NCBI GenBank assembly: GCA_963712745.1
Contig: CAVQJC010000006.1
Location: 341,133 to 405,132 of the forward strand
DNA length: 64,000 nt
Source of the DNA: an uncultured Chloroflexia bacterium
Lineage (GTDB): Bacteria; Chloroflexota; Limnocylindria; Limnocylindrales; CSP1-4
Direction of reading: 5' to 3'
This document shows, one piece after another, positions 1 to 64,000 of this stretch (position 1 is the first letter of the stretch; each line of letters opens with the position of its first letter). A program made the translations under genes and the position numbers. The notes below the pieces were generated by a model that was not told the origin of the DNA, searched no databases, and saw nothing but the letters and a program-made list of their open reading frames with translations.

Positions 1-226
1 GTACCGGCCGACGGCCGGTGGCGGACTCGAGCCGGCGCCACCTCAGACCGCCGACTACCGTGACGGTCTGCGGTCGCGCCGCTGGAACGCCGCGCCGCTG
101 GAGAACCCTGAGGTCGAGAAGACCGATCCGCGGATCGCGGTCGCGGCCATCATCCTGCTCGGCGCCCTGACGCTGGCCGTGCTCGTGATCGGCTACGGCG
201 TGGGCCTTTGGAGCCTGCCGGCGTAG
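1..226 (+). CDS. 3' end of a small membrane protein (partial, runs in from the window edge)
   Basis: Frame starting at nt 2 is open to TAG 224-226: ...ENPEVEKTDPRIAVAAIILLGALTLAVLVIGYGVGLWSLPA*, with one hydrophobic helix. Confidence 0.6.
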   Translation, partial: YRPTAGGGLEPAPPQTADYRDGLRSRRWNAAPLENPEVEKTDPRIAVAAIILLGALTLAVLVIGYGVGLWSLPA

Positions 227-882
227 GCGGCCTGTCCACACCCGTCGCCCATGTCGTCTGGGACTGGAACGGGACGCTGCTCGACGACTTCGAGCTGACG
301 GCTCGCGTCGCTGGAAGCACGCTCGCGGCGATGGGTGTCCACGGCCTCACCGGCGACGACGTCCGCACCCACTTCCGTCGTCCGTTCGGTGACTTCTACG
401 CGAGGCTCTTCGGCCGGCCAGTGAGCGCGGACGAGTTCGCCTACATCCGCCGGCGCTATCAGCTCGAGTACGACGCCGAGGTCCTGGCGCTCTCGCTGCA
501 GCCCGATGCCCTGCCGGCGCTGGACCACGTCGCAGCAAGGGCCTCGCAGTCATTGTTGTCGATGGCGCACGACGACCAGCTCCAGGAACTGGTCGACCAT
601 CACTCGATCCGGCATCGGTTCGTGCGCATCGAGGGCAGCCCCACCAGAGACAGCGACGGCAACAAGGCCAGACGGCTGCGTGACCACCTCTCCGCCGTCG
701 GCGTCGATGCACGGCGCACGGCCATCATCGGCGACACCGTGGACGACCACGACGCGGCTGTGGCTCTGGGGGCGCGTTCGGTCCTGGTCACCACCGGCAC
801 CACATCCCGGTCGGTGCTGGAGGCTACCCGAGCGCCGGTGGTGGATACGCTCGTCGAGGCGGCCGCGAGAGCAGTCGGCTGA
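208..882 (+). CDS. HAD-superfamily hydrolase (phosphoglycolate phosphatase-like)
   Basis: Motif I variant VVWDWNGTLLDD and motif IV IIGDTVDD; exact start uncertain. Confidence 0.85.
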   Translation: MEPAGVGGLSTPVAHVVWDWNGTLLDDFELTARVAGSTLAAMGVHGLTGDDVRTHFRRPFGDFYARLFGRPVSADEFAYIRRRYQLEYDAEVLALSLQPDALPALDHVAARASQSLLSMAHDDQLQELVDHHSIRHRFVRIEGSPTRDSDGNKARRLRDHLSAVGVDARRTAIIGDTVDDHDAAVALGARSVLVTTGTTSRSVLEATRAPVVDTLVEAAARAVG

Positions 883-935
883 TCGCTGGCACGTCGCTCG
901 GTATTGGCGGTGTGGTGGGCAGGGAAGGGGTGGTG

Positions 936-3900
936 TCAGGCTGCGCCGTGGCAGCGCTTGAACTTCTTGCCGGAGCCACACCAGCAGGGGTCATTGCGGC
1001 CGATCTTGTCGCCGTCGGGCGGCTGGCCAAGGGCACGCGCGGGCGCTGCACTGACCGTCTCGTCACCCTTCTGCAGCTGCACGTTCTTGGGCGTCTGCGG
1101 GGCCAGCCCGGGCAGGAGCTGCGTGGTCGTCGTCACGGTGGCCCCGCTGGTGGCGGTGGCGCTGCCACCGGATGACACGGCGGGCGTCACAGTGCCGGGC
1201 GAGGCAGGCCCGGCGTCCGCCGCAGCTGCGCCGCCGTTGCCACCGAGCTTCAGTCTGGCCAGCTGCTCGGGGGTGAGCGTGGGCATGGTCGTAGGCTCCT
1301 GGGCCGGGGCCTGCTCGCGCCGCTGGACGCTGACGCGGTAGATGGTGGACGCCACCTGGTGCTGGATGAAGCCACGCAGCTCGGAGTAGAGGCTGTAGGC
1401 CTCGCGCTTGAACTCCACGAGCGGGTCGCGCCCGCCGTAGCCGCGTAGACCTACGCCCTTGCGGAAGTCCTCGAGCTCGGTGAGGTGTTCGACCCACAGC
1501 GTGTCGATCGCGCGCAGCAGTACCGCTCGCTCTACGAGCGACCAGGTCTCCTCGCCGTATTCCTGCTCGCGCTCGTCAAGTGCGTCGGCGGCCATGTCGT
1601 TGATGTAGCCGACGATGTCCTCGCGCGACCCCTGCTCGTCGAGCCTGTCAGCGGAGAAGGCCTCACCGGTCAACCCCAGGGCGCCGAGGGATTCAGAGAG
1701 GCCCTCGAAGTCCCAGTCCGTCTCGACTTCACCCAGGTGCGCCTCGACGACGCGGGCGAGCTCCTGTTCGACGAAGGCCAGGACTGTCTCGCTGAGGTCC
1801 TCGTTGTGGAGGACCTTGTCGCGTTCCTCGTAGATCCGTTCGCGCTGCTTGTTGATGACGTCGTCGTACTCGACGATGCGCTTGCGGATATCGAAGTTGT
1901 AGCCCTCGACACGAGACTGCGCGTTCTCGACGGTCTTGGAGACCATCCGCGACTCGATGGCCACCTCCCCCTCGAGGCCCATCTTCTCCATGAGTGCGGT
2001 GACGCGTTCGTTCGCGAAGCGCTTGAGCAACGGGTCCTCGAGGGACAGGAAGTAGCGCGAGGAGCCCGGGTCGCCCTGGCGACCGGAGCGGCCACGCAGC
2101 TGGTTGTCGATGCGGCGGGCGTCGTGTCGCTCGGTGCCGATGATGTGCAGGCCACCGGCGGCCACGACCTTCTCGTGATCTGCATCGCACTCCGCCCTGG
2201 CTTCGGCGAAGACCTTGTCGTACGTCTCCGTGTCGACCTCGACCGGGTTGAGGCCCATGTTGTGGAGCTTCTGGCTGGCAAGACCGGCGGGGTCACCGCC
2301 GAGCTTGATGTCAGTGCCGCGGCCGGCCATGTTGGTGGCGATGGTGACCGCGCTAGAACGACCAGCCTGAGCCACGATGGGCGCTTCCTTCTCGTGGAAC
2401 TTGGCGTTGAGCACCTCGTGCTTCACGCCCCGCTTCTTGAGCGCCCTCGCCAGCGTCTCGCTCTTCTCGACGGAGGTCGTGCCCACCAGGACCGGCCGGC
2501 CGGCCGCCTGCTGCTCCGCGATCTCGTCGATGACGGCGTTGAACTTGGCTTCCTCGTCGCGGAAGACGAGGTCGGCGAAGTCTTCGCGGATCATCGGCAG
2601 GTGGGTCGGGACGGCCACCACGTCAAGCCCGTAGATCTTGTAGAACTCCTCCCGCTCGGTCATCGCCGTGCCGGTCATGCCGGCGAGCTTGTCGTAGAGA
2701 CGGAAGTAGTTCTGGAACGTGACCGTGGCCATGGTCATCGATTCGCGCTGGATGCGGACTCCCTCCTTGGCCTCGATAGCCTGGTGGAGACCTTCCGACC
2801 AGCGGCGCCCGGGCATCTGGCGGCCGGTGAACTCGTCCACGATGACGATCTCGTCGTCCTTGACGATGTAGTCGCGGTCCCGCTTGTAGAGCGCATGGGC
2901 CCGCAGCGACTGTTCGAAGTGACGCGGCAGTCGAGGGTCCGTCTCGACCCCGTAAAGATCGCGGACGTTGAGCATCTTCTCGATCTTGGCCACGCCTTCC
3001 TCGGTCGCCGAGACAGCGTGTTCCTTGAGGTCGACGAAGTAGTCGCCACCCTCCTCGGCCCCATCCGGCCGGGCCTCGAGGCGCGGCACCAGGCGCGCGA
3101 AGACCTTGTACAGGTCACCCGATTCCCCGGCCGCGCCGCTGATGATCAGCGGCGTCCGTGCCTCGTCGATGAGGATGTTGTCGACCTCGTCCACGATGCC
3201 GAAGTAGCGGTCACGCTGGACCCGCTCGCTGAGCTCCTGGACCATGTTGTCGCGGAGGTAGTCGAAGCCGAGCTCGTTGTTGGTGGCGTACGTCACGTCG
3301 GCGTCGTAGGCCTCCTTGCGCTCTACCGGGCGCAGGTGCACGAGGGTCTCGTCCTTGGTGCGGTAGTCGGGGTCGAAGAGATAGGCCGTGTCGTGCTGGA
3401 TGATGCCGACCGCAAGGCCCAGGCCGTGGTAGATCGGTCCCATCCACTGGGGGTCACGCTTGGCCAGGTACTCGTTGACGGTGACGATGTGGACGCCCCA
3501 CCCGGACATGGCGTTGAGCGCGGCGGCCAGCGGAGCCACCAGGGTCTTGCCCTCGCCCGTCTTCATCTCGGCGATCTTGCCCTCGTGCAGGGCGATCGCC
3601 CCCAGCAACTGGACGTCGAACGGACGCATCCCCAGCTCGCGACGGCTGACTTCTCGGGCTGCCGCAAAGACGTCCGGCAGTACGTCGTCGAGCGCCGCCT
3701 GCATGCGCTTCGAGTCGGCCCTCTGCCGCTCGCGTCGCAGCGACGCCCGGCGTTCGCTATCGGGGCTGTGGATCTCCTCCTCGGAGGGCTCGCTGGCAGG
3801 TGCGGCGGTGCGCACCTCCTCGCGGACCTCGACCATCTCGGCCTTGATCTGCTCGTCGGAGAGTTCGCTGTAGTGGACTTCCAGCTCATTGACACGATCG

Positions 3901-3971
3901 ACGATGGGCTGGAGCGAACGCAGATCTGATTCTTCGGAGGTCCCGATCAGGCGGGACATTAACTTACGCAT
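936..3971 (-). CDS. secA: Preprotein translocase ATPase SecA
   Basis: MKTGEGKT, DEVDNILIDEARTPLIISG, TNMAGRGTDI, GRSGRQGDPG, C-terminal SEC-C GRNDPCWCGSGKKFKRCHG; start trimmed to ATG 3971. Confidence 0.98.
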   Translation of the reverse strand: MRKLMSRLIGTSEESDLRSLQPIVDRVNELEVHYSELSDEQIKAEMVEVREEVRTAAPASEPSEEEIHSPDSERRASLRRERQRADSKRMQAALDDVLPDVFAAAREVSRRELGMRPFDVQLLGAIALHEGKIAEMKTGEGKTLVAPLAAALNAMSGWGVHIVTVNEYLAKRDPQWMGPIYHGLGLAVGIIQHDTAYLFDPDYRTKDETLVHLRPVERKEAYDADVTYATNNELGFDYLRDNMVQELSERVQRDRYFGIVDEVDNILIDEARTPLIISGAAGESGDLYKVFARLVPRLEARPDGAEEGGDYFVDLKEHAVSATEEGVAKIEKMLNVRDLYGVETDPRLPRHFEQSLRAHALYKRDRDYIVKDDEIVIVDEFTGRQMPGRRWSEGLHQAIEAKEGVRIQRESMTMATVTFQNYFRLYDKLAGMTGTAMTEREEFYKIYGLDVVAVPTHLPMIREDFADLVFRDEEAKFNAVIDEIAEQQAAGRPVLVGTTSVEKSETLARALKKRGVKHEVLNAKFHEKEAPIVAQAGRSSAVTIATNMAGRGTDIKLGGDPAGLASQKLHNMGLNPVEVDTETYDKVFAEARAECDADHEKVVAAGGLHIIGTERHDARRIDNQLRGRSGRQGDPGSSRYFLSLEDPLLKRFANERVTALMEKMGLEGEVAIESRMVSKTVENAQSRVEGYNFDIRKRIVEYDDVINKQRERIYEERDKVLHNEDLSETVLAFVEQELARVVEAHLGEVETDWDFEGLSESLGALGLTGEAFSADRLDEQGSREDIVGYINDMAADALDEREQEYGEETWSLVERAVLLRAIDTLWVEHLTELEDFRKGVGLRGYGGRDPLVEFKREAYSLYSELRGFIQHQVASTIYRVSVQRREQAPAQEPTTMPTLTPEQLARLKLGGNGGAAAADAGPASPGTVTPAVSSGGSATATSGATVTTTTQLLPGLAPQTPKNVQLQKGDETVSAAPARALGQPPDGDKIGRNDPCWCGSGKKFKRCHGAA

Positions 3972-4277
3972 GGAGTCCGAAGTATAGGGCTCACGCGCGG
4001 CCGACCCCTGTGAGAGGCAGGCGTGTGTGCGGCTCCAGACAGGCCCAGCGGGACGTGGTGCATGGGCAGGGGCGGGGCGGCACGGCCCTGGGGGCGCCGC
4101 TGGCAGCCCCAACGGCGACCGATGTTCAGCGAATCTTGGACTGACCCCTTGTGTGAAACCGGTTGCTGTCGCTACACTCGGACGAAACGCCGGCGGCCAC
4201 CCCCGCCGGTGTGTCTATATGCGGCCGTTGCAAGGAACGTGCCCTGGCTAACGGTCCGATGAGGGAGAGACACATAA

Positions 4278-4526
4278 GTGAAGCCGTTTTCGGTTGAGCC
4301 CGGAGCCGAGATCGGAGATCCGTCGTTCACCGACCTGATCGCCTGCGAGCGTGACTGCCGCAACTGCAGCTACGCCGCCTGGCTGGACTGTGATGGCAAC
4401 TGCGGTGAATGCGTTCACAACGGCTACTGCCCGTGCGTGAACCCCGTGGTCGCCCGAAGCAAGACCGCACTCAAGATCATCGAGCTGCGCCCCCTGCTGC
4501 TGCAGGACCTGCGCTCTCGACGCTAG
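4278..4526 (+). CDS. Small Cys-rich hypothetical protein (82 aa, 8 Cys)
   Basis: GAGGGAG RBS before GTG, GC3-biased codons, two CxxxCxxC motifs plus CxC. Confidence 0.7.
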   Translation: MKPFSVEPGAEIGDPSFTDLIACERDCRNCSYAAWLDCDGNCGECVHNGYCPCVNPVVARSKTALKIIELRPLLLQDLRSRR

Positions 4527-4547
4527 AAGCGACGGCCCTGACCGCCG

Positions 4548-5661
4548 ATGGACCACGCGTTGATCCGTGATCTCGTGTCCCGCGTCCACGCGACGTCGGG
4601 GCGGCTTTGACCTAGCCGCCAAGGCTCAGGAGCTGGCCGCGCTCGATGAGCGCGCCTCCCAGCCCGACCTCTGGAACGATTCGCGCGAGGCCAAGCGCGT
4701 GCTGAGGGCTGCCGACGGCCTGCGCGAAGAGCTCGACGCCTGGAATGGCCTCATCGAGCGCGTCGACGACATGGCCGAACTCGCCGAGCTGGCCGCCGAG
4801 ACCGATGACGCCGAGCTGGAGGAAGGCGTGGCTTCCGAGTTCGCGGCCGTCGAGGCCATCTATGAGCGCATGCGCACGAGCCTGCTCTTCAGCGGCGACT
4901 ACGACGACTCCGACGCCTTCATCAGCATCAGCGCCGGGGCCGGCGGTACGGAGGCCACCGACTGGGCGGAGATGCTGCTGCGCATGTACCTGCGCTGGTG
5001 TGAACGACGCGGGTTCGGCACCGAGATCGTGGACCGGCTGGAGGGCGAGGAGACCGGCATCAAGTCGGCCACCGTGTGGGTCCAGGGACGTCGGGCCTAC
5101 GGCTGGCTGCGCGCGGAGGCCGGCGTGCACCGGCTCGTGCGCATCAGCCCCTACGACGCTCAGTCGCGGCGCCACACCACCTTCGTTCAGGTCGAGATCT
5201 TGCCCGAAGTGGAAGAGGCGGCGGAGATCGAGGCCATCCCCGATGACGAGCTGAAGGTCGACACCTACCGGGCCCAGGGCGCCGGCGGGCAGCACGTCAA
5301 CAAGACCGATTCCGCGGTGCGCCTGACGCACATCCCCACCGGCATCGTGGCCCAGAGCCAGAACGAACGCTCGCAGCACCAGAACCGTGAGGCCGCCATG
5401 AAGATCCTGCGCGCGCGCCTGCTGGAGCGACGCATCGAGGAGCGCGAGGCGGAGATCCGCGAGCTCAAGGGCGAGCACAAGGACGCCGGCTGGGGCAACC
5501 AGATCCGCTCGTACGTGCTGCACCCCTACCAGATGGTCAAGGACCACCGCACAGACCACGAGACCGGCAACACCACGGCCGTGCTCGATGGCGACCTCGA
5601 TGCTTTCATGGTGGCCGAGCTTGAGCGTGTCGCCACGAAGCGGGAGGGTGGCTCTGCCTGA
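4548..5661 (+). CDS. prfB: Peptide chain release factor 2, translated via programmed +1 frameshift
   Basis: ATG 4548 reads MDHALIRDLVSRVHATSGRL, then CTT TGA C at 4605-4611; +1 frame continues DLAAKAQ...; SPY anticodon-mimic and GAGGQHVN motifs. Confidence 0.97.
4598..4611 (+). promoter_or_regulatory. prfB autoregulatory +1 frameshift site
   Basis: GGGGCGG CTT TGA C: internal SD-like G-run followed by the canonical CTTTGAC slippery site. Confidence 0.93.
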
Positions 5662-6535
5662 GCTCAGAGAAGCGACCGCCGCCGATATCCCGGCCATGCT
5701 CGAGGTCTTCTTCCACGCCGTGGAGGACCTCGACACCAAGCGAGGCCGGGCGCTCCACCCACGCAGCGCGGCGCCGCTGGAGATGCACTTCGAGCACTTG
5801 CTCGTGACCGACCCGAGCTCCAGCTACGTGGCCGACGACCACGGCCGCGTCATCGCCTTCGGGGTGCTCATGCGTCGCGGCGCGGATGCGTTCCTCTCGT
5901 TCCTCTTCGTGGAGCCGTCGTGGCAGGGACGACGCATCGGTCAGAGCGTGCTCGATGCCTGCATCCGTGGGGCCGGCGAGGGCGTGGCGCGTGTCTCGGT
6001 CTGTGCCGAGGCCGACCAGCCCGTGTCAACGGGGCTCTACGCCGCGGCCGGCATGGCCCCGCGTACACCGCTCTACCTGCTGCGCGGCGCCCTGGCCGAC
6101 GACGCGCTGCCGGAGTTGCCCGCGAGCGTCCACCGACGACCCATGGTGACCGAGGCGGTGGCGGCCTTCGACCAGTCCCTGATGGGCTATCAGCGACCGG
6201 CTGACCACGCCTTGTGGGCCCGCGACCGACAGGGCGTCCTCTTCCTGGACGAGACCGAGGCTGTGCTCGGCTACGGCTACGCCCACAGCAGCGGACGGGT
6301 AGGCCCAGTGGCGGCGCTCGAGCCCTCCTACCTGCCCGGCTTCATCGGCTATCTCGCGCACGTCACGCACGTGCTCGAAGGGCGGCAGCTGGTCGTGCCC
6401 GGTCCAGCCATCTCGGCGCTGCAGCCGCTGCTGGCCGCCGGGTTGCGAATCGACGGCGCACCGGCGGTCTACTGTTCCGCAGGCCCTGGTCCACGGTTCG
6501 ACCGCTACATCCCCATGAGCTTCGCCCTCCTGTAG
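5648..6535 (+). CDS. GNAT-family N-acetyltransferase (tandem-domain)
   Basis: LFVEPSWQGRRIGQSVL acetyl-CoA motif; GTG overlaps the prfB end behind GGAGG. Confidence 0.85.
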   Translation: MALPELREATAADIPAMLEVFFHAVEDLDTKRGRALHPRSAAPLEMHFEHLLVTDPSSSYVADDHGRVIAFGVLMRRGADAFLSFLFVEPSWQGRRIGQSVLDACIRGAGEGVARVSVCAEADQPVSTGLYAAAGMAPRTPLYLLRGALADDALPELPASVHRRPMVTEAVAAFDQSLMGYQRPADHALWARDRQGVLFLDETEAVLGYGYAHSSGRVGPVAALEPSYLPGFIGYLAHVTHVLEGRQLVVPGPAISALQPLLAAGLRIDGAPAVYCSAGPGPRFDRYIPMSFALL

Positions 6536-6561
6536 CACAGGCCGGGCCCCACGGAGAGACG

Positions 6562-7392
6562 ATGAGCAAGCTGACACTGCCCGACACCTCGACCGAGATC
6601 GGCGCCGCGGTGGAGGTGGCCCTGGCCGCCTGCGACGCCGCGGACGCCATCTCGCTGGCCTCGTTCCGGCGGCCGATCCAGGTGGAGGCCAAGCCCGATG
6701 CCACGTTCGTGACCGAGGCCGATACGGCCGTTGAACGAGCGGTGCGGGAGTTGATCAGCGCCCGCTTCCCCGATCATGGGTTGGTGGGCGAGGAGTACGG
6801 GGAAGCAGCGTCGGAGAGCGGACGGCGCTGGATCATCGACCCTATCGACGGCACCCACAACTACATGCGGGGCGTGCCCGTGTACGCCACGTTGTTGGGG
6901 CTCGAGGTCGACGGGAGCATGGCGGTCGGCGCCGTCAGCGCCCCAGCCCTGCACCGGCGCTGGTTCAGCTGGGACCGAGGCGGAGCATGGGCCGTCGACA
7001 CCGTGCCCGGCGGCTGGGACCGCGGCTCGGCCGTTCGACTGTCGGTCTCGGCGGTCGAGTCGCTGGCTGAGACCTCGGTCGTCTACTCCTCGTACCCGAG
7101 CATCGTGGAGTCGGGCCTGGCACCCGGCTTCAGCGGCCTGCTCGGCTCGGTCTGGCGAGACCGGGGCCTGGGAGACTTCTACGGCTACATGCTGGTGGCC
7201 GAGGGAGCGGCCGAGGTCATGGTCGAGTCGGAACTCAAGCTCTGGGACCTGGCCGGACCGCTGGCGGTGATGCAGCACGCCGGTGCGCGCGTGACCGACC
7301 TGGTCGGCGGGCTCGACATGCCTGCCCGGGGCGTGCTGGCCACCAATGGGCGCGTCCACGAGCCGGTCCTCGCTGCGCTCCGCGGCCAGTAG
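6562..7392 (+). CDS. hisN: Inositol monophosphatase-family protein, histidinol-phosphatase HisN-like
   Basis: VTEAD, GEEYG, WIIDPIDGTHNY, VSAPALHRRW, WDLAG motifs. Confidence 0.75.
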   Translation: MSKLTLPDTSTEIGAAVEVALAACDAADAISLASFRRPIQVEAKPDATFVTEADTAVERAVRELISARFPDHGLVGEEYGEAASESGRRWIIDPIDGTHNYMRGVPVYATLLGLEVDGSMAVGAVSAPALHRRWFSWDRGGAWAVDTVPGGWDRGSAVRLSVSAVESLAETSVVYSSYPSIVESGLAPGFSGLLGSVWRDRGLGDFYGYMLVAEGAAEVMVESELKLWDLAGPLAVMQHAGARVTDLVGGLDMPARGVLATNGRVHEPVLAALRGQ

Positions 7393-7494
7393 GGCCGGCG
7401 CTCCGCGCCACCAGGGCCGCCTCGAGCGGCCGGCGCGGCCAGTGCCGACGCCGCCGGCGGGCTTGGGGCGACCCCTGTGCTACGCTCGCGGCCG

Positions 7495-8325
7495 ATGAGC
7501 GACGCCGTTTCCCGGGCCGTCGCCGGGCCACCCCCCGGAGCATCCTGGCCCGATCAGGCACCAGCCCCAGTGGTGCCCGGACCCGTACCGCCCGGAGCAC
7601 CAGTCCCCGGCCAGCCCCTGCCTCCGCTGGAGAGGCTCGACTCGGTGCGTCTCGACGCGGTCAGCAAGACCTACGACACCGGCAAGGAAGCGCTCATCGA
7701 CGTCGACCTCGTCATACCCGAGGGCGACTTCATCTTCCTGGTCGGGCCATCAGGCGCCGGCAAGTCGACGCTCATCAAGCTGCTCGTGCGAGACGAGACG
7801 GCGACCGAGGGCCACGTCGAGGTAGCCGGCCATGACCTCGGCCGCATGAAGAAGCGCGAGGTGCCTCTGCTGCGCCGCAAGATCGGCATCGTCTTCCAGG
7901 ACTTTCGCCTGCTGCCGCGCAAGACCGTCTACGAGAATGTGGCCTTCGCGCTCGAGGTCACCGGTACGTCCAAGCGCCTGATGGATCCGGCCGTGGAGCG
8001 CGCGCTGGCGCTGGTGGGACTCACCGAGCAGGCCAGGCAGCGCCCGCACCAGCTCTCGGGCGGCGAGCAGCAGCGCACGGCCATCGCCCGGGCCATGGTC
8101 CACGACCCGCGACTCATCATCGCCGACGAGCCTACCGGCAACCTCGACCCGCTCATCTCGTGGGAGATCATCCAGTTGCTGCTGCGCATCAACGAGATGG
8201 GCACGACCGTGCTCATGGCCACCCACGACGCCGAGGTCGTGACGGCACTGCGCCGGCGAGTGGTGGCCCTCGAGGACGGCCGCGTGGTGCGCGACGAGGT
8301 CGGCGGATACCATCGTGAGTACTAG
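7495..8325 (+). CDS. ftsE: Cell division ATP-binding protein FtsE
   Basis: [35 protein letters not shown]; precedes ftsX. Confidence 0.95.
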
Positions 8326-8337
8326 GGCCGGCCGCTG

Positions 8338-9225
8338 ATGCACTTCGTTCGCTTCTCGATCAGGCAGGCCCTGCAGGGCCTGTGGCGCAACAGCGTCATG
8401 ACGTTTGCGGCCACGTTCACGATGATCCTCATGCTCATCCTGCTGAGCGCCCTGGTCATCGTCATCTCCGGCGTGGAGGCCGGCATCGAGTACATCGAAT
8501 CGCGCGTGGAGGTGCGGGCCGAGTTGCACGATGGCCTGCTCGAGGAGCGGGTGACCGACTTCCAGGCCCAGATCGAGGGCCGGCCGGACGTGACCACCGT
8601 GGTCTACGTGAGCAAGGAAGAAGCGCTTGTGAACTTCCGGGACGCACGGGCCGAGCAGGGCCAGACCGACATCACCGGCGCCTACGTCGGATACAACCCC
8701 TTCAACGCCTACCTCTCGGTCGAGCTGCGCGACCCTCGCCGCTCGGGAGACCTGGTGGAGGCGCTGGAGTCGGAGACCGGGCTGGTCACTCGAGTGCTCG
8801 GCCAGCAGTCGGGCATCGACCGACTCGTCGCACTCACGGCCCAGCTGCGCAACCTCGGAGTCATCGTCCTCAGCTTCGTGGCCTTGACGGTCTTGCTCAT
8901 CGTCGTCAACAGCATCCGCATGGCCCTGATGGCGCGTGCGCAGGAGATCGAGATCATGCGCCTGGTGGGGGCCTCCGACCGCTACGTGCGCTGGCCGTTC
9001 GTGCTCGAGGGCATCTTCATCGGGCTCGGCGGAGCGGTGGTCACGCTGGTGCTGTTGCTGGTCGCCTCGCCGGGCATCAGCGACATCGCCAGCGACATCG
9101 CGGGCTCCGTGCCGCTGGGCTTCGACCGCTCCCTGACCATGCAGATCATGGCCATCACGCTCGGTGCCGGCATCGGTCTCGGCGGGGTGGGTGCCTGGAT
9201 CAGCGTGCGCACCTACCTGCGTTAG
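8338..9225 (+). CDS. ftsX: Cell division permease FtsX
   Basis: Four TM segments, [11 protein letters not shown]...VRWPFVLEG. Confidence 0.95.
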
Positions 9226-9241
9226 CAGCGACCGATCCCCG

Positions 9242-10624
9242 ATGACCTCTCCCGCCGAAATGCCGCCGCCGGCTCCTGACCAGGATTCGCCCGGAACGGG
9301 GCGCGGCGGCTCGTCAGCGGGCCTGGTGGCGGCAGTGCTGCTGGCCGTCTCCGCCGCCGTCATCTTCCTGGCCGGTCTCTCCCTCGGCGATGGCCCATCG
9401 GGTCGCAACGCCGAGGAACGGGCAGCCATCGAGGCCTTCACGGAGACCTATCAGCGCATCGCCGATGACTACATCGGCACCCCACTCCCGGCCGAGCTGC
9501 TCGAAGGCGCCATCGAGGGCATGTTCGACGTCCTCGATGACCCCCACTCGCGGTACATGAGCCCCGACGAGTATGGCTCCGCGCTCGACGACGCCCGCGG
9601 CGAGTTCGAGGGCATCGGGGCGGTGATGAGCACCGAGGACACCGAAGGTGAGCGCTGCGAGCCCATCGACGAGGTCTGCCGACTGCTGGTGGTGGAGGTG
9701 CTGGCCGGTGCACCGGCACAGTCCGCCGGGCTGGCCCCGGACGACATCGTGACCGAAGTCGACGGCACCGCGCTCATGGGCCGCACCATCGACGACTCCG
9801 TCCTGCTCATCCGCGGGCCGCGGGGCAGCGAGGTCACGCTGACGCTCGAGCGGAACGGCGAGGAGCTCCAGCTGGTCATCACCCGCGACACCGTCGTGAC
9901 CGAGGACGTGCATTCCGCGACGCTGTCGGACGGACGGGTCGGCTATATCGCCATCGAGAGCTTCAGTGCCAAGTCGGCCGATGACTTCGAGGGGGCCCTG
10001 CGCTCGCATCTCGAGGGGGGCATCGACAAGCTCATCGTCGACGTGCGCGATGATCCCGGCGGCTTCGTCGATGCCACGGTGGAGATCAGTAGCCAGTTCC
10101 TCGCTGACGGTGCGGTGCTGTGGGAGGAAGATGCCGCAGGCAGGCAGGTGTCGGTCGACGTCTCCGGCGGCGGACTCGCGACCGATCCGTCGATCGAGGT
10201 GGTGCTGCTGGTCAACGGTGGTTCGGCCTCGGCCAGCGAGATCCTCGGCGGAGCCCTGCAGGATGCCGGCCGGGCCCGGCTGGTGGGTGAGCCCACGTTC
10301 GGCAAGGGCACGGTGCAGGAATGGAGCGAGCTGCCGGGTGACAACGGTGGTTATCGGCTGTCGGTGGCCAAATGGCTGACTCGCGACAAGACCTGGGTGG
10401 AGGGCGTGGGCCTGATACCCGACGTGGTCGTGCCCGATGATGAGGGGCGCTACTGGGCCGGCGCGGCAGGCGGCGACCCTGAGGCCGACCCGCAGCTGCA
10501 GGCGGCAGTCGCGCTGCTGCTGGGTGGGCCACTGTCGAGTCCGTCCCCGCTGGCCACCGAGGCGCCCGCCACCATCGAGGCAGCCGAGCCGGCATCCTCG
10601 CCCGGCCCTGCGCCTGGGGGCTGA
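9242..10624 (+). CDS. ctpA: S41 C-terminal processing protease (CtpA-like) with PDZ domain
   Basis: [39 protein letters not shown]; N-terminal TM anchor. Confidence 0.92.
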
Positions 10625-10825
10625 GATGTGCCCGGGGTCCCGCCATGCGAAGCTTGGTCGGACAGATGCACCGAGCAGTCGGTGTGGACACCGCCACGCA
10701 TCGGCTGCCACGGACGAAGTCGCTGACCAGTTGGCGTGGTCAAAGTCACTGAGCAACAACAAGGCCGAACGCTGCCACTTGACAGGTCGGGTACCGTCTC
10801 CTCAAGCGAAAGGAGGTGGTGTGCA

Positions 10826-10873
10826 ATGCAAACTCGTTTAAGTAGCAGCACCGCCTCGGAGGTTCGACGCTAG
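10826..10873 (+). other. Putative 15-aa sORF (MQTRLSSSTASEVRR) inside a structured small RNA
   Basis: AAAGGAGGT SD at 10809-10817, ATG 10826, TAG 10871-10873 at a hairpin loop. Confidence 0.5.
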
Positions 10874-10902
10874 TCGAGCCGACCGGGTGGTGTTTGCCAC
10901 GA

Positions 10903-10936
10903 GGACGCCGGCCCACTTGGGCCGGCGTTCGTATGT
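10903..10936 (+). terminator. GC-rich terminator-like hairpin
   Basis: GGACGCCGGCCCA-CT-TGGGCCGGCGTTC followed by a weak T-containing tail. Confidence 0.6.
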
Positions 10937-10993
10937 CTGTGCGACCCTAGGGGGCCGCCACCCGCCACCGCCAGCACTCTGGGGATCCGACCG

Positions 10994-11455
10994 ATGGGCA
11001 AGACCGTCGCCACCAACCGCAAAGCCCGCCACGACTACACGATCGAGGATTCGTTCGAAGCCGGCATCGCGCTCACCGGCACCGAGATCAAGTCGGTGCG
11101 CGAGGGCTCGGTCAACCTGCAGGACGCCTACGCTCGCATCGAGAGGGGAGAGGCCTGGCTGGTCGGTGCCCGAATCGCGCCCTGGGCCGGCGGCAACCGC
11201 TACAACCACGAGCCCATGCGCGACCGCAAGCTGCTGCTCCATCGGACGCAGATAGATCAGTTGCTGGGGCGCACCAAGGCCAAGGGCCTGACGATGGTTC
11301 CGCTTTCGATGTACTTCAACGATCGGGGCAGGGCCAAGATAGAGCTCGGGCTCGCGCGCGGCAAGAAGAACTACGACCGTCGCCGCGATATCGCCGCCCG
11401 CCAGGCCAAGCGCGACATGGATCGCGAGATCTCGGACGCGATGCGCGGCCGCTAG
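10994..11455 (+). CDS. smpB: SsrA-binding protein SmpB
   Basis: NRKARHDY, EAGIALTGTEIKSVR, RKLLLH, GLARGKK. Confidence 0.98.
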   Translation: MGKTVATNRKARHDYTIEDSFEAGIALTGTEIKSVREGSVNLQDAYARIERGEAWLVGARIAPWAGGNRYNHEPMRDRKLLLHRTQIDQLLGRTKAKGLTMVPLSMYFNDRGRAKIELGLARGKKNYDRRRDIAARQAKRDMDREISDAMRGR

Positions 11456-11480
11456 CGCGGCACACCAGCCCCGCCTCGAC

Positions 11481-11510
11481 TAGACAGAACGTGTGTTCGA
11501 CTGCTAGAAT
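11481..11510 (+). promoter_or_regulatory. ssrA sigma70-type promoter with an overlapping LexA-like box
   Basis: TAGACA (11481-86), 18 nt, TAGAAT (11505-10); AGAAC-GTGT-GTTCG at 11486-11499. Confidence 0.6.
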
Positions 11511-11521
11511 CAAGGGTCCGT

Positions 11522-11899
11522 GGGGATGCGTGGTCTCGACAGGGCCCGAACCCCGGAGAACGCGAGTCGAGGTTGCCATCAGGCCTCGTTAATCAGGTGG
11601 CAAAACTAGAAGTAACTGGCAACAACCGCCAGCCTGCTCTCGCCCTCGCGGCCTAAGGCCGTAAGGTGAGCGTGGAAGCAGCCTCGTCCTCGCGGGCTGT
11701 GGAAGCGTCATACAGCGAGGATGCGCATCGGGTCAGCGTCACGTAGCCCGGTGCAAAGCCCGCAAGGGGACGTGACTGGATCCTGCGGCACGGTGCCGAT
11801 GCTGGTCCGCAGGATCGACGACAAACCATCGGATACGCTCGTAGTGGTCTTCGGCAGACGGTTCTGGACGGGGAGTTCGACTCTCCCCCATCTCCACCA
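11522..11899 (+). ncRNA. ssrA: tmRNA; tag peptide (A)GNNRQPALALAA at 11618-11656
   Basis: 5' GGGGATG...TCGAC; 3' T-arm GTTCGACTC and CATCTCCACCA end; resume site after AAGTAACT; tag ends in ALAA; adjacent to smpB. Confidence 0.97.
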
Positions 11900-11914
11900 A
11901 CTCGCAGACACAGC

Positions 11915-11942
11915 ACGACCCCGTCGAAGTCGACGGGGTCGT
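11915..11942. terminator. Hairpin between convergent ssrA and jag
   Basis: ACGACCCCGTCG-AAGT-CGACGGGGTCGT, perfect 12-bp stem. Confidence 0.8.
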
Positions 11943-11980
11943 CGGCTTGTCCGGGGCCGCGGAAGGGCGGCCCGCCTGGA

Positions 11981-12943
11981 TCAGACCTTGAGCACGACCA
12001 CCCGGCGCATCGGCTCTTCGCCGATCGACTGGGTCGCGACGCCGTCGACATCGCGGAGTGCCAGGTGTACCCAGCGACGCTCCAGGGCGGACATCGGCTC
12101 GAGCTGCAGCATCTGGCCGGTCTCGTTGACGCGTTCTGCGGCACGCGTGGCCACCTCCACGAGCTGGCGCTCGCGGCGGCCACGGTAATCCTCGACGTCG
12201 ACGAGTACGCGGGTCCAGGTGCCCATCTTGCGAGAGAGCATGAGGTTCACCAGGTGCTGCAGCGCCGACAGGCGTTCGCCCTTGCGGCCGATGAGCGCAC
12301 CCAGCGCCTCCTTCTCCTCCTCGTCGGCTCCGTAGACGGTGATCTTGGCAGTGGCTCCGGTGGTGACCTCGACCGATGCGTCGTAGCCCATCATCTCGAC
12401 CAGCTGCTCGAGGATCTCCTTGCCGGCAGCCAGCGCCTCCGGCGAGATCTCGGCGTCCTCGGTGGGTTCGGCTTTGACAGTGGTGCCTGCGGCGACTGCG
12501 GCCTCGACCTCGGTGGCGGCGGCTTCACTCACCTTGGAGGCCTCGCGCGAGCGACTCCCACCACGACTTCGGCGCCGGTCGGCACCGTCGCCGCGCTCGC
12601 TCGACTTGCGGCGCGGCTTGGGCTCCGCTGGCGCTTCGTCGTCAAGTGGCGCCGGGGCCTCTGCCGGAGCTGCTGTCGGTGCCGGAACGGCCTTCTCCAC
12701 GGGAGCGGCCTCCTGCACCGGAGCGGCCTGTGCGGGCTCCTTCCGGGGCGTGCCACCAGCCAGCGCCGTTCGTGGCGCCGCGATGATGCGTGCGGGCTCA
12801 GCGCCCATGCCCAAGACGCCTCGGCTGCCCTGGGTCAGGATCTCGAAGTCGAGGTCAGAGAGGCCTGAGACCCCGAACTCCTCGCGCGCGTTCTTGAGGG
12901 CCTCCTCGACGGTCTTGCCCGTGAACTCCTGGTATTCGCTCAT
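11981..12943 (-). CDS. jag: RNA-binding protein Jag/EloR/KhpB
   Basis: Jag_N GKTVEEAL, KH LIGRKGERLSALQHL, R3H ERRWVH. Confidence 0.95.
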   Translation of the reverse strand: MSEYQEFTGKTVEEALKNAREEFGVSGLSDLDFEILTQGSRGVLGMGAEPARIIAAPRTALAGGTPRKEPAQAAPVQEAAPVEKAVPAPTAAPAEAPAPLDDEAPAEPKPRRKSSERGDGADRRRSRGGSRSREASKVSEAAATEVEAAVAAGTTVKAEPTEDAEISPEALAAGKEILEQLVEMMGYDASVEVTTGATAKITVYGADEEEKEALGALIGRKGERLSALQHLVNLMLSRKMGTWTRVLVDVEDYRGRRERQLVEVATRAAERVNETGQMLQLEPMSALERRWVHLALRDVDGVATQSIGEEPMRRVVVLKV

Positions 12944-14380
12944 CGACGTCTCCCTCGCCGGCGGCTGCGACGCCGTGCCGGTCTGATGGTGCCCGCTGCG
13001 CTCTCCTTGGTGGAGCGCTTGGTGGTCGTGGTGGACTTGTCGTCCTGGTCGGACGAGGCTGGCTTGGGCTCCGGCATGCTCACCGGGAAGCGCGGCTGGT
13101 GGTCCTTGGCGAATCCGGGGGTCCAGCCGAACAGCGGGAACAGGCCGCCGAAGCCGTTGATCAGGAACTGCTGCACGATGCTGAAGACGGTGGTGGTGAT
13201 CCAGTAGATGAAGAGGCCCGCCGGCAGGATGGCGCCGTAGATCAGCGAGAACAGCGGCAGCAGCAGCATCATGCGGTTGGTCGTCGCGGCGGCGCTATCG
13301 CCGGGTGCGAGGTTGCGGTTCATCATCATTCGCGACTGGATCAACTGGAGCAGGGCCGACGTCGCAGCCAGCAGCGAGAGGCCGAGGCCGAAGCCGCTGA
13401 AGACCATGACGAAGATCTCGGGCTCGTTCGACGGCAAGCCGCCGGGGTAGCCGGGCAGTTGGAAGCCGGTCTCAGTCGATCTTGGGGATCCAGGCAAGCC
13501 AGGGGATGTCGGGGTTGATGCAGGGGGCGTAGGGATTGCCCGGGTCCTGGCATTGGACGTTGACCAACTGGATGCCGAATGGGTGGAGCATGGAGCTGAT
13601 GTCCGGCGCCTTGAGGCCCTGCATGAAGACCTGGTACATGGGTAGCAGCAGGACGAGCTGCAGCACGGCGGGCAGGCAGCCGGAGGCCGGGTTCACACCG
13701 CGGTCGCGGTAGAGCTTCATCTGCTCTTCGGAGATCTTCTGCCGGTCGCCCTTGTACTTGGTCTGGATGGCCCGTAGCTCCGGCTGGAGCATCTGCATCC
13801 GCCGCTGCGAGACGATCTGCATGCGGAAGATGGGGATCATCAGCGTGCGGATGATGATGGTCAGCAGGATGATGGCGATGCCGATGTCGCCGGTGATGCT
13901 GTAGAGGAAGGCCAGGCCGATGAAGATGACCTGGAAGATCGGCGTGAAGACCCAGGCCAGCAGCGACAGCGGGTTGGCACCGTCGGGCTGCGCCGGACAG
14001 AGGTTGGGGTTGGGCGGGCCGGTCGCATCGGGGTTCGGTGTGACGTTCGGGTCGGGCGAGGGCGTCGGAGCGCAGGGGTCTCCGGTGGTGCGTGCACCGG
14101 GGGCCAGGGTCGGGACGGCGCCGGGCGCGAGGGTAGCGGCCGCGCTGGCCTCTGGCTCGGCGCTGGCCTCTGGCTCGGCGCTGGCGGCCGGTGAGGGCGA
14201 GGTTTCAGGTTCGACCGTGGCCTCGGCCGCCACGGACGGTTGCGGCGACGGGCTGGCCTCCTGGGCCACGACCGGGCCGACGATCATGCTGAAGGCGATG
14301 AACGCGATGGCCAGCGCTGCGAGCAGGTCAAGGAACGAGAGTCGGAACGGCGTCGCGAGGACGGAACGGATACGCATCAC
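12940..14380 (-). CDS. yidC: Membrane protein insertase YidC, apparent frameshift near 13475
   Basis: N part (13472-14380) GIAIILLTIIIR, LQPELRAIQTKYK, GVNPASGCLP; C part (12940-13497) PAGLFIYWITTTVFSIVQQ; position in rnpA-yidD-yidC-jag. Confidence 0.92.
14142..14185. repeat. 18-bp tandem repeat encoding (ASAEPE)2 in the YidC linker
   Basis: GCGCTGGCCTCTGGCTCG x2 plus a partial third copy. Confidence 0.8.
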
Positions 14381-14607
14381 TTCACCGGGTCATAGCCGCC
14401 GGGACGCCATGGACCACAACTGGCGATGCGCTTGGCACCCATCCAGCTGCCTTTGAGCAGCCCGTACTTGGAGATGGCCTGCTCGGTGTAGACCGAGCAG
14501 GATGGTTCATATCGGCACGAACCGGCGAAGAGCGGAGAGAGTGTCTTGCGGTAGACGTGGATCAGGCCGATGCCGAGCCCCTTGGTGAACTGGCTGAACG
14601 ACTTCAC
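14377..14607 (-). CDS. yidD: Membrane protein insertion efficiency factor YidD
   Basis: CRYEPSCSVY...RIASCGPW...GGYDPV. Confidence 0.95.
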   Translation of the reverse strand: MKSFSQFTKGLGIGLIHVYRKTLSPLFAGSCRYEPSCSVYTEQAISKYGLLKGSWMGAKRIASCGPWRPGGYDPVK

Positions 14608-14942
14608 GGACGCGCCTTCACCGAGCTGCGTACTGCGCCGAGCAGGCGCTCGATTGCGCTGCGTAGCTCATCGAAGGAGGCATCGACGGCAGGGGCGCGG
14701 GCGACAACGAGGATGTCCCAGCCGTGGCCCGTCTGGTTAGGGGAGAGACGAAGGATCTCGCGGAGGCGCCGGCGCACACGATTCCTCTGGACGGCGCCTC
14801 CGAGGCGTCGCCCAGTCGAGATGCCGAAGCGGTCGTGGTCGCGGCCATTGGGTACGAAGCGGACGACGATGAGCCGGTCCGACCGCGAGTGTCCCTGCCC
14901 GCCGATGCGGGCGAAGTCCTCGCGGGACCGGATCGTCGGCAC
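14604..14942 (-). CDS. rnpA: Ribonuclease P protein component
   Basis: RFGISTGRRLGGAVQRNRVRRRLRE (RNR motif). Confidence 0.95.
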   Translation of the reverse strand: MPTIRSREDFARIGGQGHSRSDRLIVVRFVPNGRDHDRFGISTGRRLGGAVQRNRVRRRLREILRLSPNQTGHGWDILVVARAPAVDASFDELRSAIERLLGAVRSSVKARP

Positions 14943-14967
14943 CGCCCCCCTTCGTTTCTGCCGGACG

Positions 14968-15105
14968 TCAGACGGTGAGCTTCTTGCGACCACGTGCCCG
15001 CCGAGCGGCGAGCACCTTGCGGCCGCCCTGGGACTTCATGCGCTTGCGGAAGCCGTGCTCCTTGGCGCGATGGCGCTTCTTGGGCTGGTACGTTTGCTTT
15101 GTCAC
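14968..15105 (-). CDS. rpmH: 50S ribosomal protein L34
   Basis: [43 protein letters not shown]. Confidence 0.97.
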
Positions 15106-15285
15106 GGGGTCAGGGCTCCTTCGGGCAGACGGTCGGGACCTTCTCTCTGGGACCGGCCTGCCGATGCGGATGTGATCGATGCGGAGCACGGTGCTGGTAG
15201 ACCACTTGTGGCCGTCCCGGGCACCAAGGCGCATCCAGACCGCCGGAGTATACGCGACGACCCCCCGAAGACGGAGGAAACAGAC

Positions 15286-15666
15286 GTGTCGAACACACAG
15301 GCGCAGACCCAGCCGCCCTTCCTCGATCCGGGCAGCGCCAGCATGGAGGACTTCGAGCGCCTCGATCTGCGGGTCGGGCGAATCGTCGAGGCCAGCCCGC
15401 TCGAGGGCGCACGCAAGCCCGCCTATCGGCTGCGACTCGACTTCGGAGCGGCGGGTGAACGGCAGTCGTCGGCACAGCTCACGAGGACCTACCCGAACCC
15501 CGCCCAGCTGATCGGGCGGCTGGTGGTGGCCGTGGTCAACTTCCCGCCGCGACGGGTGGCCGGCTTCCGCAGTGAGGTGCTGGTGCTCGGGGCGCTCGGG
15601 GCGGGCGGCGAGATCCCGCTCCTGGCCCCGGACGATGGGGCGGCGCCGGGACAGCGCGTCGGTTAG
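15286..15666 (+). CDS. csaA: CsaA / tRNA-binding OB-fold protein
   Basis: [50 protein letters not shown]; GGAGG RBS. Confidence 0.9.
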
Positions 15667-16094
15667 TCTGCCTCGCGCCGGTGCTGTGGGGTACGGTCCG
15701 GAGAGGTGCGGTCTGCAGAAGAGTTGCACGCGGCCACCCCGCCATTCGCATCGGCCACTCCGGCGGTCTGGCGAACGTCCGTTCGGTCCGAGCGTGGCCG
15801 CCCTCGTGTCTCCCTCGTGGCCCGACATCGCGGCCGCGGTCGGCACCGGCCTCGATACTCCCTGGGGGTATGCCGGTTCGACGTTGCGCGGTGCCGAAAC
15901 GCGGTGCTAACGTATGCCGCCCCGGCGCCCTACGAAACGCCTGGGAGCCCAAGCTGGAGCCACCGTCGTGACGGCCCGAGGGGGGCCGGCCCGGTTCCTC
16001 AGATGGGCCGCCGATCGTGCCTCGCCCGGTTCCAGGGACATCGCCCGGACGGAGGCGCAAGAGCTGTGTGCAAGAACGGGTCACGTTGCCATCG

Positions 16095-17474
16095 ATGGAT
16101 GCGAAGCAGGTCTGGAGAGCCGCCCTCGGTGAGCTTCAGGTGTCGCTGTCCCCGGCCAATTACGAGACCTGGCTGAAGGACACCGTGCTCGTCGGGGTCG
16201 ACGGAGACCGCTTTCGCGTCGCAGCACCCAACGGCTTCGCCAAGGATTGGCTTGAGAACCGATACCGCTCGCTTATCGCGCAGACACTGGCCCGCGTGGT
16301 CGGCTACAGCGTCAACGTCGAGTTCGAGGTGCGCGAGTTCGACCCCGACGAGGTGGTCGAGGCAGAGACGCCGCAGGAGTTCACCCGGCCGGCCGGACCC
16401 ACGGTCCGGGTCGAGCCCGGTCGCGTCGGCGGCACCGAGGGCGGAGGTGTCAACCTCAACTCCCGCTACACCTTCCGCACTTTCATCGTAGGCTCGGCTA
16501 ACCGCCTCGCGCACGCCGCCAGCCTCTCGGTCGCCGAACGGCCCGGCGAGGCCTACAACCCGCTCTTCCTCTACGGCGGCGTGGGGCTCGGCAAGACGCA
16601 CCTGATGCACGCGGTCGGCAACGCGGTCGTGCAGCGCTTCCCGCGCAAGCGCGTGGTCTACGCGACCAGCGAGAAGTTCACCAACGACTTCATCACCTCC
16701 ATCCAGCAGGGCCGCATCGACGACTTCCGGGCCCGCTACCGCAAGATCGACCTGCTGCTCATCGACGACATCCAGTTCATCGCCGACAAGGAGCGCACAC
16801 AGGAGGAGTTCTTCCACACCTTCAATGCGATCCACGAGGACGGCAAGCAGATCGTCCTCTCGAGCGATCGGCCGCCCAAGCAGATCACCACGCTCGAGGA
16901 ACGCCTGCGCAGCCGCTTCGAGTGGGGCCTCATCGCCGACCTGACCGCGCCCGACCTGGAGACGCGCATCGCCATCCTGCGCACCAAGTCCGAGGAACAG
17001 GGCGTGCGCGTGGACCCTGAAGCGCTCGAGTTCATCGCGCGCAAGGTCGTGTCGAACATCCGCGAGCTCGAAGGCGCGCTCAATCGCATCGTGGCCTATG
17101 CCTCCATGCAGGGCATGCCCATCAGCGTCGACTTGGCCCAGGCCGTGCTCAGCAACGTGCTTTACAGCCCGCGCAAGCGCGCGGTGACGCCCGAACGCAT
17201 CGCCATGGCCGTGTCGGAGTATTACGACGTGGACCTGGAGGTCCTGCGTGGTCAGAAACGCGATCGCGCCATCGTGGTGCCCCGGCAGATCGCCATGTAC
17301 CTCATGCGCGAGGAGACCGACGTGTCGCTGCTGCGTATCGGCGCCGAGCTGGGTGGCCGCGACCACTCGACCGTGCTGCACGCCTGCAAGAAGATCGACC
17401 AGGAGGCCGCGCGGAACGAGGACCTGCGACGGGAGCTGGCCGCGGTCCGGGAGTCCATCTACTCCGATTCCTAG
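16095..17474 (+). CDS. dnaA: Chromosomal replication initiator DnaA
   Basis: YNPLFLYGGVGLGKTHL, LLIDDIQF, QEEFFHTFN, GGRDHSTVLHA. Confidence 0.99.
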   Translation: MDAKQVWRAALGELQVSLSPANYETWLKDTVLVGVDGDRFRVAAPNGFAKDWLENRYRSLIAQTLARVVGYSVNVEFEVREFDPDEVVEAETPQEFTRPAGPTVRVEPGRVGGTEGGGVNLNSRYTFRTFIVGSANRLAHAASLSVAERPGEAYNPLFLYGGVGLGKTHLMHAVGNAVVQRFPRKRVVYATSEKFTNDFITSIQQGRIDDFRARYRKIDLLLIDDIQFIADKERTQEEFFHTFNAIHEDGKQIVLSSDRPPKQITTLEERLRSRFEWGLIADLTAPDLETRIAILRTKSEEQGVRVDPEALEFIARKVVSNIRELEGALNRIVAYASMQGMPISVDLAQAVLSNVLYSPRKRAVTPERIAMAVSEYYDVDLEVLRGQKRDRAIVVPRQIAMYLMREETDVSLLRIGAELGGRDHSTVLHACKKIDQEAARNEDLRRELAAVRESIYSDS

Positions 17475-17870
17475 CCACCGATGGCCGCCAGCGCCGGCTG
17501 GGTTTCGGCCAGCGAGATTCGCGCGGCTGGTGGGTGCGCATGTGCCCAGACCGACGCTCGCAGCCACGCCCGACATGGTGGATGGGGCTGTGGATTACCC
17601 GGGCGCTTGAGCGCTGGTGCGCGGGCTTCACGGTGGGTGCAGCGGTGGGCCAGCCGGGAGCGGTACGTGGGTATCGGACGGGCCGTCCACATCGGCAGGG
17701 CGACGGCACACCGCTCACCCACAGGCTGTCCGCCGTCTCGGACAGGGCCGGGTAAGCGTGAGTGCAGCACGGCGCGGTCGAACCATCATCACAATCCACA
17801 GCATGAAGATGATGATGAGATGAGAAGATTAGATAGACCCATGTACATCTAATAGGGAGCTCGTCCGCTC
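17475..17870. other. Replication origin oriC (dnaA-dnaN intergenic)
   Basis: DnaA-box-like 9-mers TGTGGATTA (17589), CCGTCCACA (17683), TCACCCACA (17715), CAATCCACA (17792), then a (GAT)n/AT-richer tract at 17803-17855. Confidence 0.85.
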
Positions 17871-18992
17871 GTGAAGCTGTCCTTGATGCAGGAGAACCTG
17901 GCCCGGGGCCTGTCCCTCGTCAGTCGCGCTGTCAGCAGCCGGGCGACGCTGCCGGTTCTCGCCAATGTCCTGCTGAAGACCCAGGATGGTGGACTCCGTC
18001 TGACGGCCACCAATCTCGAGATCGGCATCTCCGTCTGGGTGCCAGGCAAGATCGATACGGACGGCACCACGACCGTGCCCGCTCGCCTGCTCACCGACGT
18101 GGTGGGTGGACTGCCGTCCGGTGAACGAGTCGACCTGGAGATGGAGCAGGACGACACACTGCTCATCCGGGCCGGTGCCTACAGGACTCACCTGCGCGGG
18201 ATCGAGGCTGAGGAGTTCCCGGTCATCCCCGGCGCCGGCGACCGGCCGACCACCCAGGTCAGCCAGAAGTCCCTGCGCCGCGCGCTCAGCGAGGTGAGTT
18301 TCGCTGCGGCGGCCGACGAGACGCGCCCGATCCTCACCGGCGTGCTGACCCAGTTCAGCGGTGAGACCCTGACCCTGGCTGCGGCCGACAACTACCGCAT
18401 CGCGGTCAAGACACTGGAGTTGATGCAGTCGGTCGAGGAGACCAGCGTGGTCGTCCCGGCCCGCTCGTACATCGAGCTGATGCGTGTGCTCGGCGACACC
18501 GACGAGCCAGTCGACATCATCCTCGCCCAGGCCAAGAGTCAGGTCATCTTCAAGGTCGATACCACCGAGTTGGTCAGCCGGCTCATCGACGGCCAGTTCC
18601 CCAACTACCAGTCGGTCCTGCCGACCTCACACAGCACCCGTGCACTCGTCGATCGCGACGAGTTGCTGAAGGCCGTGCGCCTGACCGCCCTCATCGCCTC
18701 CTCCTCAGCCAACGTGGTTCGCCTCGGTTTCGGCGAGGAGGAGAACCCAGGCTCCATCGCTGTCAACGCCAAGGCCGACATCGGTGATGCCGAAGGCCAG
18801 GTCGAGGCCCAGCTCGAGGGTGACCCCGTGACCATCGCGTTCAATGCGCGCTACCTCGTGGAGGCACTGCAGAACATGGAGGCCGAGCAGTTGGCGGTCG
18901 AGCTCAGCGGCCCGCTGGCACCCGGCGTGCTCAAGCCCGTGGACGACCCCGCCTACGTCCACGTCATCATGCCGGTGCGTACACCGTCCTGA
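17871..18992 (+). CDS. dnaN: DNA polymerase III beta clamp
   Basis: LPVLANVLL, TATNLEIGI, SRLIDGQFPNY, HVIMPVR. Confidence 0.98.
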   Translation: MKLSLMQENLARGLSLVSRAVSSRATLPVLANVLLKTQDGGLRLTATNLEIGISVWVPGKIDTDGTTTVPARLLTDVVGGLPSGERVDLEMEQDDTLLIRAGAYRTHLRGIEAEEFPVIPGAGDRPTTQVSQKSLRRALSEVSFAAAADETRPILTGVLTQFSGETLTLAAADNYRIAVKTLELMQSVEETSVVVPARSYIELMRVLGDTDEPVDIILAQAKSQVIFKVDTTELVSRLIDGQFPNYQSVLPTSHSTRALVDRDELLKAVRLTALIASSSANVVRLGFGEEENPGSIAVNAKADIGDAEGQVEAQLEGDPVTIAFNARYLVEALQNMEAEQLAVELSGPLAPGVLKPVDDPAYVHVIMPVRTPS

Positions 18993-19053
18993 TCGACGCC
19001 GCGACCCAGCGCTCCACGGCCGACCCAGTCGGTCGTCTGACGCATCACGCCTG

Positions 19054-20187
19054 ATGCCTGTCCGCACGCTCACGCTCGATGGCTTTCGCAGCTATCAGCA
19101 CCTCGAGGTCACGTTTGGCGACGGCCCCCATGTCGTGGTCGGCCGCAACGCCGCCGGCAAGACCAACCTCGTCGAGGCCTTGGTCGTGCTCTCCGAGGGT
19201 CGTTCGCATCGCAGCTCGGCCGATCCCGAGATGGTGCGCTGGGGGGTCGACTTCGCCCGTGCCTCAGCACGGGTCGAGCTCGGCGCTCGGACCGAGGAGC
19301 TCGAGGTCGTCATCCACGCCCGGGGGGCAGGGTCCGGAGCTCGCAAGCGCATCCGCGTCAACGGCGTGAACCGGCGCGCAGCCGCTCTCCGACCCATCCT
19401 GCGCTCCGTGCTCTTCGCGCCCGAAGACATGTTGCTCATCGTGGGCTCGCCCTCTCTGCGCCGATACCTGCTCGACGCGCTCGTGGTCCAGCGCGAGCCG
19501 ACCGCCGCCGCCGTCATGTCCACCTACCAGCGAACGCTCACCCAGCGCAACTCACTGCTCCGTCGTATCCGCGAGGAGGAAGCTGATCGAGCCGAGCTTC
19601 CGTACTGGGATAACGTCATCGTCGAGCACGGCGGCCGGATCCTCGACTGGCGTCACGAGACGCTCGCAGCCATGGCCGAACCGCTCTCCGCGGCGCATCG
19701 GGAGATCGCGCCCGAGGAGAGCGGGCTGAACCTGCGCTACGTCTCCAACGTCGAACCGTCTGCCAACGAGAGCCACGAAGCCGCCCTGCGCCGGCGCTTG
19801 CGGGAGACGGCCGACAAAGAGGTCTGGAACGGTGCCACGCTGGTGGGGCCGCACCGCGACGATCTGGCCTTCGAGACCGACGGCAGGCAGTTGACCGAAT
19901 TCGCCTCGCGTGGGCAGCAGCGCACGGCCATCCTGGCGCTGAAGCTGGCCGAGCTGGACGTCCTCACTGCCCTCGACGGCCGCCCTCCGCTACTGCTCCT
20001 CGACGACGTGTTCAGCGAGCTCGATCCAGAACGCCGGGCCCATCTCGTCCGCCGCATCGGCAGTCTGCCCCAGGCCATCGTGACCACGACCACGCCGGAC
20101 GACCTCGACCCTGCGCTGGTAGCGGCCTCGACGCTGTGGCAGGTGGAGCCCGGGACTGTCTCGCGGGCCGGCGAGGCAGCGAGGTGA
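19054..20187 (+). CDS. recF: DNA replication/repair protein RecF
   Basis: GRNAAGKTNLVEA, GPHRDDL, ASRGQQRT, LLLLDDVFSELD. Confidence 0.97.
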   Translation: MPVRTLTLDGFRSYQHLEVTFGDGPHVVVGRNAAGKTNLVEALVVLSEGRSHRSSADPEMVRWGVDFARASARVELGARTEELEVVIHARGAGSGARKRIRVNGVNRRAAALRPILRSVLFAPEDMLLIVGSPSLRRYLLDALVVQREPTAAAVMSTYQRTLTQRNSLLRRIREEEADRAELPYWDNVIVEHGGRILDWRHETLAAMAEPLSAAHREIAPEESGLNLRYVSNVEPSANESHEAALRRRLRETADKEVWNGATLVGPHRDDLAFETDGRQLTEFASRGQQRTAILALKLAELDVLTALDGRPPLLLLDDVFSELDPERRAHLVRRIGSLPQAIVTTTTPDDLDPALVAASTLWQVEPGTVSRAGEAAR

Positions 20188-20528
20188 ACGCGCGCAAACG
20201 GCCCGTCCACCGCCTGGGCGACCTGCTTCCCGGCATCGCCAGCCAGCTGGGGCTCGACGAGGAGCTGAAGGCGGCCCGGGCCATGGCGTCCTGGTCGCGC
20301 CTGACCGAGGAGCTGGTGCCGGCCGCAGCCGGAGCGTCGCGCCTGCTGGAGGTCCGCCCGCCGGCGCTGCTGGTGACCGCTGACGATGCTCCCACGGCCC
20401 AGGAGCTCCGCCTGCACTCCGCGGAGCTGCTGGACGCCTTCGCCTCCGCCCCCGGGGGCCAGCGCCTGCTGGAGCTGCAGGTGATCGTGCGCCGGCCGCT
20501 GAGCGGGGATTCCGCCAAGCCGCGCTAG
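20184..20528 (+). CDS. DciA / DUF721-family protein
   Basis: Small ORF coupled to recF (GTGA overlap); ..MASWSRL..AQELRL.. pattern; typical position. Confidence 0.75.
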   Translation: MNARKRPVHRLGDLLPGIASQLGLDEELKAARAMASWSRLTEELVPAAAGASRLLEVRPPALLVTADDAPTAQELRLHSAELLDAFASAPGGQRLLELQVIVRRPLSGDSAKPR

Positions 20529-20540
20529 ACTAGGCCGCCC

Positions 20541-22664
20541 ATGGCTACCCGACTCGAGATCACGCATGGACTGATCGCCGAGCGGGACCGGCTTTCGACC
20601 TCGGCCGACACGCTGAGTGTCACTCGGCCGACGACCGGCTCGAAGACCCGCTCCAAGGGCGTGCTCTTCATCGTCGTCAGCTCGGGCGTTCCAGGACCTC
20701 GGGCCCGGGAGGCGACGGCACTCGTGGCCGACACCATCAGGCACGAGTACTACTACGACGAGTCGGCCGGTGTGCCGGTCTGCCTGGAGAAGGCCGTCAA
20801 GAGTGCCGACCGCCGCCTGCAGGGCAGCCGGGAGGGCGCGGGCCTCCCTCCAGGATCGCTCGGCGTAGCCGCTGCCGTCATCCGCAACAACGAGCTGTAC
20901 CTCGCCACCCTCGGTCCGGCTGAGGCATACCTCGTGCGCTCGGCACGGCTGTTGATGCCCGATCGCAGCTCCCCCGGCGGACTGCCCAGCAGCGACGGGC
21001 GCGGCATCGACGTCTGGCGCGGCGAGCTGAGTGTCGGCGACGGGCTCCTGCTGGTCTCTCGGAACCTGACTGAGACCGTGGGCACCGAGGAGCTCAAGAG
21101 CGCCATCCTGACGCTCCATCCGCAGGCGGCCACCGAACACCTCCACCACCTGTTCGTGGCCGCCGGAGGCGCCGGCTCGGACGGCATCATCGCCGTCGAG
21201 GCCAAGGAGCAGACCTCGCGAGTGCAGGCCCGAGCGACGGCCTCGGTCGGTGATGCCTACGGCGATCTGCCCGGTGCGGTCCCCGAGCCGGTCGGCGGTA
21301 CCGTCGGTTCGGCCATGATCGCCGTGCGTGATACAGCAGACGGCTTGCTCGACCGTTTCTGGAACGCCATGCCCAAGCGTCGTACGAACGCCCGCGAGGT
21401 GGCCGCGGTGCACTCCCGGGCGGAGACCCGGCGGCGGGCGGCCATGGGCTTGCTGGCGCTGGTCGCGGTCGTCTTCGTGGTGGGCATCGTGCTCGCGCTC
21501 ACGCCGCGCGGAGCCGATGTCAGCGAGGTCGAGCAGGTGGCCAGCTCTGATTCGGCGCTGGGTGCCGCGATGGACGCGGCCAATCGAGCGGACAACCTGC
21601 TCTCCTCGGAGCCCGACACGTCGCTGGAGTACTACCGCGACGCGTGGGCCGAGATCGAGCGTGCACGCGCGACCGGCCTGTCCGCACCTGCCCTCGACGA
21701 GCTCGAGAGTCGCGTACAGACGGGCCTCGACAAGCTCTACGGCGCGCGCTACCCGAGCATCAAGCGAGTGGCCAAGGTGCCCAAGGATGCCGACCCGGCC
21801 TACCTCGTGGAGGGCCCGCGTGGGGGTGCCATCTTCATCGATCGCGCGACAGGGATCGTCCACCGCGCGAACCTCAGGAGCGGCAAGACGGCCGACATCG
21901 TGCACGAGGGCGACAAGCAGCGCGGGACGGACAAGACCATCGGCAAACCCGTCCAATTGGCCGCCGCCGGGCCTGACGTCATCATCGTCGACGACGATGC
22001 GCGACCGTGGCGCTGGCGACCGTCGAACTCGGCCGGCGCCGGCACCCTCGCCCGGCTCGTGCTGCAGGGTGGCGCGACGTTCGGCAAGGACCACGGCGAT
22101 ATCGAGGCCTACGATGGCGTCGGTGAGTACCGCCTCTACGTGGCCGAACCGTCGCTCAACCAGCTCATGCGCTATCAACAGACCTTCGATGGCAGCGCAT
22201 TCTCGCCACCGGGACCCTATCTCGCCTCCCAGACCGCCGAGGTCGCCGACTTCGAGCAGCTCTACATCGACTTCGACGTCTACGCCCTGTTCGACAACGC
22301 CCTGCGGCGCCACGAGTACGGCAAGTACGACGGCGGATTCATCCTGGACACGCCGCCAGACGACGGCGACTTGCGGCCTGGACAGGACTATCGCCTCGTC
22401 CACGGATCCGGCAGCGCTTCCACGGCCGGGCGGGTGTATCTCTACGATGCCAAGCACGGGCGGGTCGTCGGCTTCGACAAGGCCGACGGCAGCTACGTCG
22501 GCCAGTGGTTCCCGCAGGGCGACGGCACCGAGATGGACGACATCCGCGGGATGTACGTCATCGACGGCGTCTACAAGTCCAACAAGGGTAAGCGCAAGGC
22601 CGACACGCTCGTGTGGGTCACTCCCAGCGGTGTCTACCAGGCCGCACTCCCGGTCCCCGGGTAG
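20541..22664 (+). CDS. Membrane protein: degenerate PP2C-like N-domain, TM helix, extracellular beta-propeller-like domain
   Basis: PP2C-like order of elements (LFIVV, LEKAVKSAD, LYLATLGPAEAYLVR, LLLVS) without catalytic Asp residues; one TM at about aa 300-322. Confidence 0.65.
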   Translation: MATRLEITHGLIAERDRLSTSADTLSVTRPTTGSKTRSKGVLFIVVSSGVPGPRAREATALVADTIRHEYYYDESAGVPVCLEKAVKSADRRLQGSREGAGLPPGSLGVAAAVIRNNELYLATLGPAEAYLVRSARLLMPDRSSPGGLPSSDGRGIDVWRGELSVGDGLLLVSRNLTETVGTEELKSAILTLHPQAATEHLHHLFVAAGGAGSDGIIAVEAKEQTSRVQARATASVGDAYGDLPGAVPEPVGGTVGSAMIAVRDTADGLLDRFWNAMPKRRTNAREVAAVHSRAETRRRAAMGLLALVAVVFVVGIVLALTPRGADVSEVEQVASSDSALGAAMDAANRADNLLSSEPDTSLEYYRDAWAEIERARATGLSAPALDELESRVQTGLDKLYGARYPSIKRVAKVPKDADPAYLVEGPRGGAIFIDRATGIVHRANLRSGKTADIVHEGDKQRGTDKTIGKPVQLAAAGPDVIIVDDDARPWRWRPSNSAGAGTLARLVLQGGATFGKDHGDIEAYDGVGEYRLYVAEPSLNQLMRYQQTFDGSAFSPPGPYLASQTAEVADFEQLYIDFDVYALFDNALRRHEYGKYDGGFILDTPPDDGDLRPGQDYRLVHGSGSASTAGRVYLYDAKHGRVVGFDKADGSYVGQWFPQGDGTEMDDIRGMYVIDGVYKSNKGKRKADTLVWVTPSGVYQAALPVPG

Positions 22665-22708
22665 GTCGCCCGCGCAGCAGCCTCAGGCCACGCCGCTAGA
22701 ATCGAACC

Positions 22709-23329
22709 ATGCCTCAGGGAGCGCGCGAGATGGTGGTCGAGAGCGTGCGCGTGCACATGCTCTCATCGCAGCACGTCGTCATCCTGCGCGAGACGGACGG
22801 CGAGCGCTACCTGCCCATCTGGATCGGCAGCTGGGAAGCCCAGTCCATCGCCATGAAGTTGCAGGGCGTGGAGGCGGAGCGGCCACTGACCCATGACCTG
22901 CTGGCGTCGATCCTCGACGACCTCTCGGTCAGCGTCCGCCATATCCTCGTGTCAGACCTCGCCGACGAGACCTTCCGCGCCCGCATCATCCTCATCCAGG
23001 GTGGCAGCGACTACGAGATCGACGCCCGGCCGTCGGATGCCATCGCCCTCGCCGTGCGCGTGGCTGCGCCCATCTTCGCCACCGACGCGGTGCTCGACCG
23101 CGCCGGCGTCATCCCGGAGGCCGACGAGGAGGAGAAGCTCAGCGTCTTCCGCGAGTTCGTCAACTCGCTCGAGAGCGAGCCTGAGGGTCCGGGCGCTGGT
23201 CCGGGTGGGCAAGGCGGACGCTCGCCGGGGGCGACGCCGCCCGACGACCTGCCCGATGAGACCCCGCTGGATGACCGGCTGGGCCACGGTGACGAGCGCC
23301 CCGACGAGGATACCGGCGCCTTCGGCTAG
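22709..23329 (+). CDS. Bifunctional nuclease family (DUF151)
   Basis: LPIWIG..EA, RPLTHDL, DARPSDAIALA. Confidence 0.93.
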   Translation: MPQGAREMVVESVRVHMLSSQHVVILRETDGERYLPIWIGSWEAQSIAMKLQGVEAERPLTHDLLASILDDLSVSVRHILVSDLADETFRARIILIQGGSDYEIDARPSDAIALAVRVAAPIFATDAVLDRAGVIPEADEEEKLSVFREFVNSLESEPEGPGAGPGGQGGRSPGATPPDDLPDETPLDDRLGHGDERPDEDTGAFG

Positions 23330-23357
23330 CGGCGATTCGGGCGCCCGGGTCGCGGCC

Positions 23358-24176
23358 TCAGCCGAGGATCGGCTGACCGCGCTCGAGTGCCTCGGCCCGG
23401 TTCACCCACAAGCGCAGGCGCAGGGACCAGAAATCACGCACCGCTCGCAGCACGACGCGCGGGTCCGCTCCCGAGGCGCGGCCGGCGGTTCGGGGGTAGT
23501 GCGGGACGCCCTCCTCCGCGATGCGCCCGCCCCGCTGGCCGATCTTGATGAGCAGTTCGGCCGAGAGGAAGGCACCTCCGGACTCCACGCGCACGCCCTC
23601 GAGCGCATCTCGCCGGAATAGCTTGCAGGCACAGTCGGGGTCCCGCACCCGCAGCCTGAAGAACGTGGCCAGGGCCGCCCGATAGGCGCGCGCGTAGGCC
23701 AGGCGGACGGGCGGATCGGCCCGCTTGATACGGAAGCCGGCTACGACATCGGCGACCCTCCCGTCGGCTGCGGCCACGTCCAGCCGGGCGGTCAGCCGGG
23801 CCAGGTCCGCGACCTTGAACTGGCGATCGCCGTCGGTGAAACAGATGAGTGGATAGCGTGCGGCGGCCAGCCCAGAGCGGACGGCCGAGCCGTAGCCGAG
23901 GTTGAGCGGGTGGTGGACCGCGCGAACGATATCGGGGTGTTCCGCGGCCAGCCTGTCCGCGATGGCGCCGGTGCCGTCGGTACTGCCATCGTCGACGGCG
24001 ATGATCTCGAAGCGCTCGGCGAGGTGGGGCAGCTCGGCCAGGGCTTCGTCGACCAGGTCTTCGATGTTCTCGGCCTCGTCGTGCGCGGGGAAGAAGTAGC
24101 TCAGCTCCGCGACGCGCGCCCGATCCGCGACGCGGGCGCGCCGGTCGTCGCTGTGTGGGGCGTTCGGTTCGGGCAC
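23358..24176 (-). CDS. GT2 polyprenol-phosphate glycosyltransferase (DPM1/Ppm1-like)
   Basis: FFPAHDEAENI, VDDGSTDGT, NLGYGSAVRSG, FTDGDRQF, DPDCACKLFRR. Confidence 0.88.
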   Translation of the reverse strand: MPEPNAPHSDDRRARVADRARVAELSYFFPAHDEAENIEDLVDEALAELPHLAERFEIIAVDDGSTDGTGAIADRLAAEHPDIVRAVHHPLNLGYGSAVRSGLAAARYPLICFTDGDRQFKVADLARLTARLDVAAADGRVADVVAGFRIKRADPPVRLAYARAYRAALATFFRLRVRDPDCACKLFRRDALEGVRVESGGAFLSAELLIKIGQRGGRIAEEGVPHYPRTAGRASGADPRVVLRAVRDFWSLRLRLWVNRAEALERGQPILG

Positions 24177-24204
24177 AGCTCCAATCCTAAGGGTCACAGC
24201 CTCA

Positions 24205-25737
24205 TCAGTCCCCGTCGCTCCTGTCACCGTCCGTCGCCGGCCCCACCACCCGATAGAGCTCGCCGGGAACCCCCGGTACAAGCTCCAGCTCGTAGAGTCG
24301 CTCCAGCGCCTCCCGGTCCTCCTTGATGCGGACGATGTACACCGGGCGCTCGCCGAGGAAGTGGTCGATGGCGCCACGGACGTCACCGTAGCCATCGTCG
24401 AGGATGTCCCGGTCATCGAGGATGACGAGGTCCTCGCGACGCCCTTCTACCCAGCGTCCGTACCACAACGGCGTGGAGAAGGACCACCACGAGATGACCG
24501 CAGCCTCCGGCTCCAGAGCCTCGAAGGCGGCTTCCAGGTAGTCACGGCCCCGGGTCTCCCCCGACGCGTCCATGGCCTCGTAGCGGTCAAGCGCCGGCAG
24601 CAGCACGGCCGCCATCAGGGCCAGCGACAGGCCGCCAGCCGCCAGGCCGGGCCATGGCCGTCGTGCATCAGGGATGACCGTGCGCAACGAGTCCCAGATG
24701 ACTTCGCCCGAGAAGCCGACCCAGAGCGCTGCGACCAGCAGTGGCACCAGGTAGTAGCGCTCGATGACCGCGTTGCTGTAGCCCGCGGCGAAGAGCCAGG
24801 TAGCGCCGAACCAGAGCAGGCCCAGGAGCGTCAGGCGCGGATGCCGGCGGAGGCCCAGGATGGCTCCCGAGACGGCCAGGATCGACAGGACGCCAAGGTT
24901 GCGCACGAGCTCGTCCCAGGCGCCCGAGACGAGTTCCGCGAGCGGTGGCAGTCCGCCGAAGGAGCCGCGGAACTGTTGACCCAGGACGACGTACCAGAAG
25001 CGCTCCCACGTTTCCGGGTCGGCATAGTCGAGGCCGGGGTCCATGGCCGACCGCAATGGCAGGTAGAGATAGACGAGGGCCGTCGTGAGCGCCAGCGCGG
25101 CGACACACGCCAGCACCAGGCGCCACTGCCGCCAGAGGATGCGCGGCGCCACCAGCAGCACGAAGACGGCGATGCCTGGCGCCAGCAGCAGGGTCAGGGC
25201 GTGGTTGCCCAGGGCCAGGCCGAAAGCGATCGCACATGCCACCAGCCAGCGTCCGGCGCCTTTGCCGCCCGCCGCGACCCGCGCCTGCCAGCCACCAAGC
25301 AGCACCAGCATGAGCGCGGCCATGAAGACGTGGAGCGCGTGCGGGTCGGCGCGCAGGCCCCACTTCCAGGCCACCGGGGTGACCGCGAACGCGAGCCCTG
25401 CGGCCAGACCCAACTGCCAGCGGCGCGTGGCCATGACCACCCGCACCGCCAACAGGGCAGCGGCCCCGGCCATGAGGCAGGCCGAAAGCAGGTCGGCCCG
25501 ATAGGCCTCGTTGCCGAAGGGCGCGAAGACGACCGAGCCGAGCCAGGCCAGCAGCGTATAGGTCGGGTAGCCGGTGGGGTGGGCGATGCCCAGCACCGGG
25601 CCGACCGCCTGGAACTCGGCGGTATCCCACAGGCCCACGTCGGGCAGGAGCGTGCGGAGGTAGAGGCCCAGGGCCAGCAGGAATACCGGGATGGCCCCCA
25701 GCGCGTACTCACGACGGGCCGGGCGGGTCAGGTTCAC
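24205..25737 (-). CDS. DUF2723 / TMEM260-like GT-C glycosyltransferase
   Basis: WDTAEFQ...LGIAHPTGYPTY signature, YLYLPLR, many TM helices. Confidence 0.85.
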   Translation of the reverse strand: MNLTRPARREYALGAIPVFLLALGLYLRTLLPDVGLWDTAEFQAVGPVLGIAHPTGYPTYTLLAWLGSVVFAPFGNEAYRADLLSACLMAGAAALLAVRVVMATRRWQLGLAAGLAFAVTPVAWKWGLRADPHALHVFMAALMLVLLGGWQARVAAGGKGAGRWLVACAIAFGLALGNHALTLLLAPGIAVFVLLVAPRILWRQWRLVLACVAALALTTALVYLYLPLRSAMDPGLDYADPETWERFWYVVLGQQFRGSFGGLPPLAELVSGAWDELVRNLGVLSILAVSGAILGLRRHPRLTLLGLLWFGATWLFAAGYSNAVIERYYLVPLLVAALWVGFSGEVIWDSLRTVIPDARRPWPGLAAGGLSLALMAAVLLPALDRYEAMDASGETRGRDYLEAAFEALEPEAAVISWWSFSTPLWYGRWVEGRREDLVILDDRDILDDGYGDVRGAIDHFLGERPVYIVRIKEDREALERLYELELVPGVPGELYRVVGPATDGDRSDGD

Positions 25738-27125
25738 CACCCCAGCGTCACGCCCCAGTAGACGCCCCAGGCGTTGACCGCGACTGAGGCCCCCACCAGC
25801 GCGAGCGCGAGCCAGCCTGTGCCTAGGCGGGCGATGCCCAGGGTCGCCAGGATCACCGCGAACGGCGCGAAGTCGTTGCTGAAGCGGTAGCCGAACTGCA
25901 CCCAGCCCTGGCTGAAGTGCATGAGGTCGGCAAGGGCGATGGCGATGACGGCCAGTGCAGCGCCGGCTACCAGGCGGCGGCGCCAGCAGCGCAGCAGCAC
26001 CGGGATCATCAGCAAGTAGGCCGGGCTCACCAGCAGGATGCTCATACCCATGGGGCTGGGCCGCAGCAGAGGGCACTCACGGTCGGTGAGCGAGTCGAGC
26101 CCGAGGTTCCGCGTGGCACAGGCTGGGTCGTCGAGCAACGGCATCTCGGGCAGCGAGCCCAGCATGATGCCGAGGCTCTGGGGAATGTAGCGCGGGTCTT
26201 CGGCCGCCCACTCAGGATGGACCAATCCCGGCTGAGGCCGGTACTCGACCTCGTAGAGATAGTCGTAGGCCGGGTGGAAGACCTCGCCGGTAGTGACGAG
26301 GTTGTAGCCGGTGAGCAGCAGAACCGGGATGAGGGCGCCGGCGCCGGCGGCCAGTGTGCGCCGTGGCCATGAGCCTCCCCCACCGACGAGGGCGAAGAAG
26401 GGCGCGCCGAAGATGGTGGTCAGCCGCGCTGTGGCTGCCGCCCCGAGGGCCAGTCCAGCCGCGAACTGGCGGCCCAGGGTCCGTCGTCCGGCACCGGCCC
26501 GCTGGGGGAGCACGCTCGCCTCGGCGCGCGTGGCCACGGCGATGGCGATGAAGAGGAAGGTCGAGGCCACGACGTGGGCCAGGAACCAGGTCGTGCCCAG
26601 CATGGCCGCGTACCAGGCCACCGTGCCGAAGCCGTAGAAGACGGTGCCTGCCAGGGCCGCCGAGCGACGTGGCGTCACGCCCAGCAGCATGACCCAGCAG
26701 AGCACGACGTTGACCGCCCCCAGGGCCGCTGCCACGCCAGAGCCGTTGGTGCCCAGGCCCCACACCGCCACGAACGGCAGCAGCACGATCGCTGGCAGCG
26801 GCGGGAAGGGGATCTGAGCGCGGTCCGGCCCCACCGGCAGCACGTCCTGGAAGTAGCCATTCTGGTACGGCCCCTCCGTCACCGGATAGGCGATCTCGGC
26901 GCGGCCATGGAGGAAGGCGTCCGCCTGCCATACGAAATGGTCGTAGAGATCGCCGCGAGCCGGGTTGGAGCCGACATAGACGATGAGCGCCACGACGAAG
27001 AGGGCGATCGAGACCCAGGCGGGGTCGATACGGGCCAGCCGAGCCTCGAGCCAGGCGCCGGGCCCCGACTCGGGTCGGGGCGCGTCTGGGGAGGACAGGG
27101 GGCCCGTTGATATACTCGCGCTCAC
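25734..27125 (-). CDS. Polytopic membrane protein, probable GT-C glycosyltransferase
   Basis: HFVWQADAFLHG, PFPPLPA, GWVQFGYRFSNDF; about 11 TM; cotranscribed with DUF2723 and GT2. Confidence 0.65.
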   Translation of the reverse strand: MSASISTGPLSSPDAPRPESGPGAWLEARLARIDPAWVSIALFVVALIVYVGSNPARGDLYDHFVWQADAFLHGRAEIAYPVTEGPYQNGYFQDVLPVGPDRAQIPFPPLPAIVLLPFVAVWGLGTNGSGVAAALGAVNVVLCWVMLLGVTPRRSAALAGTVFYGFGTVAWYAAMLGTTWFLAHVVASTFLFIAIAVATRAEASVLPQRAGAGRRTLGRQFAAGLALGAAATARLTTIFGAPFFALVGGGGSWPRRTLAAGAGALIPVLLLTGYNLVTTGEVFHPAYDYLYEVEYRPQPGLVHPEWAAEDPRYIPQSLGIMLGSLPEMPLLDDPACATRNLGLDSLTDRECPLLRPSPMGMSILLVSPAYLLMIPVLLRCWRRRLVAGAALAVIAIALADLMHFSQGWVQFGYRFSNDFAPFAVILATLGIARLGTGWLALALVGASVAVNAWGVYWGVTLGW

Positions 27126-27158
27126 CTCATCGCTTTCCCAGGAGGCAGGACGTCGTCG

Positions 27159-30100
27159 GTGACCTCGACCCTGGTGCAAGGGGTCGGCCGTAGCCACGGA
27201 GAGCCGGTCCGCCCCCTTTCCGTGCTCGCCCTGAGCCCCGCCATCATCGTCCTGCTGCTCGGCGGTCTGGCACTGCGGCTAACTATCGCATACGTGCTCT
27301 TCCCGGCCTCGGGCTTCGAGTCGGACCTGGCCTCCTATGCGTCGTGGGCCGGCTCGATGGCCGAGTTCGGCCCCGGCGGCTTCTACCAGAACGCCGGTTT
27401 CTCCGACTACCCGCCGGCCTATCTCTACGTGCTCTGGGGCCTGGGCCTGCTGGCCGGGTCTGCCGGCGATGCCGCCGAGCTGGTCAAGCTGCCGCCCATC
27501 CTGCTCGACATCGCGGTCGGGTACTTCATCTTCAGGTTGGTGCGCGGTTGGACCTGGCCCGGGCCTCGCAGCGAGGCGCTGGCGCTGGTCGCCGCCGCCC
27601 TCTACCTGTTCAACCCGGTGTCCTTCTACGACTCGGCCCTCTGGGGCCAGACCGACGCGGCCGGGGCCCTGGTGCTGTTGCTGGGCCTGGCCGCGCTCAT
27701 CCGCGGCAACAGCGAGGGTGCCGCGGCCATGGCCGCGACCGCAGCCCTGGTCAAGCCGCAGTTCGGGGTGGTGCTTATCCCCCTCGTGGCCGCCGTCCTC
27801 GTCAAGCGGCACCTGCTGCAGGCCGGCTCGGGGCCACGCAAGCGGCCATGGGTGCCCGGGACGCTCGGCCGCTGGCTGGCGCGCGAACAGGGCCCACTGC
27901 GACTGCTGACGGCCGTGGGGGTCGCCTGGCTGGCCTACCTCGTGATCGCGCTGCCCTTCGGCCTGGGCCCAGACGAATACCTCGAGCGCATGTTCGGCAC
28001 CGCCGGTGGCTACGGCTATCTCAGCGTCAACGCCTTCAACCTGTGGGCGCTCGTCGGTGTCGATGGGCAGCCCTCGCTGGCCGATGCGCTGCGCTGGAAC
28101 GAGGACACGCTGGAGCTTCTGGGCCCGCTGCCGGGCCTCGCCATCGGTGCGACCCTGCTGGTCGCGGGCTTCCTCTGGGGCGTCGTTCGCGGCGCGGTGC
28201 GCGACGATCGCTGGACGCTCATCGTGGCCATCACGTTCCTGGCCATCGCCTTCTTCATCCTGCCCACGCGGGTCCACGAGCGCTACATCTTCCCGGCCGT
28301 CGCGCTGATGCCGCTGCTGGCAGTGGTGCAGCGTCGCTGGGCGCTGGCGCTGCTGCTCTTGAGCGTGGGCGCCTTCATCAACCTGCACGCCATCCTGACG
28401 CTGCCGCTCTACGGCAGTAGCAACGTCGAGACGCTGCCGCTGGGGGAGTGGTTCAGGAGCCAGCCGCTGGTGGTGCTCTCGGCGCTGCTGCAGACGAGCG
28501 TGGGCCTGTGGGCGGCCTGGCAGCTGCGTCCCTCGCTACGCACCAGCCCAGACCGATTCGATTACGCCTCGGCCCCCGCGGGGGAGGGGGTGCCAGCGCT
28601 CGCGCCACCCTCGAGCTACCCGGCGCTGCCGCCCTCGCCGGAGCTCTGGGTCCGCGGGCCTGGTGTCGTGGACCAGGTCGTGTCCCGTCTCTCGTGGGGC
28701 TCGCTGCGGCGCGACCGTAGCGCGACCCTGGCGTGGGAGCGGGGCGGGCGCCTCGACCGGCGCGACCTGCTCATCGTGGCCGTGCTGGCCGTGCTCGTGC
28801 TCGGCATCCGCGGCTTCCGTCTGGACCAGCCGGTGCGCATGTACTTCGACGAGGTCTACCACGCTCGCACGGCCACCGAGTTCCTGCAGCAGTGGCAGTA
28901 CGGCGAGCCTCACGACATCTACGAGTTCACCCACCCGCACCTGGCCAAGTACGCCATGGCCTGGGGTATCCGCCTCGCCGGCGGTAATCACATCACGGGC
29001 TCCGCCGAGCTGGGGGTGCCAGTAGCCGACACCGCTCTCGAGCGACGCTGGGCGCGATCGGCCGAGGACGAGCGGCGCCGGGGCGACCGGCTGTGGGTCG
29101 GGACCGGCAGCGCCCTGCGCGCCTACGACCTGGAGACCGACAGGTTGGTGGCCGAGGTCCCCTTGGCCGCGGCCGCCGTGGCGGTGGACGACGCTGGTCA
29201 TCGTCTCTTCGTGGCCGATTCCGTGGGCCGCCTCTACCGGCTGGACACGACCGTGCTCGACGGCGCGCCGGGAGGCCAGGCCCTCCTCGAGACCATACCG
29301 CAGCCCCTGTCCCCGGGCCCCGGTGCCCCGGTCGAGCGACTGCTCGCTACCGATACATCCCTTGTGGCGGCCACCCGTGGCGCGCTCAGATCCTTCGACC
29401 CCGAGACTGGCGAGCTCGTCTCCGAACGACTGATGGTGGGGGTCACCGACCTGCTCGAGCTGCCGTGGGCCGAGCGCCTGGTCGTCGATACCCGCGCGTT
29501 GCCCGACCGCGAGGTCGCGGCCGATCTCCTGGCCGAAGCCCTCGCCACGGACCGTGAGCCGCTGGCCGAACGCCTGGCGGCCGAGGGTTCGGTGGTCATC
29601 GCTGCCTGGCTCGACGAGAGCGCGGCCGATGCTGTGCTGGCGCTGATCGAGGCCGGTGACCTGCCCGGGGCAGAGCTGGCGTCGGCGCCGCTGTTGGCCG
29701 TGGCCGATCACTCCGGCGTGAGTGTGCTCGACGCCTGGACGCTCGACCCGGTCGATGACATCGCCAGCGCGTCCGCCGTCAGCGCGCTGATGCTGGCCGA
29801 GCCGGCGAGCGACGAACCCACGCTCTACGCCGCCGCCGGGCCCGAGCTCCTGACGGTGCCGCTGCTGGAGGATGGACCCGGCATCCCTGAGACGATGTGG
29901 ATGCCTGGCCAGACGCGCGGCCTCGCCTGGAACGAGTCGGCTGGCCTGGCTCATGTGCTGGGCGACGCGCCCGAGGGTGGGCCCACGGTCTACGTGGTCG
30001 AGCCCCGGGGCCGATCGGTCTTCATCGACGTGCCGCTGCCCTACGAACCGCTGCGGCTGCTGGCCGACACGCAGGCGGACCGACCCGACGCCGACCGCAC

Positions 30101-32213
30101 GCAGCTGCTGGCGGTCGCGGCGGACGGCTCGGTGACAACGATCGGCATCGGCGGCAACGCCTTCGGCTGGCGCCTGCCGGGCGTGCTGCTGGGCGTGCTG
30201 GGAGCAGCCCTCCTCTATCTCCTCGCCCGCGTGCTCTTCGCACGGCGAAGTATCGCCCTCATCGTGGCCGTCCTTGTCGTTGCCGAGGGCATGCTCTTCG
30301 CCAACTCGCGGATCGCCATGAACGACGTCTACGTGACCACGTTCATCCTACTCGCGGCACTCGTCTTCGCGCCCCTCTACCTCGCTCCGAGGCGGGCCCT
30401 CATCGCCCTCGCCATCGTCATCGGGGCGGGCCTGGCGCTGGGGCTTGCCCTGGCCTCGAAATGGGTCGCGCTCTACGCCATCGGCGGCCTCGGCCTGCTG
30501 GTGCTCTTGCGCTCGGCGCTCGGCCGCTCCATGGCCCTGCTGGCTCTCATGGGCATGACGGCCGTCCTCGGCGCCATGGCCGTTCGCCCAGCCGATATGC
30601 CCGAACCCTCGCGCAACTGGAGCTTCGTGCTATTGATGCTGCTGCTCACAGGGTTACTGGCGGCGGCGATGGTGCGTCGACCGCTGCCCTTCACCAGGGT
30701 GGAGGTCCTGCTGGCGGTGACGGCGCCGATCCTGGCCGGACTGGCGCTGGTCCTGCTGGGGCAGCCGCTCTACGGGGGGCTGACCGTGGGGGCAGGGGCG
30801 CTCGTGGCTCTCATCGCACTCGTGGTGACCTGGGCGGGGCGTGGCCCCTTCTCCCCCGCCGCCCGACTGCCGGCTCGGGACACCAGCGTCTGGCTGCGCC
30901 CGGGGCCGGTCCAGTTCGTGCCCTGGCTGCTCACGCTGGGCGCCCTCCTGGTCCTGCCCATCGGGACGTATGTCATCAGCTACGCACCGTGGGTCGAGCT
31001 GGGCAACGCCTGGGGCCTGCCGCTGCTAGGAGACCTGCCCTTCCTGCCCGAGTCGGTCGAGGACGGCCGTGATCTGGCCGACCTGACCGCATCGATGTAC
31101 CAGTACCACGACAACCTCCGCGCCGAGCACGCCGCTTCGTCCCCGTGGTGGGCCTGGCCACTCGACCTCAAGCCGGTGTGGTTCTTCCAGGAGCGCTACG
31201 CCGACGGCACGACCGGGCTCATCTACGACGCCGGCAACCTCGTCGTCTTCTGGCTGGGCATCGCGGGCCTGGCCTTCAGTGCGGTCATGGCCTGGCGCCG
31301 GCGTAGCCTGGCCCTGACGCTGGTGGTGGTCATGTGGGCGGCACTCTGGCTGCCCTGGGCGCGTATCGACCGGGCCGCGTTCCAGTACCACGTCTACGCC
31401 AGCCTGCCCTTCATGCTGCTGGCCCTCTCGTACTTCCTTGCCGAGCTGTGGCACGGACCGGGCGCACGCACCTGGTTCCTGGCCCGGGTTGCCGGCGCCC
31501 TGGCCATCATCGGCGTGCCGTTGCTGTGGCTGCTGCGCACGCCGCTGTGCATCCTCTCCGGTACGGCCGTGGCACGTCCGGAGGGCGTGGCGTGTGCCGC
31601 GGAGGTCACCCGCACCGCGCAATTGAGCGAGGGCGGCGTGGCGGCGATCTTCGTCCTGGGGGTGGGCGCTGCCGTGGCCGGCTATCTTGCCTGGCGAGCC
31701 TCGCGGGCCCAGGCTCTCCGGCCGCGCGAGGACGGCCGCGGCGGGCCCTGGCTGGCGGCCATCGTGACCGTCGCCCTGCTCACGCTCGGCGGCGTCTTCG
31801 CGGCGCTGCTCCTGCTCGACACCTCGTCGACCACGGGCATCACCATGACCTCCGACGTGCTGGCGCTGATGGGCCTGGTGGTGCTGGGGATCCCGGCCTG
31901 GCTGACGCTGCGCGCGCGCGATCCGCGACGCTTCGTGCTGGGTGTCCTGGGCGCAGCCGTGCTCTGGCTGCTGGTGTGGTATCCGAACATCAGCGGCCTG
32001 CCGCTACCGTCGGAGATCGCACATCTCTACCAGGGCCTGCTGCCGACCTGGAACTGGGACTTCCAGTTCGCGGTCAACACCGACCCTGCTGCCGAGGACG
32101 GCATCGCTGACGCGGCCACCCTCGTCATCGGCGCCATCAGCGTCGTCTTCGTCGTGGCCGTGGCTGTGGCCGCCCGTGCCTGGGGCCGGCCCTCGCCGCC
32201 GCCCTCGGGGTAG
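27159..32213 (+). CDS. Giant (1684 aa) multi-domain GT-C: N-terminal GT-C module plus PMT/GT39-like mannosyltransferase with an inserted soluble domain
   Basis: DYPPAYLY, WGQTD, VHERY (first module); YFDEVYH, EFTHPHLAK, SRIAMNDVY, ASKW, HAASSPWWAWP, FQYH (PMT-like). Confidence 0.85.
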   Translation: MTSTLVQGVGRSHGEPVRPLSVLALSPAIIVLLLGGLALRLTIAYVLFPASGFESDLASYASWAGSMAEFGPGGFYQNAGFSDYPPAYLYVLWGLGLLAGSAGDAAELVKLPPILLDIAVGYFIFRLVRGWTWPGPRSEALALVAAALYLFNPVSFYDSALWGQTDAAGALVLLLGLAALIRGNSEGAAAMAATAALVKPQFGVVLIPLVAAVLVKRHLLQAGSGPRKRPWVPGTLGRWLAREQGPLRLLTAVGVAWLAYLVIALPFGLGPDEYLERMFGTAGGYGYLSVNAFNLWALVGVDGQPSLADALRWNEDTLELLGPLPGLAIGATLLVAGFLWGVVRGAVRDDRWTLIVAITFLAIAFFILPTRVHERYIFPAVALMPLLAVVQRRWALALLLLSVGAFINLHAILTLPLYGSSNVETLPLGEWFRSQPLVVLSALLQTSVGLWAAWQLRPSLRTSPDRFDYASAPAGEGVPALAPPSSYPALPPSPELWVRGPGVVDQVVSRLSWGSLRRDRSATLAWERGGRLDRRDLLIVAVLAVLVLGIRGFRLDQPVRMYFDEVYHARTATEFLQQWQYGEPHDIYEFTHPHLAKYAMAWGIRLAGGNHITGSAELGVPVADTALERRWARSAEDERRRGDRLWVGTGSALRAYDLETDRLVAEVPLAAAAVAVDDAGHRLFVADSVGRLYRLDTTVLDGAPGGQALLETIPQPLSPGPGAPVERLLATDTSLVAATRGALRSFDPETGELVSERLMVGVTDLLELPWAERLVVDTRALPDREVAADLLAEALATDREPLAERLAAEGSVVIAAWLDESAADAVLALIEAGDLPGAELASAPLLAVADHSGVSVLDAWTLDPVDDIASASAVSALMLAEPASDEPTLYAAAGPELLTVPLLEDGPGIPETMWMPGQTRGLAWNESAGLAHVLGDAPEGGPTVYVVEPRGRSVFIDVPLPYEPLRLLADTQADRPDADRTQLLAVAADGSVTTIGIGGNAFGWRLPGVLLGVLGAALLYLLARVLFARRSIALIVAVLVVAEGMLFANSRIAMNDVYVTTFILLAALVFAPLYLAPRRALIALAIVIGAGLALGLALASKWVALYAIGGLGLLVLLRSALGRSMALLALMGMTAVLGAMAVRPADMPEPSRNWSFVLLMLLLTGLLAAAMVRRPLPFTRVEVLLAVTAPILAGLALVLLGQPLYGGLTVGAGALVALIALVVTWAGRGPFSPAARLPARDTSVWLRPGPVQFVPWLLTLGALLVLPIGTYVISYAPWVELGNAWGLPLLGDLPFLPESVEDGRDLADLTASMYQYHDNLRAEHAASSPWWAWPLDLKPVWFFQERYADGTTGLIYDAGNLVVFWLGIAGLAFSAVMAWRRRSLALTLVVVMWAALWLPWARIDRAAFQYHVYASLPFMLLALSYFLAELWHGPGARTWFLARVAGALAIIGVPLLWLLRTPLCILSGTAVARPEGVACAAEVTRTAQLSEGGVAAIFVLGVGAAVAGYLAWRASRAQALRPREDGRGGPWLAAIVTVALLTLGGVFAALLLLDTSSTTGITMTSDVLALMGLVVLGIPAWLTLRARDPRRFVLGVLGAAVLWLLVWYPNISGLPLPSEIAHLYQGLLPTWNWDFQFAVNTDPAAEDGIADAATLVIGAISVVFVVAVAVAARAWGRPSPPPSG

Positions 32214-33526
32214 GCGCTAGCGGTCGTCGTCGATCCCGGGCTGCAGGGCTGCTGCCGCGGCCACCTGCCGGTTTCGCCCTCCGACCTCGTCAGGCTGCCC
32301 GATCGCGCGATCGGCGTGGCCTTCGGATCCTGCTCTGCCTGGGTCCACAGGCCTGGTGCGCGCTGGGGCGTCTCGGGAACGTCCGCGCTGAAGCCGGAGG
32401 GGAGCGCGTCCTTGGCGGCCAGTCGCCGGATGACGAAGCCGTAGTAGTCCTCCACCTTGGCCGTGATGTTCTCCCAGCTGAACTGGACCGCGCGCTCACG
32501 GCCGCTATCGCCCATGCGCCGTCGCAGCAGCGGATCGCGCAGCAAGGTGCCCAGGGCTGCAGCCAGAGCCTCCACGTCGCGTGGCGGCACCAGCACGGCC
32601 TGCTCGTTGCGGCGGACCACTCCCTTGTAGCCGTGGATGTCGCTGCACACGATGGGCTTGCCGGAGGCCATCGCCTCGAGCAGCACGATACCGAACGACT
32701 CCTGGCCCGTGGCCGGCCCGGCGTAGATGTCGGCCGTCGCGAATGCACGCGCCTTGTCGTGGTCAGAGAGACGGCCCAGCATCTCCACGCCACCGAGGCG
32801 GCGCGACTGGACGTAGCGACGCGCCTCGCCGGCCTGAGGTCCGCTGCCCACCACCAGCAGGCGGCAGCCCAGTCCCTCCAGGCGCAGCTGGTAGTAGGCC
32901 CGCAGCAGGTACATCAGCCCCTTGCGGCTCTCGAAGCGACCCACGAAGAGGATGTTGGGCACACCGTCATTCCAGCGAGCGAACGGCGGCACGTCGTCGA
33001 ACTGCGAAAGGTCCACGCCGTTGGGGATGACCTTGTACTCCCCGGGGAAGTAGCGCTTGATGAAGTGCTGCGCGGCTGCGCTGACCGCGATGCGGCCGTG
33101 CAGCCGACGGGCGGGTGTGCGCATGAAGCGCTTGCCGAACTCGTAGGAGGGGCTGAAACCCGAGTACGCATGGAAGGTGGCGATGTTGACGGCCCTGGAG
33201 TAGCGCAGGAGGACCAGGGAGAGGAAGGGCACGAACGGTTCGTGGAAGTGGATGACGTCGAAGCGCTCGCGGTCGAGCATGGCCTGCACGAGCTGGGGGT
33301 AGCGGTGCGAGACCGTGAGCGTGCCTACCGAGCCGTTGGTGGGCACGCTCCAGCCGTAGCCGAGCCGGATGATGTCGCCCTCGCTCGAGCGCTGCGGACC
33401 GTGGGTCGCGCTGATGATGCGCACGTCGTGTCCGCGCTTGACCAGGTTCTCGTAGAGGTAGCCCACGTGAGCGTTCACGCCCCCGGGCAGCGGGAAGATG
33501 TATGGCGTGACCAGGCCGATCTTCAC
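32027..33526 (-). CDS. pimA: GT4 phosphatidyl-myo-inositol alpha-mannosyltransferase, PimA-like
   Basis: MKIGLVTPY...PGGVNAHV, VPTNGSV, HFHEP, ESFGIVLLEAMA; the true stop is probably near 32217 (see rejected list). Confidence 0.8.
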   Translation of the reverse strand: MKIGLVTPYIFPLPGGVNAHVGYLYENLVKRGHDVRIISATHGPQRSSEGDIIRLGYGWSVPTNGSVGTLTVSHRYPQLVQAMLDRERFDVIHFHEPFVPFLSLVLLRYSRAVNIATFHAYSGFSPSYEFGKRFMRTPARRLHGRIAVSAAAQHFIKRYFPGEYKVIPNGVDLSQFDDVPPFARWNDGVPNILFVGRFESRKGLMYLLRAYYQLRLEGLGCRLLVVGSGPQAGEARRYVQSRRLGGVEMLGRLSDHDKARAFATADIYAGPATGQESFGIVLLEAMASGKPIVCSDIHGYKGVVRRNEQAVLVPPRDVEALAAALGTLLRDPLLRRRMGDSGRERAVQFSWENITAKVEDYYGFVIRRLAAKDALPSGFSADVPETPQRAPGLWTQAEQDPKATPIARSGSLTRSEGETGRWPRQQPCSPGSTTTASAYPEGGGEGRPQARAATATATTKTTLMAPMTRVAASAMPSSAAGSVLTANWKSQFQVGSRPW

Positions 33527-34383
33527 GGAGCCTCCTCCGCTCGTGGCAGCCCGGCAGCATCGCGGTCGAAGTGCACCGGGCGCTCGCGTCCGCCCGGATA
33601 GCCCAGGTCCCGCCCGGTACCGTCGCGGCGGACCTTGCCGCCGACCTCGTCCGCGATGGCGTCGAGGTTCTTGCGTGTCTGCTGTGCGAACATGCGCAGC
33701 TGCCCCTTCCAGGTGTAGGCCTTGCCCTCCCAGCGTGTGTCGCGCTCGGCCAGCGCCCGGCGCAGGCTGGCCTCGACATCCCCGTGTCGCTCGAGGATGG
33801 TCACCGTCGAGCCCACGTTGGCCATCTTGTGCGCATCGGAGCCGCCGGTGGCGGCGATGCCCAGCTCCTCAGCCAGTGCGGGCGCCTTGTGGCTCCAGCG
33901 CATGCGCGCGGTGGTGGGATTGAAGCCCTCCAGGCCGTCGGGGTGAAAGATGGGGTCGGCCTCGTCCATGAGCCTGCGGATGGAGCGTTCGCTCGCGCAC
34001 AGGGGATAGGGCGGCAGCGGGTGGGCGATGATGGCCAGCCCGCCCTGATCGTGGATGCGCGCGATGGAGTCCTTGAGCGAGTGCCAGGGTCCGATCCGCC
34101 TGCTCAAGTACAGCCCCAGCAGGTGCCCGCCACGCGTGGAGATCTCCTCGCCCACGATGACTTCGATGGGCCAGCCGTGGTATTCGGCCATGGCCTTGCC
34201 TGCGAGGGCCGCGTCCATGCGCTCGTGGTCGGCGATGGCCACGGCGTCGAGCTTCGCGTCGACGGCGGCCCTGATCATGTCCGCCACCCCGTGGATGCCG
34301 TCGGAGGCGAGCGTGTGGACATGCGGGTCGATGCGCAGCTTCGGAGTCGCCGCCGGCCGCGTTGTCGCCTGTTCCTCGCTCAC
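33523..34383 (-). CDS. PHP-domain metallophosphoesterase
   Basis: DPHVHTLASDG, IADHE, GEEIST, IAHP, GGSDAH. Confidence 0.9.
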   Translation of the reverse strand: MSEEQATTRPAATPKLRIDPHVHTLASDGIHGVADMIRAAVDAKLDAVAIADHERMDAALAGKAMAEYHGWPIEVIVGEEISTRGGHLLGLYLSRRIGPWHSLKDSIARIHDQGGLAIIAHPLPPYPLCASERSIRRLMDEADPIFHPDGLEGFNPTTARMRWSHKAPALAEELGIAATGGSDAHKMANVGSTVTILERHGDVEASLRRALAERDTRWEGKAYTWKGQLRMFAQQTRKNLDAIADEVGGKVRRDGTGRDLGYPGGRERPVHFDRDAAGLPRAEEAP

Positions 34384-35408
34384 CCCTCGTCGTCCTCCCA
34401 GATGCGGAAGAACAGTGTGGTCCATTGTTCGGGCGCGCGCGCGATGATGCGCTCCATGGCCCGAGCTTCCTGCTCCAGGATGGCGCGCGTGGCTGCCCGG
34501 CCCTGGGCGCCCTCCGGTGGCCGCAGCGGAACCGTATGGCCGAGCCACTCGCCCGGCCCGGTCCGCTCGATGGCCTCCAGATACAACGGAGCCCCAGTCT
34601 GGACCGAGAGCATGGCCGGCCCGATGGGCAGCCGCACCGGCCCGCCGAACAGCTCCACGGCTCGCCCGCGGCCGACGATGTTGCGGTCGGCAACGATGCC
34701 CACCGCTTCACCGCGCCCGAGTGCACCGGTCAGTGCGTCGGCAGCATCCTCGACGGGCACGATGGTGACTCCCAACTCGAAGCGCACGCGATCGAAATAG
34801 GCCCTCGCCAACGGCGAGTCCACGAACTCCATCGGTCCGGTCAGGGGCAAGGGGCCGACCCGCGAGCCGTACAGGGCCGAGAGGTCGACCGAGCCGAAGT
34901 GCATGGCCATGTGGATGGGCCCCGGCTTCCCCGGCTCAGGCAGGCTCATGGCCATGGCCGTGGCCGTGGGATCGGCCGGCACGAAGCGGGCCTTCAGCTG
35001 TGTGCCGCTGTAGCGCGGGCCCAGAGCTGCCTCGGCGTAGCCCACGACCCAGTGCCCGAAGGTAGCCCGCACCAGCCGGTCGAGTGCCCGGCGATCCCGG
35101 GCGGCCCGAGCCACCCGCGGTGTGGCCATGCCGTTCTCGACCAGCCAGGTGCACACCCGCCGCAGGTTGTCGCGCACGAGCTCGCGCCGCTCGGGCAGGA
35201 GCAGGTAGAGGCCCGCCCCGAGGGCGAACGCGGCGCGGTAGAGTGGCTTGTCGGGCAGCCTGCGCGCGAGCCAGAGGGTACCGATGAGCAGCCTGAACAC
35301 GACGCGCCCGAAGCGATCGAGAGCCGGCCCCGGCGGCGGCGCAGATCTGCTGATGGCCTCGGAAGGCGAGTCGGCCGCCGTGTGCGCACCGGTCGGCTGC
35401 TCAGTCAT
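34380..35408 (-). CDS. LpxL/PatA-family acyltransferase
   Basis: HFGSVD (HxxxxD), VGIVADR, VELFGGPVRLPIGPA, APEQW. Confidence 0.85.
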   Translation of the reverse strand: MTEQPTGAHTAADSPSEAISRSAPPPGPALDRFGRVVFRLLIGTLWLARRLPDKPLYRAAFALGAGLYLLLPERRELVRDNLRRVCTWLVENGMATPRVARAARDRRALDRLVRATFGHWVVGYAEAALGPRYSGTQLKARFVPADPTATAMAMSLPEPGKPGPIHMAMHFGSVDLSALYGSRVGPLPLTGPMEFVDSPLARAYFDRVRFELGVTIVPVEDAADALTGALGRGEAVGIVADRNIVGRGRAVELFGGPVRLPIGPAMLSVQTGAPLYLEAIERTGPGEWLGHTVPLRPPEGAQGRAATRAILEQEARAMERIIARAPEQWTTLFFRIWEDDEG

Positions 35409-36405
35409 GGGCCCCGACCCTGGCCGCTCGAAGGGCCAGGTCCTCGGCCTCGCCATCGTGGGCCGGCCACATCGGCTTGAAGGTGTACCACTGTTCGGGG
35501 GCTGCGGCGATCATGTGTTCGAGGGCGTCGGCCACCGCCTGGGTGGCGCGAGCGATCTCGGCCTCCGACGTTCCGGCCACCTCGATGGGTTCGTACATGA
35601 TGGGGACGTAGGAGCCATCGGGTTGGCGTCGGGCCAGGACCGGCACGACCACGGCGTTGGTGCGAGCGGCCAGCGTGGCCGGGCCGGCTGGGAGCGTGGT
35701 CCAGTCGCCGAACAGGCGGACCGGCACGTCGTCGGGCCGGTAGCCCCAGTCCACGACCATGCCCAGGATGGCCGGCTTGCGCATGACCCGGAAGATATCG
35801 CGCAGCCGGCGCCAGGGGATGATGGTCACGCCCCACCGCGCCCGCGAGCGGTTGAGCAGCTCGAAGAGCTCCGGATAGGCCGAGTCGTCGGCCAGGCCGT
35901 AGGTGGGGATGCCTTGCTGGGCATAGGCCCCGGCGAAGACCTCGATGCTGCCGATGTGGCCGGAGACGGCGACGATGCCGCGACCCTCTGCTTCGCAGCG
36001 GTGCCACAGGTCCATGAACCGCTGGTGTAGTTCGCCCTCCTTGGACACGAGCCGGGCGGGCTCGTCGGCGGGCAGGTTCGGCAGCCGCATCAGCTCGATG
36101 GTGAAGCGCGCATAGGTGCTGTAGATGCCGCGTGCCAGGCCTGCCACGTCCCGGTGGTCGTGTGGCAGGCCCAGCACGTGGGCGGCATTGCTCTTGATGA
36201 TGTGTCGCTTCGACGGCCACAGGTAGTAGCCGGCGCGGAAGCCGATTCCTGCGAGCGGCTCGCTGATGCGCAGCGGCACCCGCACCAGCAGGGCGCTGAC
36301 GGCGCGGAAGACCAGGACCACGAAACGCTCCCAGGCCCGCGACACGGCTCCGCAGAGCAGCCCCCGGTCCGAGCGGCGGTGTGGTGCGTAGTCGACGCCG
36401 GACAC
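35401..36405 (-). CDS. LpxL/PatA-family acyltransferase (second copy)
   Basis: HIGSIE, VRLFGDWTTLPAGPATLA, APEQWY; start uncertain. Confidence 0.85.
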   Translation of the reverse strand: MSGVDYAPHRRSDRGLLCGAVSRAWERFVVLVFRAVSALLVRVPLRISEPLAGIGFRAGYYLWPSKRHIIKSNAAHVLGLPHDHRDVAGLARGIYSTYARFTIELMRLPNLPADEPARLVSKEGELHQRFMDLWHRCEAEGRGIVAVSGHIGSIEVFAGAYAQQGIPTYGLADDSAYPELFELLNRSRARWGVTIIPWRRLRDIFRVMRKPAILGMVVDWGYRPDDVPVRLFGDWTTLPAGPATLAARTNAVVVPVLARRQPDGSYVPIMYEPIEVAGTSEAEIARATQAVADALEHMIAAAPEQWYTFKPMWPAHDGEAEDLALRAARVGAHD

Positions 36406-36415
36406 GTCCCTCCTG

Positions 36416-37588
36416 TCAGGCGATCGTGACCGCCTCCTGCTCATTCGAGGCTGCCGCCAGGACCGCCTCAGCCTCCTCGACCGCGTCCGACTCGGCGCCG
36501 TTCAGGGTCGCTTCGTCCTCGCCCCGGATGAAGGCCTCGAGACGCTCGCGGGCGACGTCGTCGTGGATCTGCTGGGGCGGGCTCTTCATGAAGTATGCCG
36601 AGGCAGCCACGAGCGTGCCCGCGAGGCCGCGGTCGAGGCCGATCTTGGCGCAGCGGATGGCGTCGGTGATGACGCCGGCACTGTTGGGGCTGTCCCAGAC
36701 CTCGAGCTTGAGCTCGGCCAGCAGCGGCACGTCGCCGTAGGTCGTGCCCTCGATGCGGATGTGGCAGAACTTGCGGTCCTCGAGCCAGGGCACGTGGTCC
36801 GAGGGGCCGACGTGGACGGCACCCTCCTCGAGCTCGTAGTCCAGCATCGAGGTGACGGCGTTGGTCTTGCTGATCTTCTTGGACTCCAGGCGATCGCGCT
36901 CGAGCATGTTCTGAAAGTCGGTGTTGCCGCCGAAGTTCAACTGGTAGGTCCTGTCGACCTTCACTCCGCGGTCGTCGAAGAGGCGAGTCAGCACGCGGTG
37001 GCTGATGGTGGCGCCGACCTGGCTCTTGATGTCGTCGCCGATGACGGGCAGCCCGGCAGCGGCGAACCTGGCCTGCCACTCGGGCTCCCGGCCGATGAAG
37101 ACGGGGATGGCGTTGACGAAGGCGCAGCCGGCCTCGATGGCTCGCTCGGCGTACCAGCGAGTAGCGTCCTCACTGCCCACCGGCAGGTAGGAGACGACCA
37201 CCTCGACCTGGGCCGCCTTGAGTGCCGCGACCACGTCGACCGGCGCCTCCGGCGACTCGGGAACGACGGCTGCCACGTAGCGGCCGATGCCGTCCATGGT
37301 CGGGCCGCGCTGGACGGTGACACCCACCCGGGGTACATCGCAGAAGCGGATGGTGTTGTTGGGCTTGGCATAGATGGCCTCGCCCAGGTCCAGCCCGACC
37401 TTGCTGGCGTTAACGTCGAAGGCCGCCACGAACTCGATGTCACGGACGTGATAGCCGCCAAGGTTGACGTGCATCAGGCCGGGGACGAAGGTGTCCTCAG
37501 GGGCGTCCTGGTAGTAGTAGCGGCCCTGGACGAGGCTGCTGGCGCAATTCCCGACGCCGATGATGCCGACGCGAACCTTGTTGCTCAT
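36416..37588 (-). CDS. ino1: myo-inositol-1-phosphate synthase
   Basis: [49 protein letters not shown]. Confidence 0.97.
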
Positions 37589-37615
37589 TGGTGGTGTCTC
37601 CTGCCTTGTCTCGTG

Positions 37616-38281
37616 TCAGTCGTTCTGGGGGTTGGGGGGTTGGGCGGTGACGAAGCGGACGCGCTGGATGACCGTGACGGTCGCCAGCACGGCGATCAGA
37701 CCGAGGCCTATCGCGAGGATGAGGCTGCCGGTGTCGAACAGGTCGGGAGTGACTCCGAAGATGCCTGCGCCCACGACGGCGATGCCGAGGATGACCGTGC
37801 GGACCTCGCGCGGAGCGAAGCCGATGGCGGCCATGCCGGTGCCGCTCGAGAAGCCGAGCGATTCGCTCTTGGCGCGGGTGTAGCTGACCATGAAGGCCGA
37901 GACCAGCGCTGCGGCCGCCAGCCAGGCTCCCAGATCGAAACCGGCTCGCGTGGCACCGATGACGATGCCCAGGTACACGATGCCTTCGCCCCAGCGGTCG
38001 AAGGTGCTGTCCATGAAGGCACCGAGCTTGCTCACCTGCCCGGTAGCGCGCGCGACCGCCCCGTCGAACATGTCGAAGCCCGCACCGGCCGTGGCCACGA
38101 TGCCGGCGAGCAACCACCATTCGAGAGCGGCCAGCACACCGCCGAGCGAGGCGATGCCGAAGCCGATGAGGGTGAGCATGTTGGGCGTGAGCCCTGCTCG
38201 AGACATGGCCAGAGCGATGGGTTCGACCCTGGCCCGGATGCCGGAGCGCTGCTCCGGCGAGATGAACGATCCCTTGCCCAT
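37616..38281 (-). CDS. pgsA: CDP-alcohol phosphatidyltransferase, phosphatidylinositol-phosphate synthase-like
   Basis: TPNMLT, DMFDGAVARATG..SKLGAFMDSTFDR, VSYTRAKSE; next to ino1. Confidence 0.88.
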   Translation of the reverse strand: MGKGSFISPEQRSGIRARVEPIALAMSRAGLTPNMLTLIGFGIASLGGVLAALEWWLLAGIVATAGAGFDMFDGAVARATGQVSKLGAFMDSTFDRWGEGIVYLGIVIGATRAGFDLGAWLAAAALVSAFMVSYTRAKSESLGFSSGTGMAAIGFAPREVRTVILGIAVVGAGIFGVTPDLFDTGSLILAIGLGLIAVLATVTVIQRVRFVTAQPPNPQND

Positions 38282-38283
38282 GA

Positions 38284-38616
38284 CTACCTCTCCAATCCCA
38301 AGAGTGCGATCTCCTGCTCGTGGAACCGCAGCAGGGCCTCGCGACCCAGGCTGCAGATGGTTTCGCGACCCTGCCGCCGGGTCTGCACGAGACCGGCCGC
38401 ACGCAGGCGGCGCAGGTGCCACGACACGAGCGGCTGGCTCAGGTCGACGTGGCGCATGAGGTCGCTGACAGTGCCATCCCCCTGGGCCAGCCGCTGGAGG
38501 ATGCGCAGCCGGGTGGGGTCGGCGAGGGCCTTGTGCACCAGCGCCACACCTTTGAGGTCCTGCGGCGGACCGGTGATGGTGGCGATGGTGGAACGGATGC
38601 GTGCCGGACTTGGCAA
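38284..38616 (-). CDS. ArsR/SmtB-family transcriptional regulator
   Basis: KALADPTRLRIL, LSQPLVSWHLRRLRAAGLV; GGAGGAGG RBS before TTG. Confidence 0.92.
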   Translation of the reverse strand: MPSPARIRSTIATITGPPQDLKGVALVHKALADPTRLRILQRLAQGDGTVSDLMRHVDLSQPLVSWHLRRLRAAGLVQTRRQGRETICSLGREALLRFHEQEIALLGLER

Positions 38617-38647
38617 GCGGTCCTCCTCCGAACTCGACTTGTCACAA

Positions 38648-38705
38648 CAACAAGTCTTTATATAAGCGGTTGTTGATGCTAGACGGCCGGGGACGCCCAT
38701 GTCAA
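38648..38705 (-). promoter_or_regulatory. Promoter and palindromic operator of the arsR-pgsA-ino1 operon
   Basis: Minus strand TTGACA (38705-38700), 18 nt, TAGCAT (38681-38676); CAACAA-N4-TTATATAA-N4-TTGTTG at 38648-38675. Confidence 0.7.
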
Positions 38706-38747
38706 GCCCCCGTGGCGCGGCCGTGGTGAATGGCCCATCATTCGGCC

Positions 38748-39677
38748 ATGCCGTCGATCGCCCGGCCCCTGCCCCTGACCATCGTGACGCTCGGCATATC
38801 GTCACTCGCTCTGCTCATCAGCCTCGTAGTCGGTGCGGACCCCCTCAGCCTCGTCGTCGGCGCGGCGACCGTGGCCGTTGCCTTTGCCCTGGTGGTCGTG
38901 ATCTGGTTCGTGCCCGCCCAGCGGGCTGCTCGTCGCCGCCGACGTCGAGACCTCCGCGAGGCCAGGCGCGCGCGCCGTCGTGAGCGCCAGGCGGCTGTCC
39001 GTCGCGCTGCCAAGCAGGAGCGCGTCACCCGGCGCCTGGTGGGGCGCAGTGAGCGCCACCTCCTCGTGCAGCTGGAGTCTCGCGACTGGCTGTCCCGCGA
39101 GCTCGGTCTGCCCAGACCGCTGCCACCCACGCGCGCCTATGCCGCCAGCCCGGACCTTCTCGCCGAGCTGGTCGGGGCCATCGACCGCTTCGCGCCCGAC
39201 ACTGTCGTGGAACTCGGCGCCGGGCTATCCACCGTGGTCCTGGCCCGCCGGCTGCAGCAATCCGGCCGCGGCCATCTGGTCACGCTCGAGCACTTGCCTG
39301 AGTACGCGGCGCGGTCCAGGGAGGAGCTCGAGGCGTACGGGGTGAGCGGCAGTGTGAGCGTCCTCGACGCACCGCTGGTGGATACACCCGTAGGTCCCGA
39401 GACCTGGCCCTGGTACGAGCTCGGGCCAGGTGTCCCCGAGCGCATCGACATGCTCGTCGTCGACGGCCCGCCGGGCAGGATACGGCCGCAGGCCCGCTAT
39501 CCCGCCATGCCCGTGCTGCGGGACCGGCTCAGCCCCGGCGCGCGCGTGTTCGTGGACGACGGGGACCGGCCTGATGAGCGTTTGATCGTCGACCGCTGGC
39601 TGGCCGAGATCGATGGTCTCGAGGCCGAGCGGCTGTCCATCGCCCAGGGTGCCTGGATGCTGACCATGCCGCGATGA
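38748..39677 (+). CDS. Membrane-anchored class I SAM-dependent methyltransferase
   Basis: Two N-terminal TMs, VVELGAGLST, LEH, MLVVDGPP, VFVDD. Confidence 0.85.
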   Translation: MPSIARPLPLTIVTLGISSLALLISLVVGADPLSLVVGAATVAVAFALVVVIWFVPAQRAARRRRRRDLREARRARRRERQAAVRRAAKQERVTRRLVGRSERHLLVQLESRDWLSRELGLPRPLPPTRAYAASPDLLAELVGAIDRFAPDTVVELGAGLSTVVLARRLQQSGRGHLVTLEHLPEYAARSREELEAYGVSGSVSVLDAPLVDTPVGPETWPWYELGPGVPERIDMLVVDGPPGRIRPQARYPAMPVLRDRLSPGARVFVDDGDRPDERLIVDRWLAEIDGLEAERLSIAQGAWMLTMPR

Positions 39678-39735
39678 CCGCCGCCCGCCATGGTCTTGTC
39701 GGAGTGCCCGGGCCCTGACTGCCACCGCTGAGCCC

Positions 39736-41346
39736 ATGGGCCGGACCTCGCGCGCGGTGATGCTGGCCGCGCTGTGCCTGGGTGTGCTGCTCGTGGGCAT
39801 CGAGTTGTTCATCACCGCGGTCGCGCTGCCGGACATCTTCTTCGACCTTTCGGGCTGGGACGAGCTGCGGCGGGCTTCGTGGATCATCACCGCCTACCTG
39901 GTGGCCTACATCGCCGCCATGCCCCTGGCCGGACGTGCTGCGGACCGCTTTGGATTACCGCGCCTGATGATGCTGAGCCTGCTGCTGTTCGCGGCCGGCT
40001 CGTTCATCTGCGGCGCCGCCCAAGACCTGGAGATGCTGGTCTTCGGACGCGTGGTGCAGGGCGCCGGCGCAGGCGCCATCCTGCCCGTGGCCACGGCCGG
40101 CGCCAGCCACCTCTACAGCGGCCATCTCCGCTCCCGTGCGCTCGGCTTCATCGGCGCCGCCACCTTCCTGGGCATGGCCATCGGGCCCCTGCTGGGCGCG
40201 CTCATCCTCGAGCACCTGCAGCTGCGCGACGCGCTCGCCTCGATCGACATCTGGGGCGGCAGCGCGGTCGACTACCTCGTGCCGGCCTGGCGCTGGGTCT
40301 TCTACATCACCGTACCGCTGGCGCTGCTGGCGGCCCTCTACGTCTGGGCCGCTTCCCCGGACTGGGACGTGGCCCCGGGCAGCTCGCGCATGGACGCGGT
40401 CGGCGCGGTCCTCTCCAGCATCGCCCTCACCAGTGCCCTGCTGGCCATCACGCTCATCGGCGATGAGCCAGGCGACCTGCCGGTCATCCCGGTGGCCACG
40501 GTCGTGGCCATCGTCGCCGGCGTGCTCGCGGTCGTGCGCATGCTGCGTGTACCTGAGCCCTTCCTCGACCTGCGCCTGTTCACCAACCGCGTCTTCAGCG
40601 GGGCGGTGCTGGTAAGCCTGCTCACCGGCTACGCCCTGGCCACGGCCATCGTGGGCATGGCTGCGTTCATCGACCGGGTCCGTTTCGCGGGCCCCGACGA
40701 ACAGGGCCTGGTGCTGGGGCCGATGGCTCTGTTCATGGCCATCGGCGCCTTCGCCTCGGGCTTCATGATGCGGCGCTTCAACGCCACCGCCGTGACCCTG
40801 GTCGGCCTGGCCGCGAGCGTGGTCGGCCTGGTCTGGCTCTCGACCACGCGCATCGATACCGAGCTGTACGTGCCGGTGGGGGCCATGTCCGTCTTCGGCA
40901 TCGGCTTCGGGCTCACCGTCACTCCGCGCTCGATGGCGGCCGTGGAGGCGGCCGGCCGCGCCGCCTTCGGAGCTGCCAGTGCCGCGGTCACGGTCGCGCG
41001 TATGGCCGGCATGGCCGTCGGCATGGCCGTGCTCACGGCCTTCGGCACGACCCGTATCGACCAGGTGACCGTGGCCCTCGAGGACCAGACCTACCGCGAC
41101 TCCATCCTGCCGCCGGAGCTGGTAGGCCAGCCGCTGAGCGACCCCCTCGTGCTCGACGCCATCGAGCTCTGGGCCTCATCAGAGGCGGCGGAGGTGCTGG
41201 GCTCGCTGTTCATCGTGGCCGCCATCATCCTGGTCATCGCCGCGGTTCCGGCCTGGCTCATGCGCGAGGGGCGGGGTGACCAGGCGGGCGACGTCGCGAC
41301 GGTCCAGGCGGCGGCAGACGACGAGGAGATCGTCGCTGGCTTCTGA
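39736..41346 (+). CDS. MFS transporter (DHA2-like, 14 TM)
   Basis: WIITAYLV, AGRAADRFG, GRVVQGAGAG, GPLLG, WRWVFYI. Confidence 0.92.
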   Translation: MGRTSRAVMLAALCLGVLLVGIELFITAVALPDIFFDLSGWDELRRASWIITAYLVAYIAAMPLAGRAADRFGLPRLMMLSLLLFAAGSFICGAAQDLEMLVFGRVVQGAGAGAILPVATAGASHLYSGHLRSRALGFIGAATFLGMAIGPLLGALILEHLQLRDALASIDIWGGSAVDYLVPAWRWVFYITVPLALLAALYVWAASPDWDVAPGSSRMDAVGAVLSSIALTSALLAITLIGDEPGDLPVIPVATVVAIVAGVLAVVRMLRVPEPFLDLRLFTNRVFSGAVLVSLLTGYALATAIVGMAAFIDRVRFAGPDEQGLVLGPMALFMAIGAFASGFMMRRFNATAVTLVGLAASVVGLVWLSTTRIDTELYVPVGAMSVFGIGFGLTVTPRSMAAVEAAGRAAFGAASAAVTVARMAGMAVGMAVLTAFGTTRIDQVTVALEDQTYRDSILPPELVGQPLSDPLVLDAIELWASSEAAEVLGSLFIVAAIILVIAAVPAWLMREGRGDQAGDVATVQAAADDEEIVAGF

Positions 41347-41401
41347 CGACCTGGCTGTGCCCCTCGCCGGCGGCGTGGCGGTGTCTTCCGCCGCCGAGGC
41401 C

Positions 41402-42214
41402 ATGACGCGTGCGCGCCCGCTGCTCCGCGGACGGCTGTTGCTGGCCTGCGACTTCGACGGCACCATTTCCCGGCTCGGGCTCGACCCCTGGCGAGCGGCC
41501 GTCATCCCGAGCGCCCAGCGGGCACTGCGCCAGCTGGCCGGCTCACCGCGCACTCACGTCGCTCTCATCTCCGGTCGCTCCGTGCCCGACCTGGCCGGAC
41601 GCGTGCGGGTCGGTGGCGCGAGCTATCACGGCGATCATGGGGCCGAGCGAGCGCGCACCGTCCGTGGCTTCCGCCCGGCGCACATCCGGGTCGAGCGGGA
41701 GCCGGCCGACCCCGCGGTCACGGCCATGGCCGAGCGCCTGAAGACGGGCGTGCCACCGATGGTTGCCGAACCCTGGCTGGTGCTCGAAGACAAAGGCCCC
41801 GCGCTGACCTTCCACTTCCGCGGCGCCCCCGACACCGACGCGGCTCGGCGCCGGGTGCGCGCGGCCGTGGACGCTATCGACACCGACGGTCTGCTCGATC
41901 AGCCCGGCGGGCGCCGCGCCTGGGAGCTGAGACCTCCCGGCGCCACCACCAAGGGCATGACCCTGGAGCGGCTCATGGGGGAGTATCGTCCCGACACGGT
42001 GCTCATGCTGGGCGACGATCGCAACGACGCGCTGGCCTTCGACGCGCTGCGGGCGGCTCGCGACGACGGCCGGGTGCAAGGTCTGGCCATCGCCGTCGTC
42101 AGCCCGGCCGCCGATGCCACCGAGATCGCACCCCGCGCCGACCTCGTCTTTCCCGGATCGAGCGTGGCCGCGCGCTTCCTGGGGTTGCTGGCGCGCGCAC
42201 GCGCCGACGCTTGA
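41402..42214 (+). CDS. otsB: Trehalose-6-phosphate phosphatase
   Basis: DFDGT, ISGR, GDHGAE, EDKG..LTFHFR, ELRP, GDDRND; start uncertain. Confidence 0.85.
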   Translation: MTRARPLLRGRLLLACDFDGTISRLGLDPWRAAVIPSAQRALRQLAGSPRTHVALISGRSVPDLAGRVRVGGASYHGDHGAERARTVRGFRPAHIRVEREPADPAVTAMAERLKTGVPPMVAEPWLVLEDKGPALTFHFRGAPDTDAARRRVRAAVDAIDTDGLLDQPGGRRAWELRPPGATTKGMTLERLMGEYRPDTVLMLGDDRNDALAFDALRAARDDGRVQGLAIAVVSPAADATEIAPRADLVFPGSSVAARFLGLLARARADA

Positions 42215-42299
42215 GATACGGCGTCCCGCGCCCCTTGCCAGCGTCATCTCGGCGGCCGATGATATCGGACCGAGCTGCACCCGCCAGGAGGTCACACTC

Positions 42300-43166
42300 G
42301 TGCGTTCCCGTCATCGCCTCGTGCTCGCTGGAGCCGCCTCCGCAGCACTCCTTGCCATGTCCCTGGTGGGCCCGGTCGTGGCCCAGACCGAGCCCGCAGC
42401 CGAGTGCTCATCACAGAACGCCGACGGCCGATGTGAACGCGTCGAAGACTGGCGCGCCCGCCGAGCCGAGCTGCGCGACACGCTCAAGTCGACGCGCGCC
42501 GAATGGAAGGCATTCGCTGCCGAGTACAAGGCAGAGCGGCGTGGGGCACGCGAGGAGCTCCGAGACCTGCGCCGCGCCGCCATGGCTGAACGAAAGACCG
42601 ACCGAGCAGAGCTGCGAGCCCAGCGGCGAGCCGAACGAAAGACCGACCGAGCAGAGCAGCGCGCGCAACGCCGATCAGCGCGTCAGTCAGCGCTCCCCGC
42701 CGCCATCGACGACCGCTTTGGCGGGAGCGCCAGCGCTGACGGGAGCGGCGTGGTCCGTGCGGGGCTGGGCCTGGCCGAGCCTGGCTCGGCACCCGGCGAA
42801 CAGCTGGGTCTGTGGCACTACACCATCGCCGCCGGGGCCGAGCTGGCGCCACATACGCACCCCGGCTGGCAGCTGGCCCGCATCGTATCGGGCGAGCTCG
42901 AGTACACCGTCGACTCCGGCGAGGGCGTGCTGCTTCGTGCAGGCGGCTCGAGCGAGCCGATGGGCCCGGGGACCTACCTGCTCCGCCCCGGCGACGGAGT
43001 CATCGAGGATCCCCAGCTGGTGCACCACGCCGCCAACGTCAGCGAAGCGCCGGTGACCATCATCTCGGCCACGCTGTTCGAGGCCGGGCAGCCTACAGCC
43101 ACCGTGGTCGAGGAGCCTGCTGCCGAGGAGCAGGCCGTCACCGGTGGGCCGGCAGCCTCCGGGTAG
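42300..43166 (+). CDS. Secreted protein: signal peptide, charged coiled coil, C-terminal cupin
   Basis: AGGAGG RBS; hydrophobic leader ending VVA-Q; HTHPG...VHH cupin motifs. Confidence 0.75.
   Translation: MRSRHRLVLAGAASAALLAMSLVGPVVAQTEPAAECSSQNADGRCERVEDWRARRAELRDTLKSTRAEWKAFAAEYKAERRGAREELRDLRRAAMAERKTDRAELRAQRRAERKTDRAEQRAQRRSARQSALPAAIDDRFGGSASADGSGVVRAGLGLAEPGSAPGEQLGLWHYTIAAGAELAPHTHPGWQLARIVSGELEYTVDSGEGVLLRAGGSSEPMGPGTYLLRPGDGVIEDPQLVHHAANVSEAPVTIISATLFEAGQPTATVVEEPAAEEQAVTGGPAASG
42588..42657. repeat. 45-bp-period intragenic direct repeat (AERKTDRAE[L/Q]RAQRR x2)
   Basis: GAACGAAAGACCGACCGAGCAGAGC at 42588 and 42633. Confidence 0.85.
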
Positions 43167-43169
43167 CGC

Positions 43170-44690
43170 CTAGATCTGCACCAGGGCCGTGGCGGCCGCC
43201 TCGGTCCACTCGAGGATGGCGCCGGTCACCGGCGGGAACAGGCCGATGAGGATGACCATCGCTGCGGCCAGGGCCAGGCCGGCCTTGGTGATGCCGCCGA
43301 TGGTGACCTCCGGCGCTTCGTCAGCCGGCTTGCGCATGTACATGTAGACGACCACGCGCAGGTAGTAGAAGGCGGCCATGGCGGCGTTGAGCATCATGAT
43401 CACCGCCAGTAGCGTCATGCCCCCGCCCACTTCGAGGGCGCTGAGGACCACGGTCATCTTGGCGAAGAAGCCGGCCAGCGGTGGGATGCCCACCAGCGAC
43501 AGCAGGAACACGGTCATGGCCAGGGCCAGCACCGGAGCGCGATAGCCCAGGCCGGTGAAGGTCGAGATCTGGCTGGTCACACCGGGGCGTCGCTGCAGCG
43601 CAGCCACTACCGCGAACGCACCCAGGTTCATGAAGGCGTAGGCCACGCTGTAGAAGAGCACAGCCTGTACGCCCGAGGACGCGACCTGTAGGTCGTCCGC
43701 GGTGGCGAAGACCACCAGGCCGACCATGATGTAGCCGGTGTGCGCGATGGAGCTGTAGGCCAGCATGCGCTTGATGTTGTCCTGGCCCAGCGCGGCCAGG
43801 TTGCCCACGGTCATGGTGACGGCCGCGAGCACGCCGACGACCAGGGCCCACTCGCCGCGCAGCGGGCCCAGCGCCTCTACGAAGATGCGCAGGATGAGCG
43901 CGAAAGCGGCGATCTTGGGGCCCACCGAGAGGTAGCCCGTGACCGGAGTGGGCGAGCCCTGGTAGGCGTCCGGGGTCCAGTAGTGGAAGGGCACCGCGGC
44001 GATCTTGAAGAGCACGCCGACCGCCAGCAGGGCCAGGGCCATGGCCAACGCCAGGGGGATCGGCTCGCCGCCCTCGAGCACGCCCTCGAGCGCGGCTGCG
44101 ACCGCCCCCAGCTGGGTTGAGCCGGTGAAGCCCAGGACGAAGGCCAGGCCGAAGAGCAGGATGGCGCTGGAGAACGAACCCAGCAGGAAGTACTTGATGG
44201 CACCCTCGGTCGAGAGCCCGTCGCGCTTGGCCAGGGCCGCGAGGATGTAGCCCGGCAGCACCAGCAGCTCCAGCCCGATGAAGAGGATAAGCAGGTCCTG
44301 GCCGCCGGCGATGAGCATGCCGCCGCTGACCGCGAAGAGCAGCGTGACCGTGAACTCGGCCAGCGGCAGCTTGCGCGGTACGAGGTAGTCGGGCGCGAAC
44401 AGCAGCGTCAGCAGGCCGATGGAGATGAGCACGACATCGAGCAGGGCCGTCAGCAGGTCGCGGGTGTAGAGCGCCGGGTCGCCTACGGACTGGGCCTCGC
44501 TCAGCGCGCCGAAGTCCCAGGGCATGGGCCCGATAGCCAGTGTCGCCACCAGGGCCAGCAAGAGGCCGCCCACGCCGAGCGACATGAGCAACTCGTCGCG
44601 CCGGGGCCAGAAGAGGTCGGCCAGCAGGACCGTGATGGCCAGCAGGACGATCAGCGTGAAGGGCAGCAAGGCCAGCACTTCGCTGCTCAC
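43170..44690 (-). CDS. nuoN: NADH-quinone oxidoreductase subunit N
   Basis: EGAIKYFLLGS, FKIAAVPFHYWTPDAYQGSP, KRMLAYSSIAH. Confidence 0.97.
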   Translation of the reverse strand: MSSEVLALLPFTLIVLLAITVLLADLFWPRRDELLMSLGVGGLLLALVATLAIGPMPWDFGALSEAQSVGDPALYTRDLLTALLDVVLISIGLLTLLFAPDYLVPRKLPLAEFTVTLLFAVSGGMLIAGGQDLLILFIGLELLVLPGYILAALAKRDGLSTEGAIKYFLLGSFSSAILLFGLAFVLGFTGSTQLGAVAAALEGVLEGGEPIPLALAMALALLAVGVLFKIAAVPFHYWTPDAYQGSPTPVTGYLSVGPKIAAFALILRIFVEALGPLRGEWALVVGVLAAVTMTVGNLAALGQDNIKRMLAYSSIAHTGYIMVGLVVFATADDLQVASSGVQAVLFYSVAYAFMNLGAFAVVAALQRRPGVTSQISTFTGLGYRAPVLALAMTVFLLSLVGIPPLAGFFAKMTVVLSALEVGGGMTLLAVIMMLNAAMAAFYYLRVVVYMYMRKPADEAPEVTIGGITKAGLALAAAMVILIGLFPPVTGAILEWTEAAATALVQI

Positions 44691-46252
44691 GGCAGCAACC
44701 CCGCGGTGGTCTCGGCGACGGTCTCGGCCGCATCGTCGACGATGACCAGGATCTCTGTCACCGGCATCGCGATGAGATCGAGGACCAGCGCCGGGAAGAG
44801 GCCCAGCACGACCGTCAGCAGCACCAGCGGCGCCAGCGTCGCGGCCTCCATCTTGCTGACGTCGGTGAGCCTGTCACCGAGGCCCTTCAGGAAGTCGCTG
44901 ACGTCGCCCATGATGGTGTTCTGGACCATGTACAGCAGGTACACCGCCGCGAAGATGATGGTGAACGCGGCGATGTAGCCCACCATCGGCTCCCATCTGA
45001 CGGAGCCCAGCAGGACCAGGAACTCGCCCACGAAACCGGCCAGGCCGGGCAGGCCTGCCGAGGCCAGGCTGAAGAAGACCATCAGCGTGGCGAACACGGG
45101 GACACGCTGGCCGAGGCCGCTCATCTTGGCGATGGTGCGGTCGTGCGTGCGCTCGTAGATGACGCCGACGAGAAGGAAGAGGGCGCCGGTGATGACGCCG
45201 TGGGCGACCATCTGGAAGAGCGCGCCCTGCACGCCCTGCTCGTTGAAGACGAAGATGCCCAGTGTCACGAAGCCCATGTGGCTGACCGAGGAGTAGGCGA
45301 TGAGGCGCTTGAGGTCGGGCTGGCGGATGGCCACGACGGCCCCGTAGAGCATGCCGATGATCGAGAGCGCGATGATGAACGGAGCAAGATCGACCGCCGC
45401 ATCGGGGAAGAGCGGCAGGTTCATGCGGATGAGCCCGTAGCCACCGAGCTTCAGCAGCACGCCCGCGAGGATGACCGAGCCGGCTGTGGGCGCCTCGGTA
45501 TGGGCGTCGGGCAGCCAGGTGTGCACCGGCCACATCGGGACCTTGATGGCGAAGGCCAGGAAGAAGCCCAGGAAGGCCCAGAACTGGAGCGTCGGATCGA
45601 AGCCGAACTCGACCAACTTGGTGTAGTCGAAGGCGCCCGCCCAGGGGTCTGCCGCGCCCAGCGCCACTTGTGCCTGGTAGTAGCTCCAGGCGATGGCCAG
45701 GATGGCGATGAGCATCAGCAGCGAGCCCACCAGGGTGTAGATGACGAACTTGATGGTGGCGTAGATGCGATTGGCGCCGCCCCAGATGCCGATGATGAGA
45801 TACATCGGTACGAGCACCACTTCCCAGAAGACGTAGAAGAGGAAGAGGTCGAGGCTGAGGAAGACGCCGAGCATGCCCACCTCGAGCACGAGGAAGGCGA
45901 TCATGTACTCCTTCACCCGCGTCTGGATCGGGCCGAAGGAGGCCAGGATGCTGATCGAGGTCAGCAGCGTCGTGAGCAGGACGAGTACCAGGCTGATGCC
46001 GTCCACGCCGACCTTGTACTGGATGCCGAAGAAGCCGATCCAGTCGACCGTCTGCACCAGCTGGAAGCCCGCCTGGTCGTTGTCAAAGCCAAGGGCCACC
46101 AACAGCGAGATGGCGAAGGCGACCAGCGAGATGGCGAAGGCGCCCCAGCGGTGTATGTCCACGCGCCGGTTGGGCACGAAGAGCAGGATCAACGCGCCGA
46201 CCAGCGGCGTGAAGATGAGCAGCGAGAGCAGGTCCAGCCGGCCGAGGTCCAT
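44687..46252 (-). CDS. nuoM: NADH-quinone oxidoreductase subunit M
   Basis: FYVFWE, AIKVPMWPVHTWLPDAHTEAP, KRLIAYSSVSHMG. Confidence 0.97.
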   Translation of the reverse strand: MDLGRLDLLSLLIFTPLVGALILLFVPNRRVDIHRWGAFAISLVAFAISLLVALGFDNDQAGFQLVQTVDWIGFFGIQYKVGVDGISLVLVLLTTLLTSISILASFGPIQTRVKEYMIAFLVLEVGMLGVFLSLDLFLFYVFWEVVLVPMYLIIGIWGGANRIYATIKFVIYTLVGSLLMLIAILAIAWSYYQAQVALGAADPWAGAFDYTKLVEFGFDPTLQFWAFLGFFLAFAIKVPMWPVHTWLPDAHTEAPTAGSVILAGVLLKLGGYGLIRMNLPLFPDAAVDLAPFIIALSIIGMLYGAVVAIRQPDLKRLIAYSSVSHMGFVTLGIFVFNEQGVQGALFQMVAHGVITGALFLLVGVIYERTHDRTIAKMSGLGQRVPVFATLMVFFSLASAGLPGLAGFVGEFLVLLGSVRWEPMVGYIAAFTIIFAAVYLLYMVQNTIMGDVSDFLKGLGDRLTDVSKMEAATLAPLVLLTVVLGLFPALVLDLIAMPVTEILVIVDDAAETVAETTAGLLP

Positions 46253-48315
46253 CAGCGGGCCATCAGGATGAAGAGGGTGGCGATGACGATGAGCCCGAGG
46301 GCGATGCCCAGGGCGTAGTTCTGGACGCGGCCGGTCTGGATGTGGCGGACGCCGTCACCGACCGACGTGGTCACCGAGCCCACACCGTTGACGATGCCGT
46401 CGATGATCCTGACGTCGAACCACATGATGCCGTTGGCGACCTTGCCTCCGAAGCGGTAGAAGATGAGGTCGTTGAGGTCGTCGAAGTACCACTTGTTGTA
46501 GGAGGCGGTGTAGAGCAACCGGGTCAGGCGGTTGCGTCCGGCGATGGCATCGACCTCATCGAGCCGTGCCTTCAGGTTGAAGAAACCGAAGAACCAGATG
46601 CCCACGGCGATGCCGACCGAGGCCACCACGACGGAGGCCAGGATGAGCGCGCCATCGATACCGAAGATGAGGTACTCGTGGTCGTGGATCTCCATGATCC
46701 TCTCGGCCGGCGCGAAGATCGGCTCCAACCAGCTGAAGATGACCGAGTCGCCCAGTGGCGTGCCGATGACGATGCCCAGCAGGACCGTCGGGATGGCCAG
46801 CAGGATGAGCGGGGTGGTCATCGAGCGTGGCGACTCGTGGATCTTGGGCTCGACCTCGGGATCCACGTGGCTCTGGCCGTAGAACGTCTTGCCCATCAGC
46901 CGGAACATGTAGAAGCCGGTCATGCCGGCCACGATGAGCCCCACGATGAACACCGGCCCGTAGCCGAAGATGAACGACTCGCCCAGGATGGCGTCCTTGG
47001 AGAAGAAGCCGGCCAGCGGCGGGATGCCCGACAGCGAGAGCGCAGCGATGAGGAAGGTCCAGTGGGTGATGGGGATCTTCTTGCGCAGCGCCCCCATCTT
47101 GTCCATGTCCTGCTCCTCGTGGACCGCGTGGATGACCGAGCCCGAGCCCAGGAAGAGCAGGCCCTTGGTGAAGCCGTGGGCCATGAGGTGGAAGATGGCC
47201 GCCACCCACGCGCCTACGCCAAGGGCCGCGAACATGTAGCCCAGCTGGGAGAGCGTGGAGTAGGCCAGGACTCTCTTGATGTCCTTCTGGGTCAGCGCGA
47301 TCGACGCCGCCAGGATGGCCGTGAAGATGCCGATGCTGGCCACCAGCAGCATCGTCTCCGGCGCCAGCGCGAAGATGGGCGAGGTGCGCGCGATGAAATA
47401 GACGCCGGCGTTGACCATGGTCGCGGCATGGATGAGCGCGGACACCGGGGTGGGGCCCTCCATCGCGTCCGGCAGCCAGACGTGGAAGGGGAACTGGGCG
47501 GACTTGCCGGCAGCACCCACGAACAGCAGCAGGATGACGGCATCGACGATCCACCACTCGGTCTCCGACCAGGGCATGATCTCGAACGACTGGAGCACGT
47601 TCATCGTGCCCGTGATGAGGAACACGCCCATGATGCCGATGAGGAAGCCATGGTCGGCCACGCGGTTGACCAGGAAGGCCTTCTTCGACGCCAGCGCCGG
47701 GGCTCGCCGCTTGTACCAGAAGCCGATGAGCAGGTAGCTTGACAGGCCCACCAGCTCCCAGGCCGCGAAGATGACCAGGTAGCTGTCGGCCATGACCAGC
47801 AGCAGCATGCTGAACATGAACAGGTTGAGGTAGGCGAAGAAGCGCCACTTGGCGTCGTCGTGCTCCATGTAGCCGATGCTGTAGATGTGCACCAGCGAGC
47901 CGATCCAGGTGACCACGATGAGCATCACCGCGGTGAGGTTGTCGAAGAGGAATCCGAACTCGACCTGCAAGTCGCCGACCGGGATCCAGGTGTAGACGGT
48001 GAAGCCCCAGCGCGCGTTCTCGCTGCCCAGCGCCCCGAAGCCCAGCGTGTCCGCGATGTCGGGATAAAGCGCCGCGAATGCCAGCAGCGTGGCGATGAAG
48101 GCCGAGATGAGCACGGCGCTGATGGAGATGATCCAGGGCCGCCGACCCAGACGCCGGCCTACGAGGCCCGTCAGCAGGAAGCCGATGAGGGGGACGAACA
48201 GCACCAGCAGGACTGCCAATGACTGCGCATCCGTGGCCGCCGCCAGCTGCAGTGCTTCCTCGGCGGCCTCACTGCCATGCTCGGCAGCGGCCTCGGCGTT
48301 GAAGATGAGGTCCAT
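46252..48315 (-). CDS. nuoL: NADH-quinone oxidoreductase subunit L
   Basis: GKSAQFPFHVWLPDAMEGPTPVSALIHAATMV, QTGRVQNY. Confidence 0.97.
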   Translation of the reverse strand: MDLIFNAEAAAEHGSEAAEEALQLAAATDAQSLAVLLVLFVPLIGFLLTGLVGRRLGRRPWIISISAVLISAFIATLLAFAALYPDIADTLGFGALGSENARWGFTVYTWIPVGDLQVEFGFLFDNLTAVMLIVVTWIGSLVHIYSIGYMEHDDAKWRFFAYLNLFMFSMLLLVMADSYLVIFAAWELVGLSSYLLIGFWYKRRAPALASKKAFLVNRVADHGFLIGIMGVFLITGTMNVLQSFEIMPWSETEWWIVDAVILLLFVGAAGKSAQFPFHVWLPDAMEGPTPVSALIHAATMVNAGVYFIARTSPIFALAPETMLLVASIGIFTAILAASIALTQKDIKRVLAYSTLSQLGYMFAALGVGAWVAAIFHLMAHGFTKGLLFLGSGSVIHAVHEEQDMDKMGALRKKIPITHWTFLIAALSLSGIPPLAGFFSKDAILGESFIFGYGPVFIVGLIVAGMTGFYMFRLMGKTFYGQSHVDPEVEPKIHESPRSMTTPLILLAIPTVLLGIVIGTPLGDSVIFSWLEPIFAPAERIMEIHDHEYLIFGIDGALILASVVVASVGIAVGIWFFGFFNLKARLDEVDAIAGRNRLTRLLYTASYNKWYFDDLNDLIFYRFGGKVANGIMWFDVRIIDGIVNGVGSVTTSVGDGVRHIQTGRVQNYALGIALGLIVIATLFILMAR

Positions 48316-48321
48316 CTGCCG

Positions 48322-48633
48322 CTACTCCTTCATCGACGTGTACTCGTCCACGAGCGGCGTCCTGCGGTTGCGGTAGATGGCGATGACGATGGCCAGGCCG
48401 ACCGTGGCCTCACCGGCCGCCAGCGCGATGATGAACAGCGCGATCGTGCTGGCCTGCGCGGCGAACTCGGGCGTGAAGGCCCCGAAGGCGATGATGGCCA
48501 GGTTGACCGCGTTGAGCATCAGCTCGATGGACATGAGCATGGCGATGGCATTGCGGCGGGCCAGGAAGCCGAACGTGCCGATGCCGAAGAGCAGCACCGA
48601 CAGGATGAGGTAGGCCTCGAGCGACTGGCTCAT
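48322..48633 (-). CDS. nuoK: NADH-quinone oxidoreductase subunit K
   Basis: RRNAIAMLMSIELMLNAVN, AAGEATVGLA. Confidence 0.97.
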   Translation of the reverse strand: MSQSLEAYLILSVLLFGIGTFGFLARRNAIAMLMSIELMLNAVNLAIIAFGAFTPEFAAQASTIALFIIALAAGEATVGLAIVIAIYRNRRTPLVDEYTSMKE

Positions 48634-49211
48634 GCCTTGCTCTCTTCGTCGCGCATGGCCGTGCGCGGGTTGTTGGTCTCGGGCATGTCGTCGTCGCGCT
48701 TGGCCAGGTAGAGCCCGCCGATGACGCCGGCCAGCAGCAGCACACCCAGGGCCAGGAACGCGAGCATGTAGTCGTTGAACAGGGTCAAGGCGATGTCACG
48801 GGCCTCGGCTACCTGTACCTGCGCAGTCGCGTCCCATTCGGTCAGCAGGATGGTCGTGGCCATGAGCAGCACGAGCACCATGGCAGCCAGTGCCCCGGCC
48901 CACCATTGACGGTTGAAGACGAGCCTGGCGGGACCACGCTTGGACTGCGTGATCATGACCGCGAAGAGGATGAGCACCGCGATCGCGCCCACGTACACCA
49001 GTACCTGGCTGATGGCCATGAAGGCGCTGCCGAGCAGGCCGTAGATGCCGGCCAGAGCGGCGAATGACAGGATGAGCCAGAGCGCCGAGCGGATGATGTC
49101 CCGCCCCAGCACGACGAGCAGCGCCGAGCCCAGCATCACGCCGGCCAGCAGCAGGAAGATCAGGTCATCCCAGCGCCAGTCGAGATACGGGACCGTCCCC
49201 GGTAGCTCCAC
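48630..49211 (-). CDS. nuoJ: NADH-quinone oxidoreductase subunit J
   Basis: QVLVYVGAIAVLILFAVM. Confidence 0.95.
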   Translation of the reverse strand: MELPGTVPYLDWRWDDLIFLLLAGVMLGSALLVVLGRDIIRSALWLILSFAALAGIYGLLGSAFMAISQVLVYVGAIAVLILFAVMITQSKRGPARLVFNRQWWAGALAAMVLVLLMATTILLTEWDATAQVQVAEARDIALTLFNDYMLAFLALGVLLLAGVIGGLYLAKRDDDMPETNNPRTAMRDEESKA

Positions 49212-49232
49212 TCCCTCTCTGTACCCCCTGGA

Positions 49233-51836
49233 CTACTTGTGGTGGACCGATGCTCCGCCACCCGCGGATGCTCCGGCGGTGGTGTCGTTGGAGCCGCTTA
49301 CCGTGCTGCGGCTCCCCTGGCCGTTGCCCGCCAGTCCCGGCGGCAGCATGGGCAGCAGCTGCTCGCTCGGGATGTCACGGCCGTCGGCCTGAGCCCGGGC
49401 CAGCCAGTCGCGCTCGCGGCGGACGTAGCTGAGCTCGGTGTCGCGATCCATGTCGGCCAGCGCGATGAGGTCGATCTGCGGCTCCGAGCGCGACTCATGG
49501 GCCAGTTCGAAGTCGGGCCCACAGCGCAGCGCGTCGTAGGGGCAGGCATCGACGCAGATGCCGCAGAGGATGCAGCGCGACTCGTCGACCTCGTACTTCT
49601 CCAGCACGCGCGGCTTGGGCATGAGCGCGCCGGTGGGGCACGTCTCGGCGCAGCGGCCACAGGAGACGCAGGGCGTGGTGTTCAGGCTCATGTCCAGCGG
49701 CGTCGTCACCAGCGTGTCGAAGCCGGTGCGCATGAAGTCGTAGCAGGCTGCGCCCACGACCTCACGGCAGACGTTGGCACAGCGGCCGCAGTCGATGCAG
49801 CGCGAGGGCTCGCGCAGGATGAAGGCGTGGCTGTCGTCGCGGATGTAGTCGTGGTTGTAACCCGTGAAGCGGTTCTCGTTCACCGAGCGCACCGACAGGC
49901 CCGTGCGCTTGGGCTGCAGCGTGGAGAGCGTGGTGCCGTACTCGATGCCCTGGCGGCGCAGGTCGCAGTAGCCGATGGCTTCACAGGTGCACTGCAGGCA
50001 GCGCGCCGATTCGGCCATGGCTTCTTCCTGCGTGTAGGGGATCTCGTACTCGATGTAGGAGTCGTTGCGCTCCTCGGCCGGCATGGCCTTGAGCCGGATC
50101 CGAGGCTCCTTGACCTCTCCGGTGTAGGGCACGATGGAGAGGAACTCGGGCTGCGGCTCGGCCAGCGTCTGGCGGGTCCGGATCTCGTCGAGGTCCTGGC
50201 CCTGGAGGTAGGCGTCGATGGCGTAGCTGGCGCGCCGACCCTCGGCGATGGCCTCCACCACGGTGGCCGCGCCGGTGCGCACGTCGCCGGCCCCGAACAC
50301 ACCCTTGCGCCCGGTGCCGAAGGTGACCGCGTCAGCGTCCAGCCGCCAGCGCTTGGTCTTCTCGACGCCGTCCGCTCCGTTTTCAAGCCAGCCCATCTCC
50401 GGGCCCTGGCCGATGGCCAGCAGCACCCGGTCGCAGTCGATGATGAACTCGGTGCCCTCCACCGGCTGTGGCCGGCGGCGGCCCGAGGCGTCCGGCTCAC
50501 CCAGCGCCATGCGCTGGAACTCCACACCGGTGACCTTGTTGTCCTCCCCGGTGACGATGCGAGTCGGTGACGCCTGGAAGATGGCGCGGGCGCCCTCCTC
50601 GAGCATCTCGTGGACCTCGTCGGCCGCAGGCATGTCCTTCATGTCGCGGCGGTAGACCAGCGTGGTCTCGGTGCAGCCCTGCCGCACCGACGTGCGCGAG
50701 CAGTCCATGGAGCTGAAGCCGCCACCGATGACCACCACGCGCGTGCCCTTGTGGCCGGGGTAGGGCAGACCCAGCGTGGCCACGCGCAGGTACTCGAGCG
50801 CATCGATGACGCCGTCCGCGTCCTCGCCGGGGATGCCCAGCTTGTTCGTGTCGTAGCAGCCGATGGCCACGAGGACCGCGTCGAAGCCTTCGTTCTGGAG
50901 ATCGTCGATGGTGAAGTCCACGCCCAGCTCCGCACCGCTGACGAGCCTGGCGCCGAGGCTCCACACCGCCTCGTACTCGGCTTCGAGCACCTCTGCCTTG
51001 GGCAGGCGGTACTGGGGGATGCCGTAGCGGAGCATGCCGCCCGGCTCAGGGTCGCGTTCGTAGACGGTCACGGCGTGGCCGTTGAGCGAGAGGTAGTAGG
51101 CCGCCGACATGCCGGCCGGGCCGGAGCCGATGACGGCCACGCGCTTGCCGGTAGCGGGCTGCTGGTCGAAGGGCAGCGGCGGCTTGGCGCCGGCCGCCTG
51201 GGCCTTGAGCACCTGGTCGCCTGCGTAGCGGTGGCTGTCGCGGATGGCGATGGCCTCCTCCACCTCGTCACGGCGGCAGTGCTCCTCGCAGGGTGCTGGG
51301 CAGACTCGGCCGAGCACTGACGGGAACGGGATGGTGCGCTTGAACACGCGCGCCGACTCCACGAAGTCGCCCTCGGTGTTGGCCTTGAGGAAGCCCGGGA
51401 TGTCGATGTGGCTGGGGCACTTGTTCTGGCAGGGCGGCAGGCAGTAGGCGTTGTGGTCCGAGAAGATGAGCTCGAGGTTCGTCTTGCGGATCTCCCGCAG
51501 CCGCGGCGTTTGCGTACGCACGACCATGCCCTCTTCCGCCTCGCGCGAGCAGGAGATGGGTGGTGCGTCCTCGCCCTCGACCTCGACCACGCACATGCGG
51601 CAGGCACCGAAGCCGGGCAGCTTGGGCTCGTAGCAGAGGGTGGGCACCTCGATGCCCTGGTCGCGGCAGACGTCGAGGATGGTCTGGCCGGCGCGGCCGG
51701 TGTACTGCTTCCCGTCGATCTCGATAGTGAACTCGGGCGCAGCCAGACGGCGCTGTGGCGACTGGGTCGCGAGCAGGCGCTCGGTGGCTTCGTCGACGGC
51801 GGGCTGGCTGCTGGTCTGGGGCAGGGTGTCGGTCAT
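49233..51836 (-). CDS. Fusion: NuoG-like 2Fe-2S N-domain + GltD/NfnB-like FAD/NAD(P)H domain + 2[4Fe-4S] ferredoxin + C-terminal half of NuoI
   Basis: PTLC..GACRMC..ISC; PPCQNKCP, GRVCPAPCEEHC, IGSGPAG, GGMLRYGIP, IGGGFSSMD, VYRR; CIDCGRCANVC, CVSCGRCAETCP; KYEVDESRCILCGICVDACPYDAL..PDFELA. Confidence 0.9.
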   Translation of the reverse strand: MTDTLPQTSSQPAVDEATERLLATQSPQRRLAAPEFTIEIDGKQYTGRAGQTILDVCRDQGIEVPTLCYEPKLPGFGACRMCVVEVEGEDAPPISCSREAEEGMVVRTQTPRLREIRKTNLELIFSDHNAYCLPPCQNKCPSHIDIPGFLKANTEGDFVESARVFKRTIPFPSVLGRVCPAPCEEHCRRDEVEEAIAIRDSHRYAGDQVLKAQAAGAKPPLPFDQQPATGKRVAVIGSGPAGMSAAYYLSLNGHAVTVYERDPEPGGMLRYGIPQYRLPKAEVLEAEYEAVWSLGARLVSGAELGVDFTIDDLQNEGFDAVLVAIGCYDTNKLGIPGEDADGVIDALEYLRVATLGLPYPGHKGTRVVVIGGGFSSMDCSRTSVRQGCTETTLVYRRDMKDMPAADEVHEMLEEGARAIFQASPTRIVTGEDNKVTGVEFQRMALGEPDASGRRRPQPVEGTEFIIDCDRVLLAIGQGPEMGWLENGADGVEKTKRWRLDADAVTFGTGRKGVFGAGDVRTGAATVVEAIAEGRRASYAIDAYLQGQDLDEIRTRQTLAEPQPEFLSIVPYTGEVKEPRIRLKAMPAEERNDSYIEYEIPYTQEEAMAESARCLQCTCEAIGYCDLRRQGIEYGTTLSTLQPKRTGLSVRSVNENRFTGYNHDYIRDDSHAFILREPSRCIDCGRCANVCREVVGAACYDFMRTGFDTLVTTPLDMSLNTTPCVSCGRCAETCPTGALMPKPRVLEKYEVDESRCILCGICVDACPYDALRCGPDFELAHESRSEPQIDLIALADMDRDTELSYVRRERDWLARAQADGRDIPSEQLLPMLPPGLAGNGQGSRSTVSGSNDTTAGASAGGGASVHHK

Positions 51837-53155
51837 GAGCGCACGGCACCTGCTAGTCGGATGGGTTGGCAGACCCCGGCAGGGCATTCACCCCGCTCGG
51901 TGTGGGCTTCGAACTCAGGCGCGAAGTATCGCATTCCCGACAGCAGCGGGTTCGAGGCGTCGGCCTCCAGGCCGCACAGCGCCGCGTCGCGGATGTCCGC
52001 CGCGAGGTCCCCCAGCAGCTGCGAGTCGCCGGGGCGCACGTGCCCGCTGCAGTAGGCGTTGCCCAGCTCGGCCAGGCGGCGCGTACCGATGCGGCAGGGG
52101 ATGGTCTTGCCGCAGGCGTTGTCGTTGAGGTATCGCGCCATGAGCGTGGCCACGTCCACCAGGCAGGCCGTCTCGTCGAGTGCCAGCAGCGTGCCTGAGC
52201 CGGCCAGCGCACCGGCCTCCCGCAAGGCGCCGAAGGTCAGGGGCGTGTCGAGCGCGTCGGGTGGCAGGAAGCCCCCGGTGGGTCCGCCGACCAGCACGGC
52301 TTTCAGCGCACCCTGCGCGGAGCCACCGCCGCCGTCGAGGATCTCACGCACCGTGGCGCCCGTGGGCACTTCCACGATGCCCGGCTTGCGGACCACGCCA
52401 CCGAGCTGCACCAGGGTCGTGCCGGGGGCCTCCGGGTCGCCCAGCGAAGCGTAGGCGCCGGCGCCGTGACTGACGATCCAGGGCACGGCCGCCAGCGTCT
52501 TGACGTTGTTGACGACCGTGGGCTTGCCCCACAGGCCTGCGCGGGATGGATAGGGCGGGCGCTGGTCGGGCTGGGCCCGGCGGTTCTCGAGCGCTCGCAA
52601 CAGCACCGTCTCCTCGCCTACCACGAAGGAGCCGCTGACCTCGCGCACCTCGATCTCGAGGTTGCGCCCGTCCTCGGTGCTGCCCAGGTAGCCGCGCTCA
52701 GAAGCCTCGTCGACGGCCGTGCGCAGGCGCTCGGCGGCGTCGGGCGCCGTGGCCGAGACGGCGATGATGGCCGACTCCGCGCCGACTGCCCAGGCCGCGA
52801 TGGCCGTGCCTTCCACGACCGCGTGCGGGTCACGCTCCATGAGCGTGCGGTCAAGCTGTGCGCCGGGGTCGGCCTCGAAGCCGTTGGCCACCACGTAGCG
52901 CACCGGCTCTGGCTGGGCGGCGCAGTCGCGCCACTTGGCGCCGGCCGGGTAGCCGGCGCCACCCCGGCCCCGCAAGCCAGACTCGCTGATCATGCTGATG
53001 ACCGCGTCGGGGCTGAGCTCGGCGGTGGCCTTGCGGAAGGCCTCCCAGGCCCCGCCCTTCTCGGCCTCGGCGACGTCGGCGACCGCGGAGTCGGCGGCAC
53101 GTGCCAGCAGCACGGATGGCCAGTCGCGCGAGCCGCTCAGGACGGGCAGGCTCAT
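51833..53155 (-). CDS. nuoF: NuoF/HydB-like flavoprotein subunit, divergent
   Basis: SGLRGRGGAGYP, DPHAVVEG, GEET, PTVVNNVKT, VGGPTGG, CGKTIPCRIG, LCGL, CPAGVC. Confidence 0.85.
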   Translation of the reverse strand: MSLPVLSGSRDWPSVLLARAADSAVADVAEAEKGGAWEAFRKATAELSPDAVISMISESGLRGRGGAGYPAGAKWRDCAAQPEPVRYVVANGFEADPGAQLDRTLMERDPHAVVEGTAIAAWAVGAESAIIAVSATAPDAAERLRTAVDEASERGYLGSTEDGRNLEIEVREVSGSFVVGEETVLLRALENRRAQPDQRPPYPSRAGLWGKPTVVNNVKTLAAVPWIVSHGAGAYASLGDPEAPGTTLVQLGGVVRKPGIVEVPTGATVREILDGGGGSAQGALKAVLVGGPTGGFLPPDALDTPLTFGALREAGALAGSGTLLALDETACLVDVATLMARYLNDNACGKTIPCRIGTRRLAELGNAYCSGHVRPGDSQLLGDLAADIRDAALCGLEADASNPLLSGMRYFAPEFEAHTERGECPAGVCQPIRLAGAVRS

Positions 53156-53991
53156 GCCGCCTCCCCCTGGGGCACGCTCGCACGCAGCGCAGCGGCGATG
53201 GTGGCCGCGTCCTCCGCGCTCGACTTGGGCAGGGGCTCGCCGTCGACCTCGACGTAGGCACTGCCGGACGAGGTGCCACCGCACTCGGTGGTGTCGAGGC
53301 GGACCGCCCCGTCAGGGCTGACGCCGCCGATGTCAGTGCCGAGGTGCTCGCGGAACGCGGCCAGGACGCGCCCGCCACCCAGCAGCGTGCACTGCGTGCA
53401 GCGGCAGACACGCACGATGTGGCCGACCGGCGGCTCGAAGTGCAGGTGCGGGTAGGACGTGGCCACGCCGTAGAGCTCGCTGTAGTTGGCCCCCGTCTGG
53501 TGGGCGATATGCTGCAGCGCCGCCACCGGCAGGTGCCCGTACGCACCCTGGGTCTGCTCCAGGATGGCCAGCGCCCGCCTGGGCTTGTAGCCCTCCGCTG
53601 CGAGGATCTCGTCGAGCGGGCCGAGGTCGATGGGCTCGAACGGATCGAACATGCGGTCGGGCACGCTGCGGCCGGAACGCCGCAAGGCCGACTCTTCTCG
53701 CCGCTCGGCGTACTGCTCCGCGGCGCCCCAATGGACGTGGTAGCGGTCGCGTGTGTCGACACCGCCCATGTCGATGCATTCGATGGGGCAGGCCTGGGCG
53801 CACTGGAAACAGGTCTCGCACTTGAGCGTGCCGGCCTCGTCGTAGAGCAGGATGAGCCGGCCCCGGTGACGCGGAGAGATGTCGTTGACGACCTCGGGGT
53901 AGCGCACCGTGAGGTTGGGGCGGAAGACCTGCCGGACGGCGAAGACGATGCCCTTGACGATGGCCAGGCCGGGGATCCGCTCGGTCCTCAC
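53152..53991 (-). CDS. Fusion: N-terminal half of NuoI + NuoE-like domain
   Basis: TVRYPE...PRHRGR...KCETCFQCAQACPIECI (NuoI-N), then LEQTQGAYGHLP, YGVATSY, VRVCRCTQC, ECGG (NuoE); GTG overlaps the nuoH stop. Confidence 0.88.
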   Translation of the reverse strand: MRTERIPGLAIVKGIVFAVRQVFRPNLTVRYPEVVNDISPRHRGRLILLYDEAGTLKCETCFQCAQACPIECIDMGGVDTRDRYHVHWGAAEQYAERREESALRRSGRSVPDRMFDPFEPIDLGPLDEILAAEGYKPRRALAILEQTQGAYGHLPVAALQHIAHQTGANYSELYGVATSYPHLHFEPPVGHIVRVCRCTQCTLLGGGRVLAAFREHLGTDIGGVSPDGAVRLDTTECGGTSSGSAYVEVDGEPLPKSSAEDAATIAAALRASVPQGEAA

Positions 53992-55382
53992 GAGAGATAC
54001 TCCGTGATGATGATGATGGCGCCGGCGGTGACGAAGATGTTCAGCAGGGCGGCCGGCATCAGCCACTTCCAGGCGAAGTTCATCATCTGATCGATCCGTA
54101 CGCGCGGGTATGTCGCGCGCATCAGCACGAACAGCGCGACCAGGGCGAACGACTTGCCGAAGAACCAGAGGATGCCCATGAGGGCCTCGAAGCTGAGCAG
54201 GGCCCAGAGGCTGACCAGCGCGCCTACCAGGAGGTTGGCCAGCAGGAAGCCCACCAGCAGCGACTTGATGACGCCCCACGAGGACTTGACCATCCAGACC
54301 AGGCCTGCCAGTGCCAGCGTCAGGATGGGCGGCACCAGCAGCGGGATGGCGATGAGCCACGGGCCCAGCGAGCCCGGTTCGATGTTGCTCATCTCGACCG
54401 GCGTGTCGATGCCGATGGCACTGAGGAACGGGTCCACGTCGATGATGCCGTGGTAGCCCCCCAGGAAGAGCGTCACCGTCAGCGCCGAGAGGATGAAGAC
54501 GTTGACGTACTCGGCGAAGAAGAAGAAGCCGAAGCGCATGCCGCTGTACTCGGTGGCGAAGCCGGCCACCAGCTCGGAATCGGCCTCGGTGTAGTCGAAG
54601 GGGGTGCGGCCGGCCTCGGCGGTGGCGGCGATGAAGAAGATGATCAGCGCCAGCGGCTGCTGCCAGGCATACCAGTTCCAGATGCCGCCGCCCTGGTTCT
54701 CCACGATCTGGCCCAGGTTGAGGGTGCCGGCCAGTAGGACCACGCCGAAGGTGCCCAGGATGAGCGGCAGCTCGTAGCTGATGACCGCGGCCGCGGCGCG
54801 GATGCCGCCCAGCAGCGAGTACTTGTTGAAGCTGGACCAGCCGGCCATCATCAGGCCCACCACGCCCAGGCCCGAGGCCGCGAAGAAGTAGAGCAGCCCG
54901 AGCTCCATCTGGTAGCCGATCATGCCCGGGGCGAAGGGGATGACCAGCAGCGTCAGGACCGAGGCCAGGAAGGTCACCGCGGGGGCCAGGGTGAAGACCG
55001 GTACGTCCACGCCTCTTGGCGTGTAGTCCTCCTTGGAAAGCACCTTCAGCCCCGCCATCAGCGAGGCCAGCGTGCCCCACGGGCCGGTGCGGTCCGGCCC
55101 CACGCGCAGGTTCATCTGCGCGATGATCTTGAGCTCCATGTAGATGATCACGAACGCCGCGGGGACCGTGAACAGGAGCACGCCGGTGGCAGCCGCGACG
55201 AAGCGCAGGATCTCGATGTTGGCCTCGCCGGTGTCGATGACCCAGTCGGTGACGGTGCTGCCGATGCCGGTCACCCACAGGAGGGTGGCACCCAGCATGG
55301 CCACCAGGATGATGGCTACCAGCGGCAGGATGATCTTGCCCGCGAGCGACAGGCGGTTCCAGGGGTTGCTCGCTGCGGTCAC
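53988..55382 (-). CDS. nuoH: NADH-quinone oxidoreductase subunit H (extended, 464 aa)
   Basis: RVGPDRTGP, NKYSLLGG, ISYE, AEAGRTPFD..EADSELVAG..EYSG, RATYPRVRIDQ. Confidence 0.96.
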   Translation of the reverse strand: MTAASNPWNRLSLAGKIILPLVAIILVAMLGATLLWVTGIGSTVTDWVIDTGEANIEILRFVAAATGVLLFTVPAAFVIIYMELKIIAQMNLRVGPDRTGPWGTLASLMAGLKVLSKEDYTPRGVDVPVFTLAPAVTFLASVLTLLVIPFAPGMIGYQMELGLLYFFAASGLGVVGLMMAGWSSFNKYSLLGGIRAAAAVISYELPLILGTFGVVLLAGTLNLGQIVENQGGGIWNWYAWQQPLALIIFFIAATAEAGRTPFDYTEADSELVAGFATEYSGMRFGFFFFAEYVNVFILSALTVTLFLGGYHGIIDVDPFLSAIGIDTPVEMSNIEPGSLGPWLIAIPLLVPPILTLALAGLVWMVKSSWGVIKSLLVGFLLANLLVGALVSLWALLSFEALMGILWFFGKSFALVALFVLMRATYPRVRIDQMMNFAWKWLMPAALLNIFVTAGAIIIITEYLS

Positions 55383-56603
55383 TTGTCGATCCCGCCCATG
55401 ATGGGATCCAGGCTGGCCATGATGGCCATGAGGTCGGCCAGCACCTGACCCTGCGACAGCGGCGTGACCGCCTGCAGGTTGAAGAACGAGGGGTCGTGGA
55501 TGCGGAAGCGGAAGGGCTGGTCGGAGCCGTCGCTCACGGCATAGGCGGCGTACTGCCCGCGCGGGGACTCGAGCGCCGCGAAGGCCCGGCCCGGCGGGAT
55601 GCGCAGTAGCCGCGGCAGCTTGGCCATGACCGGCCCGTCGGGCATCTGGTGCAGGACCTGGTCGATGATGCGCAGCGACTGCTTGATCTCGTCGATGTGA
55701 AGCAGATAGCGTGCGTAGGAATCGCCATCGGTTCGCACCGGGATGTCGAAGTCCAGCTCCGGATAGACGCTGTAGGGATGGGCCCGACGCACGTCATAGG
55801 GCACGCCCGTGGCCCGCAACGGTGGTCCCGACATGCTCAGGCGCAGGGCCATGTCGCGGTCGACCACGCCCAGTCCCTTGGTCCGGTTGACGAAGATCTC
55901 GTTCTCGTTCATGAGCGTGGCCTGGTCGTTGATGCGGGCGGCGGCGCGGCCCATCCAATCGCCCAGGCGGCTCAGGAATTCGTGGTTGAGGTCACCGTTC
56001 ACGCCGCCGATGCGCATGTAGTTGAAGAGCAGCTTCTGGCCTGTCAGCGCCGCCAGCATCTCCACGATCTCGTCGCGTTCGCCGAAGCCGTAGAGGATGG
56101 GCGTGAGGCCGCCCAGGTCTAGCGCGAGCCAGCCGATGAAGAGGGCGTGACTGGAGATGCGGTTCAGCTCCCAGGCCAGCACGCGGATGTACTCGGCCCG
56201 CCGCGGCACCTCCAGCTCGAGCAGCTTCTCCGCGGTCAGCACCGGCAACGACTCGCTGAACATGGAGGCGGCGTACTCGAGTGGGTCGGTGTTGCTGATG
56301 GCGTGATGCCAGTCGCCGTGCTCGCAGATCTTCTCCACCCCGCGGTGGAGGTAGCCCAGCACCGGATCGAGGTCGACGATCGCTCTCGCCGTCGATCTTG
56401 AGCACGACACGCAGCACGCCGTGCGTAGATGGATGCTGCGGCCCGAGGTTGATGAACATCTCGCCGTCATCGAGCTGGTAGAACTCGGCCTCGCGCTCGG
56501 TGCGCGGGGTCAGCGGCGGGATGGCGTCGTAGATGGTGGCGGGCGTCTGGACCATGACGTCCGGATCGTCCAGCGAGCGGACCTGTTCGCGGTCGGTCGT
56601 CAT
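55379..56603 (-). CDS. nuoD: NADH-quinone oxidoreductase subunit D, apparent frameshift near 56385
   Basis: N part [14 protein letters not shown]; after the shift [17 protein letters not shown]...ESPRG...DPIMGGIDK. Confidence 0.93.
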
Positions 56604-57230
56604 GCTCGCCCATCCCCGCCCTCGAGGGCGTCAGCGCCGCTGTGGCCGGCCGCGAGGCTCAGCAGCTCACCGTCGGCGCCAAGGCGGGCGCCGGCACCGG
56701 GGCTGGTGCGGATGACCGGGTCGCGTCGCACATCGCCGGGCGTGACGGGCCGCTCCATGTGGCGGATGCCCTCGCCCGGTCCGCGGGAGGCGTCGTCGGG
56801 CATGGCGAAATCCTTGCGCAGGGGGAATGCCTGGTAGTCGGGCGGCATGTAGATGCGGCGCAGGTCGCGGTTGCCCTCGAACTCGATGCCGAACATGTCG
56901 TAGGCCTCGCGCTCGGCCCACTCGGCCCCCGGCCACAGATGCGTGATGGAGGGAACGCGCGGGTCATCGCGCGAGAGGCCGTCCGCGATGACGCGCAGCC
57001 AGTCGGACGAAAGCGGGCTCCACAGGTGATAGGCGACCTGCATGGTCAGGCCGGTATCGACGCCGCAGAGGTCGGCCAGCAGCTCGAAGCCGAGGTCCCC
57101 GTCCTCGCGCAGGGTTCGCATGACCTCTGACAGGTCAGCCGGGCGGATCGACCAGCTCGATGGTGTCGCCCATGGCTTCGGCGGGCACCACCAGACGATC
57201 GCCGAGGCGGTCGTCGAGCAGGCGTTGCAT
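56600..57230 (-). CDS. nuoC: NADH-quinone oxidoreductase subunit C, apparent frameshift near 57150
   Basis: [36 protein letters not shown]; the N-terminus MQRLLDD... lies in the adjacent frame. Confidence 0.9.
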
Positions 57231-57258
57231 GCGCGTGTCCGTGGTTCGACTCCTCTGG

Positions 57259-57942
57259 CTAGACGCCCTCGGGCACGGTGGGGCCGACCTTGCGATCCTT
57301 CCACTGGCCACGGCGTTCGAGAACGAGCTGCTGCAGTCTGAGCATGCCGTAGATGAGGCCCTCCGGCCGGGGCGGGCAGCCGGGGACGTAGACGTCGACG
57401 GGCATGATGCGGTCGATGCCCTCGACCGTGGAGTAGGACCGCTTGTAGCGACCACCCGAGCAGGTGCAGTCGCCCATGGCCACGCACCACTTGGGCTCGG
57501 GCATCTGCTCCCACAGCCGGATGAGCGGGCCGGCCATCTTGGTGGTCAGGGTGCCGGCCACGATGAGCACGTCCGCCTGCCGCGGACTGGCGCGGAAGGG
57601 GAACATGTTGAAGCGGTCCATGTCGTTGACCACGGTGGCGGCCGACATCATCTCCATGGCGCAGCAGGCCAGGCCCGACAGCAGCGGCCAGAGGCTGTTG
57701 GCCCGCAGATAGTCGAGCAGCAGGTCGGCGGTGGTGGGCACCACGTCGAGCGCGCCCCAGCGGCCGTTGTCGCCCTTCTCGGCGAACTCAAGCTCCTTGA
57801 GGTGGTCGATGCTCGCGGGCTGGCCGGCGTAGGCCTCCGGGTCGGCCGGAACCCAGGTCGTGTTGGGCAGCACGATCGTGCCGGGCTTGCGCTCGGTCCT
57901 GGTCAGCGCGTCCTGGCCCTCAGCAGGCTTCTTCACTTCCAT
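57259..57942 (-). CDS. nuoB: NADH-quinone oxidoreductase subunit B
   Basis: GLACCAMEM, RASPRQAD, AMGDCTCSGG, VDVYVPGCPPRPE. Confidence 0.97.
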   Translation of the reverse strand: MEVKKPAEGQDALTRTERKPGTIVLPNTTWVPADPEAYAGQPASIDHLKELEFAEKGDNGRWGALDVVPTTADLLLDYLRANSLWPLLSGLACCAMEMMSAATVVNDMDRFNMFPFRASPRQADVLIVAGTLTTKMAGPLIRLWEQMPEPKWCVAMGDCTCSGGRYKRSYSTVEGIDRIMPVDVYVPGCPPRPEGLIYGMLRLQQLVLERRGQWKDRKVGPTVPEGV

Positions 57943-58295
57943 GTCAGCAGGCCCTTCTTGGCCGCGTACAACACCGACAGCTCCATGATGCCCACGAAGA
58001 CGAGCATGCCCACGAACCCGCCCACCAGAACATCGTCGAAGACGAGCGCCCACAGGGCGATGAAGACGACCTCGATGTCGAAGGCCACGAACAGCAGGGC
58101 GTAGAGGTAGAAGGAGAGCCCGAAGCGGCCGCGGGTGTCGCCGTAGGTGTCGATGCCCGACTCGTAGGGCAACCCCTTGTGCTCGTCGCCCTTGTGCCGG
58201 TGAGAGATGAACCAGGCCAGACCGATGGTCAGGAATACGAAGCTGAACCCCGCGATCACGAAGCCGAGCACGTACCAGATCGGAGCGGTCAACAC
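57933..58295 (-). CDS. nuoA: NADH-quinone oxidoreductase subunit A
   Basis: PYESG, FYLYALLFVAFDIE, KKGLLTW. Confidence 0.95.
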   Translation of the reverse strand: MLTAPIWYVLGFVIAGFSFVFLTIGLAWFISHRHKGDEHKGLPYESGIDTYGDTRGRFGLSFYLYALLFVAFDIEVVFIALWALVFDDVLVGGFVGMLVFVGIMELSVLYAAKKGLLTWK

Positions 58296-58415
58296 TTCCC
58301 TCGATCAAGAGCCGTATGGTCAGGCGCCCGCAAACCCGAAGCGGCGCTTCGGAAATGACACGAGCGCGGGTGGATGTTACCGCAGCAAGCCGTTGCTCCA
58401 TGTGACACTGCGGTC

Positions 58416-59036
58416 GTGGAGCAGCACGTTCTGGCCTACATCGGCCTCGGTGCCAACGTTGGCGATGCGCAGTGGTCGCTCGAGCGGGCGGTCTCGGCGC
58501 TGTCCGTGCTGCCCGCTGCCGCGCTCGCGGGCGTCTCGAGGCTCTACCGCACGCGCCCAGTAGGACCGGTCAAGCAGGTCGACTTCCGGAACGCGGTCGT
58601 GGCCCTGCGTGTGCCTGCCGGTGCCGCGCCGGCGGACGGGGCGATGTCGCTGCTGGTCGAGCTCAAGGGGCTGGAGCGGGTCATGGGCCGGGTCGACCGC
58701 CAGCGCTGGGGGCCCCGGGAGATCGACCTCGACCTGCTGCTCTTCGGCAACCACGCGTTGCGCGTCGAACGAGCGACCAAGGCACGAAGCGACGATCGGC
58801 CGCTGGGCAGCGCCCAGTGGCTGGAGGTGCCCCACCCGTCTGCGGCAGCACGACTGTTCGTGCTGGCGCCGCTGGCCGACCTCGCGCCGGACTTGCGACC
58901 CCCGGGCTGGACCATGAGCGTGGAGGAGGCACGGGCACGAGCCGAGGCGTCCGAGGGCCGCGGCGCCGTCTCGGTGACCGGCGAGTGGGACTACCGCACT
59001 GCCCGCTGGCTGGAGCTGGCGCAGGAGTCGGGTTAA
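58416..59036 (+). CDS. folK: 2-amino-4-hydroxy-6-hydroxymethyldihydropteridine diphosphokinase
   Basis: YIGLGANVGD, SRLYRTRP, FRNAV, RWGPREIDLDLL, VPHP, FVLAPLAD. Confidence 0.95.
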   Translation: MEQHVLAYIGLGANVGDAQWSLERAVSALSVLPAAALAGVSRLYRTRPVGPVKQVDFRNAVVALRVPAGAAPADGAMSLLVELKGLERVMGRVDRQRWGPREIDLDLLLFGNHALRVERATKARSDDRPLGSAQWLEVPHPSAAARLFVLAPLADLAPDLRPPGWTMSVEEARARAEASEGRGAVSVTGEWDYRTARWLELAQESG

Positions 59037-59127
59037 CCCGCGAGCACCGCTCGCCCCTGCCCGACCCGCGGCGGGCTTTCGCACCCGGGCGTGCAGCGCA
59101 GTGGGCCGGCGCTCTGGCGCAGTGGGC

Positions 59128-60561
59128 CTACGGCAGCGACGGGAACTCGACGCGCAGGTCCTCGGCCAGTCGGGCGACCACCTCGGCATAGGCATCAGCG
59201 GTGGCCAGGTTGCTGATCTCCCAGGGGTCTTCGACCGAGTCGTACAGCTCGGTCTCGCCCGTCTGGTACTCGATGTAGTGGTAGCGCCCGAGTGGGTGCT
59301 GAGAGGTCGTGCGGATGGCCCAGAACCGGGGCGCGCTGCCGTATCCATCGGGCGCACCCTGCTCGCGCACGACGATGCGCTCGAGATGGTCGGCCTCGCC
59401 GTCGAGCAGCGGCAGGAGGGAGAGACCGTCGGCCGTCTCGGGTCCACCAGGGTACGGACCCATCTCGCAGCCGCCGATGGCGCACAACGTAGGCGCAAGA
59501 TCGATGTTGCTGACGACCTCGTCGACCACCACGGCCTCGTCACCCCAGCGCGCCGGCCAGCTGAAGACGAGTGGGATGGGCGTGGCGTAGGGCACGCCCT
59601 TCTGCTGGGGCAAACGGTGGATGCCCCAGGTGGAGCCGTTGTCGGCGGTGAGGATGAAGATCGTGTCATCGAGCCGGCCGCGCGCCTGCTGCTCCCGTAC
59701 CATCGCGCTGGCCAGCTCCTCCACGCCCAGCATCTCCTCGCAGTACGTCTTCAGCGGCCAGCCCGCCCGCGTTCGCTCCTTGCGCTCCTGGACGTATGCG
59801 GGCTTGTCGCTGACGTCGGCGCCGGAGCTGGGCGGGTCCCAGCGTCCGATGTTCCGGCAGCGCTCGTCACCCTCGTAGGCCGGCGCCGGTGTATTCGGCT
59901 CGTGCAGGTCGTGGATGCTGGCGAAGGCGAAGACCGGCTGGTCTGCCGGGGCCTCGCGCAGGTGCTCCACCAGTCGCCGCTTGGTGACCATGGTGCTGTG
60001 GTCGGCAGGTTCCTGGCCGAAGTGGGTGAGGCCCTCTCGATCCCACAGGTCGTAGTCGAAGTAGCGGACATTGGCCTCGTAGAGGATGTCGAACTCGTCC
60101 CAGGCCTCGGCGTGCCTGGAGAGCTCGTCGATGGGTACCTGGGGACGGACCTTGTTGAGGTACTTGCCCACCAGGATCGTGTGATAGCCGGCCTCCCCCA
60201 GCTCGCTGGCGAGGGTCACGCGCGGGTCGAACGGCGCCGCGACGTTGGTGTCGACCCCGTGGTTGAGCGTGTGCAGTCCGGTCAGAGTGCCGGCTCGGCC
60301 GGGGCTGCACAGCGGCGTTTCCGAGATGGCGTTGTCGAAGCGCACGCCTTGCTCCGCGAACAGGCCTGCCAGCGTGGGCGTGCGCGCCGGGTCGCTCCAC
60401 AGGCGCCCATCGTGTGGATCCACGTCGTCGAGGTAGAGCACGATGATGTCGGGCCGCTCGGCCGGCTGTGCGCTCGCGACCGAGCCCATGGTGAGCACGA
60501 GCAGGACGGTCAGCGCCATCGTTGCGGCCGAGGCCGCGCGCGAGGCTAGGGGACGGAGCAC
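59128..60561 (-). CDS. Secreted Cys-type sulfatase
   Basis: PDIIVLYLDD, LCSPGRAGTLTG (CxPxR), GKYLN, ADNG, NIDLAPT, ELYD..DPWE; signal peptide; start uncertain. Confidence 0.9.
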   Translation of the reverse strand: MLRPLASRAASAATMALTVLLVLTMGSVASAQPAERPDIIVLYLDDVDPHDGRLWSDPARTPTLAGLFAEQGVRFDNAISETPLCSPGRAGTLTGLHTLNHGVDTNVAAPFDPRVTLASELGEAGYHTILVGKYLNKVRPQVPIDELSRHAEAWDEFDILYEANVRYFDYDLWDREGLTHFGQEPADHSTMVTKRRLVEHLREAPADQPVFAFASIHDLHEPNTPAPAYEGDERCRNIGRWDPPSSGADVSDKPAYVQERKERTRAGWPLKTYCEEMLGVEELASAMVREQQARGRLDDTIFILTADNGSTWGIHRLPQQKGVPYATPIPLVFSWPARWGDEAVVVDEVVSNIDLAPTLCAIGGCEMGPYPGGPETADGLSLLPLLDGEADHLERIVVREQGAPDGYGSAPRFWAIRTTSQHPLGRYHYIEYQTGETELYDSVEDPWEISNLATADAYAEVVARLAEDLRVEFPSLP

Positions 60562-60689
60562 GGTCAAGCCCTCGGTACGGAAGCTGCAGGCGGCTGCCTC
60601 GGACGGCACCGATGATAGTGCCATCGGACGCTCGGCCCCTGGCTCGGGGTGGCGCTGATCTCCAGGCTGGCCAGTGGCAGGGGCGTGCC

Positions 60690-62237
60690 TCAGTGGCGGA
60701 AGTGGCGTCGCCCGGTGAAGACCATGGCCAGGTGATGTCGGTCGGCGATCTCGATGGCCATCTCGTCGCGGATGGACCCACCCGGCTGGATGATGGCGGT
60801 CACGCCACGCTCGGCGGCCAGTGCGATGGCGTCGCCGAAGGGGAAGTACGCGTCGGAGGCCAGCACCGCTCGCGGCGCCCGGTCGGCCGCCCTGTGGAGC
60901 GCGATCTCGGTCGCGGTCAAACGGCTCGACTGGCCAGCGCCGACACCCACCAGTTGTGCGCCCTTGGCCACCACCACGGCCAGGCTGGTCACGTGTCGCA
61001 CCGCCCGCCAGGCGAACATCAGGTCGGTCAGCTCCTCCAGCGTGGGCCGCCGCCGCGTGACCACGTTGAGCTGGCTGTGGTCGACATCGAGCGCGTCCCT
61101 GGTCTCGACCAGCAGGCCGCCCTCGATGCGGTGGAAGTCGAGCTCGGCGATGCCATAGTCGGCCAAGGCACCGGCCACCGACGGCGGCACCTTCAGGGCA
61201 GCCAGCTCGGGCCGGGCTGAGAGCATGGCCCTGGCCCCCTCCGAGTAGGCCGGCGCCGCCACACCCTCGAAGGGGTTGAGCACGAGCTCCCGGGCGATGG
61301 CCTCGTCGATCTCGCGGTTGAAGGCGACCACCGCGCCGTAGGCCGTGACCGGGTCGCCAGCCAGGGCCCGCCGATACGCTTCCCGCCCCTCGTCGTGGGA
61401 AGCAAGGCCGACCGGTGTGCGCTGCTTGGCGATGGCGCACGTGGGCGCCGCGAAGTCGGAGGCCATGCGGTAGGCCGCGTCGAGGTCGATGAGGTCGTTG
61501 AAGGTGGGCTCCGGGCCCTGGATCTGCTCGGCATCAGCGAGCGAGCGCGTGCGGTGCGTGGTCTCGCGATAGAAGGCACCGCGCTGCTGTGGGTTCTCGC
61601 CGTAGGGCAGGTCGCGCTCCTTGCGTAGCACGATGTTCAGCAGTTCCGGAAAGCGCGTGCCGGCGATGTGGTCGAGGTAGGCAGCGACCTCGCCCTGGTA
61701 CGCAGCCAGCGCAGCGAAGGCCTTGGCGGCCAGGCGTTGGCGCACCTCGGCCGAGACGGCGCCGTACTTTCGGACCTCCTCGATGAGCAGCGGGTAGTCG
61801 GCCGCATCGCAGACGGCGGCCACGCCGCCGAAGTTGCGTGCCGCTGCGCCCAGCAGCGCCAGGCCCCCGACGTCGATCATCTCGACCGCTTCGTCGATGG
61901 CCACGATGCTGCGGCCGACCTGCGGCGCGAAGGGGCGGATGGAGACGACCACGATGTCGATGGCGCCGATGCCGTGCTCCGCCAGGCTGGCCATGTCCTG
62001 GTCCACGTGGCGTCGAGCGAGGATGCCGGCGTAGACCTGGGGGTGGTAGGTCTTGACCTGGCCGCCGATGAGTCCGGGCAGGTCGGTCAGATCCGCGACC
62101 GCGGCGACCTCGATGCCGTCGTCGGACAGCAGCGTGCGCGTGCCGTCGGTGGCATAGACCTCGATCCCCTGGTCGAGAAGCTCGCGCGCGAGATCGCCGA
62201 TGCCGGCGCGGTCCGCGACCGAGAGCAGGGCTCGCAC
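60690..62237 (-). CDS. purH: PurH (AICAR transformylase/IMP cyclohydrolase) homologue with many substituted motifs
   Basis: RALLSV, VKTYHP, YGENP, ASDAYFPF, IIQPGGSIRD, FTGRRHFRH; GAGGGAGG RBS. Confidence 0.85.
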   Translation of the reverse strand: MRALLSVADRAGIGDLARELLDQGIEVYATDGTRTLLSDDGIEVAAVADLTDLPGLIGGQVKTYHPQVYAGILARRHVDQDMASLAEHGIGAIDIVVVSIRPFAPQVGRSIVAIDEAVEMIDVGGLALLGAAARNFGGVAAVCDAADYPLLIEEVRKYGAVSAEVRQRLAAKAFAALAAYQGEVAAYLDHIAGTRFPELLNIVLRKERDLPYGENPQQRGAFYRETTHRTRSLADAEQIQGPEPTFNDLIDLDAAYRMASDFAAPTCAIAKQRTPVGLASHDEGREAYRRALAGDPVTAYGAVVAFNREIDEAIARELVLNPFEGVAAPAYSEGARAMLSARPELAALKVPPSVAGALADYGIAELDFHRIEGGLLVETRDALDVDHSQLNVVTRRRPTLEELTDLMFAWRAVRHVTSLAVVVAKGAQLVGVGAGQSSRLTATEIALHRAADRAPRAVLASDAYFPFGDAIALAAERGVTAIIQPGGSIRDEMAIEIADRHHLAMVFTGRRHFRH

Positions 62238-62357
62238 TCGGTCCTCTCCTCCCTCATGTCCGTGCGCGAGCGCGATCGCCCAGCGCGGGAGTCCGAGTAT
62301 ATCGGCGCCGTGCCCGGACGCTGTGCGCGCGCGGTGCCGTCTTGCTACCCTCGGGCC

Positions 62358-62822
62358 GTGAACCAGTCCTTCCTTGACTCGCTCTTCCTTGCGGGCGGAT
62401 TCGGTCCGGAGAACTTCCCGGACCTGTTCTATCCCATCAGCGTGGCCGCGCTCGTGTTCCTCATCGGCACGGTCGTGCTCTACAACGTGCAGACGCGCAG
62501 GCTCCACCGCCATCCTCCGCTGGTGAACCTGCAGGAGTGGCTGTTCTGGACCGGGCTCTCGGTCTTTGGGCTGCTGCTCGTCTACGCCATCTTCAAGTTC
62601 TACTTCGTCTTCGTGCTCATCACGCTCGTGGTCGGCATCGGCACGATGATCTGGATCCGTTTCTACCGCTTCCCGCCGCTCATCAGGGCCTACAACGCCA
62701 TCCTGCGGCGCGAGCAGTACCAGAGCCAGAAGCGGTACGCCTCGGCTGAGTCGACCATCCGCTCCAAGTCGAAGCCGCGCTCCCGGCCCAAGTCGAAGTC
62801 CAAGTCCAAGAAGAAGCGCTGA
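62358..62822 (+). CDS. Hypothetical 3-TM membrane protein with Lys/Ser/Arg-rich tail
   Basis: Strong GC3 bias, three hydrophobic segments, tail RSKSKPRSRPKSKSKSKKKR. Confidence 0.75.
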   Translation: MNQSFLDSLFLAGGFGPENFPDLFYPISVAALVFLIGTVVLYNVQTRRLHRHPPLVNLQEWLFWTGLSVFGLLLVYAIFKFYFVFVLITLVVGIGTMIWIRFYRFPPLIRAYNAILRREQYQSQKRYASAESTIRSKSKPRSRPKSKSKSKKKR

Positions 62823-62840
62823 TCGGTTAGAGGCTCCTGC

Positions 62841-63296
62841 GTGGAGGTCCTTCGTTTCGGTCCCGGCCTCCGGCGTGCCCGGCCTCCGTCCGGCACCCAG
62901 GGCCTGGCCGACCAGGTCATCTGGAGCGACCCTCGAGCTCGCATCACTGAGCTGGCCTTCTCGCGCCGTGCGCTCATCGCGCCGCAGACGAGCCCCGACC
63001 TTGGCCTCTTCATCGTCGTGGCCGGAGGCGGCTGGGTGCAGGTCGGGGACGAACGCACGACCATCAACCATGGAGAGGCGGTGGCCTGGCCGCCCCACGT
63101 CGCACACGGTGCCTGGACCGACGGCACGACCATGCGGGCCCTCTTGGTGGAGGTGCCCGACGTGGCCATCGAGTCTGCGCCCGTGCGTCTGTCCGATCCG
63201 CCAGCGGTCTCCGAGGTCACGCCTGCCCGAGGCCGCCTGGCCGACCGCGACGTCCGCCCAGAGGAGCACGATGGCTCCGAGGGTGAGCCCTGGTAG
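62841..63296 (+). CDS. Cupin-domain protein
   Basis: LFIVVAGGGWVQ...GEAVAWPPHVAHGAWT. Confidence 0.8.
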   Translation: MEVLRFGPGLRRARPPSGTQGLADQVIWSDPRARITELAFSRRALIAPQTSPDLGLFIVVAGGGWVQVGDERTTINHGEAVAWPPHVAHGAWTDGTTMRALLVEVPDVAIESAPVRLSDPPAVSEVTPARGRLADRDVRPEEHDGSEGEPW

Positions 63297-63323
63297 CTGC
63301 CAAGGCGGGGTCCGGCGGCTGAG

Positions 63324-63971
63324 TCAGCCAACCTCCCGTCCGAGGACTGCGCCGAGCTGTCCCAGCGCACGCCCCGTGGCGCCCCAGACACGATGGCCGG
63401 CCACTGGGTAGGCGCCGTAGCGCAGGTGCCACCCGCCCCGTTCCTCGTCCACGATCTCGACGGGGGCGTCGGGCAGGAAGTGGCGAACGGGCACCGTCAG
63501 GATGCGTGCCACCTCTCGCTCATCGGCGACCAGTGCCGGAGCGCGTTCAGCTACCGCCAGCACCGGCACCATCATGAAGCCCGATACCCGTACATCGACC
63601 GTCTCGAGCACACCCAGGGTGATCACGCCAGCCGCCTCGGCGTCGAGTCCCACCTCCTCGCGCGCCTCGCGCAGGGCCGTGCCTTCGGGGAAGGCATCGT
63701 CCGCTTCACGAGCACCGCCCGGCAGGGCCACCTGGCCGGCGTGGATGTGGTCGCCGCTGGGGCGCACCATCAGCACCAGCTGCGCCTCCCCGGCCTCATC
63801 CGGGAAGAGCAGCACGAGCGCGGCCGCATCACGTATGGGCCCGTCTCCGCTGCGACGGGCACCCGGCGGCAGGTAGCCGGCTCGCAGGATGTGGGCCTCG
63901 ATCTCGGGCCTGGGCGGCGGCAGCGGCGAGGGCAGGTCGGTCAGGAGCCGGCGAGCTCGATCGATGTGCAC
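63324..63971 (-). CDS. Nudix CoA pyrophosphatase (NudL-like)
   Basis: HAGQVALPGG, ALREAREEVGL, VWGATG. Confidence 0.9.
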   Translation of the reverse strand: MHIDRARRLLTDLPSPLPPPRPEIEAHILRAGYLPPGARRSGDGPIRDAAALVLLFPDEAGEAQLVLMVRPSGDHIHAGQVALPGGAREADDAFPEGTALREAREEVGLDAEAAGVITLGVLETVDVRVSGFMMVPVLAVAERAPALVADEREVARILTVPVRHFLPDAPVEIVDEERGGWHLRYGAYPVAGHRVWGATGRALGQLGAVLGREVG

Positions 63972-64000
63972 CTGCCGAAGCCTAGGGCCCCTCGGCGAAT

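Follow-up and report, generated by a model that had tools for sequence, protein, structure and literature searches.

A split NuoI and a StnABC-like cassette in the complex I operon of Candidatus Limnocylindria (Chloroflexota)

With respect to the nuo operon on a 64,000-nucleotide stretch of DNA from an uncultured Chloroflexia bacterium of soil or sediment (GCA_963712745.1, CAVQJC010000006.1:341133-405132; here called the window, with positions counted from its first letter), the complex I subunit NuoI is split over two polypeptides, X and Z, both of which are in-frame fusions that are conserved in relatives, and this architecture replaces an intact NuoI. It is widespread and not peculiar to the window's genome, in which the split-NuoI complex is the only complex I, there being one NuoH and no intact NuoI.

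The genes are arranged on the minus strand in the order nuoA-B-C-D-H-X-Y-Z-J-K-L-M-N (Table 1), with all core subunit genes A, B, C, D, H, J, K, L, M and N within one operon, and with neither E, F or G between D and H nor a separate nuoI in it. An earlier note, made from the sequence alone, had read the operon in just this way, and the translations bear it out, as they do the four-nucleotide overlaps it had pointed to: ATGA is shared by X and Y and again by Y and Z. GTGA joins the nuoH stop to the X start, and a spacer of 21 bases lies between Z and nuoJ. NuoB contains GLACCAMEMM, GDCTCSGG and PGCPPRPE, and NuoD contains GPQHPSTHG; of these, CCAMEMM, GDCTCSGG and GCPPRPE are presumably the motifs of cluster N2 and GPQHPSTHG the quinone-site signature. 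The window's frameshifts, which divide nuoC and nuoD, come from errors in assembly: in runs X3 and X18, contigs that match the window everywhere else have one base fewer at 57150, contigs of runs X1 and X18 have one base fewer at 56382/56383, and the two parts of nuoD lie in a single frame in relatives.

Table 1. Coordinates in the window of the nuo genes and of the domains of X and Z.
Feature	Position	Strand	Basis or remark
nuoA	57933..58295	-	translation; matches nuoA of related operons
nuoB	57259..57942	-	conserved beside nuoC/D in relatives
nuoC	56600..57230	-	two frames in window; one extra base near 57150
nuoD	55379..56603	-	two frames in window; one extra base at 56382/56383
nuoH	53988..55382	-	sole NuoH of genome; PF00146: one match
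X	53152..53991	-	fusion of NuoI N-terminal half and NuoE-like domain, 279 aa
X residues 1-105, NuoI N-terminal half	53677..53991	-	NF004536, E 7.7e-17 on piece alone
X residues 127-269, NuoE-like thioredoxin-type domain (2Fe-2S_thioredx)	53185..53613	-	PF01257, E 2.3e-24
Y	51833..53155	-	NuoF-like FMN/NADH subunit, 440 aa
Z	49233..51836	-	StnC-like subunit with NuoI C-terminal half at its end, 867 aa
Z residues 35-110, NuoG/HydA-type 2Fe-2S domain	51507..51734	-	Fer2_4, E 2e-21
Z residues 132-547, GltD/NfnB-type domain, two 4Fe-4S sites, FAD and NAD(P)H folds	50196..51443	-	Fer4_20, Pyr_redox_2
Z residues 673-738, 2[4Fe-4S] domain, motifs a (C680-C690) and b (C723-C733)	49623..49820	-	Fer4_Nqo3
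Z residues 743-787, NuoI C-terminal half	49476..49610	-	TIGR01971 positions 71-115 of 121
nuoJ-nuoN	43170..49211	-	nuoJ-K-L-M-N order same in relatives
nuoJ	48630..49211	-	
nuoK	48322..48633	-	
nuoL	46252..48315	-	
nuoM	44687..46252	-	
nuoN	43170..44690	-	

X had been described in the earlier note as a NuoI start with a single cysteine motif that continues as NuoE, and the profiles NF004536, TIGR01971 and PF01257 agree. The N-terminal half includes the membrane-proximal helix, TxxYPE, RxRG and the first Cys motif of NuoI, can be aligned to the N-terminus of intact Chloroflexota NuoI, and matches NF004536 (residues 10-82 on model positions 12-84 of 180, E 5.7e-16) as well as TIGR01971 (residues 14-80 on positions 1-66 of 121); it carries the only CxxCxxCxxxCP motif of X (C58-C61-C64-C68-P69). 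Residues T28, Y31, P32, R43, G44, K57, C58, E59, C61, C64, C68 and P69 are invariant in 32 X sequences, matches to X span both parts in all 32 sampled genomes of families f1, f2 and f3, and X is of full length in 22 of 24 genomes of the same genus and in pieces in the remaining two. The NuoE part has StnA as its closest PDB match. Its 2Fe-2S site in the window keeps C-x-C-x2-C and has one Cys only of the second pair; this pair is missing in f2, f3 and f69, and the site is complete in P0225 and L164.

The second half of NuoI forms the end of Z, where motif c (C755-C758-C761-C765-P766) is followed by the tail GPDFELA and all Cys are invariant. This half aligns to the C-terminus of intact Chloroflexota NuoI, including the tail past the ferredoxin motif, and the best single-stretch PDB matches of residues 743-787 are the C-terminal halves of NuoI/TYKY (53 bits). 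When residues 735-867 are taken alone, the nine best NCBIfam matches are NuoI/NdhI models (best 2.9e-12), generic ferredoxin families following only at 1e-6 or worse, so that a better fit to generic ferredoxins, which the earlier note had named as grounds for refutation, is not what the models show. The NuoI profile TIGR01971 is covered in a complementary manner, positions 1-66 by X and 71-115 by Z out of 121, with X scoring 44.3-46.9 bits (positions 1-66/67) and the tail of Z 46.2 bits, both under a curated cut-off of 113.05 bits that applies across positions 1-121. The window's genome, a bin from a long-read metagenome (84.55% complete, 5.03% contamination), yielded no intact NuoI, none of its 14 NuoI-profile matches exceeding the curated cut-off, and its two best genome-wide matches are the halves in X and Z at 45.5 bits each. 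The strand EQYAERREES, which precedes motif 2 in intact NuoI, is kept in X, and Z has its own copy; because of this the halves overlap by about ten residues before motif 2, and the cut was therefore not clean, a point counted against the explanation preferred below.

The remainder of Z is of the Stn / Nfn-Bfu type. Its A-subunit features are all present, namely a NuoG/HydA-type 2Fe-2S domain (C68, C79, C82 and C96 invariant), an inserted GltD-type FAD/NADPH domain (Y395, R396 and R397 invariant; residues 134-544 match TIGR01318, and PDB chains of NfnB and GltD match as well) and a two-cluster ferredoxin domain (residues 673-738) of the kind known from StnC and FeFe hydrogenases. In that domain, motifs a and b, whose eight Cys are all invariant, both lie inside the alignment to 9bov_A, and their 33-residue Cys spacing equals that of FeFe hydrogenase. 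In all, three motifs of the CxxCxxCxxxCP type begin at Z residues 680, 723 and 755, and when that of X is added, none of the 16 Cys in the four motifs varies between families. In the PDB, Z is matched best by 9bov_A (E 1.4e-165), 8oh5_C and 9n5u_A also match, and PRK12814 is matched over residues 36-693, whereas the NuoG model TIGR01973 matches residues 38-137 only; a Pfam scan of Z found no molybdopterin domain.

Y matches the Pfam families Complex1_51K and NADH_4Fe-4S above their cut-offs, SLBB at 24.7 bits (cut-off 27) and the NuoF model TIGR01959 at 346.7 bits, under its curated cut-off of 558.65. The N3 motif in the window reads CGKTIPC, lacking the second Cys of CxxCxxC. At this position Thr or Ala is found in nine of 12 aligned Y sequences and in most of those from f1, f2 and f3, and the motif is canonical in Y of L031, L034 and L037. 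A Pfam scan found no extra Bfu cluster domains in the window's Y. With the N3 Cys and the NuoE ligands affected, the NADH branch looks degraded in the window's lineage, which was counted against the explanation preferred below.

Within the class Candidatus Limnocylindria the architecture is kept in all 61 sampled genomes (55 of them at least 90% complete): Z was found in each, in 57 with one match that reaches residue 780 or beyond, and no intact nuoI serving the split operon was found, the single NuoI over the cut-off (1/61) sitting in a separate, extra canonical 14-gene operon. In each of the 80 named loci, whichever of these genes are present stand in the order H-X-Y-Z-J, and the gap from Z to J, measurable in 56 loci, spans -13 to 189 bases, too short for a nuoI. 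The same fusions also occur in metagenome contigs of many studies. In family f69 the genes are divided over two loci: in A-C-H-J-K-L-M-N, J follows H directly, and the other locus is B-D-X-Y-Z; the Chloroflexota families f8 and f45 have B-X-Y-Z plus A-C-D-H, and the Chloroflexota family f27 has the NuoI halves and a second NuoH, the f8, f45 and f27 genomes also carrying a canonical complex I. The f8, f45 and f69 arrangements could be the older ones, a possibility counted against the order of insertion proposed below. In an unrooted NuoH tree with only five canonical rows and with groups defined by the split feature itself, these rows are separated from 22 split-type rows by a branch with support 100/99.

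The canonical 14-subunit complex I (NuoA-N; Nqo1-14 of Thermus thermophilus, PDB 2fug/4hea) shares with the window's operon the genes of the Q-module and membrane arm (A, B, C, D, H and J-N), and both have a NuoF-like FMN subunit, a NuoE-like domain, an N-terminal NuoG-type 2Fe-2S domain and the NuoI residues. Here, however, NuoI is not a single polypeptide, the molybdopterin-like domain of NuoG is absent, the NuoG-like subunit carries a GltD-type FAD/NADPH domain as an insert, and the genes of the input module follow H and precede J, where the canonical operon has them between D and H. StnABC, the electron-bifurcating transhydrogenase of Sporomusa ovata (PDB 8oh5), has the same A-B-C gene order as the window's cassette, and Z residues 36-766 align to StnC (8oh5_C) residues 4-700 across the 2Fe-2S domain, the GltD domain with FAD/NADPH and two 4Fe-4S sites, and the two-cluster domain. 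According to the accessible text of PMC10482914, StnC has an FdhF-like C-terminal domain (residues 683-1172, clusters C1 and C2), the place of which is taken in Z by the C-half of NuoI, while X carries the N-half; Stn is also described there as soluble and ferredoxin-reducing, whereas X-Y-Z belongs to a membrane complex, and the window's Y is without the extra clusters of StnB. The NfnABC (Nfn-Bfu) transhydrogenases (PDB 9n5u, 9bov) share an A subunit with a GltD insertion in a NuoG/HydA-like frame, but they are soluble, lack NuoI parts and have a bifurcating B subunit.

Similar in concept is Nuo-Bfu, a 14-subunit complex I (A-N) predicted for Deferribacteres, Proteobacteria, Planctomycetes and Nitrospirae, whose input module is BfuABC (Schut et al. 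2022, PMC9304861, as far as its available text goes), where a Bfu-type ABC module in the middle of the nuo cluster likewise feeds quinone reduction. In that description, however, neither a GltD-containing A subunit nor a split NuoI is mentioned, and the word NuoI is absent from the main text. In the Mbx-like operons of Thermotoga and proteobacteria, a gltD-related flavoprotein replaces NuoI (Degli Esposti 2015, PMC4758237, in its available part), so that a relative of complex I has a GltD-type NAD(P)H flavoprotein where NuoI would sit; by description this is a NuoI substitution in a hydrogenase-related complex and not a split NuoI in a true nuo operon. Finally, the accessible part of Moparthi and Hagerhall (2011, PMC3144371) reports for Chloroflexi and Actinobacteria an 11-subunit complex I (NUO11 / NDH-1; A-B-C-D-H-I-J-K-L-M-N, without E, F and G), in which, unlike here, NuoI is intact and the operon encodes no flavin input module.

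It is probable that the complex is a proton-pumping NAD(P)H:quinone oxidoreductase in which the NuoE-F-G input was replaced, via the split NuoI, by a Stn / Nfn-Bfu module, cluster sharing and cassette insertion included. As motifs a and b are shared with 9bov_A, motif c and the motif of X are left unpaired; the former two would form their own two clusters, as in StnC, the latter two would rebuild the NuoI fold, and, from the ferredoxin fold and the counting of motifs, N6a and N6b would each be bound by three Cys of one chain and a fourth supplied by the other. Electrons would enter at the FAD of the GltD-type domain of Z (NADPH) and at the FMN of Y (NADH), substrates suggested by homology, and both inputs would converge on the cluster chain of Z before the shared N6a/N6b relay the electrons to N2 in NuoB, and N2 to quinone. 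As to its origin, a Stn/Bfu-type ABC cassette was probably inserted into nuoI of an 11-gene nuoABCDHIJKLMN operon, the likely recipient, as a result of which N6a/N6b would be shared between two polypeptides; the cassette's FdhF-like C-terminal domain may have been lost, and later, within Limnocylindria, decay may have reached the NuoE cluster and the bifurcation-type extras of Y. The flanks H and J are exactly those of nuoI in the 11-gene operon, which fits the insertion of three genes. Here the earlier note was right in part: its location of the cassette inside nuoI fits these flanks, but the cassette is not NuoEFG-like, Z resembling StnC and 9bov_A and the NuoE part of X resembling StnA.

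That the fusions are assembly or frameshift errors of a long-read metagenome bin, or mark a decaying operon, might be suspected from the two one-base errors in nuoC and nuoD and from the completeness and contamination of the bin. The chance of this is negligible and the reading was rejected, as the same fusions are found in every class genome sampled, in all named loci and in contigs of many studies, residues in X and Z are strongly conserved, and independent, window-identical short-read contigs bridge the Y/Z junction (run X2, record 16), the H/X junction (run X3, record 27) and, within X itself, the junction of NuoI-N and NuoE (run X1, record 6). A different pairing of the motifs is unlikely: motifs b and c, 21 residues apart as is normal for a two-cluster ferredoxin, would by themselves make up a NuoI-like two-cluster domain that is fused to Z at its end, and the motif of X would pair with motif a or bind one cluster with a non-Cys ligand, so that NuoI would have been transferred to Z and not shared half and half, with X still clamped to Z. 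In line with this, Pfam Fer4_7 covers Z residues 723-769, BLAST places residues 723-783, with a gap, on both motifs of intact NuoI, and NuoI profile positions 40-111 match Z of four other Chloroflexota genomes outside Limnocylindria. However, motifs a and b are homologous, residue for residue, to the two-cluster domain of the solved 9bov_A, which lacks motif c, the match to StnC (8oh5_C) runs through their region, Z after motif b, taken alone, matches NuoI profile positions 71-115 only, and it is X, not Z, that retains the 57 N-terminal residues specific to NuoI together with the first motif, invariant residues among them.

Somewhat less likely still, the NuoI halves might be relics that serve only as an anchor, with X-Y-Z serving chiefly as a transhydrogenase of the soluble type or as a unit that generates NADPH, for instance with the complex running in reverse from quinol to NADP+ and not as a respiratory NAD(P)H dehydrogenase. 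In Stn, electrons pass between FAD and FMN via the same cluster chain (PMC10482914, accessible text), the B-X-Y-Z loci of f8 and f45 and the corresponding locus of f69 are separate from the membrane-subunit genes, and the f8, f45 and f27 genomes hold a canonical complex I besides. Against this stand the invariance of all 16 motif Cys across families, the membrane-arm genes without nuoI in f69, the matching A-C-D-H loci in f8 and f45, and the situation in Limnocylindria, where the complex is the only complex I and its genes are translationally coupled within the nuo operon.

The chances seem about even that the preferred reading describes an undescribed and widespread type of complex I ("Nuo-Stn") of Chloroflexota and a probable Thermoleophilia lineage, in which a Stn / Nfn-Bfu module inserted into nuoI leaves N6a and N6b each ligated by two different polypeptides, stapling the input module to the Q-module; the literature searched yielded no description of a split-NuoI complex I. 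If so, the Nuo-Stn enzyme would allow direct respiration of NADPH, and in a lineage with a full BfuB it might couple confurcation of NADH, NADPH or ferredoxin to quinone reduction and proton pumping. Such a second, high-GC lineage (one label reads Thermoleophilia) has the same gene order, all five examined metagenome loci reading A-B-C-D-H-X-Y-Z-J-K-L-M, and the cassette there amounts to a complete Stn/Bfu-type module, its Y being of the full BfuB type, in likeness to Nuo-Bfu. The extra B-subunit clusters B2-B5 are the mark of true bifurcating members in the available text of PMC9304861 and are taken here to mean a 2Fe-2S domain at the N-terminus and a 2x[4Fe-4S] domain at the C-terminus; Y of this lineage (L164) keeps the BfuB-type extras, 2Fe-2S_thioredx at residues 1-79 and Fer4 at residues 540-593.

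A frame reading of the window, whose nuo region has a G + C content of 64-72%, together with profile matches bears out what an earlier note had described for this operon, namely the gene order, the composition of the three genes X, Y and Z between nuoH and nuoJ, and the 4-base overlaps, which read GTGA at the H/X border and ATGA at both the X/Y and the Y/Z borders. The genes nuoE, nuoF and nuoG are absent between nuoD and nuoH, and the operon has no free-standing nuoI. With respect to the remaining subunits, the NuoH protein of the window (464 aa) matches its counterparts from families f3 and f69 in two blocks, residues ~60-310 and ~400-460, which suggests that the NuoH proteins of families f1 and f2 carry an insertion of roughly 90 residues.

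Genes of the complex I operon in the window and domains of the protein Z
Feature	Position	Strand	Basis
nuoA	57933-58295	minus	frame reading
nuoB	57259-57942	minus	frame reading
nuoC	56600-57230	minus	frame reading
nuoD	55379-56603	minus	frame reading
nuoH	53988-55382	minus	frame reading
X, 279 aa	53152-53991	minus	frame reading
Y, 440 aa	51833-53155	minus	frame reading
Z, 867 aa	49233-51836	minus	frame reading
nuoJ, K, L, M, N	43170-49211	minus	frame reading
Z, NuoG/HydA-type 2Fe-2S domain	residues 35-110		domain/profile search
Z, GltD/NfnB-type domain (two-cluster Fer4_20 part, FAD and NAD(P)H folds)	residues 132-547		domain/profile search
Z, Nqo3-type ferredoxin domain	residues 673-738		domain/profile search
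Z, NuoI C-half	residues 743-787		matches TIGR01971 positions 71-115 of 121

In X, residues 10-82 correspond to positions 12-84 of 180 of the NuoI equivalog NF004536 (E = 5.7e-16) and residues 14-80 to positions 1-66 of 121 of TIGR01971; the single CxxCxxCxxxCP motif of the protein lies at C58, and a NuoE-type thioredoxin-like domain occupies residues 127-269. Y has the three domains of NuoF and no others, the additional ones of the Bfu proteins being absent, and Z, for which an identity as NuoG was ruled out by profile search, has three cysteine motifs, a, b and c, at residues 680, 723 and 755, respectively. As to the tail of Z, the earlier note had conceded that its reading would fail if this part were closer to generic ferredoxins than to NuoI. 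Such an origin is ruled out by a scan of residues 735-867 alone, in which the nine best NCBIfam matches are NuoI/NdhI models (best 2.9e-12) that outscore the generic ferredoxin families (1e-6 or worse). Polyferredoxins do head the whole-sequence PDB list for the tail via summed weak repeats, but their best single stretch reaches 30 bits as against 53 bits for the C-terminal halves of NuoI/TYKY, which are the best single-stretch matches of the part past motif b among solved structures.

Alignment with intact Chloroflexota NuoI further shows that X tracks this protein from the N-terminus to just short of its second motif, and Z from the strand preceding that motif to past the tail ...GPxFELA..., with an overlap of about 10 residues between the halves; this correspondence is based on pairwise and profile alignments, a MAFFT alignment with intact NuoI having wrongly set the motif of X on motif 2. 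In 32 aligned X sequences from four families and in 36 aligned Z sequences from five families, every cysteine of the four motifs is conserved without exception.

The best solved relatives of Z are 9bov_A (E = 1.4e-165, Z residues 38-764), StnC of Sporomusa ovata (8oh5_C, residues 36-766 of Z on 4-700 of the chain) and NfnA (9n5u_A), and the best match of the NuoE part of X is StnA. As described in the available text on the bifurcating transhydrogenase Stn (PMC10482914), StnC is built on a frame resembling NuoG, into which a GltD domain that binds FAD and NADPH is inserted. It hands single electrons via its clusters to the FMN of StnB, and its C-terminal FdhF-like domain (residues 683-1172) has two clusters that take no part in this electron path. 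In contrast to StnC so described, Z has no FdhF-like domain, and the C-terminal half of NuoI is found in its place, 21 residues past motif b. Therefore, of the E-F-G-like cassette proposed in the earlier note the three-gene insert stands, but its kind has to be refined to Stn/Nfn-type, as judged by the PDB matches to 9bov_A, 8oh5_C and StnA.

A two-cluster ferredoxin fold needs two motifs, since each cluster has three of its cysteine ligands in one motif and the fourth in the partner motif. Motifs a and b of Z, which are also present in 9bov_A and have a spacing that we take to be that of the two-cluster domain of FeFe hydrogenase, would pair with each other as in the solved homologues, leaving motif c and the motif of X, which correspond to the second and the first motif of NuoI, respectively. 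With three motifs in Z, one in X, and a and b so paired, we infer that X and Z jointly rebuild NuoI and that the clusters N6a and N6b are each ligated by both chains, C68 of X and C765 of Z being the cysteines predicted to reach across. The rebuilt NuoI would tie Z and X, and via the NuoE-like domain of X also Y, to NuoB, NuoD and NuoH. NADPH would deliver its electrons to the FAD of Z and NADH to the FMN of Y, and the electrons would pass from the clusters of Z over N6a/N6b to N2 in NuoB and on to the quinone; a YRR stretch past the second Rossmann strand of Z is invariant, which we assume to be a sign of NADPH use.

In the lineage of the window the NADH branch seems impaired: the second cysteine of the N3 motif of Y is replaced, the second cysteine pair of the NuoE site in X is incomplete or lost, and Y is without the Bfu extras. 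Specifically, the N3 motif of Y reads CGKTIPC, and in an alignment of 12 Limnocylindria Y sequences nine have Thr or Ala instead of its second cysteine, presumably the pattern of 3Fe-4S sites, so that it may be a three-Cys or 3Fe-4S cluster site; it is canonical in locus L031 and in family f69. In the NuoE-like part of X (53185-53613), the second cysteine pair of the 2Fe-2S site is down to one cysteine, and it is gone in families f2, f3 and f69; in f69, f8 and f45 the thioredoxin-like domain is shorter as a whole, so that the proteins measure 228-239 aa. The genome of the window, G000, also contains further GltD-type paralogues of Z (C17:186665-188269, C17:347825-349369 and C1:259515-261029), one of these paralogues being an open frame of 1197 aa that matches Z residues 134-690 and may code for a soluble StnC/NfnA-like protein.

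In G000, which has one NuoH, none of 14 matches to the NuoI profile reaches the curated cut-off, and the two best are the halves in X and Z, with 45.5 bits each; as this bin of 20 contigs is 84.55% complete, the absence of an intact nuoI is unproven for this single genome. With regard to the class Candidatus Limnocylindria as a whole, in turn, Z is present in all 61 sampled genomes, of which 55 are at least 90% complete, as a single match through at least residue 780 in 57 of them and with the C-half as a separate piece in the other four, and the NuoI family model exceeds its cut-off in just one; elsewhere in the class its matches are the halves, covering positions 1 to ~70 and ~70 to 112. The exception, G346, has an additional canonical 14-gene operon with nuoH beside an intact nuoI. 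An intact nuoI elsewhere that could serve the split operon, which would have spoken against the earlier reading, was thus found neither in G000 nor in 60 of the 61 class genomes. The additional operon (L131, G346:C21:80000-99999, family f69) lies ~18 kb from a B-D-X-Y-Z locus; in a search that did not include E, it yielded matches for A-B-C-D-F-G-H-I-K-L-M-N, intact NuoI among them, and none for J, and its NuoH forms a long branch in the NuoH tree.

X is full length in 22 of 24 genomes of the same genus (fragmented in the remaining two), in a second family, whose genomes measure ~1.1 Mb, residues 4-270 are covered in 15 of 16 members, and among 301 sampled genomes of the phylum a match spanning from the NuoI half into the NuoE part is found in all 32 members of f1, f2 and f3. 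A scan of one genome per species revealed 560 relatives of X, the labels of the best 80 including Candidatus Limnocylindrales, Candidatus Limnocylindria and Chloroflexi bacterium CSP1-4. In the loci of these best 80 the order of the genes present is always H-X-Y-Z-J (H 80, X 80, Y 77, Z 73, J 59, the remainder being lost to contig ends), and the gap from Z to J, measurable in 56 of them, is -13 to 189 bases, which leaves no room for a nuoI. In family f3, ~1.6-2 kb lie between Z and nuoJ (L033 14397-16368, L036 13916-15556, L038 6669-8265) as compared to 21 bases in the window. Two of the 80 named loci, L094 and L096, are labelled Candidatus Sulfotelmatobacter sp. and Acidobacteriota bacterium; their 58-60% identity to X suggests that these contigs were binned or labelled wrongly.

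That the halves take the role of NuoI is independently supported by family f69 of the same class, where one locus, B-D-X'-Y'-Z', lies amid unrelated genes and a second reads A-C-H-J-K-L-M-N, nuoJ following nuoH immediately without a nuoI; family f70 has the same two-locus arrangement, as judged by its Z and its separate NuoH. Outside the class, families f8 and f45 of the Chloroflexota have a locus B-X''-Y''-Z'' and a locus A-C-D-H, and their Z is 43-46% identical to that of the window, NuoI C-half included. All five tested genomes of f8, f45 and f27 have a canonical H-I pair, an intact NuoI over the cut-off and a second full-length NuoH.

A search of X against 1.84 billion representatives gave 52 matches at E = 1e-30 or better, and the more distant ones include P0207, P0225 and P0240, which are fused over their full length and have all of the NuoE cluster site. 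Nothing close to P0225 was found among 401 Chloroflexota genomes, and it has 110 relatives in metagenome contigs. Of 80 loci retained for this second lineage five were examined, and all five read A-B-C-D-H-X-Y-Z-J-K-L-M at 65-70% G + C. Their X carries a single NuoI motif, and its NuoE site is intact; their Z, as seen in L164 and L146, combines the three motifs a, b and c with the NuoI tail. Their Y is of the full BfuB type: it begins with a thioredoxin-like 2Fe-2S domain and ends with a 2x[4Fe-4S] domain, and its N3 motif is canonical (Pfam scan of L164). The lineage might belong to Thermoleophilia, a weak assignment because it derives from a single label, Thermoleophilia bacterium, among 120 listed relatives of P0225.

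The genes flanking X-Y-Z, nuoH and nuoJ, are those that flank nuoI in an 11-gene operon, as reported for Chloroflexi and Actinobacteria in the available text of PMC3144371, and the second lineage has a complete Stn/Bfu-type A-B-C set at the same operon position. Both observations support the insertion into nuoI put forward in the earlier note, and the simplest history would be a single insertion of a Stn/Bfu-type cassette. The FdhF-like domain would then have been lost, the Bfu features would have decayed in Limnocylindria, and the operon would have fragmented in f69, f8 and f45. A NuoH tree of 27 rows separates 22 split-type from 5 canonical rows across one branch (support 100/99); it is compatible with one origin, but the tree is unrooted, its canonical rows are few and all come from Chloroflexota, and its groups were defined by the split feature itself.

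Complexes with other input modules have been described: Nuo-Bfu (Schut et al., PMC9304861) is a predicted 14-subunit complex I of Deferribacteres, Proteobacteria, Planctomycetes and Nitrospirae in which BfuABC replaces NuoEFG, the main text making no mention of NuoI, and Degli Esposti (PMC4758237) reported Mbx-like operons with a gltD-related flavoprotein in the place of NuoI. Unlike the operon in the window, neither is described, in the text available, with NuoI split into two fused halves. The main texts of openly available papers yielded no description of a split NuoI or of a Stn-type module in complex I; the supplements of PMC9304861 and PMC4758237, which hold gene-cluster lists, could affect priority. 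The system is a complex I with an alternative input module, and its attachment via a split core subunit was not found in print within these texts.

Few respiratory enzymes have been studied as thoroughly as complex I, whose invariant core includes the subunit NuoI (TYKY). A conserved natural split of NuoI shared by two subunits shows a route for grafting an electron-input module onto the Q-module and is relevant to the long-standing question of the origin of the N-module. It also predicts that Fe-S clusters of the main electron path have ligands from both sides of a subunit interface, and that this complex I has an additional flavin entry specific for NADPH, which, if true, would alter models of NADPH/NADH balance and respiration in the second lineage and in Limnocylindria, which are abundant in soils and fresh waters; the split form is a defined target for structural biology. 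At present the genes are annotated only as 'NADH-quinone oxidoreductase subunit E' or 'glutamate synthase small subunit', and genomes with the split will appear to be without NuoI.

That the fusions might be artefacts or pseudogenes is ruled out by their conservation and by independent contigs from public short-read runs, which were compared over window positions 49100-57600; the habitat labels of these runs (sediment, estuary) derive from small word shares of 0.38 or less and are left aside. Contigs identical to the window span the Y/Z junction (run X2, record 16) and the NuoI/NuoE junction inside X (X1, record 6), a related contig spans the H/X junction (X3, record 27), and the X/Y junction has little short-read contig cover. 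The window differs from otherwise identical short-read contigs by one surplus base at 57150 in nuoC and one at 56382/56383 in nuoD, exactly where each of these genes changes frame once, and the nuoD of relatives is in one frame. The frameshifts are therefore assembly errors, decay being ruled out by the contigs without the extra base. A one-base difference at 51955, seen in one RNA-library contig of depth 3 and not in X2 or X3, is for now taken as noise. Finally, contigs of the metatranscriptome X18, a library in which DNA carry-over is possible, so that expression is not claimed, are identical to 51939-52135, 52642-52867, 55313-55507, 56324-56528 and 57114-57342 (Y, nuoD/H, nuoD and nuoB/C) and hint at expression of the operon.

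Follow-up and report, generated by a model that had tools for sequence, protein, structure and literature searches.

The nuo operon and its E-F-Z module

The window, that is, the whole stretch of DNA analysed here (64,000 nucleotides from an uncultured bacterium of the class Limnocylindria, Chloroflexota), carries on its minus strand a nuo operon of 13 genes in the order A-B-C-D-H-I'E-F-Z-J-K-L-M-N. The genes on either side of the I'E-F-Z module are the following:

57933..58295, minus strand: nuoA; an ORF with collinear tblastn matches in related loci, single copy in the genome
57259..57870, minus strand: nuoB; C-terminal part of the ORF 57259..58401, start codon not fixed; Pfam Oxidored_q6, 2.5e-26
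56600..57205, minus strand: nuoC; start codon not fixed; Pfam Complex1_30kDa, 2.2e-38
55379..56603, minus strand: nuoD; spread over two reading frames in the window, with one surplus base near 56382-56383
53988..55382, minus strand: nuoH; Pfam NADHdh, 6e-98
48630..49211, minus strand: nuoJ; Pfam Oxidored_q3, 2.1e-32
48322..48633, minus strand: nuoK; an ORF with collinear matches in related loci
46252..48315, minus strand: nuoL; an ORF with collinear matches in related loci
44687..46252, minus strand: nuoM; an ORF with collinear matches in related loci
43170..44690, minus strand: nuoN; an ORF with collinear matches in related loci

Pfam and NCBIfam matches together with the gene order indicated that subunits A, B, C, D, H, I, J, K, L, M, and N are encoded together, NuoI being present only as two halves. 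The CC...C...CP motifs of cluster N2 are readable in the NuoB translation. Positions 2-37 of the NCBIfam NuoD profile match in one frame of nuoD and positions 28-386 in another, and the junction between them was inspected in the sequence. In 64 of 66 relatives one ORF covers this gene, and the extra base at 56382/56383 is missing from a DNA contig (X1) and from an RNA-library contig (X16).

The genome has one nuo operon, and the E-F-Z module sits inside it, its start codons overlapping stop codons. The genes nuoA, B, C, D, H, J, and K are each found once in the host genome (84.55% complete), and the operon with Z encodes the sole complex I detected in it. The genome also contains a gene for the transhydrogenase PntB. 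All 80 related loci show this order over whatever stretch their contigs cover (48 of the 80 hold all 13 queries), and it is conserved across the class Limnocylindria. In other Chloroflexota these genes lie in scattered clusters. The species-genome collection contains at least 456 loci with a gene for a Z relative. The operon is possibly transcribed: two metatranscriptome runs contain RNA-library contigs that match parts of Z, F, and nuoD/H without a difference, though DNA carry-over is also possible there.

Domain architecture of Z

The ORF of Z spans 49233..51887 on the minus strand. Since an in-frame ATG at 51836 overlaps the stop codon of the upstream gene (ATGA), the gene was placed at 49233-51836, where the original prediction had put it, and the motifs quoted there (SDHNAYC, RCLQCTCEAIGYC, IGSGPAG, IGGGFSSMD, and LVYRR) are all present in its translation. 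The only database names for Z are 'FAD-dependent oxidoreductase' or 'formate dehydrogenase major subunit'. The gene and its parts are as follows:

49233..51836, minus strand: Z, 867 aa; ATGA overlap with F
51507..51734, minus strand (residues 35-110): 2Fe-2S domain of the N1b / StnC C4 type; Pfam Fer2_4, 1.9e-21
51414..51455, minus strand (residues 128-141): junction 1; H-x3-C of the NuoG His-cluster, then C-x3-CP of GltD; PF10588 positions 1-17
50193..51443, minus strand (residues 132-548): GltD/NfnB-type domain; Fer4_20 and Pyr_redox_2; NF009454, 540 bits; NfnB 4ylf_B, 4.9e-78
49959..50051, minus strand (residues 596-626): junction 2; N-terminal helix and C-x2-C of GltD, then C-x5-C of the NuoG His-cluster
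49623..49820, minus strand (residues 673-738): 2x[4Fe-4S] ferredoxin-like domain of the NuoG/HydA type; Fer4_Nqo3 and Fer4_7; aligned to StnC

The Pfam search was run on P0001, in which the coordinates are those of Z plus 17. It placed Fer2_4 at 52-127, NADH-G_4Fe-4S_3 at 134-150 (profile positions 1-17 only), Fer4_20 at 149-228, Pyr_redox_2 at 249-550, Fer4_Nqo3 at 690-755, and Fer4 at 765-788. The Fer2_4 match bears out the proposed NuoG/HydA-type 2Fe-2S N-domain. No molybdopterin domain was found in Z by the Pfam search, in agreement with the claim that the C-domain of NuoG is absent, and Z ends about 100 residues past its third Cys motif (867 aa vs. 1172 aa in StnC).

The motif of the His-ligated cluster had been described as interrupted by a complete GltD-like domain. 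Positions 1-17 of PF10588 match before the flavin domains, and positions 18-40 match residues 598-620 of the homologue L106, past these domains, which indicates that the motif is truly interrupted. The GltD domain, however, is not simply inserted but permuted: positions 27-110 of Fer4_20 lie before the flavin domains and positions 7-30, including RCLQC, after them (E 5e-4 when the isolated piece at junction 2 was searched), with all the Cys residues present. The Fe-S domain is likewise permuted in StnC, and junction 1 is invariant, with the same spacing in StnC in the alignment. The parts of the GltD/NfnB-type domain recognised in Z are the Fe-S part, GSGPAG for FAD, GGGFSSMD for NADPH, and VYRR. 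In the AF2 model, residues 200-555 have a pLDDT mostly above 80, and residues 560-804 have one below 50, which makes the model unusable there.

The Cys and His residues of the Z motifs are kept in 80-81 of the 81 aligned sequences, far beyond chance; these include the 2Fe-2S ligands C68, C79, C82, and C96 as well as C613, C616, C618, and C624 at junction 2. The YRR, GxGxxG, and GGGxxxxD motifs are the same in the aligned StnC and 9bov_A and are invariant or nearly so in 34 sequences. In GltD/NfnB proteins, YRR is associated with binding of the 2'-phosphate of NADPH. By analogy with these proteins and by its likeness to StnC, the YRR of Z would select NADPH rather than NADH. Finally, the 2[4Fe-4S] pair expected to follow the flavin domains is present, but the CxxCxxCxxxC motifs there number three. 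The third is the second half of NuoI, whose split had been missed.

The split NuoI and the proteins I'-E and F

The remaining features of the module are the following:

53722..53991, minus strand: first half of NuoI, N-terminus of the I'-E fusion; TIGR01971 positions 1-66 of 121, E 1.5e-11
53152..53640, minus strand: NuoE/StnA-like part of I'-E; Pfam 2Fe-2S_thioredx, 3.6e-24; best solved match StnA 8oh5_A, 2.6e-18
51833..53155, minus strand: F, a NuoF/StnB-core flavoprotein of 440 aa; ATGA overlap with the preceding gene
49467..49610, minus strand (Z residues 743-790): second half of NuoI, C-terminus of Z; TIGR01971 positions 71-115, E 1.6e-11

The I'-E fusion gene (53152-53991, 279 aa) has a GTG start overlapping the nuoH TGA, and a single HSP spans both of its parts in relatives. 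The first half of NuoI contains the N-terminal helix, TVxYPE, RGR, one CxxCxxCxxxCP, and the first strand of the hairpin; its C58, C61, C64, and C68 are kept in all 69 sequences. The second half contains the second hairpin strand, CxxCxxCxxxCP, and the F-E motif. Each half scores about 45 bits against the TIGR01971 cut-off of 113.05, and the two motifs lie on two polypeptides instead of one. Both halves map to one gene in the canonical operon of another Chloroflexota genome (L119). The same half-ferredoxin plug is also attached to a subunit of PorB type (P0199).

Neither the host genome, at its 84.55% completeness, nor any of five high-quality relatives yielded an intact NuoI (91-99% complete, three families); all five carry both halves and a single NuoH locus. 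Since the halves are fused to E and Z and no intact nuoI was found, the E-F-Z module is apparently wired to the quinone module via N6a/N6b, clusters that I'-E and Z would have to bind jointly. These fusions, the overlapping codons, and the location in the sole nuo operon agree with the earlier proposal of an Stn-like module within complex I, and the fused halves make its attachment to the membrane complex better supported than the original prediction knew.

For a structural view of the two halves, residues 1-115 of I'-E were co-folded with residues 738-830 of Z. The score was 0.36 vs. 0.01 for the best of three controls; the runs shared at least 92% of contacts, and the partner pLDDT was at least 63. 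Among solved complexes 58 of 80 reach the pass mark, as do 2 of the 110 mismatched pairs, yet passes at a score of 0.60 or below comprise only 7 of the 80 solved complexes and both of the passing mismatches. As NuoI has been solved, the pass may reflect memory, and the co-fold lends weak support to joined halves. As a part of the wider claim set out below, we tentatively suggest that NuoI was cut in its central hairpin and distributed over two subunits as an unprecedented docking device, with N6a/N6b shared between them.

The Pfam domains of F are Complex1_51K, SLBB, and NADH_4Fe-4S. It scores 390 bits with 9bov_B, 372 with StnB, and 257 with Thermus Nqo1. It aligns only to residues 118-526 of 584 of StnB and 140-540 of 599 of HydB, lacking the N-terminal 2Fe-2S/Zn and the C-terminal 2x[4Fe-4S] ferredoxin domains of StnB (B2-B5). 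Its nuoF_fam score (346.7 bits, cut-off 558.65) is the lowest among the four NuoF-like genes of the genome. In 60 of 66 sequences the N3 motif has T/S/A in place of its second Cys, its other three Cys are retained in at least 97% of sequences, and NGFEAD stands where NADE is expected. These changes make NADH input via F uncertain. Meanwhile, F keeps the FMN loop GLRGRGGAG and the GEET motif, as well as the Zn-site residues C331/H418/C424/C429; a Zn linker of the Stn B subunit is described in the available part of the Stn study (PMC10482914).

In the NuoE part, the window has Ser at the position of the canonical fourth Cys, and none of the 40 long forms has Cys there; 37 of these 40 have an alternative CxCxxC...C set, so some cluster is still possible. 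The thioredoxin-like domain is truncated in 29 of 69 sequences. According to the portion of PMC12018979 available, the Bfu bifurcation site requires FMN, B1, and C1 together with the B3/B4 domain. As judged from its sequence, the E-F-Z module has lost parts needed for bifurcation.

Comparison with Stn, Nfn-Bfu, and complex I variants

The module was compared with the Stn/Nfn-Bfu structures of Sporomusa ovata (8OH5/8OH9) and Thermococcus sibiricus (9N5U) and with 9BOV. Residues 53-783 of Z align with 9bov_A (1.3e-165), StnC 8oh5_C (7e-150, reaching StnC residues 4-700 over about 730 residues), and NfnA 9n5u_A (3.8e-140). F and E score higher against StnB and StnA than against NuoF and NuoE of complex I. 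The suggested resemblance of the trio to StnABC holds in that Z, F, and the E part are each closest, among solved structures, to Stn/Nfn-Bfu subunits, but the trio is an incomplete Stn, with parts lost or degenerate in all three. In a phylogenetic tree, Z-type proteins form one clade among StnC-like proteins.

Like StnABC and Nfn-Bfu, the module is a three-subunit set of E, F, and a large subunit. Z and StnC share the 2Fe-2S domain, the His-cluster motif interleaved with a GltD/NfnL-type FAD-NADPH domain, and the 2x[4Fe-4S] domain. The available text on Stn reports that StnC holds FAD and NADPH, with an electron path FAD-C7-C6-C5-C4-C3 to StnB (PMC10482914). The FdhF/NuoG-like C-terminal domain of StnC is missing from Z, and the four-Cys 2Fe-2S cluster of StnA/BfuC (C1/A1) is degenerate or lost in the E part. 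In the alignment, StnC Lys170 is replaced by an invariant His in Z and StnC Cys114 by Ile (residue numbers as in the part available of PMC10482914). Unlike Stn, the module here is fused to two NuoI halves and encoded within a nuo operon.

With canonical bacterial complex I (NuoA-N; Thermus thermophilus Nqo1-15), the operon shares all 11 subunits of the membrane arm and Q-module in the usual order, the N2 motifs in NuoB, and counterparts in Z of N1b, the His-ligated cluster, and the N4-type domain. The NADH module differs, with model scores far below the cut-offs: 92.5 vs. a cut-off of 470.05 bits for NuoG (TIGR01973), 346.2 vs. 558.65 for NuoF (TIGR01959), and 61.4 vs. 142.4 for NuoE (TIGR01958). 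Unlike the canonical enzyme, this one lacks a molybdopterin-like domain and the canonical N1a, has three Cys in the N3 motif, and divides NuoI between two polypeptides; it also has an additional FAD/NADPH domain with two further clusters.

Two other variants come near. Nuo-Bfu is a predicted 14-subunit complex I with BfuABC replacing NuoEFG, reported in Deferribacteres, Proteobacteria, Planctomycetes, and Nitrospirae and proposed to pass electrons from NADH and reduced ferredoxin to menaquinone (Schut et al. 2022, PMC9304861, in the part available). As here, a Bfu-related E/F/G-like module in the middle of the nuo cluster replaces the canonical NADH module. However, Nuo-Bfu is defined by a BfuB with all the B2-B5 clusters, whereas the B core is stripped here, and the available part of that account does not mention a GltD/NADPH domain or a split NuoI. 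The operon studied here further differs in its Nfn-type A subunit, 13 genes instead of 14, and degenerate C cluster site. In Mbx-like operons, too, a GltD-type NAD(P)H flavoprotein is linked with a membrane enzyme related to complex I; in the portion available of the description (Degli Esposti 2015, PMC4758237), the flavoprotein stands in place of NuoI in a ferredoxin/sulfur-linked complex without NuoE/F, whereas here the (split) NuoI and the full Nuo membrane arm are retained. No description of a complex I with an NADPH-flavoprotein module and a split NuoI was found in the literature searched.

Candidate electron routes

Complex I is regarded as an NADH enzyme, or as a ferredoxin or F420H2 enzyme in some relatives, and cyanobacterial NDH-1 turned out to use ferredoxin. 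To our knowledge, whether any proton-pumping complex I uses NADPH has been an open question since then. We consider it somewhat better than even (a probability of about 0.55) that Z is the large subunit of the peripheral arm and that the complex is a non-bifurcating NAD(P)H:quinone complex I in which NADPH enters at the FAD of Z. The I'-E, F, and Z input module would have descended from an Nfn-Bfu/Stn-type NADPH:NAD+ transhydrogenase, lost its bifurcation parts, and been anchored to the quinone module by the split NuoI.

The sequences establish the domain architecture, the homology, the gene fusions, the conservation, and the status of the operon as the only source of complex I found; cofactor occupancy, donor specificity, flow direction, and pumping are inferred. 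Hydride from NADPH would reach the FAD of the GltD-type domain. Electrons would move over the two [4Fe-4S] clusters of this domain, on to the His-ligated cluster interleaved with it and to the ferredoxin-like clusters of Z, then via N6a/N6b and N2 in NuoB to (mena)quinone, and this flow would power NuoL, M, and N, the usual proton pumps. NADH is probably a parallel input, through the FMN of F and the three-Cys N3-type cluster to the 2Fe-2S of Z. With both inputs the complex would act as an NAD(P)H:quinone oxidoreductase with two entry points, whose wire could also let the nucleotide pools swap electrons.

The wider claim, that this is a class-wide proton-pumping complex I docked by a split NuoI, with an NADPH-oxidising GltD-type flavoprotein as its main and most conserved entry, which would make it the first true NADPH:quinone complex I, is put forward more tentatively. 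The operon is a concrete candidate, with an StnC-type FAD/NADPH site in the sole complex I of its hosts. Its conservation extends over a class that is common in soils and fresh water and includes streamlined genomes near 1 Mb in size. When the metabolism of these abundant Chloroflexota is reconstructed, NuoG and NuoI are probably recorded as missing from their complex I. The locus illustrates how a soluble bifurcating module can lose parts and become joined to a respiratory complex, and the splitting of a ferredoxin-fold subunit is a candidate principle for evolution and protein engineering. Half-ferredoxin plugs may be a general way to dock Stn-like modules onto other enzymes.

Conservation bears on which site matters most. 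Z and NuoB are the most conserved subunits (median identity 77.6% over 48 loci) and F is among the least (56.8% vs. 77.6% for Z), which suggests that the key catalytic site is in Z. Z has a dN/dS of 0.15 and F one of 0.23; all 16 genomes of 1.0-1.4 Mb encode a full-length Z, and F is retained in genomes of this size. The purifying selection on F, its persistence in small genomes, and its retained FMN loop and GEET motif fit a different division of labour, in which NADH is the respiratory donor, the GltD domain is mainly an exit, and the enzyme also serves as a non-bifurcating transhydrogenase (NADH to NADP+, or NADPH to NAD+) that balances the pools, with little NADPH flux to quinone. The same wire in Stn connects FAD/NADPH with FMN/NAD (PMC10482914, available part). 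We regard this as unlikely, though the strongest of the alternatives: Z is more conserved than F, the downhill route to quinone would compete with transfer to NADP+ on a common chain, and with PntB in the genome an additional NADPH/NADH link is not obviously required.

The opposite weighting, an NADPH-specific complex I whose F and E part are structural relics that do not oxidise NADH, so that all electrons come via the FAD of Z, appears less probable still. The lost second N3 Cys, NGFEAD, the NuoE cluster domain lost in 29 of 69 sequences, and the low nuoF_fam score and conservation of F would suit it. Against this, F is an intact ORF with three N3 Cys, the Gly-rich loop, and GEET kept, under a dN/dS of 0.23 and retained after streamlining, and an aerobic heterotroph without a pumping NADH dehydrogenase would presumably be unusual.

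It is improbable that the complex runs mainly in reverse, as in the second option of the original prediction, with NADPH made at the FAD of Z from quinol electrons that the proton motive force pushes up to NADP+. In principle complex I can work in both directions, and an NADP(H) site is predicted in Z, but as the sole complex I of the genome the E-F-Z complex must also serve forward respiration, and PntB weakens the need for NADPH synthesis by reverse flow.

It is very improbable that E-F-Z works as a soluble, bifurcating transhydrogenase of the Stn/Nfn-Bfu kind that depends on ferredoxin, with the nuo operon just happening to house its genes, even though its best solved homologues are StnABC and NfnABC subunits: this candidate is already contradicted by the domain content, with F lacking B2/B5 and B3/B4, the C1 site degenerate or absent, Z lacking the FdhF-like domain whose deletion in Stn prevented purification of an active complex (PMC10482914, in the part available), and the only NuoI found in the genome fused in halves to E and Z.

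The operon of Z and its reading frames

The window, with a G+C content of ~69%, carries a 13-gene operon on its minus strand, which was delimited from open reading frames (ORFs) together with Pfam and NCBIfam matches. The interval originally predicted coincides exactly with the gene for Z, an 867-aa flavoprotein similar to NuoG, GltD and StnC, the last from the Sporomusa transhydrogenase StnABC.

Genes of the operon
58295-43170, minus strand: nuoA, nuoB, nuoC, nuoD, nuoH, I'-E, F, Z, nuoJ, nuoK, nuoL, nuoM, nuoN, in this order
53152-53991, minus strand: I'-E, a fusion of the first half of NuoI with a NuoE/StnA-like part
51833-53155, minus strand: F, a NuoF/StnB-like protein
49233-51836, minus strand: Z

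Start and stop codons overlap at three of the junctions (GTGA between nuoH and I'-E, ATGA between I'-E and F, and ATGA between F and Z), and nuoA, B, C, D, H, J and K are each present as a single copy in the window's own genome. The nuoD gene lies in two frames within the window, with one extra base at 56380-56385. As nuoD forms one ORF in 64 of 66 relatives and the base at 56382/56383 is missing from both a DNA contig (run X1) and an RNA-library contig (run X16), we rejected the frameshift as a sign of a dead operon; the extra base probably arose as an indel during assembly. Two metatranscriptome runs contained RNA-library contigs that match parts of Z, F and nuoD/H identically, a result compatible with expression of the operon, short of proving it. 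A one-base gap at 51955 in F, seen in a single RNA-library contig at a depth of 3, was not counted as a real difference, because the frame of the window aligns with StnB across that place. The habitat labels of the sequencing runs (shares 0.05-0.41) were given no weight as evidence.

In the databases, Z-like proteins are annotated as 'FAD-dependent oxidoreductase', 'formate dehydrogenase major subunit' or 'GltD-like oxidoreductase'. Our search of open-access papers and bioRxiv preprints found no report of a complex I in which a GltD/Stn-type subunit accompanies a split NuoI, and none on the complex I of Limnocylindria. The predicted Nuo-Bfu class of complex I has full BfuABC in place of NuoEFG and was assigned to Deferribacteres, Proteobacteria, Planctomycetes and Nitrospirae (Schut et al. 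2022, PMC9304861); inclusion in the set defined there depended on a ferredoxin domain in BfuB, and F has none. In Mbx-like operons, GltD-like proteins were described in place of NuoI (Degli Esposti 2015, PMC4758237). A complex I that combines a split nuoI with a candidate Stn-derived module is of high interest to bioenergetics.

Domain architecture of Z and its relation to StnC

All of the motifs quoted in the original prediction are present in the translation of Z. The Pfam matches comprise a Fer2_4 2Fe-2S domain, the first 17 profile positions of the NuoG His-cluster domain PF10588, positions 27-110 of the GltD-type Fe-S domain Fer4_20, two Rossmann domains (Pyr_redox_2, residues 249-550 in the numbering of the ORF translation P0001, which is that of Z + 17), a NuoG-type ferredoxin domain (Fer4_Nqo3) and one more Fer4 motif; no Pfam match to a molybdopterin domain was found in Z. 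Positions 18-40 of PF10588 follow the flavin domains in a homologue. The proposed interruption of the His-cluster motif by a GltD-like domain is therefore real.

The GltD domain, which had been predicted to be inserted whole, is more than a simple insertion, as its Fe-S part is rearranged. When scanned alone, the segment past the flavin domains matches Fer4_20 positions 7-30. At the first junction, H-x3-C of the NuoG motif is followed by C-x3-CP of the GltD motif, and at the second junction C-x2-C of the GltD motif is followed by C-x5-C of the NuoG motif. These patterns indicate that the two cluster-binding motifs are interleaved and that the GltD Fe-S domain is circularly permuted around its own flavin domains. 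StnC has the same junction spacing in the alignment, and the interleaving is thus a trait of the family.

Among solved structures, residues 53-783 of Z aligned to 9bov_A (E 1.3e-165), to Sporomusa ovata StnC (8oh5_C, 1172 aa; E 7e-150) and also to NfnA of the archaeal NfnABC (9n5u_A), an enzyme of the same type. The bit scores of F were 390 with 9bov_B and 372 with StnB, versus 257 with Thermus Nqo1, and the best solved match of the E part of I'-E was StnA. The predicted resemblance of the trio to StnABC thus extends to all three subunits. StnC is itself a NuoG-like protein with an inserted GltD domain; in Stn, NADPH and FAD feed the linear cluster chain C7-C6-C5-C4-C3 to StnB, and clusters C1/C2 lie off the electron path in an FdhF-like domain (PMC10482914).

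The phylogeny of Z was calculated with FastTree from 146 sequences over the region shared with Z residues 36-745, using the window, six relatives and those of at least 640 aa among the 150 best representatives at 50% identity. In this tree, which was rooted at the midpoint only and carries SH-like support in place of bootstrap, all Z-type proteins fell into one clade of 11 rows (support 94) placed among long StnC-like proteins. Two fragments and one PorB fusion belong to the clade as well. This fusion, the library protein P0199 (1049 aa), is Z-like, contains the third Cys motif and ends in a PorB-type domain (2-oxoacid:ferredoxin oxidoreductase beta); it suggests that the half-ferredoxin plug may have been reused on other enzymes.

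The AlphaFold2 model of Z, made from a 34-row alignment, had a mean pLDDT of 61.2; residues 200-555 were modelled well, and the pLDDT was below 50 for residues 1-30, 123-140, 181-197 and 560-804, so the model is unfit for placing the clusters or the NuoI half. In the alignment, the invariant His202 of Z (window 51231-51233) corresponds to Lys170 of StnC, and Ile146 (51399-51401) to Cys114 (StnC numbering of PMC10482914). A Lys at that StnC position was reported to coordinate the FAD-proximal cluster (PMC12018979). The head of Z (51737-51836) is a conserved N-terminal extension, ERLL.TQSPQR. Past the NuoI half, its tail (49233-49466) consists of a C-terminal helix (E801...RDW...) followed by a low-complexity, non-conserved Gly/Ser/Ala stretch.

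The divided NuoI and its distribution

The original prediction had overlooked that nuoI, as judged from profile matches, is split between I'-E and Z. Positions 1-66 of the 121-position NuoI model TIGR01971 match the N-terminus of I'-E and positions 71-115 match the C-terminus of Z, each at E ~1e-11, with one CxxCxxCxxxCP motif in each half. Read against the usual NuoI pattern, the break falls in the hairpin between the motifs, with RYHVHW ending the first half and KYEVDESRC opening the second. Every cluster of a 2x[4Fe-4S] ferredoxin fold is ligated by three Cys of one motif plus a single Cys of the other. Since each cluster draws on both motifs, the predicted clusters N6a and N6b must be bound jointly by I'-E and Z. 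HMMER aligned the third Cys motif of Z to CGYCGVGC of StnC; an FdhF-type cluster was rejected there on account of the CxxCxxCxxxCP spacing and of flanks that fit NuoI positions 71-115.

No other NuoI-like gene rose above ferredoxin-domain noise in the window's own genome (84.55% complete). In five of five other genomes, 91-99% complete and drawn from three families of the class, NuoI occurred only as two halves ~4.3 kb apart, with one NuoH locus per genome (read in two pieces in G049, a relative). In the canonical operon of another Chloroflexota genome (locus L119), both halves match one gene. Co-folding of the halves gave a score of 0.36 (best control 0.01), with a contact agreement of at least 92% and a partner pLDDT of at least 63. 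Of 80 solved complexes, 58 attained the mark applied, as did 2 of 110 mismatched pairs; the passes at scores of 0.60 or lower comprised only 7 of the 80 and both mismatches. The result lends slight backing to the pairing and, as NuoI structures are available, may reproduce what the predictor was trained on. In I'-E, the NuoI half is joined to the NuoE part by a linker (window 53650-53750, I'-E residues 80-113; HVHWG..E.Y.ERREESA.RRSGR.VPD) that is nearly invariant across the class, the distant family f3 included.

Relatives of Z are encoded in at least 456 stretches of the species-genome collection. Among the 80 loci listed, 79 are titled Chloroflex*, Limnocylindr* or Anaerolineaceae and one Ca. 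Dormiibacterota, which by record titles assigns the relatives to the Chloroflexota class Limnocylindria; up to their contig ends, all 80 share a collinear gene order. Sampling of 300 more genomes of the phylum, three of them unpublished, showed full-length I'-E in 15/15, 2/2 and 15/15 genomes of three Limnocylindria families, and outside these families mostly the E part alone or the I part alone matched. Members of three other Chloroflexota families carry a stand-alone four-gene cluster.

Four-gene clusters nuoB-I'E-F-Z
L106, 4746-9799
L107, 7969-12964
L110, contig ending inside Z

Two of these genomes have a separate nuoA-C-D-H cluster without nuoB (L117, L118), and in one of the two a canonical complex I, its nuoI intact, is encoded as well (L119). 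The enzyme type therefore also exists with scattered genes and beside a normal complex I. Beyond the window, its own genome (G000) contains three more NuoE/NuoF/NuoG-like gene sets, two with NuoG/FdhA-like proteins of 930-966 aa and one with a 241-aa HoxU-like protein, as well as one PntB transhydrogenase gene (sites C6:35664-39665, C11:348500-352773, C20:547095-549795 and C17:329434-330846).

The F and E subunits and the proposed electron path

F (440 aa) aligns only to residues 118-526 of the 584 of StnB, lacking both the N-terminal 2Fe-2S/Zn domain and the C-terminal 2x[4Fe-4S] ferredoxin domain. Of 66 F sequences, 53-54 retain the residues of the linker Zn site described for the Stn B subunit (PMC10482914), namely C331, H418, C424 and C429. 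The E part has a truncated thioredoxin-like domain in 29 of the 69 sequences compared, and its N1a-type 2Fe-2S site (window 53152-53400) has degenerated, with Ser in place of the canonical fourth Cys in the window and Cys at this position in none of 40 long forms; 37 of these 40 keep a CxCxxC...C set. In archaeal NfnABC, bifurcation was placed at FMN+B1+C1, with a low-potential path via B3/B4 (PMC12018979). As three elements of this system are lost or degenerate in the module, ferredoxin-dependent bifurcation by E-F-Z is very unlikely.

The N3-type motif of F (window 52094-52114, residues 348-354) reads CGKTIPC. Among 66 Limnocylindria sequences, its second Cys position holds T in 42, S in 16, A in 2 and C in 6, and at least 97% keep the remaining three Cys; the position is Cys in the four-gene-cluster homologues from other families. 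The site may hold a [3Fe-4S] or a 3-Cys [4Fe-4S] cluster.

Homology and the NuoI halves on I'-E and Z uphold part of the original prediction, namely the Stn-like origin of the module and its capture by complex I, and establish, at the level of sequence, the domain architecture and the anchoring. NADPH would reduce the FAD of Z, from which electrons would pass over the two GltD clusters to the interleaved His-ligated cluster and the ferredoxin-like clusters, and then via N6a/N6b and N2 to quinone; NADH would probably enter at F. In the StnC alignment, the NuoI half of Z occupies, in sequence order, the site where StnC runs on into the off-path FdhF branch, and the dead-end branch of Stn may thus have become an electron exit. 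Reverse flow as the main mode, in which the complex makes NADPH, is highly improbable; the PntB gene of the genome argues against a need for it.

The NADE motif of F reads NGFEAD, and F has the lowest nuoF_fam score among the genome's four NuoF-like genes. The median identity across 48 loci was 56.8% for F and 77.6% for both Z and NuoB, and the dN/dS of seven close pairs was 0.23 for F, 0.15 for Z, 0.13 for NuoB and 0.28 for NuoH. F is retained in genomes of 1.0-1.4 Mb, and Z is of full length in 16 of 16 of them.

Follow-up and report, generated by a model that had tools for sequence, protein, structure and literature searches.

Bfu enzymes are built around a 'flavobicluster' of B1, FMN and C1, and their B2 zinc is liganded by three cysteines and one histidine (PMC11829005). 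N- and C-terminal cluster domains define the bifurcating BfuB subunits (PMC9304861). In Geobacter and others, a Bfu-related module lies in the middle of a nuo gene cluster ('Nuo-Bfu') and has been proposed to feed quinone; its BfuB keeps all bifurcation clusters, and a confurcating input of NADH and ferredoxin has been put forward for it (PMC9304861). Here we analyse a 64,000-nucleotide stretch of DNA from a soil bacterium (the window), in which three Bfu-related genes are embedded in a nuo operon.

The E'-F'-G' module and its operon

The genes concerned are the following.

53988..55382, minus strand: nuoH, the upstream neighbour
53152..53991, minus strand: IE protein, 279 aa; NuoI N-terminal half, conserved linker and NuoE-like domain (E', residues 127-269)
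51833..53155, minus strand: F', 440 aa; NuoF/BfuB-core flavoprotein without the extra cluster domains
49233..51836, minus strand: G', within an 884-aa ORF from 51887; likely start M18 at 51836
49476..49610, minus strand: NuoI C-terminal half in G' (residues 760-804; C772/C775/C778/C782-P)
48630..49211, minus strand: nuoJ, the downstream neighbour, followed by nuoK, nuoL and nuoM

Translation and start inspection show 4-nt start-stop overlaps: GTGA joins the IE start to the stop of nuoH, and ATGA joins the F' start to the stop of IE and the likely M18 start of G' to the stop of F'. The order nuoD-H-IE-F'-G'-J-K-L is kept in every one of the 80 genome loci that is long enough to show it. F' and E' homologues and their loci belong to the Chloroflexota class Limnocylindria. 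The IE fusion is matched in 543 species genomes, and 32 genomes match IE over residues ~5-190 only. NuoH is single copy in the genome (84.55% complete), and nuoD carries one assembly indel error, an extra base at 56382/56383. Canonical complex I places the NuoE and NuoF genes between nuoD and nuoH, whereas the IE-F'-G' genes lie between the two halves of nuoI.

The N-terminal half of NuoI in IE holds one CxxCxxCxxxCP motif (C58/C61/C64/C68). Positions 1-66 of TIGR01971 correspond to IE residues 14-80 and positions 71-115 are found in G', so that the halves abut. Each half scores 45.5 bits (cut-off 113.05) and these are the best NuoI matches of the genome, in which a TIGR01971 search detected no intact NuoI. 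The two CxxCxxCxxxCP motifs expected on one NuoI polypeptide are here divided between two, and PDB NuoI chains are matched by IE over their first halves and by G' over their second halves.

G' (numbered on the 884-aa ORF) comprises an N-terminal [2Fe-2S] domain, a two-cluster GltD domain and FAD/NADPH Rossmann folds, followed by a C-x2-C-x-C-x5-C group, a 2x[4Fe-4S] NuoG-like domain and the NuoI C-terminal half. Residues 55-781 align to residues 6-698 of 9bov_A (NfnA); the alignment stops at residue 698 of 1178, where the NuoI half comes next, and the formate-dehydrogenase-like C-terminal domain of the Stn/Nfn large subunit is missing. All G' cluster cysteines are kept in 29/29 sequences and the GltD motifs are likewise invariant. 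The GltD domain is a second, predicted NADPH-type flavin entry.

The sole Pfam domains of F' are Complex1_51K, a weak SLBB and NADH_4Fe-4S, and this search returned neither a Fer4/ferredoxin nor an N-terminal thioredoxin-like domain. F' scores 346.7 bits against the nuoF_fam equivalog TIGR01959, under its cut-off of 558.65. Its best PDB matches are 9bov_B, 8oh5_B, 7q4w_B and 9n5u_B (E 1e-115 to 1e-109), the top nine are all Bfu-type B subunits, and residues 27-432 align to 117-526 of 9bov_B (584 aa). The AF2 model of F' has a pLDDT of 92.1 and a pTM of 0.91. E' matches PF01257 over residues 127-269 with 86.3 bits (gathering score 24.8), scores 61.9 against the NuoE profile TIGR01958, below the equivalog cut-off of 142.4, and finds HydC/StnA/NfnC in the PDB. 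All three proteins best match the same solved entries, 9bov (NfnABC), 8oh5 (StnABC) and 9n5u. As judged from this homology and synteny, nuoI is interrupted by E'-F'-G', a cassette of the Stn/NfnABC (Bfu) type. The cassette may well amount to a three-gene NAD(P)H module with E' and F' as its BfuC/BfuB-type core (StnA/StnB, NfnC/NfnB), and the host operon is plausibly an otherwise 11-subunit-type complex I.

Cofactor motifs and the N3 site

The following motifs were located in F' and E'.

52862..52885, minus strand: F' N91-G-F93-E-A-D96-P-G98 (canonical NADE[GS][DE]PG)
52607..52627, minus strand: F' F177-V-V179-G-E-E-T183 (canonical [YF][IV]CGEET)
52094..52114, minus strand: F' N3/B1 motif C348-G-K-T351-I-P-C354
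51965..51976, minus strand: F' fourth N3 ligand C394 with Glu397 (C-G-L-E)
51869..51904, minus strand: F' H418-x5-C424-x4-C429, a C-terminal motif of the HydB/NfnB type, in the region of the Bfu 'B2' Zn site
53389..53406, minus strand: E' first group C196-R-C198-T-Q-C201 (canonical C-x4-C with an extra Cys198)
53269..53283, minus strand: E' second group C237-G-G-T-S241 (canonical C-x3-C minus its second Cys)

A preliminary description of this DNA had reported these departures, and translation bears it out: CGKTIPC occupies exactly 52094-52114, NGFEADPG and FVVGEET are present in F', and CRCTQC and CGGTS in E'. Translation and Pfam likewise agree with its statement that F' keeps a HydB-like tail (H418...C424-P-A-G-V-C429) and is missing the extra ferredoxin domains. 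It had also considered bifurcation unlikely, a view that we share because F' lacks the N- and C-terminal cluster domains defining bifurcating BfuB. Orthologue alignment and dN/dS, which it had suggested as a check, found the substitutions conserved.

Our homologue sets comprised 120 F' and 120 IE proteins (121 with the query), 80 genome loci and 74 orthologues/species. VANGFEADPG occurs in 111/121 F' sequences and CGK[TS][IL]PC in 108/121, the remaining 13 being unmatched by the pattern; the unusual F' and E' motifs recur in the 80 loci. The tail residues H418, C424 and C429 are kept in 71, 70 and 70 of the 74 orthologues, respectively. F' is under purifying selection: dN/dS (NG86, 13 loci, 12 for nuoD) is 0.27 for F' (range 0.21-0.35), which exceeds IE (0.17), G' (0.17) and nuoD (0.14) but is not above nuoH (0.30). 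Among the five compared, F' is the least conserved (identity 53-82% vs 74-89% for G'). Fixed throughout the lineage, the substitutions have the look of exchanged ligands and not of decay.

An assembly artefact or pseudogene, for which the nearby nuoD indel could speak, is refuted by the recurrence in 120+120 homologues and 80 loci, the intact frames with coupled 4-nt overlaps and the dN/dS of 0.27. Contigs of four other public runs carry identical N3 and E' cysteine motifs, and the same genome encodes two canonical paralogues, reading ICNADEGDPGAF and ESCG[KL]C..PC.

The four-Cys N3 pattern CxxCxxC...C is replaced in F' by C348-x2-T351-x2-C354...C394. Position 351 is T in 57, C in 11 and S in 6 of the 74 orthologues, and C348, C354 and C394 are retained in 72. 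Three residues past the fourth ligand C394, Glu397 gives way to Gly when Cys351 is present: in a 116-row tree, all 81 rows without Cys351 (T 63, S 12, A 6) have E397 and all 35 rows with Cys351 have G397. An unbiased column scan found that 2/440 columns, 392 and 397, split the two groups. Four changes are needed on the tree for each trait, and three independent pairs on starred branches are all concordant (sign test p = 0.25). Residues 395-398 form a short helix immediately past C394 in the AF2 model. We infer cofactor occupancy and cluster type from these patterns. Cys351 has most likely been replaced as fourth N3 ligand by the candidate Glu397, and the co-variation suggests a Cys3Glu-ligated [4Fe-4S] cluster, with a [3Fe-4S] cluster as second choice. 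That Gly-to-Glu changes track Cys loss at each origin points to selection for a working cluster.

The second of these assignments, in which C348, C354 and C394 carry [3Fe-4S] while Glu397 does no more than tune or cap the vacant corner, is possible, although we lean against it; the potential of the branch's cluster would then differ and probably be higher. This assignment concerns the cluster and not the role of F', and its probability overlaps with that of the preferred reading given below. A missing second Cys in CxxCxxC is the classical signature of such clusters and T, S and A swap freely at position 351, but the 81/81 versus 35/35 co-variation is most simply explained by a replacement ligand, and IspG holds a Glu-ligated [4Fe-4S] cluster. 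The second Cys is also replaced in CXX?XXC(X)nCP ferredoxins, as it is by Thr, Ser or Ala in F'; with Thr, Ser, His, Asn or others at the ? site, which tunes the potential, all those examined are [3Fe-4S] proteins, spanning -340 to +230 mV (PMC6237146). These have a fold unlike the NuoF four-helix bundle of F', their description in PMC6237146 contains no counterpart of the distal Gly-to-Glu change co-varying with Cys loss, and the same source provides a precedent for an Asp-ligated [4Fe-4S] cluster in Pyrococcus furiosus ferredoxin.

The flavin pocket, E' and the electron path

Conservation in F' is far higher in the FMN/NADH pocket than elsewhere. Sixteen flavin/nucleotide positions of the pocket are fixed in 74/74 orthologues (G63, G65, G66, K74, W75, N91, D96, P97, G180, E181, E182, T183, R199, P200, P201 and T220); for comparison, the top residue has a mean frequency of 0.705. 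The NuoF-type Gly-rich loop GLRGRGGAGYPAGAKW, GEET and VNNVKT are all found. The nearest solved relatives, HydB/StnB/NfnB, read NADEGDPG and FVCGEET, from which F' differs only by A to G, D to F, G to A and C to V, fewer changes than from the complex I consensus used in the preliminary description. Position 93 is F in 54, Y in 17, M in 2 and V in 1 of the 74 orthologues; at this Nqo1-D94 site, Asp is present in 0/102 ingroup rows and 13/14 outgroup rows, and presumably contacts FMN. Position 179 is V in 46, L in 20, H in 3, M in 2, T in 2 and S in 1, and never Cys.

The HydB active-site model used Asp201, Phe284, Asn324 and the backbone of 286-289 (PMC10021017), all of which map to kept F' positions by PDB-alignment offsets. 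Nucleotide-specific sites are unchanged or conservatively substituted in the 74 orthologues, among them E182, K74 and Y69/Y202, with roles at the adenosine ribose for E182 and in adenine stacking for Y69/Y202 (PMC11677225). These alignments are consistent with a pocket that could well be intact save for second-shell changes, D to F at the Nqo1-D94 position and C to V.

In E', the canonical C-x4-C...C-x3-C set is reduced to C196-x4-C201 and C237, with Ser at 241. C196, C198, C201 and C237 are invariant in 121/121 proteins and 80/80 loci. Position 241 is S in 107, A in 13 and T in 1 of the 121 proteins and varies among S/N/A/G/P/T/H in the 80 loci, where Cys never occurs. A 3+1 Cys pattern is normal in plant-type [2Fe-2S] proteins (PMC11138216), and it is a plausible reading that the E' site has likewise changed from 2+2 to 3+1 (C196, C198, C201 and C237).

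Further losses occur in relatives. At loci L019 and L021 (2/74 species, among the nearest relatives), C348, C354 and C394 are S, D and S while F' is otherwise intact, which indicates a value of F' independent of the N3 cluster. The E' cluster domain is missing in the 9 loci of sister lineage f1 and the 5 of f3 that were examined; in f4 and f2 the distal Cys of E' is absent and the first Cys group retained, and in f3 and f4 the NNV asparagines are altered as well. The E' and F' cofactors are thus predicted to be dispensable in some relatives.

These losses bear on whether E' and F' are vestiges of a Bfu core kept mainly for G' folding or docking, their FMN and clusters structural or idle, with NADPH-FAD (GltD) to split NuoI as the sole electron entry. 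We regard this main rival as rather doubtful. Across the class, the Fe-S ligands of E' and F' are labile against 29/29 for the G' cluster cysteines, N3 is wholly lost in two species that retain F', the E' thioredoxin-like domain has been lost in at least two lineages, F' diverges fastest as a protein and Asp is absent from the Nqo1-D94 position throughout the ingroup. A pure scaffold, however, would have no need of the nucleotide-specific positions E182, K74 and Y69/Y202, Gly-to-Glu accompanies Cys loss at each origin, and F' dN/dS does not exceed that of nuoH. The preliminary description had proposed such a scaffold with GltD entry: the invariant GltD motifs and the dispensability in relatives speak for it, the 74/74 pocket and the kept E' and F' cysteines against it. 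Of its suggestion that the NADH site is dead or retuned, a dead site is not supported in this genome: the pocket is kept in 74/74, F' is under purifying selection, N3 cysteines persist in 72/74, Glu co-varies and E' keeps four cysteines. Retuning fits better than loss.

With NAD(H) and FMN bound, F' might instead regulate an NADPH-to-quinone path as its redox sensor or gate; it would be a leftover of the NAD-triggered Bfu switch and not a substrate site. NAD binding at the FMN of NfnABC/Stn triggers conformational changes in the B/C core (PMC11829005, PMC10482914), and the pocket is conserved even in species without N3; we nevertheless consider a sensor very improbable, as the retention of three cluster ligands and the Glu in 72/74 species can be explained without it.

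Our preferred reading, itself finely balanced, is a de-bifurcated, retuned NADH branch beside the NADPH-FAD (GltD) input. We infer substrate use and flow direction as follows. The F' FMN would exchange hydride with NAD(H) and release electrons one at a time, by way of the retuned cluster, to the [2Fe-2S] of G'; the invariant G' wire would carry them to the reassembled NuoI clusters, N2 and quinone. NADPH electrons would take the same path from the G' FAD. E' would act as an N1a-like side store, dispensable in relatives, and the module would not bifurcate.

By alignment, the three altered sites coincide exactly with the flavobicluster members, and the ferredoxin-side domains are gone. It is conceivable, but unlikely, that the remodelled B1-FMN-C1 triad, more than a plain inlet, serves as a working redox gate in a complex that descends from a bifurcating transhydrogenase and is bound to the membrane, with a cluster that is naturally Cys3Glu-ligated through a swap that arose several times. 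NADH, NADPH and quinone/pmf would then be connected by a single machine, which might carry out pmf-assisted quinol-to-NADP+ reduction or proton-pumping-coupled NADPH/NAD+ exchange, for example.

Comparison with described systems

F' and E' resemble Bfu enzymes more closely than complex I, and their best matches are NfnB/StnB/HydB and NfnC/StnA/HydC (9bov/9bp5, 8oh5, 7q4v/7q4w, 9n5u). F' has the core fold of Bfu B subunits, their H...CPAGVC tail and an acidic motif of the D type (NADEGD), where complex I has the NADESE type; the gene order E-F-GltD/NuoG is common to Stn/NfnABC. F' differs from bifurcating BfuB in lacking the 2x[4Fe-4S] ferredoxin domain at the C-terminus (B3, B4) and the thioredoxin-like domain at the N-terminus (B5 site), in its putative three-Cys-plus-Glu397 B1 site and in the Phe that replaces the Asp preceding the conserved Glu of NADEGD. 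The E' ligands differ from C1 in their 3+1 pattern. Unlike in Bfu enzymes, E' shares a polypeptide with the first half of NuoI, and the module is linked to a proton pump of the membrane.

Canonical NuoF/Nqo1 and NuoE/Nqo2 (2fug, 6hl2, 7awt) have Pfam domains identical to those of F' and E'. F' shares with NuoF/Nqo1 the Gly-rich loop, GEET, K/R-PP-aromatic and NNV motifs and the nuo operon setting, and the side-branch role of E' is probably like that of cluster N1a; F' lacks the second Cys of N3 and E' its fourth Cys.

F' is without the ferredoxin domain that defines BfuB in the 'Nuo-Bfu' study, whose passages on that module mention neither a GltD domain (the term 'GltD' does not appear in it) nor a split NuoI (PMC9304861). 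R. eutropha HoxF is an Nqo2-Nqo1 fusion lacking N1a (PMC3189943). It belongs to a soluble hydrogenase module and shows that a NuoF-type diaphorase can work with a NuoE-like part devoid of [2Fe-2S], as in the sister lineages of this module; the E' analysed here keeps four cysteines.

Gene order and the split NuoI

The complex I genes on the minus strand of the window are ordered nuoA-B-C-D-H, IE, F', G', nuoJ-K-L-M, where IE is a fusion of the first half of NuoI with a NuoE-like domain (E'), F' is NuoF-like and G' is a composite protein carrying a GltD unit.

53152-53991, minus strand: IE, 279 residues; its start lies in GTGA, overlapping the stop codon of nuoH
51833-53155, minus strand: F', 440 residues; its start lies in an ATGA overlap
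51836 (likely start), minus strand: G'; its start lies in an ATGA overlap

The first part of IE corresponds to the NuoI first half, with one CxxCxxCxxxCP motif (TIGR01971 positions 1-66); residues 127-269 form a thioredoxin-fold domain of the NuoE type (PF01257). F' is a NuoF-type flavoprotein comprising the Complex1_51K, SLBB and NADH_4Fe-4S domains only. G' combines a NuoG-type [2Fe-2S] domain, a complete GltD-type two-cluster/FAD/NADPH unit and further clusters, and ends in the NuoI second half (TIGR01971 positions 71-115). No intact NuoI was found in the genome of the window, a 4.2-Mb assembly that is 84.55% complete and encodes a single NuoH; nothing in it matches NuoI better than these two halves, at 45.5 bits each. 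For IE, F' and G' alike, the best solved relatives come from 9bov/9bp5 (C. saccharolyticus NfnABC), 8oh5 (S. ovata StnABC) and 9n5u; E'-F'-G' is thus a cassette of the Stn/Nfn-Bfu type (Bfu, the HydB/StnB/NfnB-type bifurcating enzymes) inserted in nuoI.

The 4-nt start/stop overlaps at nuoH/IE (GTGA, 53988-53991), IE/F' (ATGA, 53152-53155) and F'/G' (ATGA, 51833-51836) fit translational coupling, and the G' open reading frame reaches 17 codons upstream of its likely start, M18. The residue after the NuoI motif of IE (CPIEC; residue 72, 53776-53778) is a fifth Cys in 55 of the 80 closest loci but Ile or Val in the remaining 25; it is thus not a conserved ligand. Many G' orthologues (L035, L047, L052, L054, L063, L068, L070, L073, L078 and others) carry long Gly/Asn/His-rich C-terminal repeats (GNGH..., HAHAR), for which a metal-binding role is possible; the tail in the window is shorter (...ASVHHK). 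Contigs of X17, a run filed as metatranscriptomic, match stretches of F', G', nuoH and nuoD without a mismatch (51939-52135, 52642-52867, 55313-55507 and 56324-56528 in F', nuoH and nuoD); this hints at expression but may reflect DNA carry-over and is thus not counted as evidence of transcription. The nuoD gene occupies two frames on the minus strand (55992-56603 and 55379-56470) through one extra base at 56382-56384. This base is absent from the related locus L017, and contigs of four public runs have one base fewer at 56382/56383 and otherwise match nuoD exactly; the split is an assembly error, not a pseudogene.

Cofactor sites of F' and E'

The altered motifs listed in the preliminary description (CGKTIPC, NGFEADPG and FVVGEET in F'; CRCTQC and CGGTS in E') are all present where it had placed them, and they recur in homologues that might instead have proved canonical. 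VANGFEADPG occurs in 111 of 121 F' sequences (the window and 120 homologues at 68-84% identity) and CGK[TS][IL]PC in 108, the other 13 having no match to the pattern; E' C196, C198, C201 and C237 are invariant in 121/121 sequences (the window and 120 IE homologues at 73-93% identity), with position 241 being Ser in 107, Ala in 13 and Thr in one, and these protein sets and the genome loci may overlap, so that the counts are not independent. Four other public runs yielded contigs that agree letter for letter at the N3 motif and at both cysteine groups of E'. The altered residues are thus not sequence errors. Against the nearest relatives of F', HydB, StnB and NfnB, which have NADEGDPG and FVCGEET, the flavin-site differences reduce to A->G, D->F, G->A and C->V.

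The same genome also encodes two NuoF paralogues in which the motifs are canonical. These NuoF/BfuB-type loci (L001, C11:349781-353296; L002, C20:546881-550396; open frames of 705 and 554 residues) retain NADEGDPG, CxxCxxC and the CPAGVC tail. A fourth PF01512 match lies at C6:36422-36916.

Pairwise NG86 dN/dS between the window and 13 close loci (12 for nuoD) points to purifying selection on F' (0.27, range 0.21-0.35), next to 0.17 for IE, 0.17 for G', 0.14 for nuoD and 0.30 for nuoH; since these GC-rich genes have a dS of only 0.3-0.8, the values are a ranking and not absolute. The top F' values belong to two species (L019, L021) in which all three remaining N3 ligands are replaced (S, D, S), the only such cases among 74 F' orthologues.

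At the second N3 position (351), these 74 orthologues have Thr (57), Ser (6) or Cys (11). A quick IQ-TREE phylogeny of F' (116 rows, LG+G4, rooted on 14 canonical representatives; 102-row ingroup, SH-aLRT 98%) requires at least four changes here. Four cysteines are the outgroup state, which persists in family f3, in the L111/P0243 pair of rows and in the CSP1-4 clade. Family f4 acquired Ala in a single event, and the main clade has Thr or Ser with flips between the two. The cluster-less pair is nested in the six-row clade of the window itself (97%). In an unbiased scan of all 440 F' columns, only 392 and 397 separate rows with Cys351 from rows without it. Position 397, three residues past the fourth ligand C394, is Glu in 81/81 rows lacking Cys351 and Gly in 35/35 rows having it; the independent pairs on supported branches agree in 3/3 cases, a number at which p = 0.25 and significance is out of reach. 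The AF2 model of F' (pLDDT 92.1) has a short helix, residues 395-398, directly behind C394; this would place Glu397, the candidate replacement for Cys351, on the same side as C394. PMC6237146 reports a [3Fe-4S] cluster in every examined ferredoxin in which Thr, Ser or another residue occupies this position of the motif, and such a cluster at N3 is therefore kept as an alternative; we have downgraded it, in its plain form, because of the co-variation of Glu397.

The flavin/NADH pocket is more conserved than the rest of F': 16 positions (G63, G65, G66, K74, W75, N91, D96, P97, G180, E181, E182, T183, R199, P200, P201 and T220) are invariant in 74/74 orthologues, against a whole-protein mean of 0.705. 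The adenine-stacking positions are aromatic or His throughout (Y/F/H69, Y/F/H/W202), and the residue before GEET is Cys in 0/74. For Nqo1 we have assumed, in part, the numbers K202, F205, N219 and N220. The position of Nqo1 D94, an Asp that presumably contacts FMN, is Phe in 54 orthologues, Tyr in 17, Met in two and Val in one. Roles were assigned to pocket positions from PMC11677225 (section 2.2) and from parts of PMC7171172 and PMC10021017 (a HydB active-site model). The passages used from PMC6560083, PMC11677225, PMC3189943, PMC7171172 and PMC10021017 make no statement on the role of the Asp at Nqo1 D94, and the Asp replaced by Phe in F' is absent from the HydB model as described there (PMC10021017). 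By ungapped alignment offset, F' D96 and E94 correspond to StnB D186 and E184 (StnB after part of PMC10482914).

The four invariant cysteines of E' follow a C-x-C-x2-C...x35...C pattern, a 3+1 layout; plant-type [2Fe-2S] ferredoxins have three cysteines on one loop and one distal (motifs in PMC11138216). Position 241 varies among S, N, A, G, P, T and H across the 80 closest loci, so serine ligation is not conserved. Ligand swapping is reportedly on record for the archetypal thioredoxin-like ferredoxin.

Distribution and lineage variation

A genome scan found the IE fusion in 543 species-representative genomes. The best 80 of these 543 all come from uncultured Chloroflexota, many named Candidatus Limnocylindria or Limnocylindrales with CSP1-4 among them, save one labelled Dormiibacterota (L085), an exception that could stem from binning or labelling or be a true occurrence outside Chloroflexota. 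Every sufficiently long locus among the best 80 has the order nuoD-nuoH-IE-F'-G'-nuoJ-K-L. As these loci are the closest relatives, a wider sample of 201 genomes of the class was drawn, including four unpublished ones (G087, G096, G123, G159); the IE query matched 131 of the 201, by family 59/60 in f1, 7/7 in f2, 64/66 in f4 and 0/66 in f3. Despite the lack of matches to this query, the two NuoI halves lie ~4.1 kb apart in 5/5 f3 genomes examined. In the f1 genera lacking the E' cluster domain, 32 genomes of this draw match IE over residues ~5-190 only.

Ligand variation at E' and at the N3 site of F' in families f1-f4 of Limnocylindria
Lineage; loci; E'; N3
Several f1 genera; 9; thioredoxin-like cluster domain absent; CGK[ST]
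f3; 5; thioredoxin-like cluster domain absent; four Cys
f4; 5; CxCxxC retained, distal Cys lost; CGKA
f2; 1; CxCxxC retained, distal Cys lost; CGKT

In contrast to these ligands, the cluster cysteines of G' are all invariant (29/29). The F' NNV motif reads SSAET, ASAET or GCAET in f3 (L117-L121), where K-M/L/I replaces the K-W that follows the Gly-rich loop, and HNAET, QNAET, QNGET or HNGET in f4 (L103-L108); the flavin site of both families is further from the canon, although the f3 N3 site still has four cysteines. F' lacks the C-terminal H...CPAGVC, the Bfu B2 Zn-site region, at ten loci (L094-L097, L100, L109; L036, L040, L041, L045), perhaps through frameshifts or through a true truncation.

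Proposed retuned branch and comparison with bifurcating enzymes

The cofactors assigned here to E', F' and G' are those predicted from sequence. G' would form an invariant trunk conveying electrons from NADPH through FAD and a cluster wire to NuoI, with F'/E' as a retuned NADH branch. The preliminary description had left the NADH site as dead or retuned and cast E/F as a scaffold, with electron entry through GltD. We favour the retuned half of this proposal and give a working branch about even chances; a scaffold is unlikely, and the pruning of the F'/E' branch in relatives is counted as real evidence in its favour.

Few known redox sites are as conserved as the NADH site of complex I, with its triad of FMN, N3 and N1a. 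In Bfu enzymes this triad was recently defined, under the name 'flavobicluster' (B1-FMN-C1), as the minimal site for bifurcation (PMC11829005). A class of bacteria abundant in soil and fresh water offers a natural variant series, all built on the same conserved scaffold and connected to a proton pump, with four-Cys, Cys3+Glu and cluster-less N3 sites, and with 2+2, 3+1 and three-Cys ligand sets or no cluster domain in E'. Such a series makes directly testable what each member of the triad contributes, how bifurcation is turned off and whether complex I can use NADPH. Annotations of such proteins as 'NuoE' or 'NuoF' should not be taken to mean canonical subunits. Searches of the main texts of open-access papers turned up neither this E'/F' variant nor the split-NuoI complex.

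B1 (N3), FMN and C1 (the E' cluster) are the sites that have changed, and together they are exactly the flavobicluster. True BfuB proteins all carry ferredoxin-side domains (as described in part of PMC9304861), whereas F' has none, which bears out the earlier view that bifurcation is unlikely. The NfnABC path, FAD-A7-A6-A3-A2-A1-B1-FMN, has a side branch that dead-ends in a formate-dehydrogenase-like domain (PMC11829005); in place of this domain, G' has the NuoI second half. Together, the altered flavobicluster, the missing ferredoxin-side domains and the NuoI half argue for a non-bifurcating enzyme, and the whole complex reads as a putative two-flavin NAD(P)H:quinone oxidoreductase. Related arrangements are the Nuo-Bfu operons (described in part of PMC9304861) and the Mbx-like operons in which GltD takes the place of NuoI (from part of PMC4758237).
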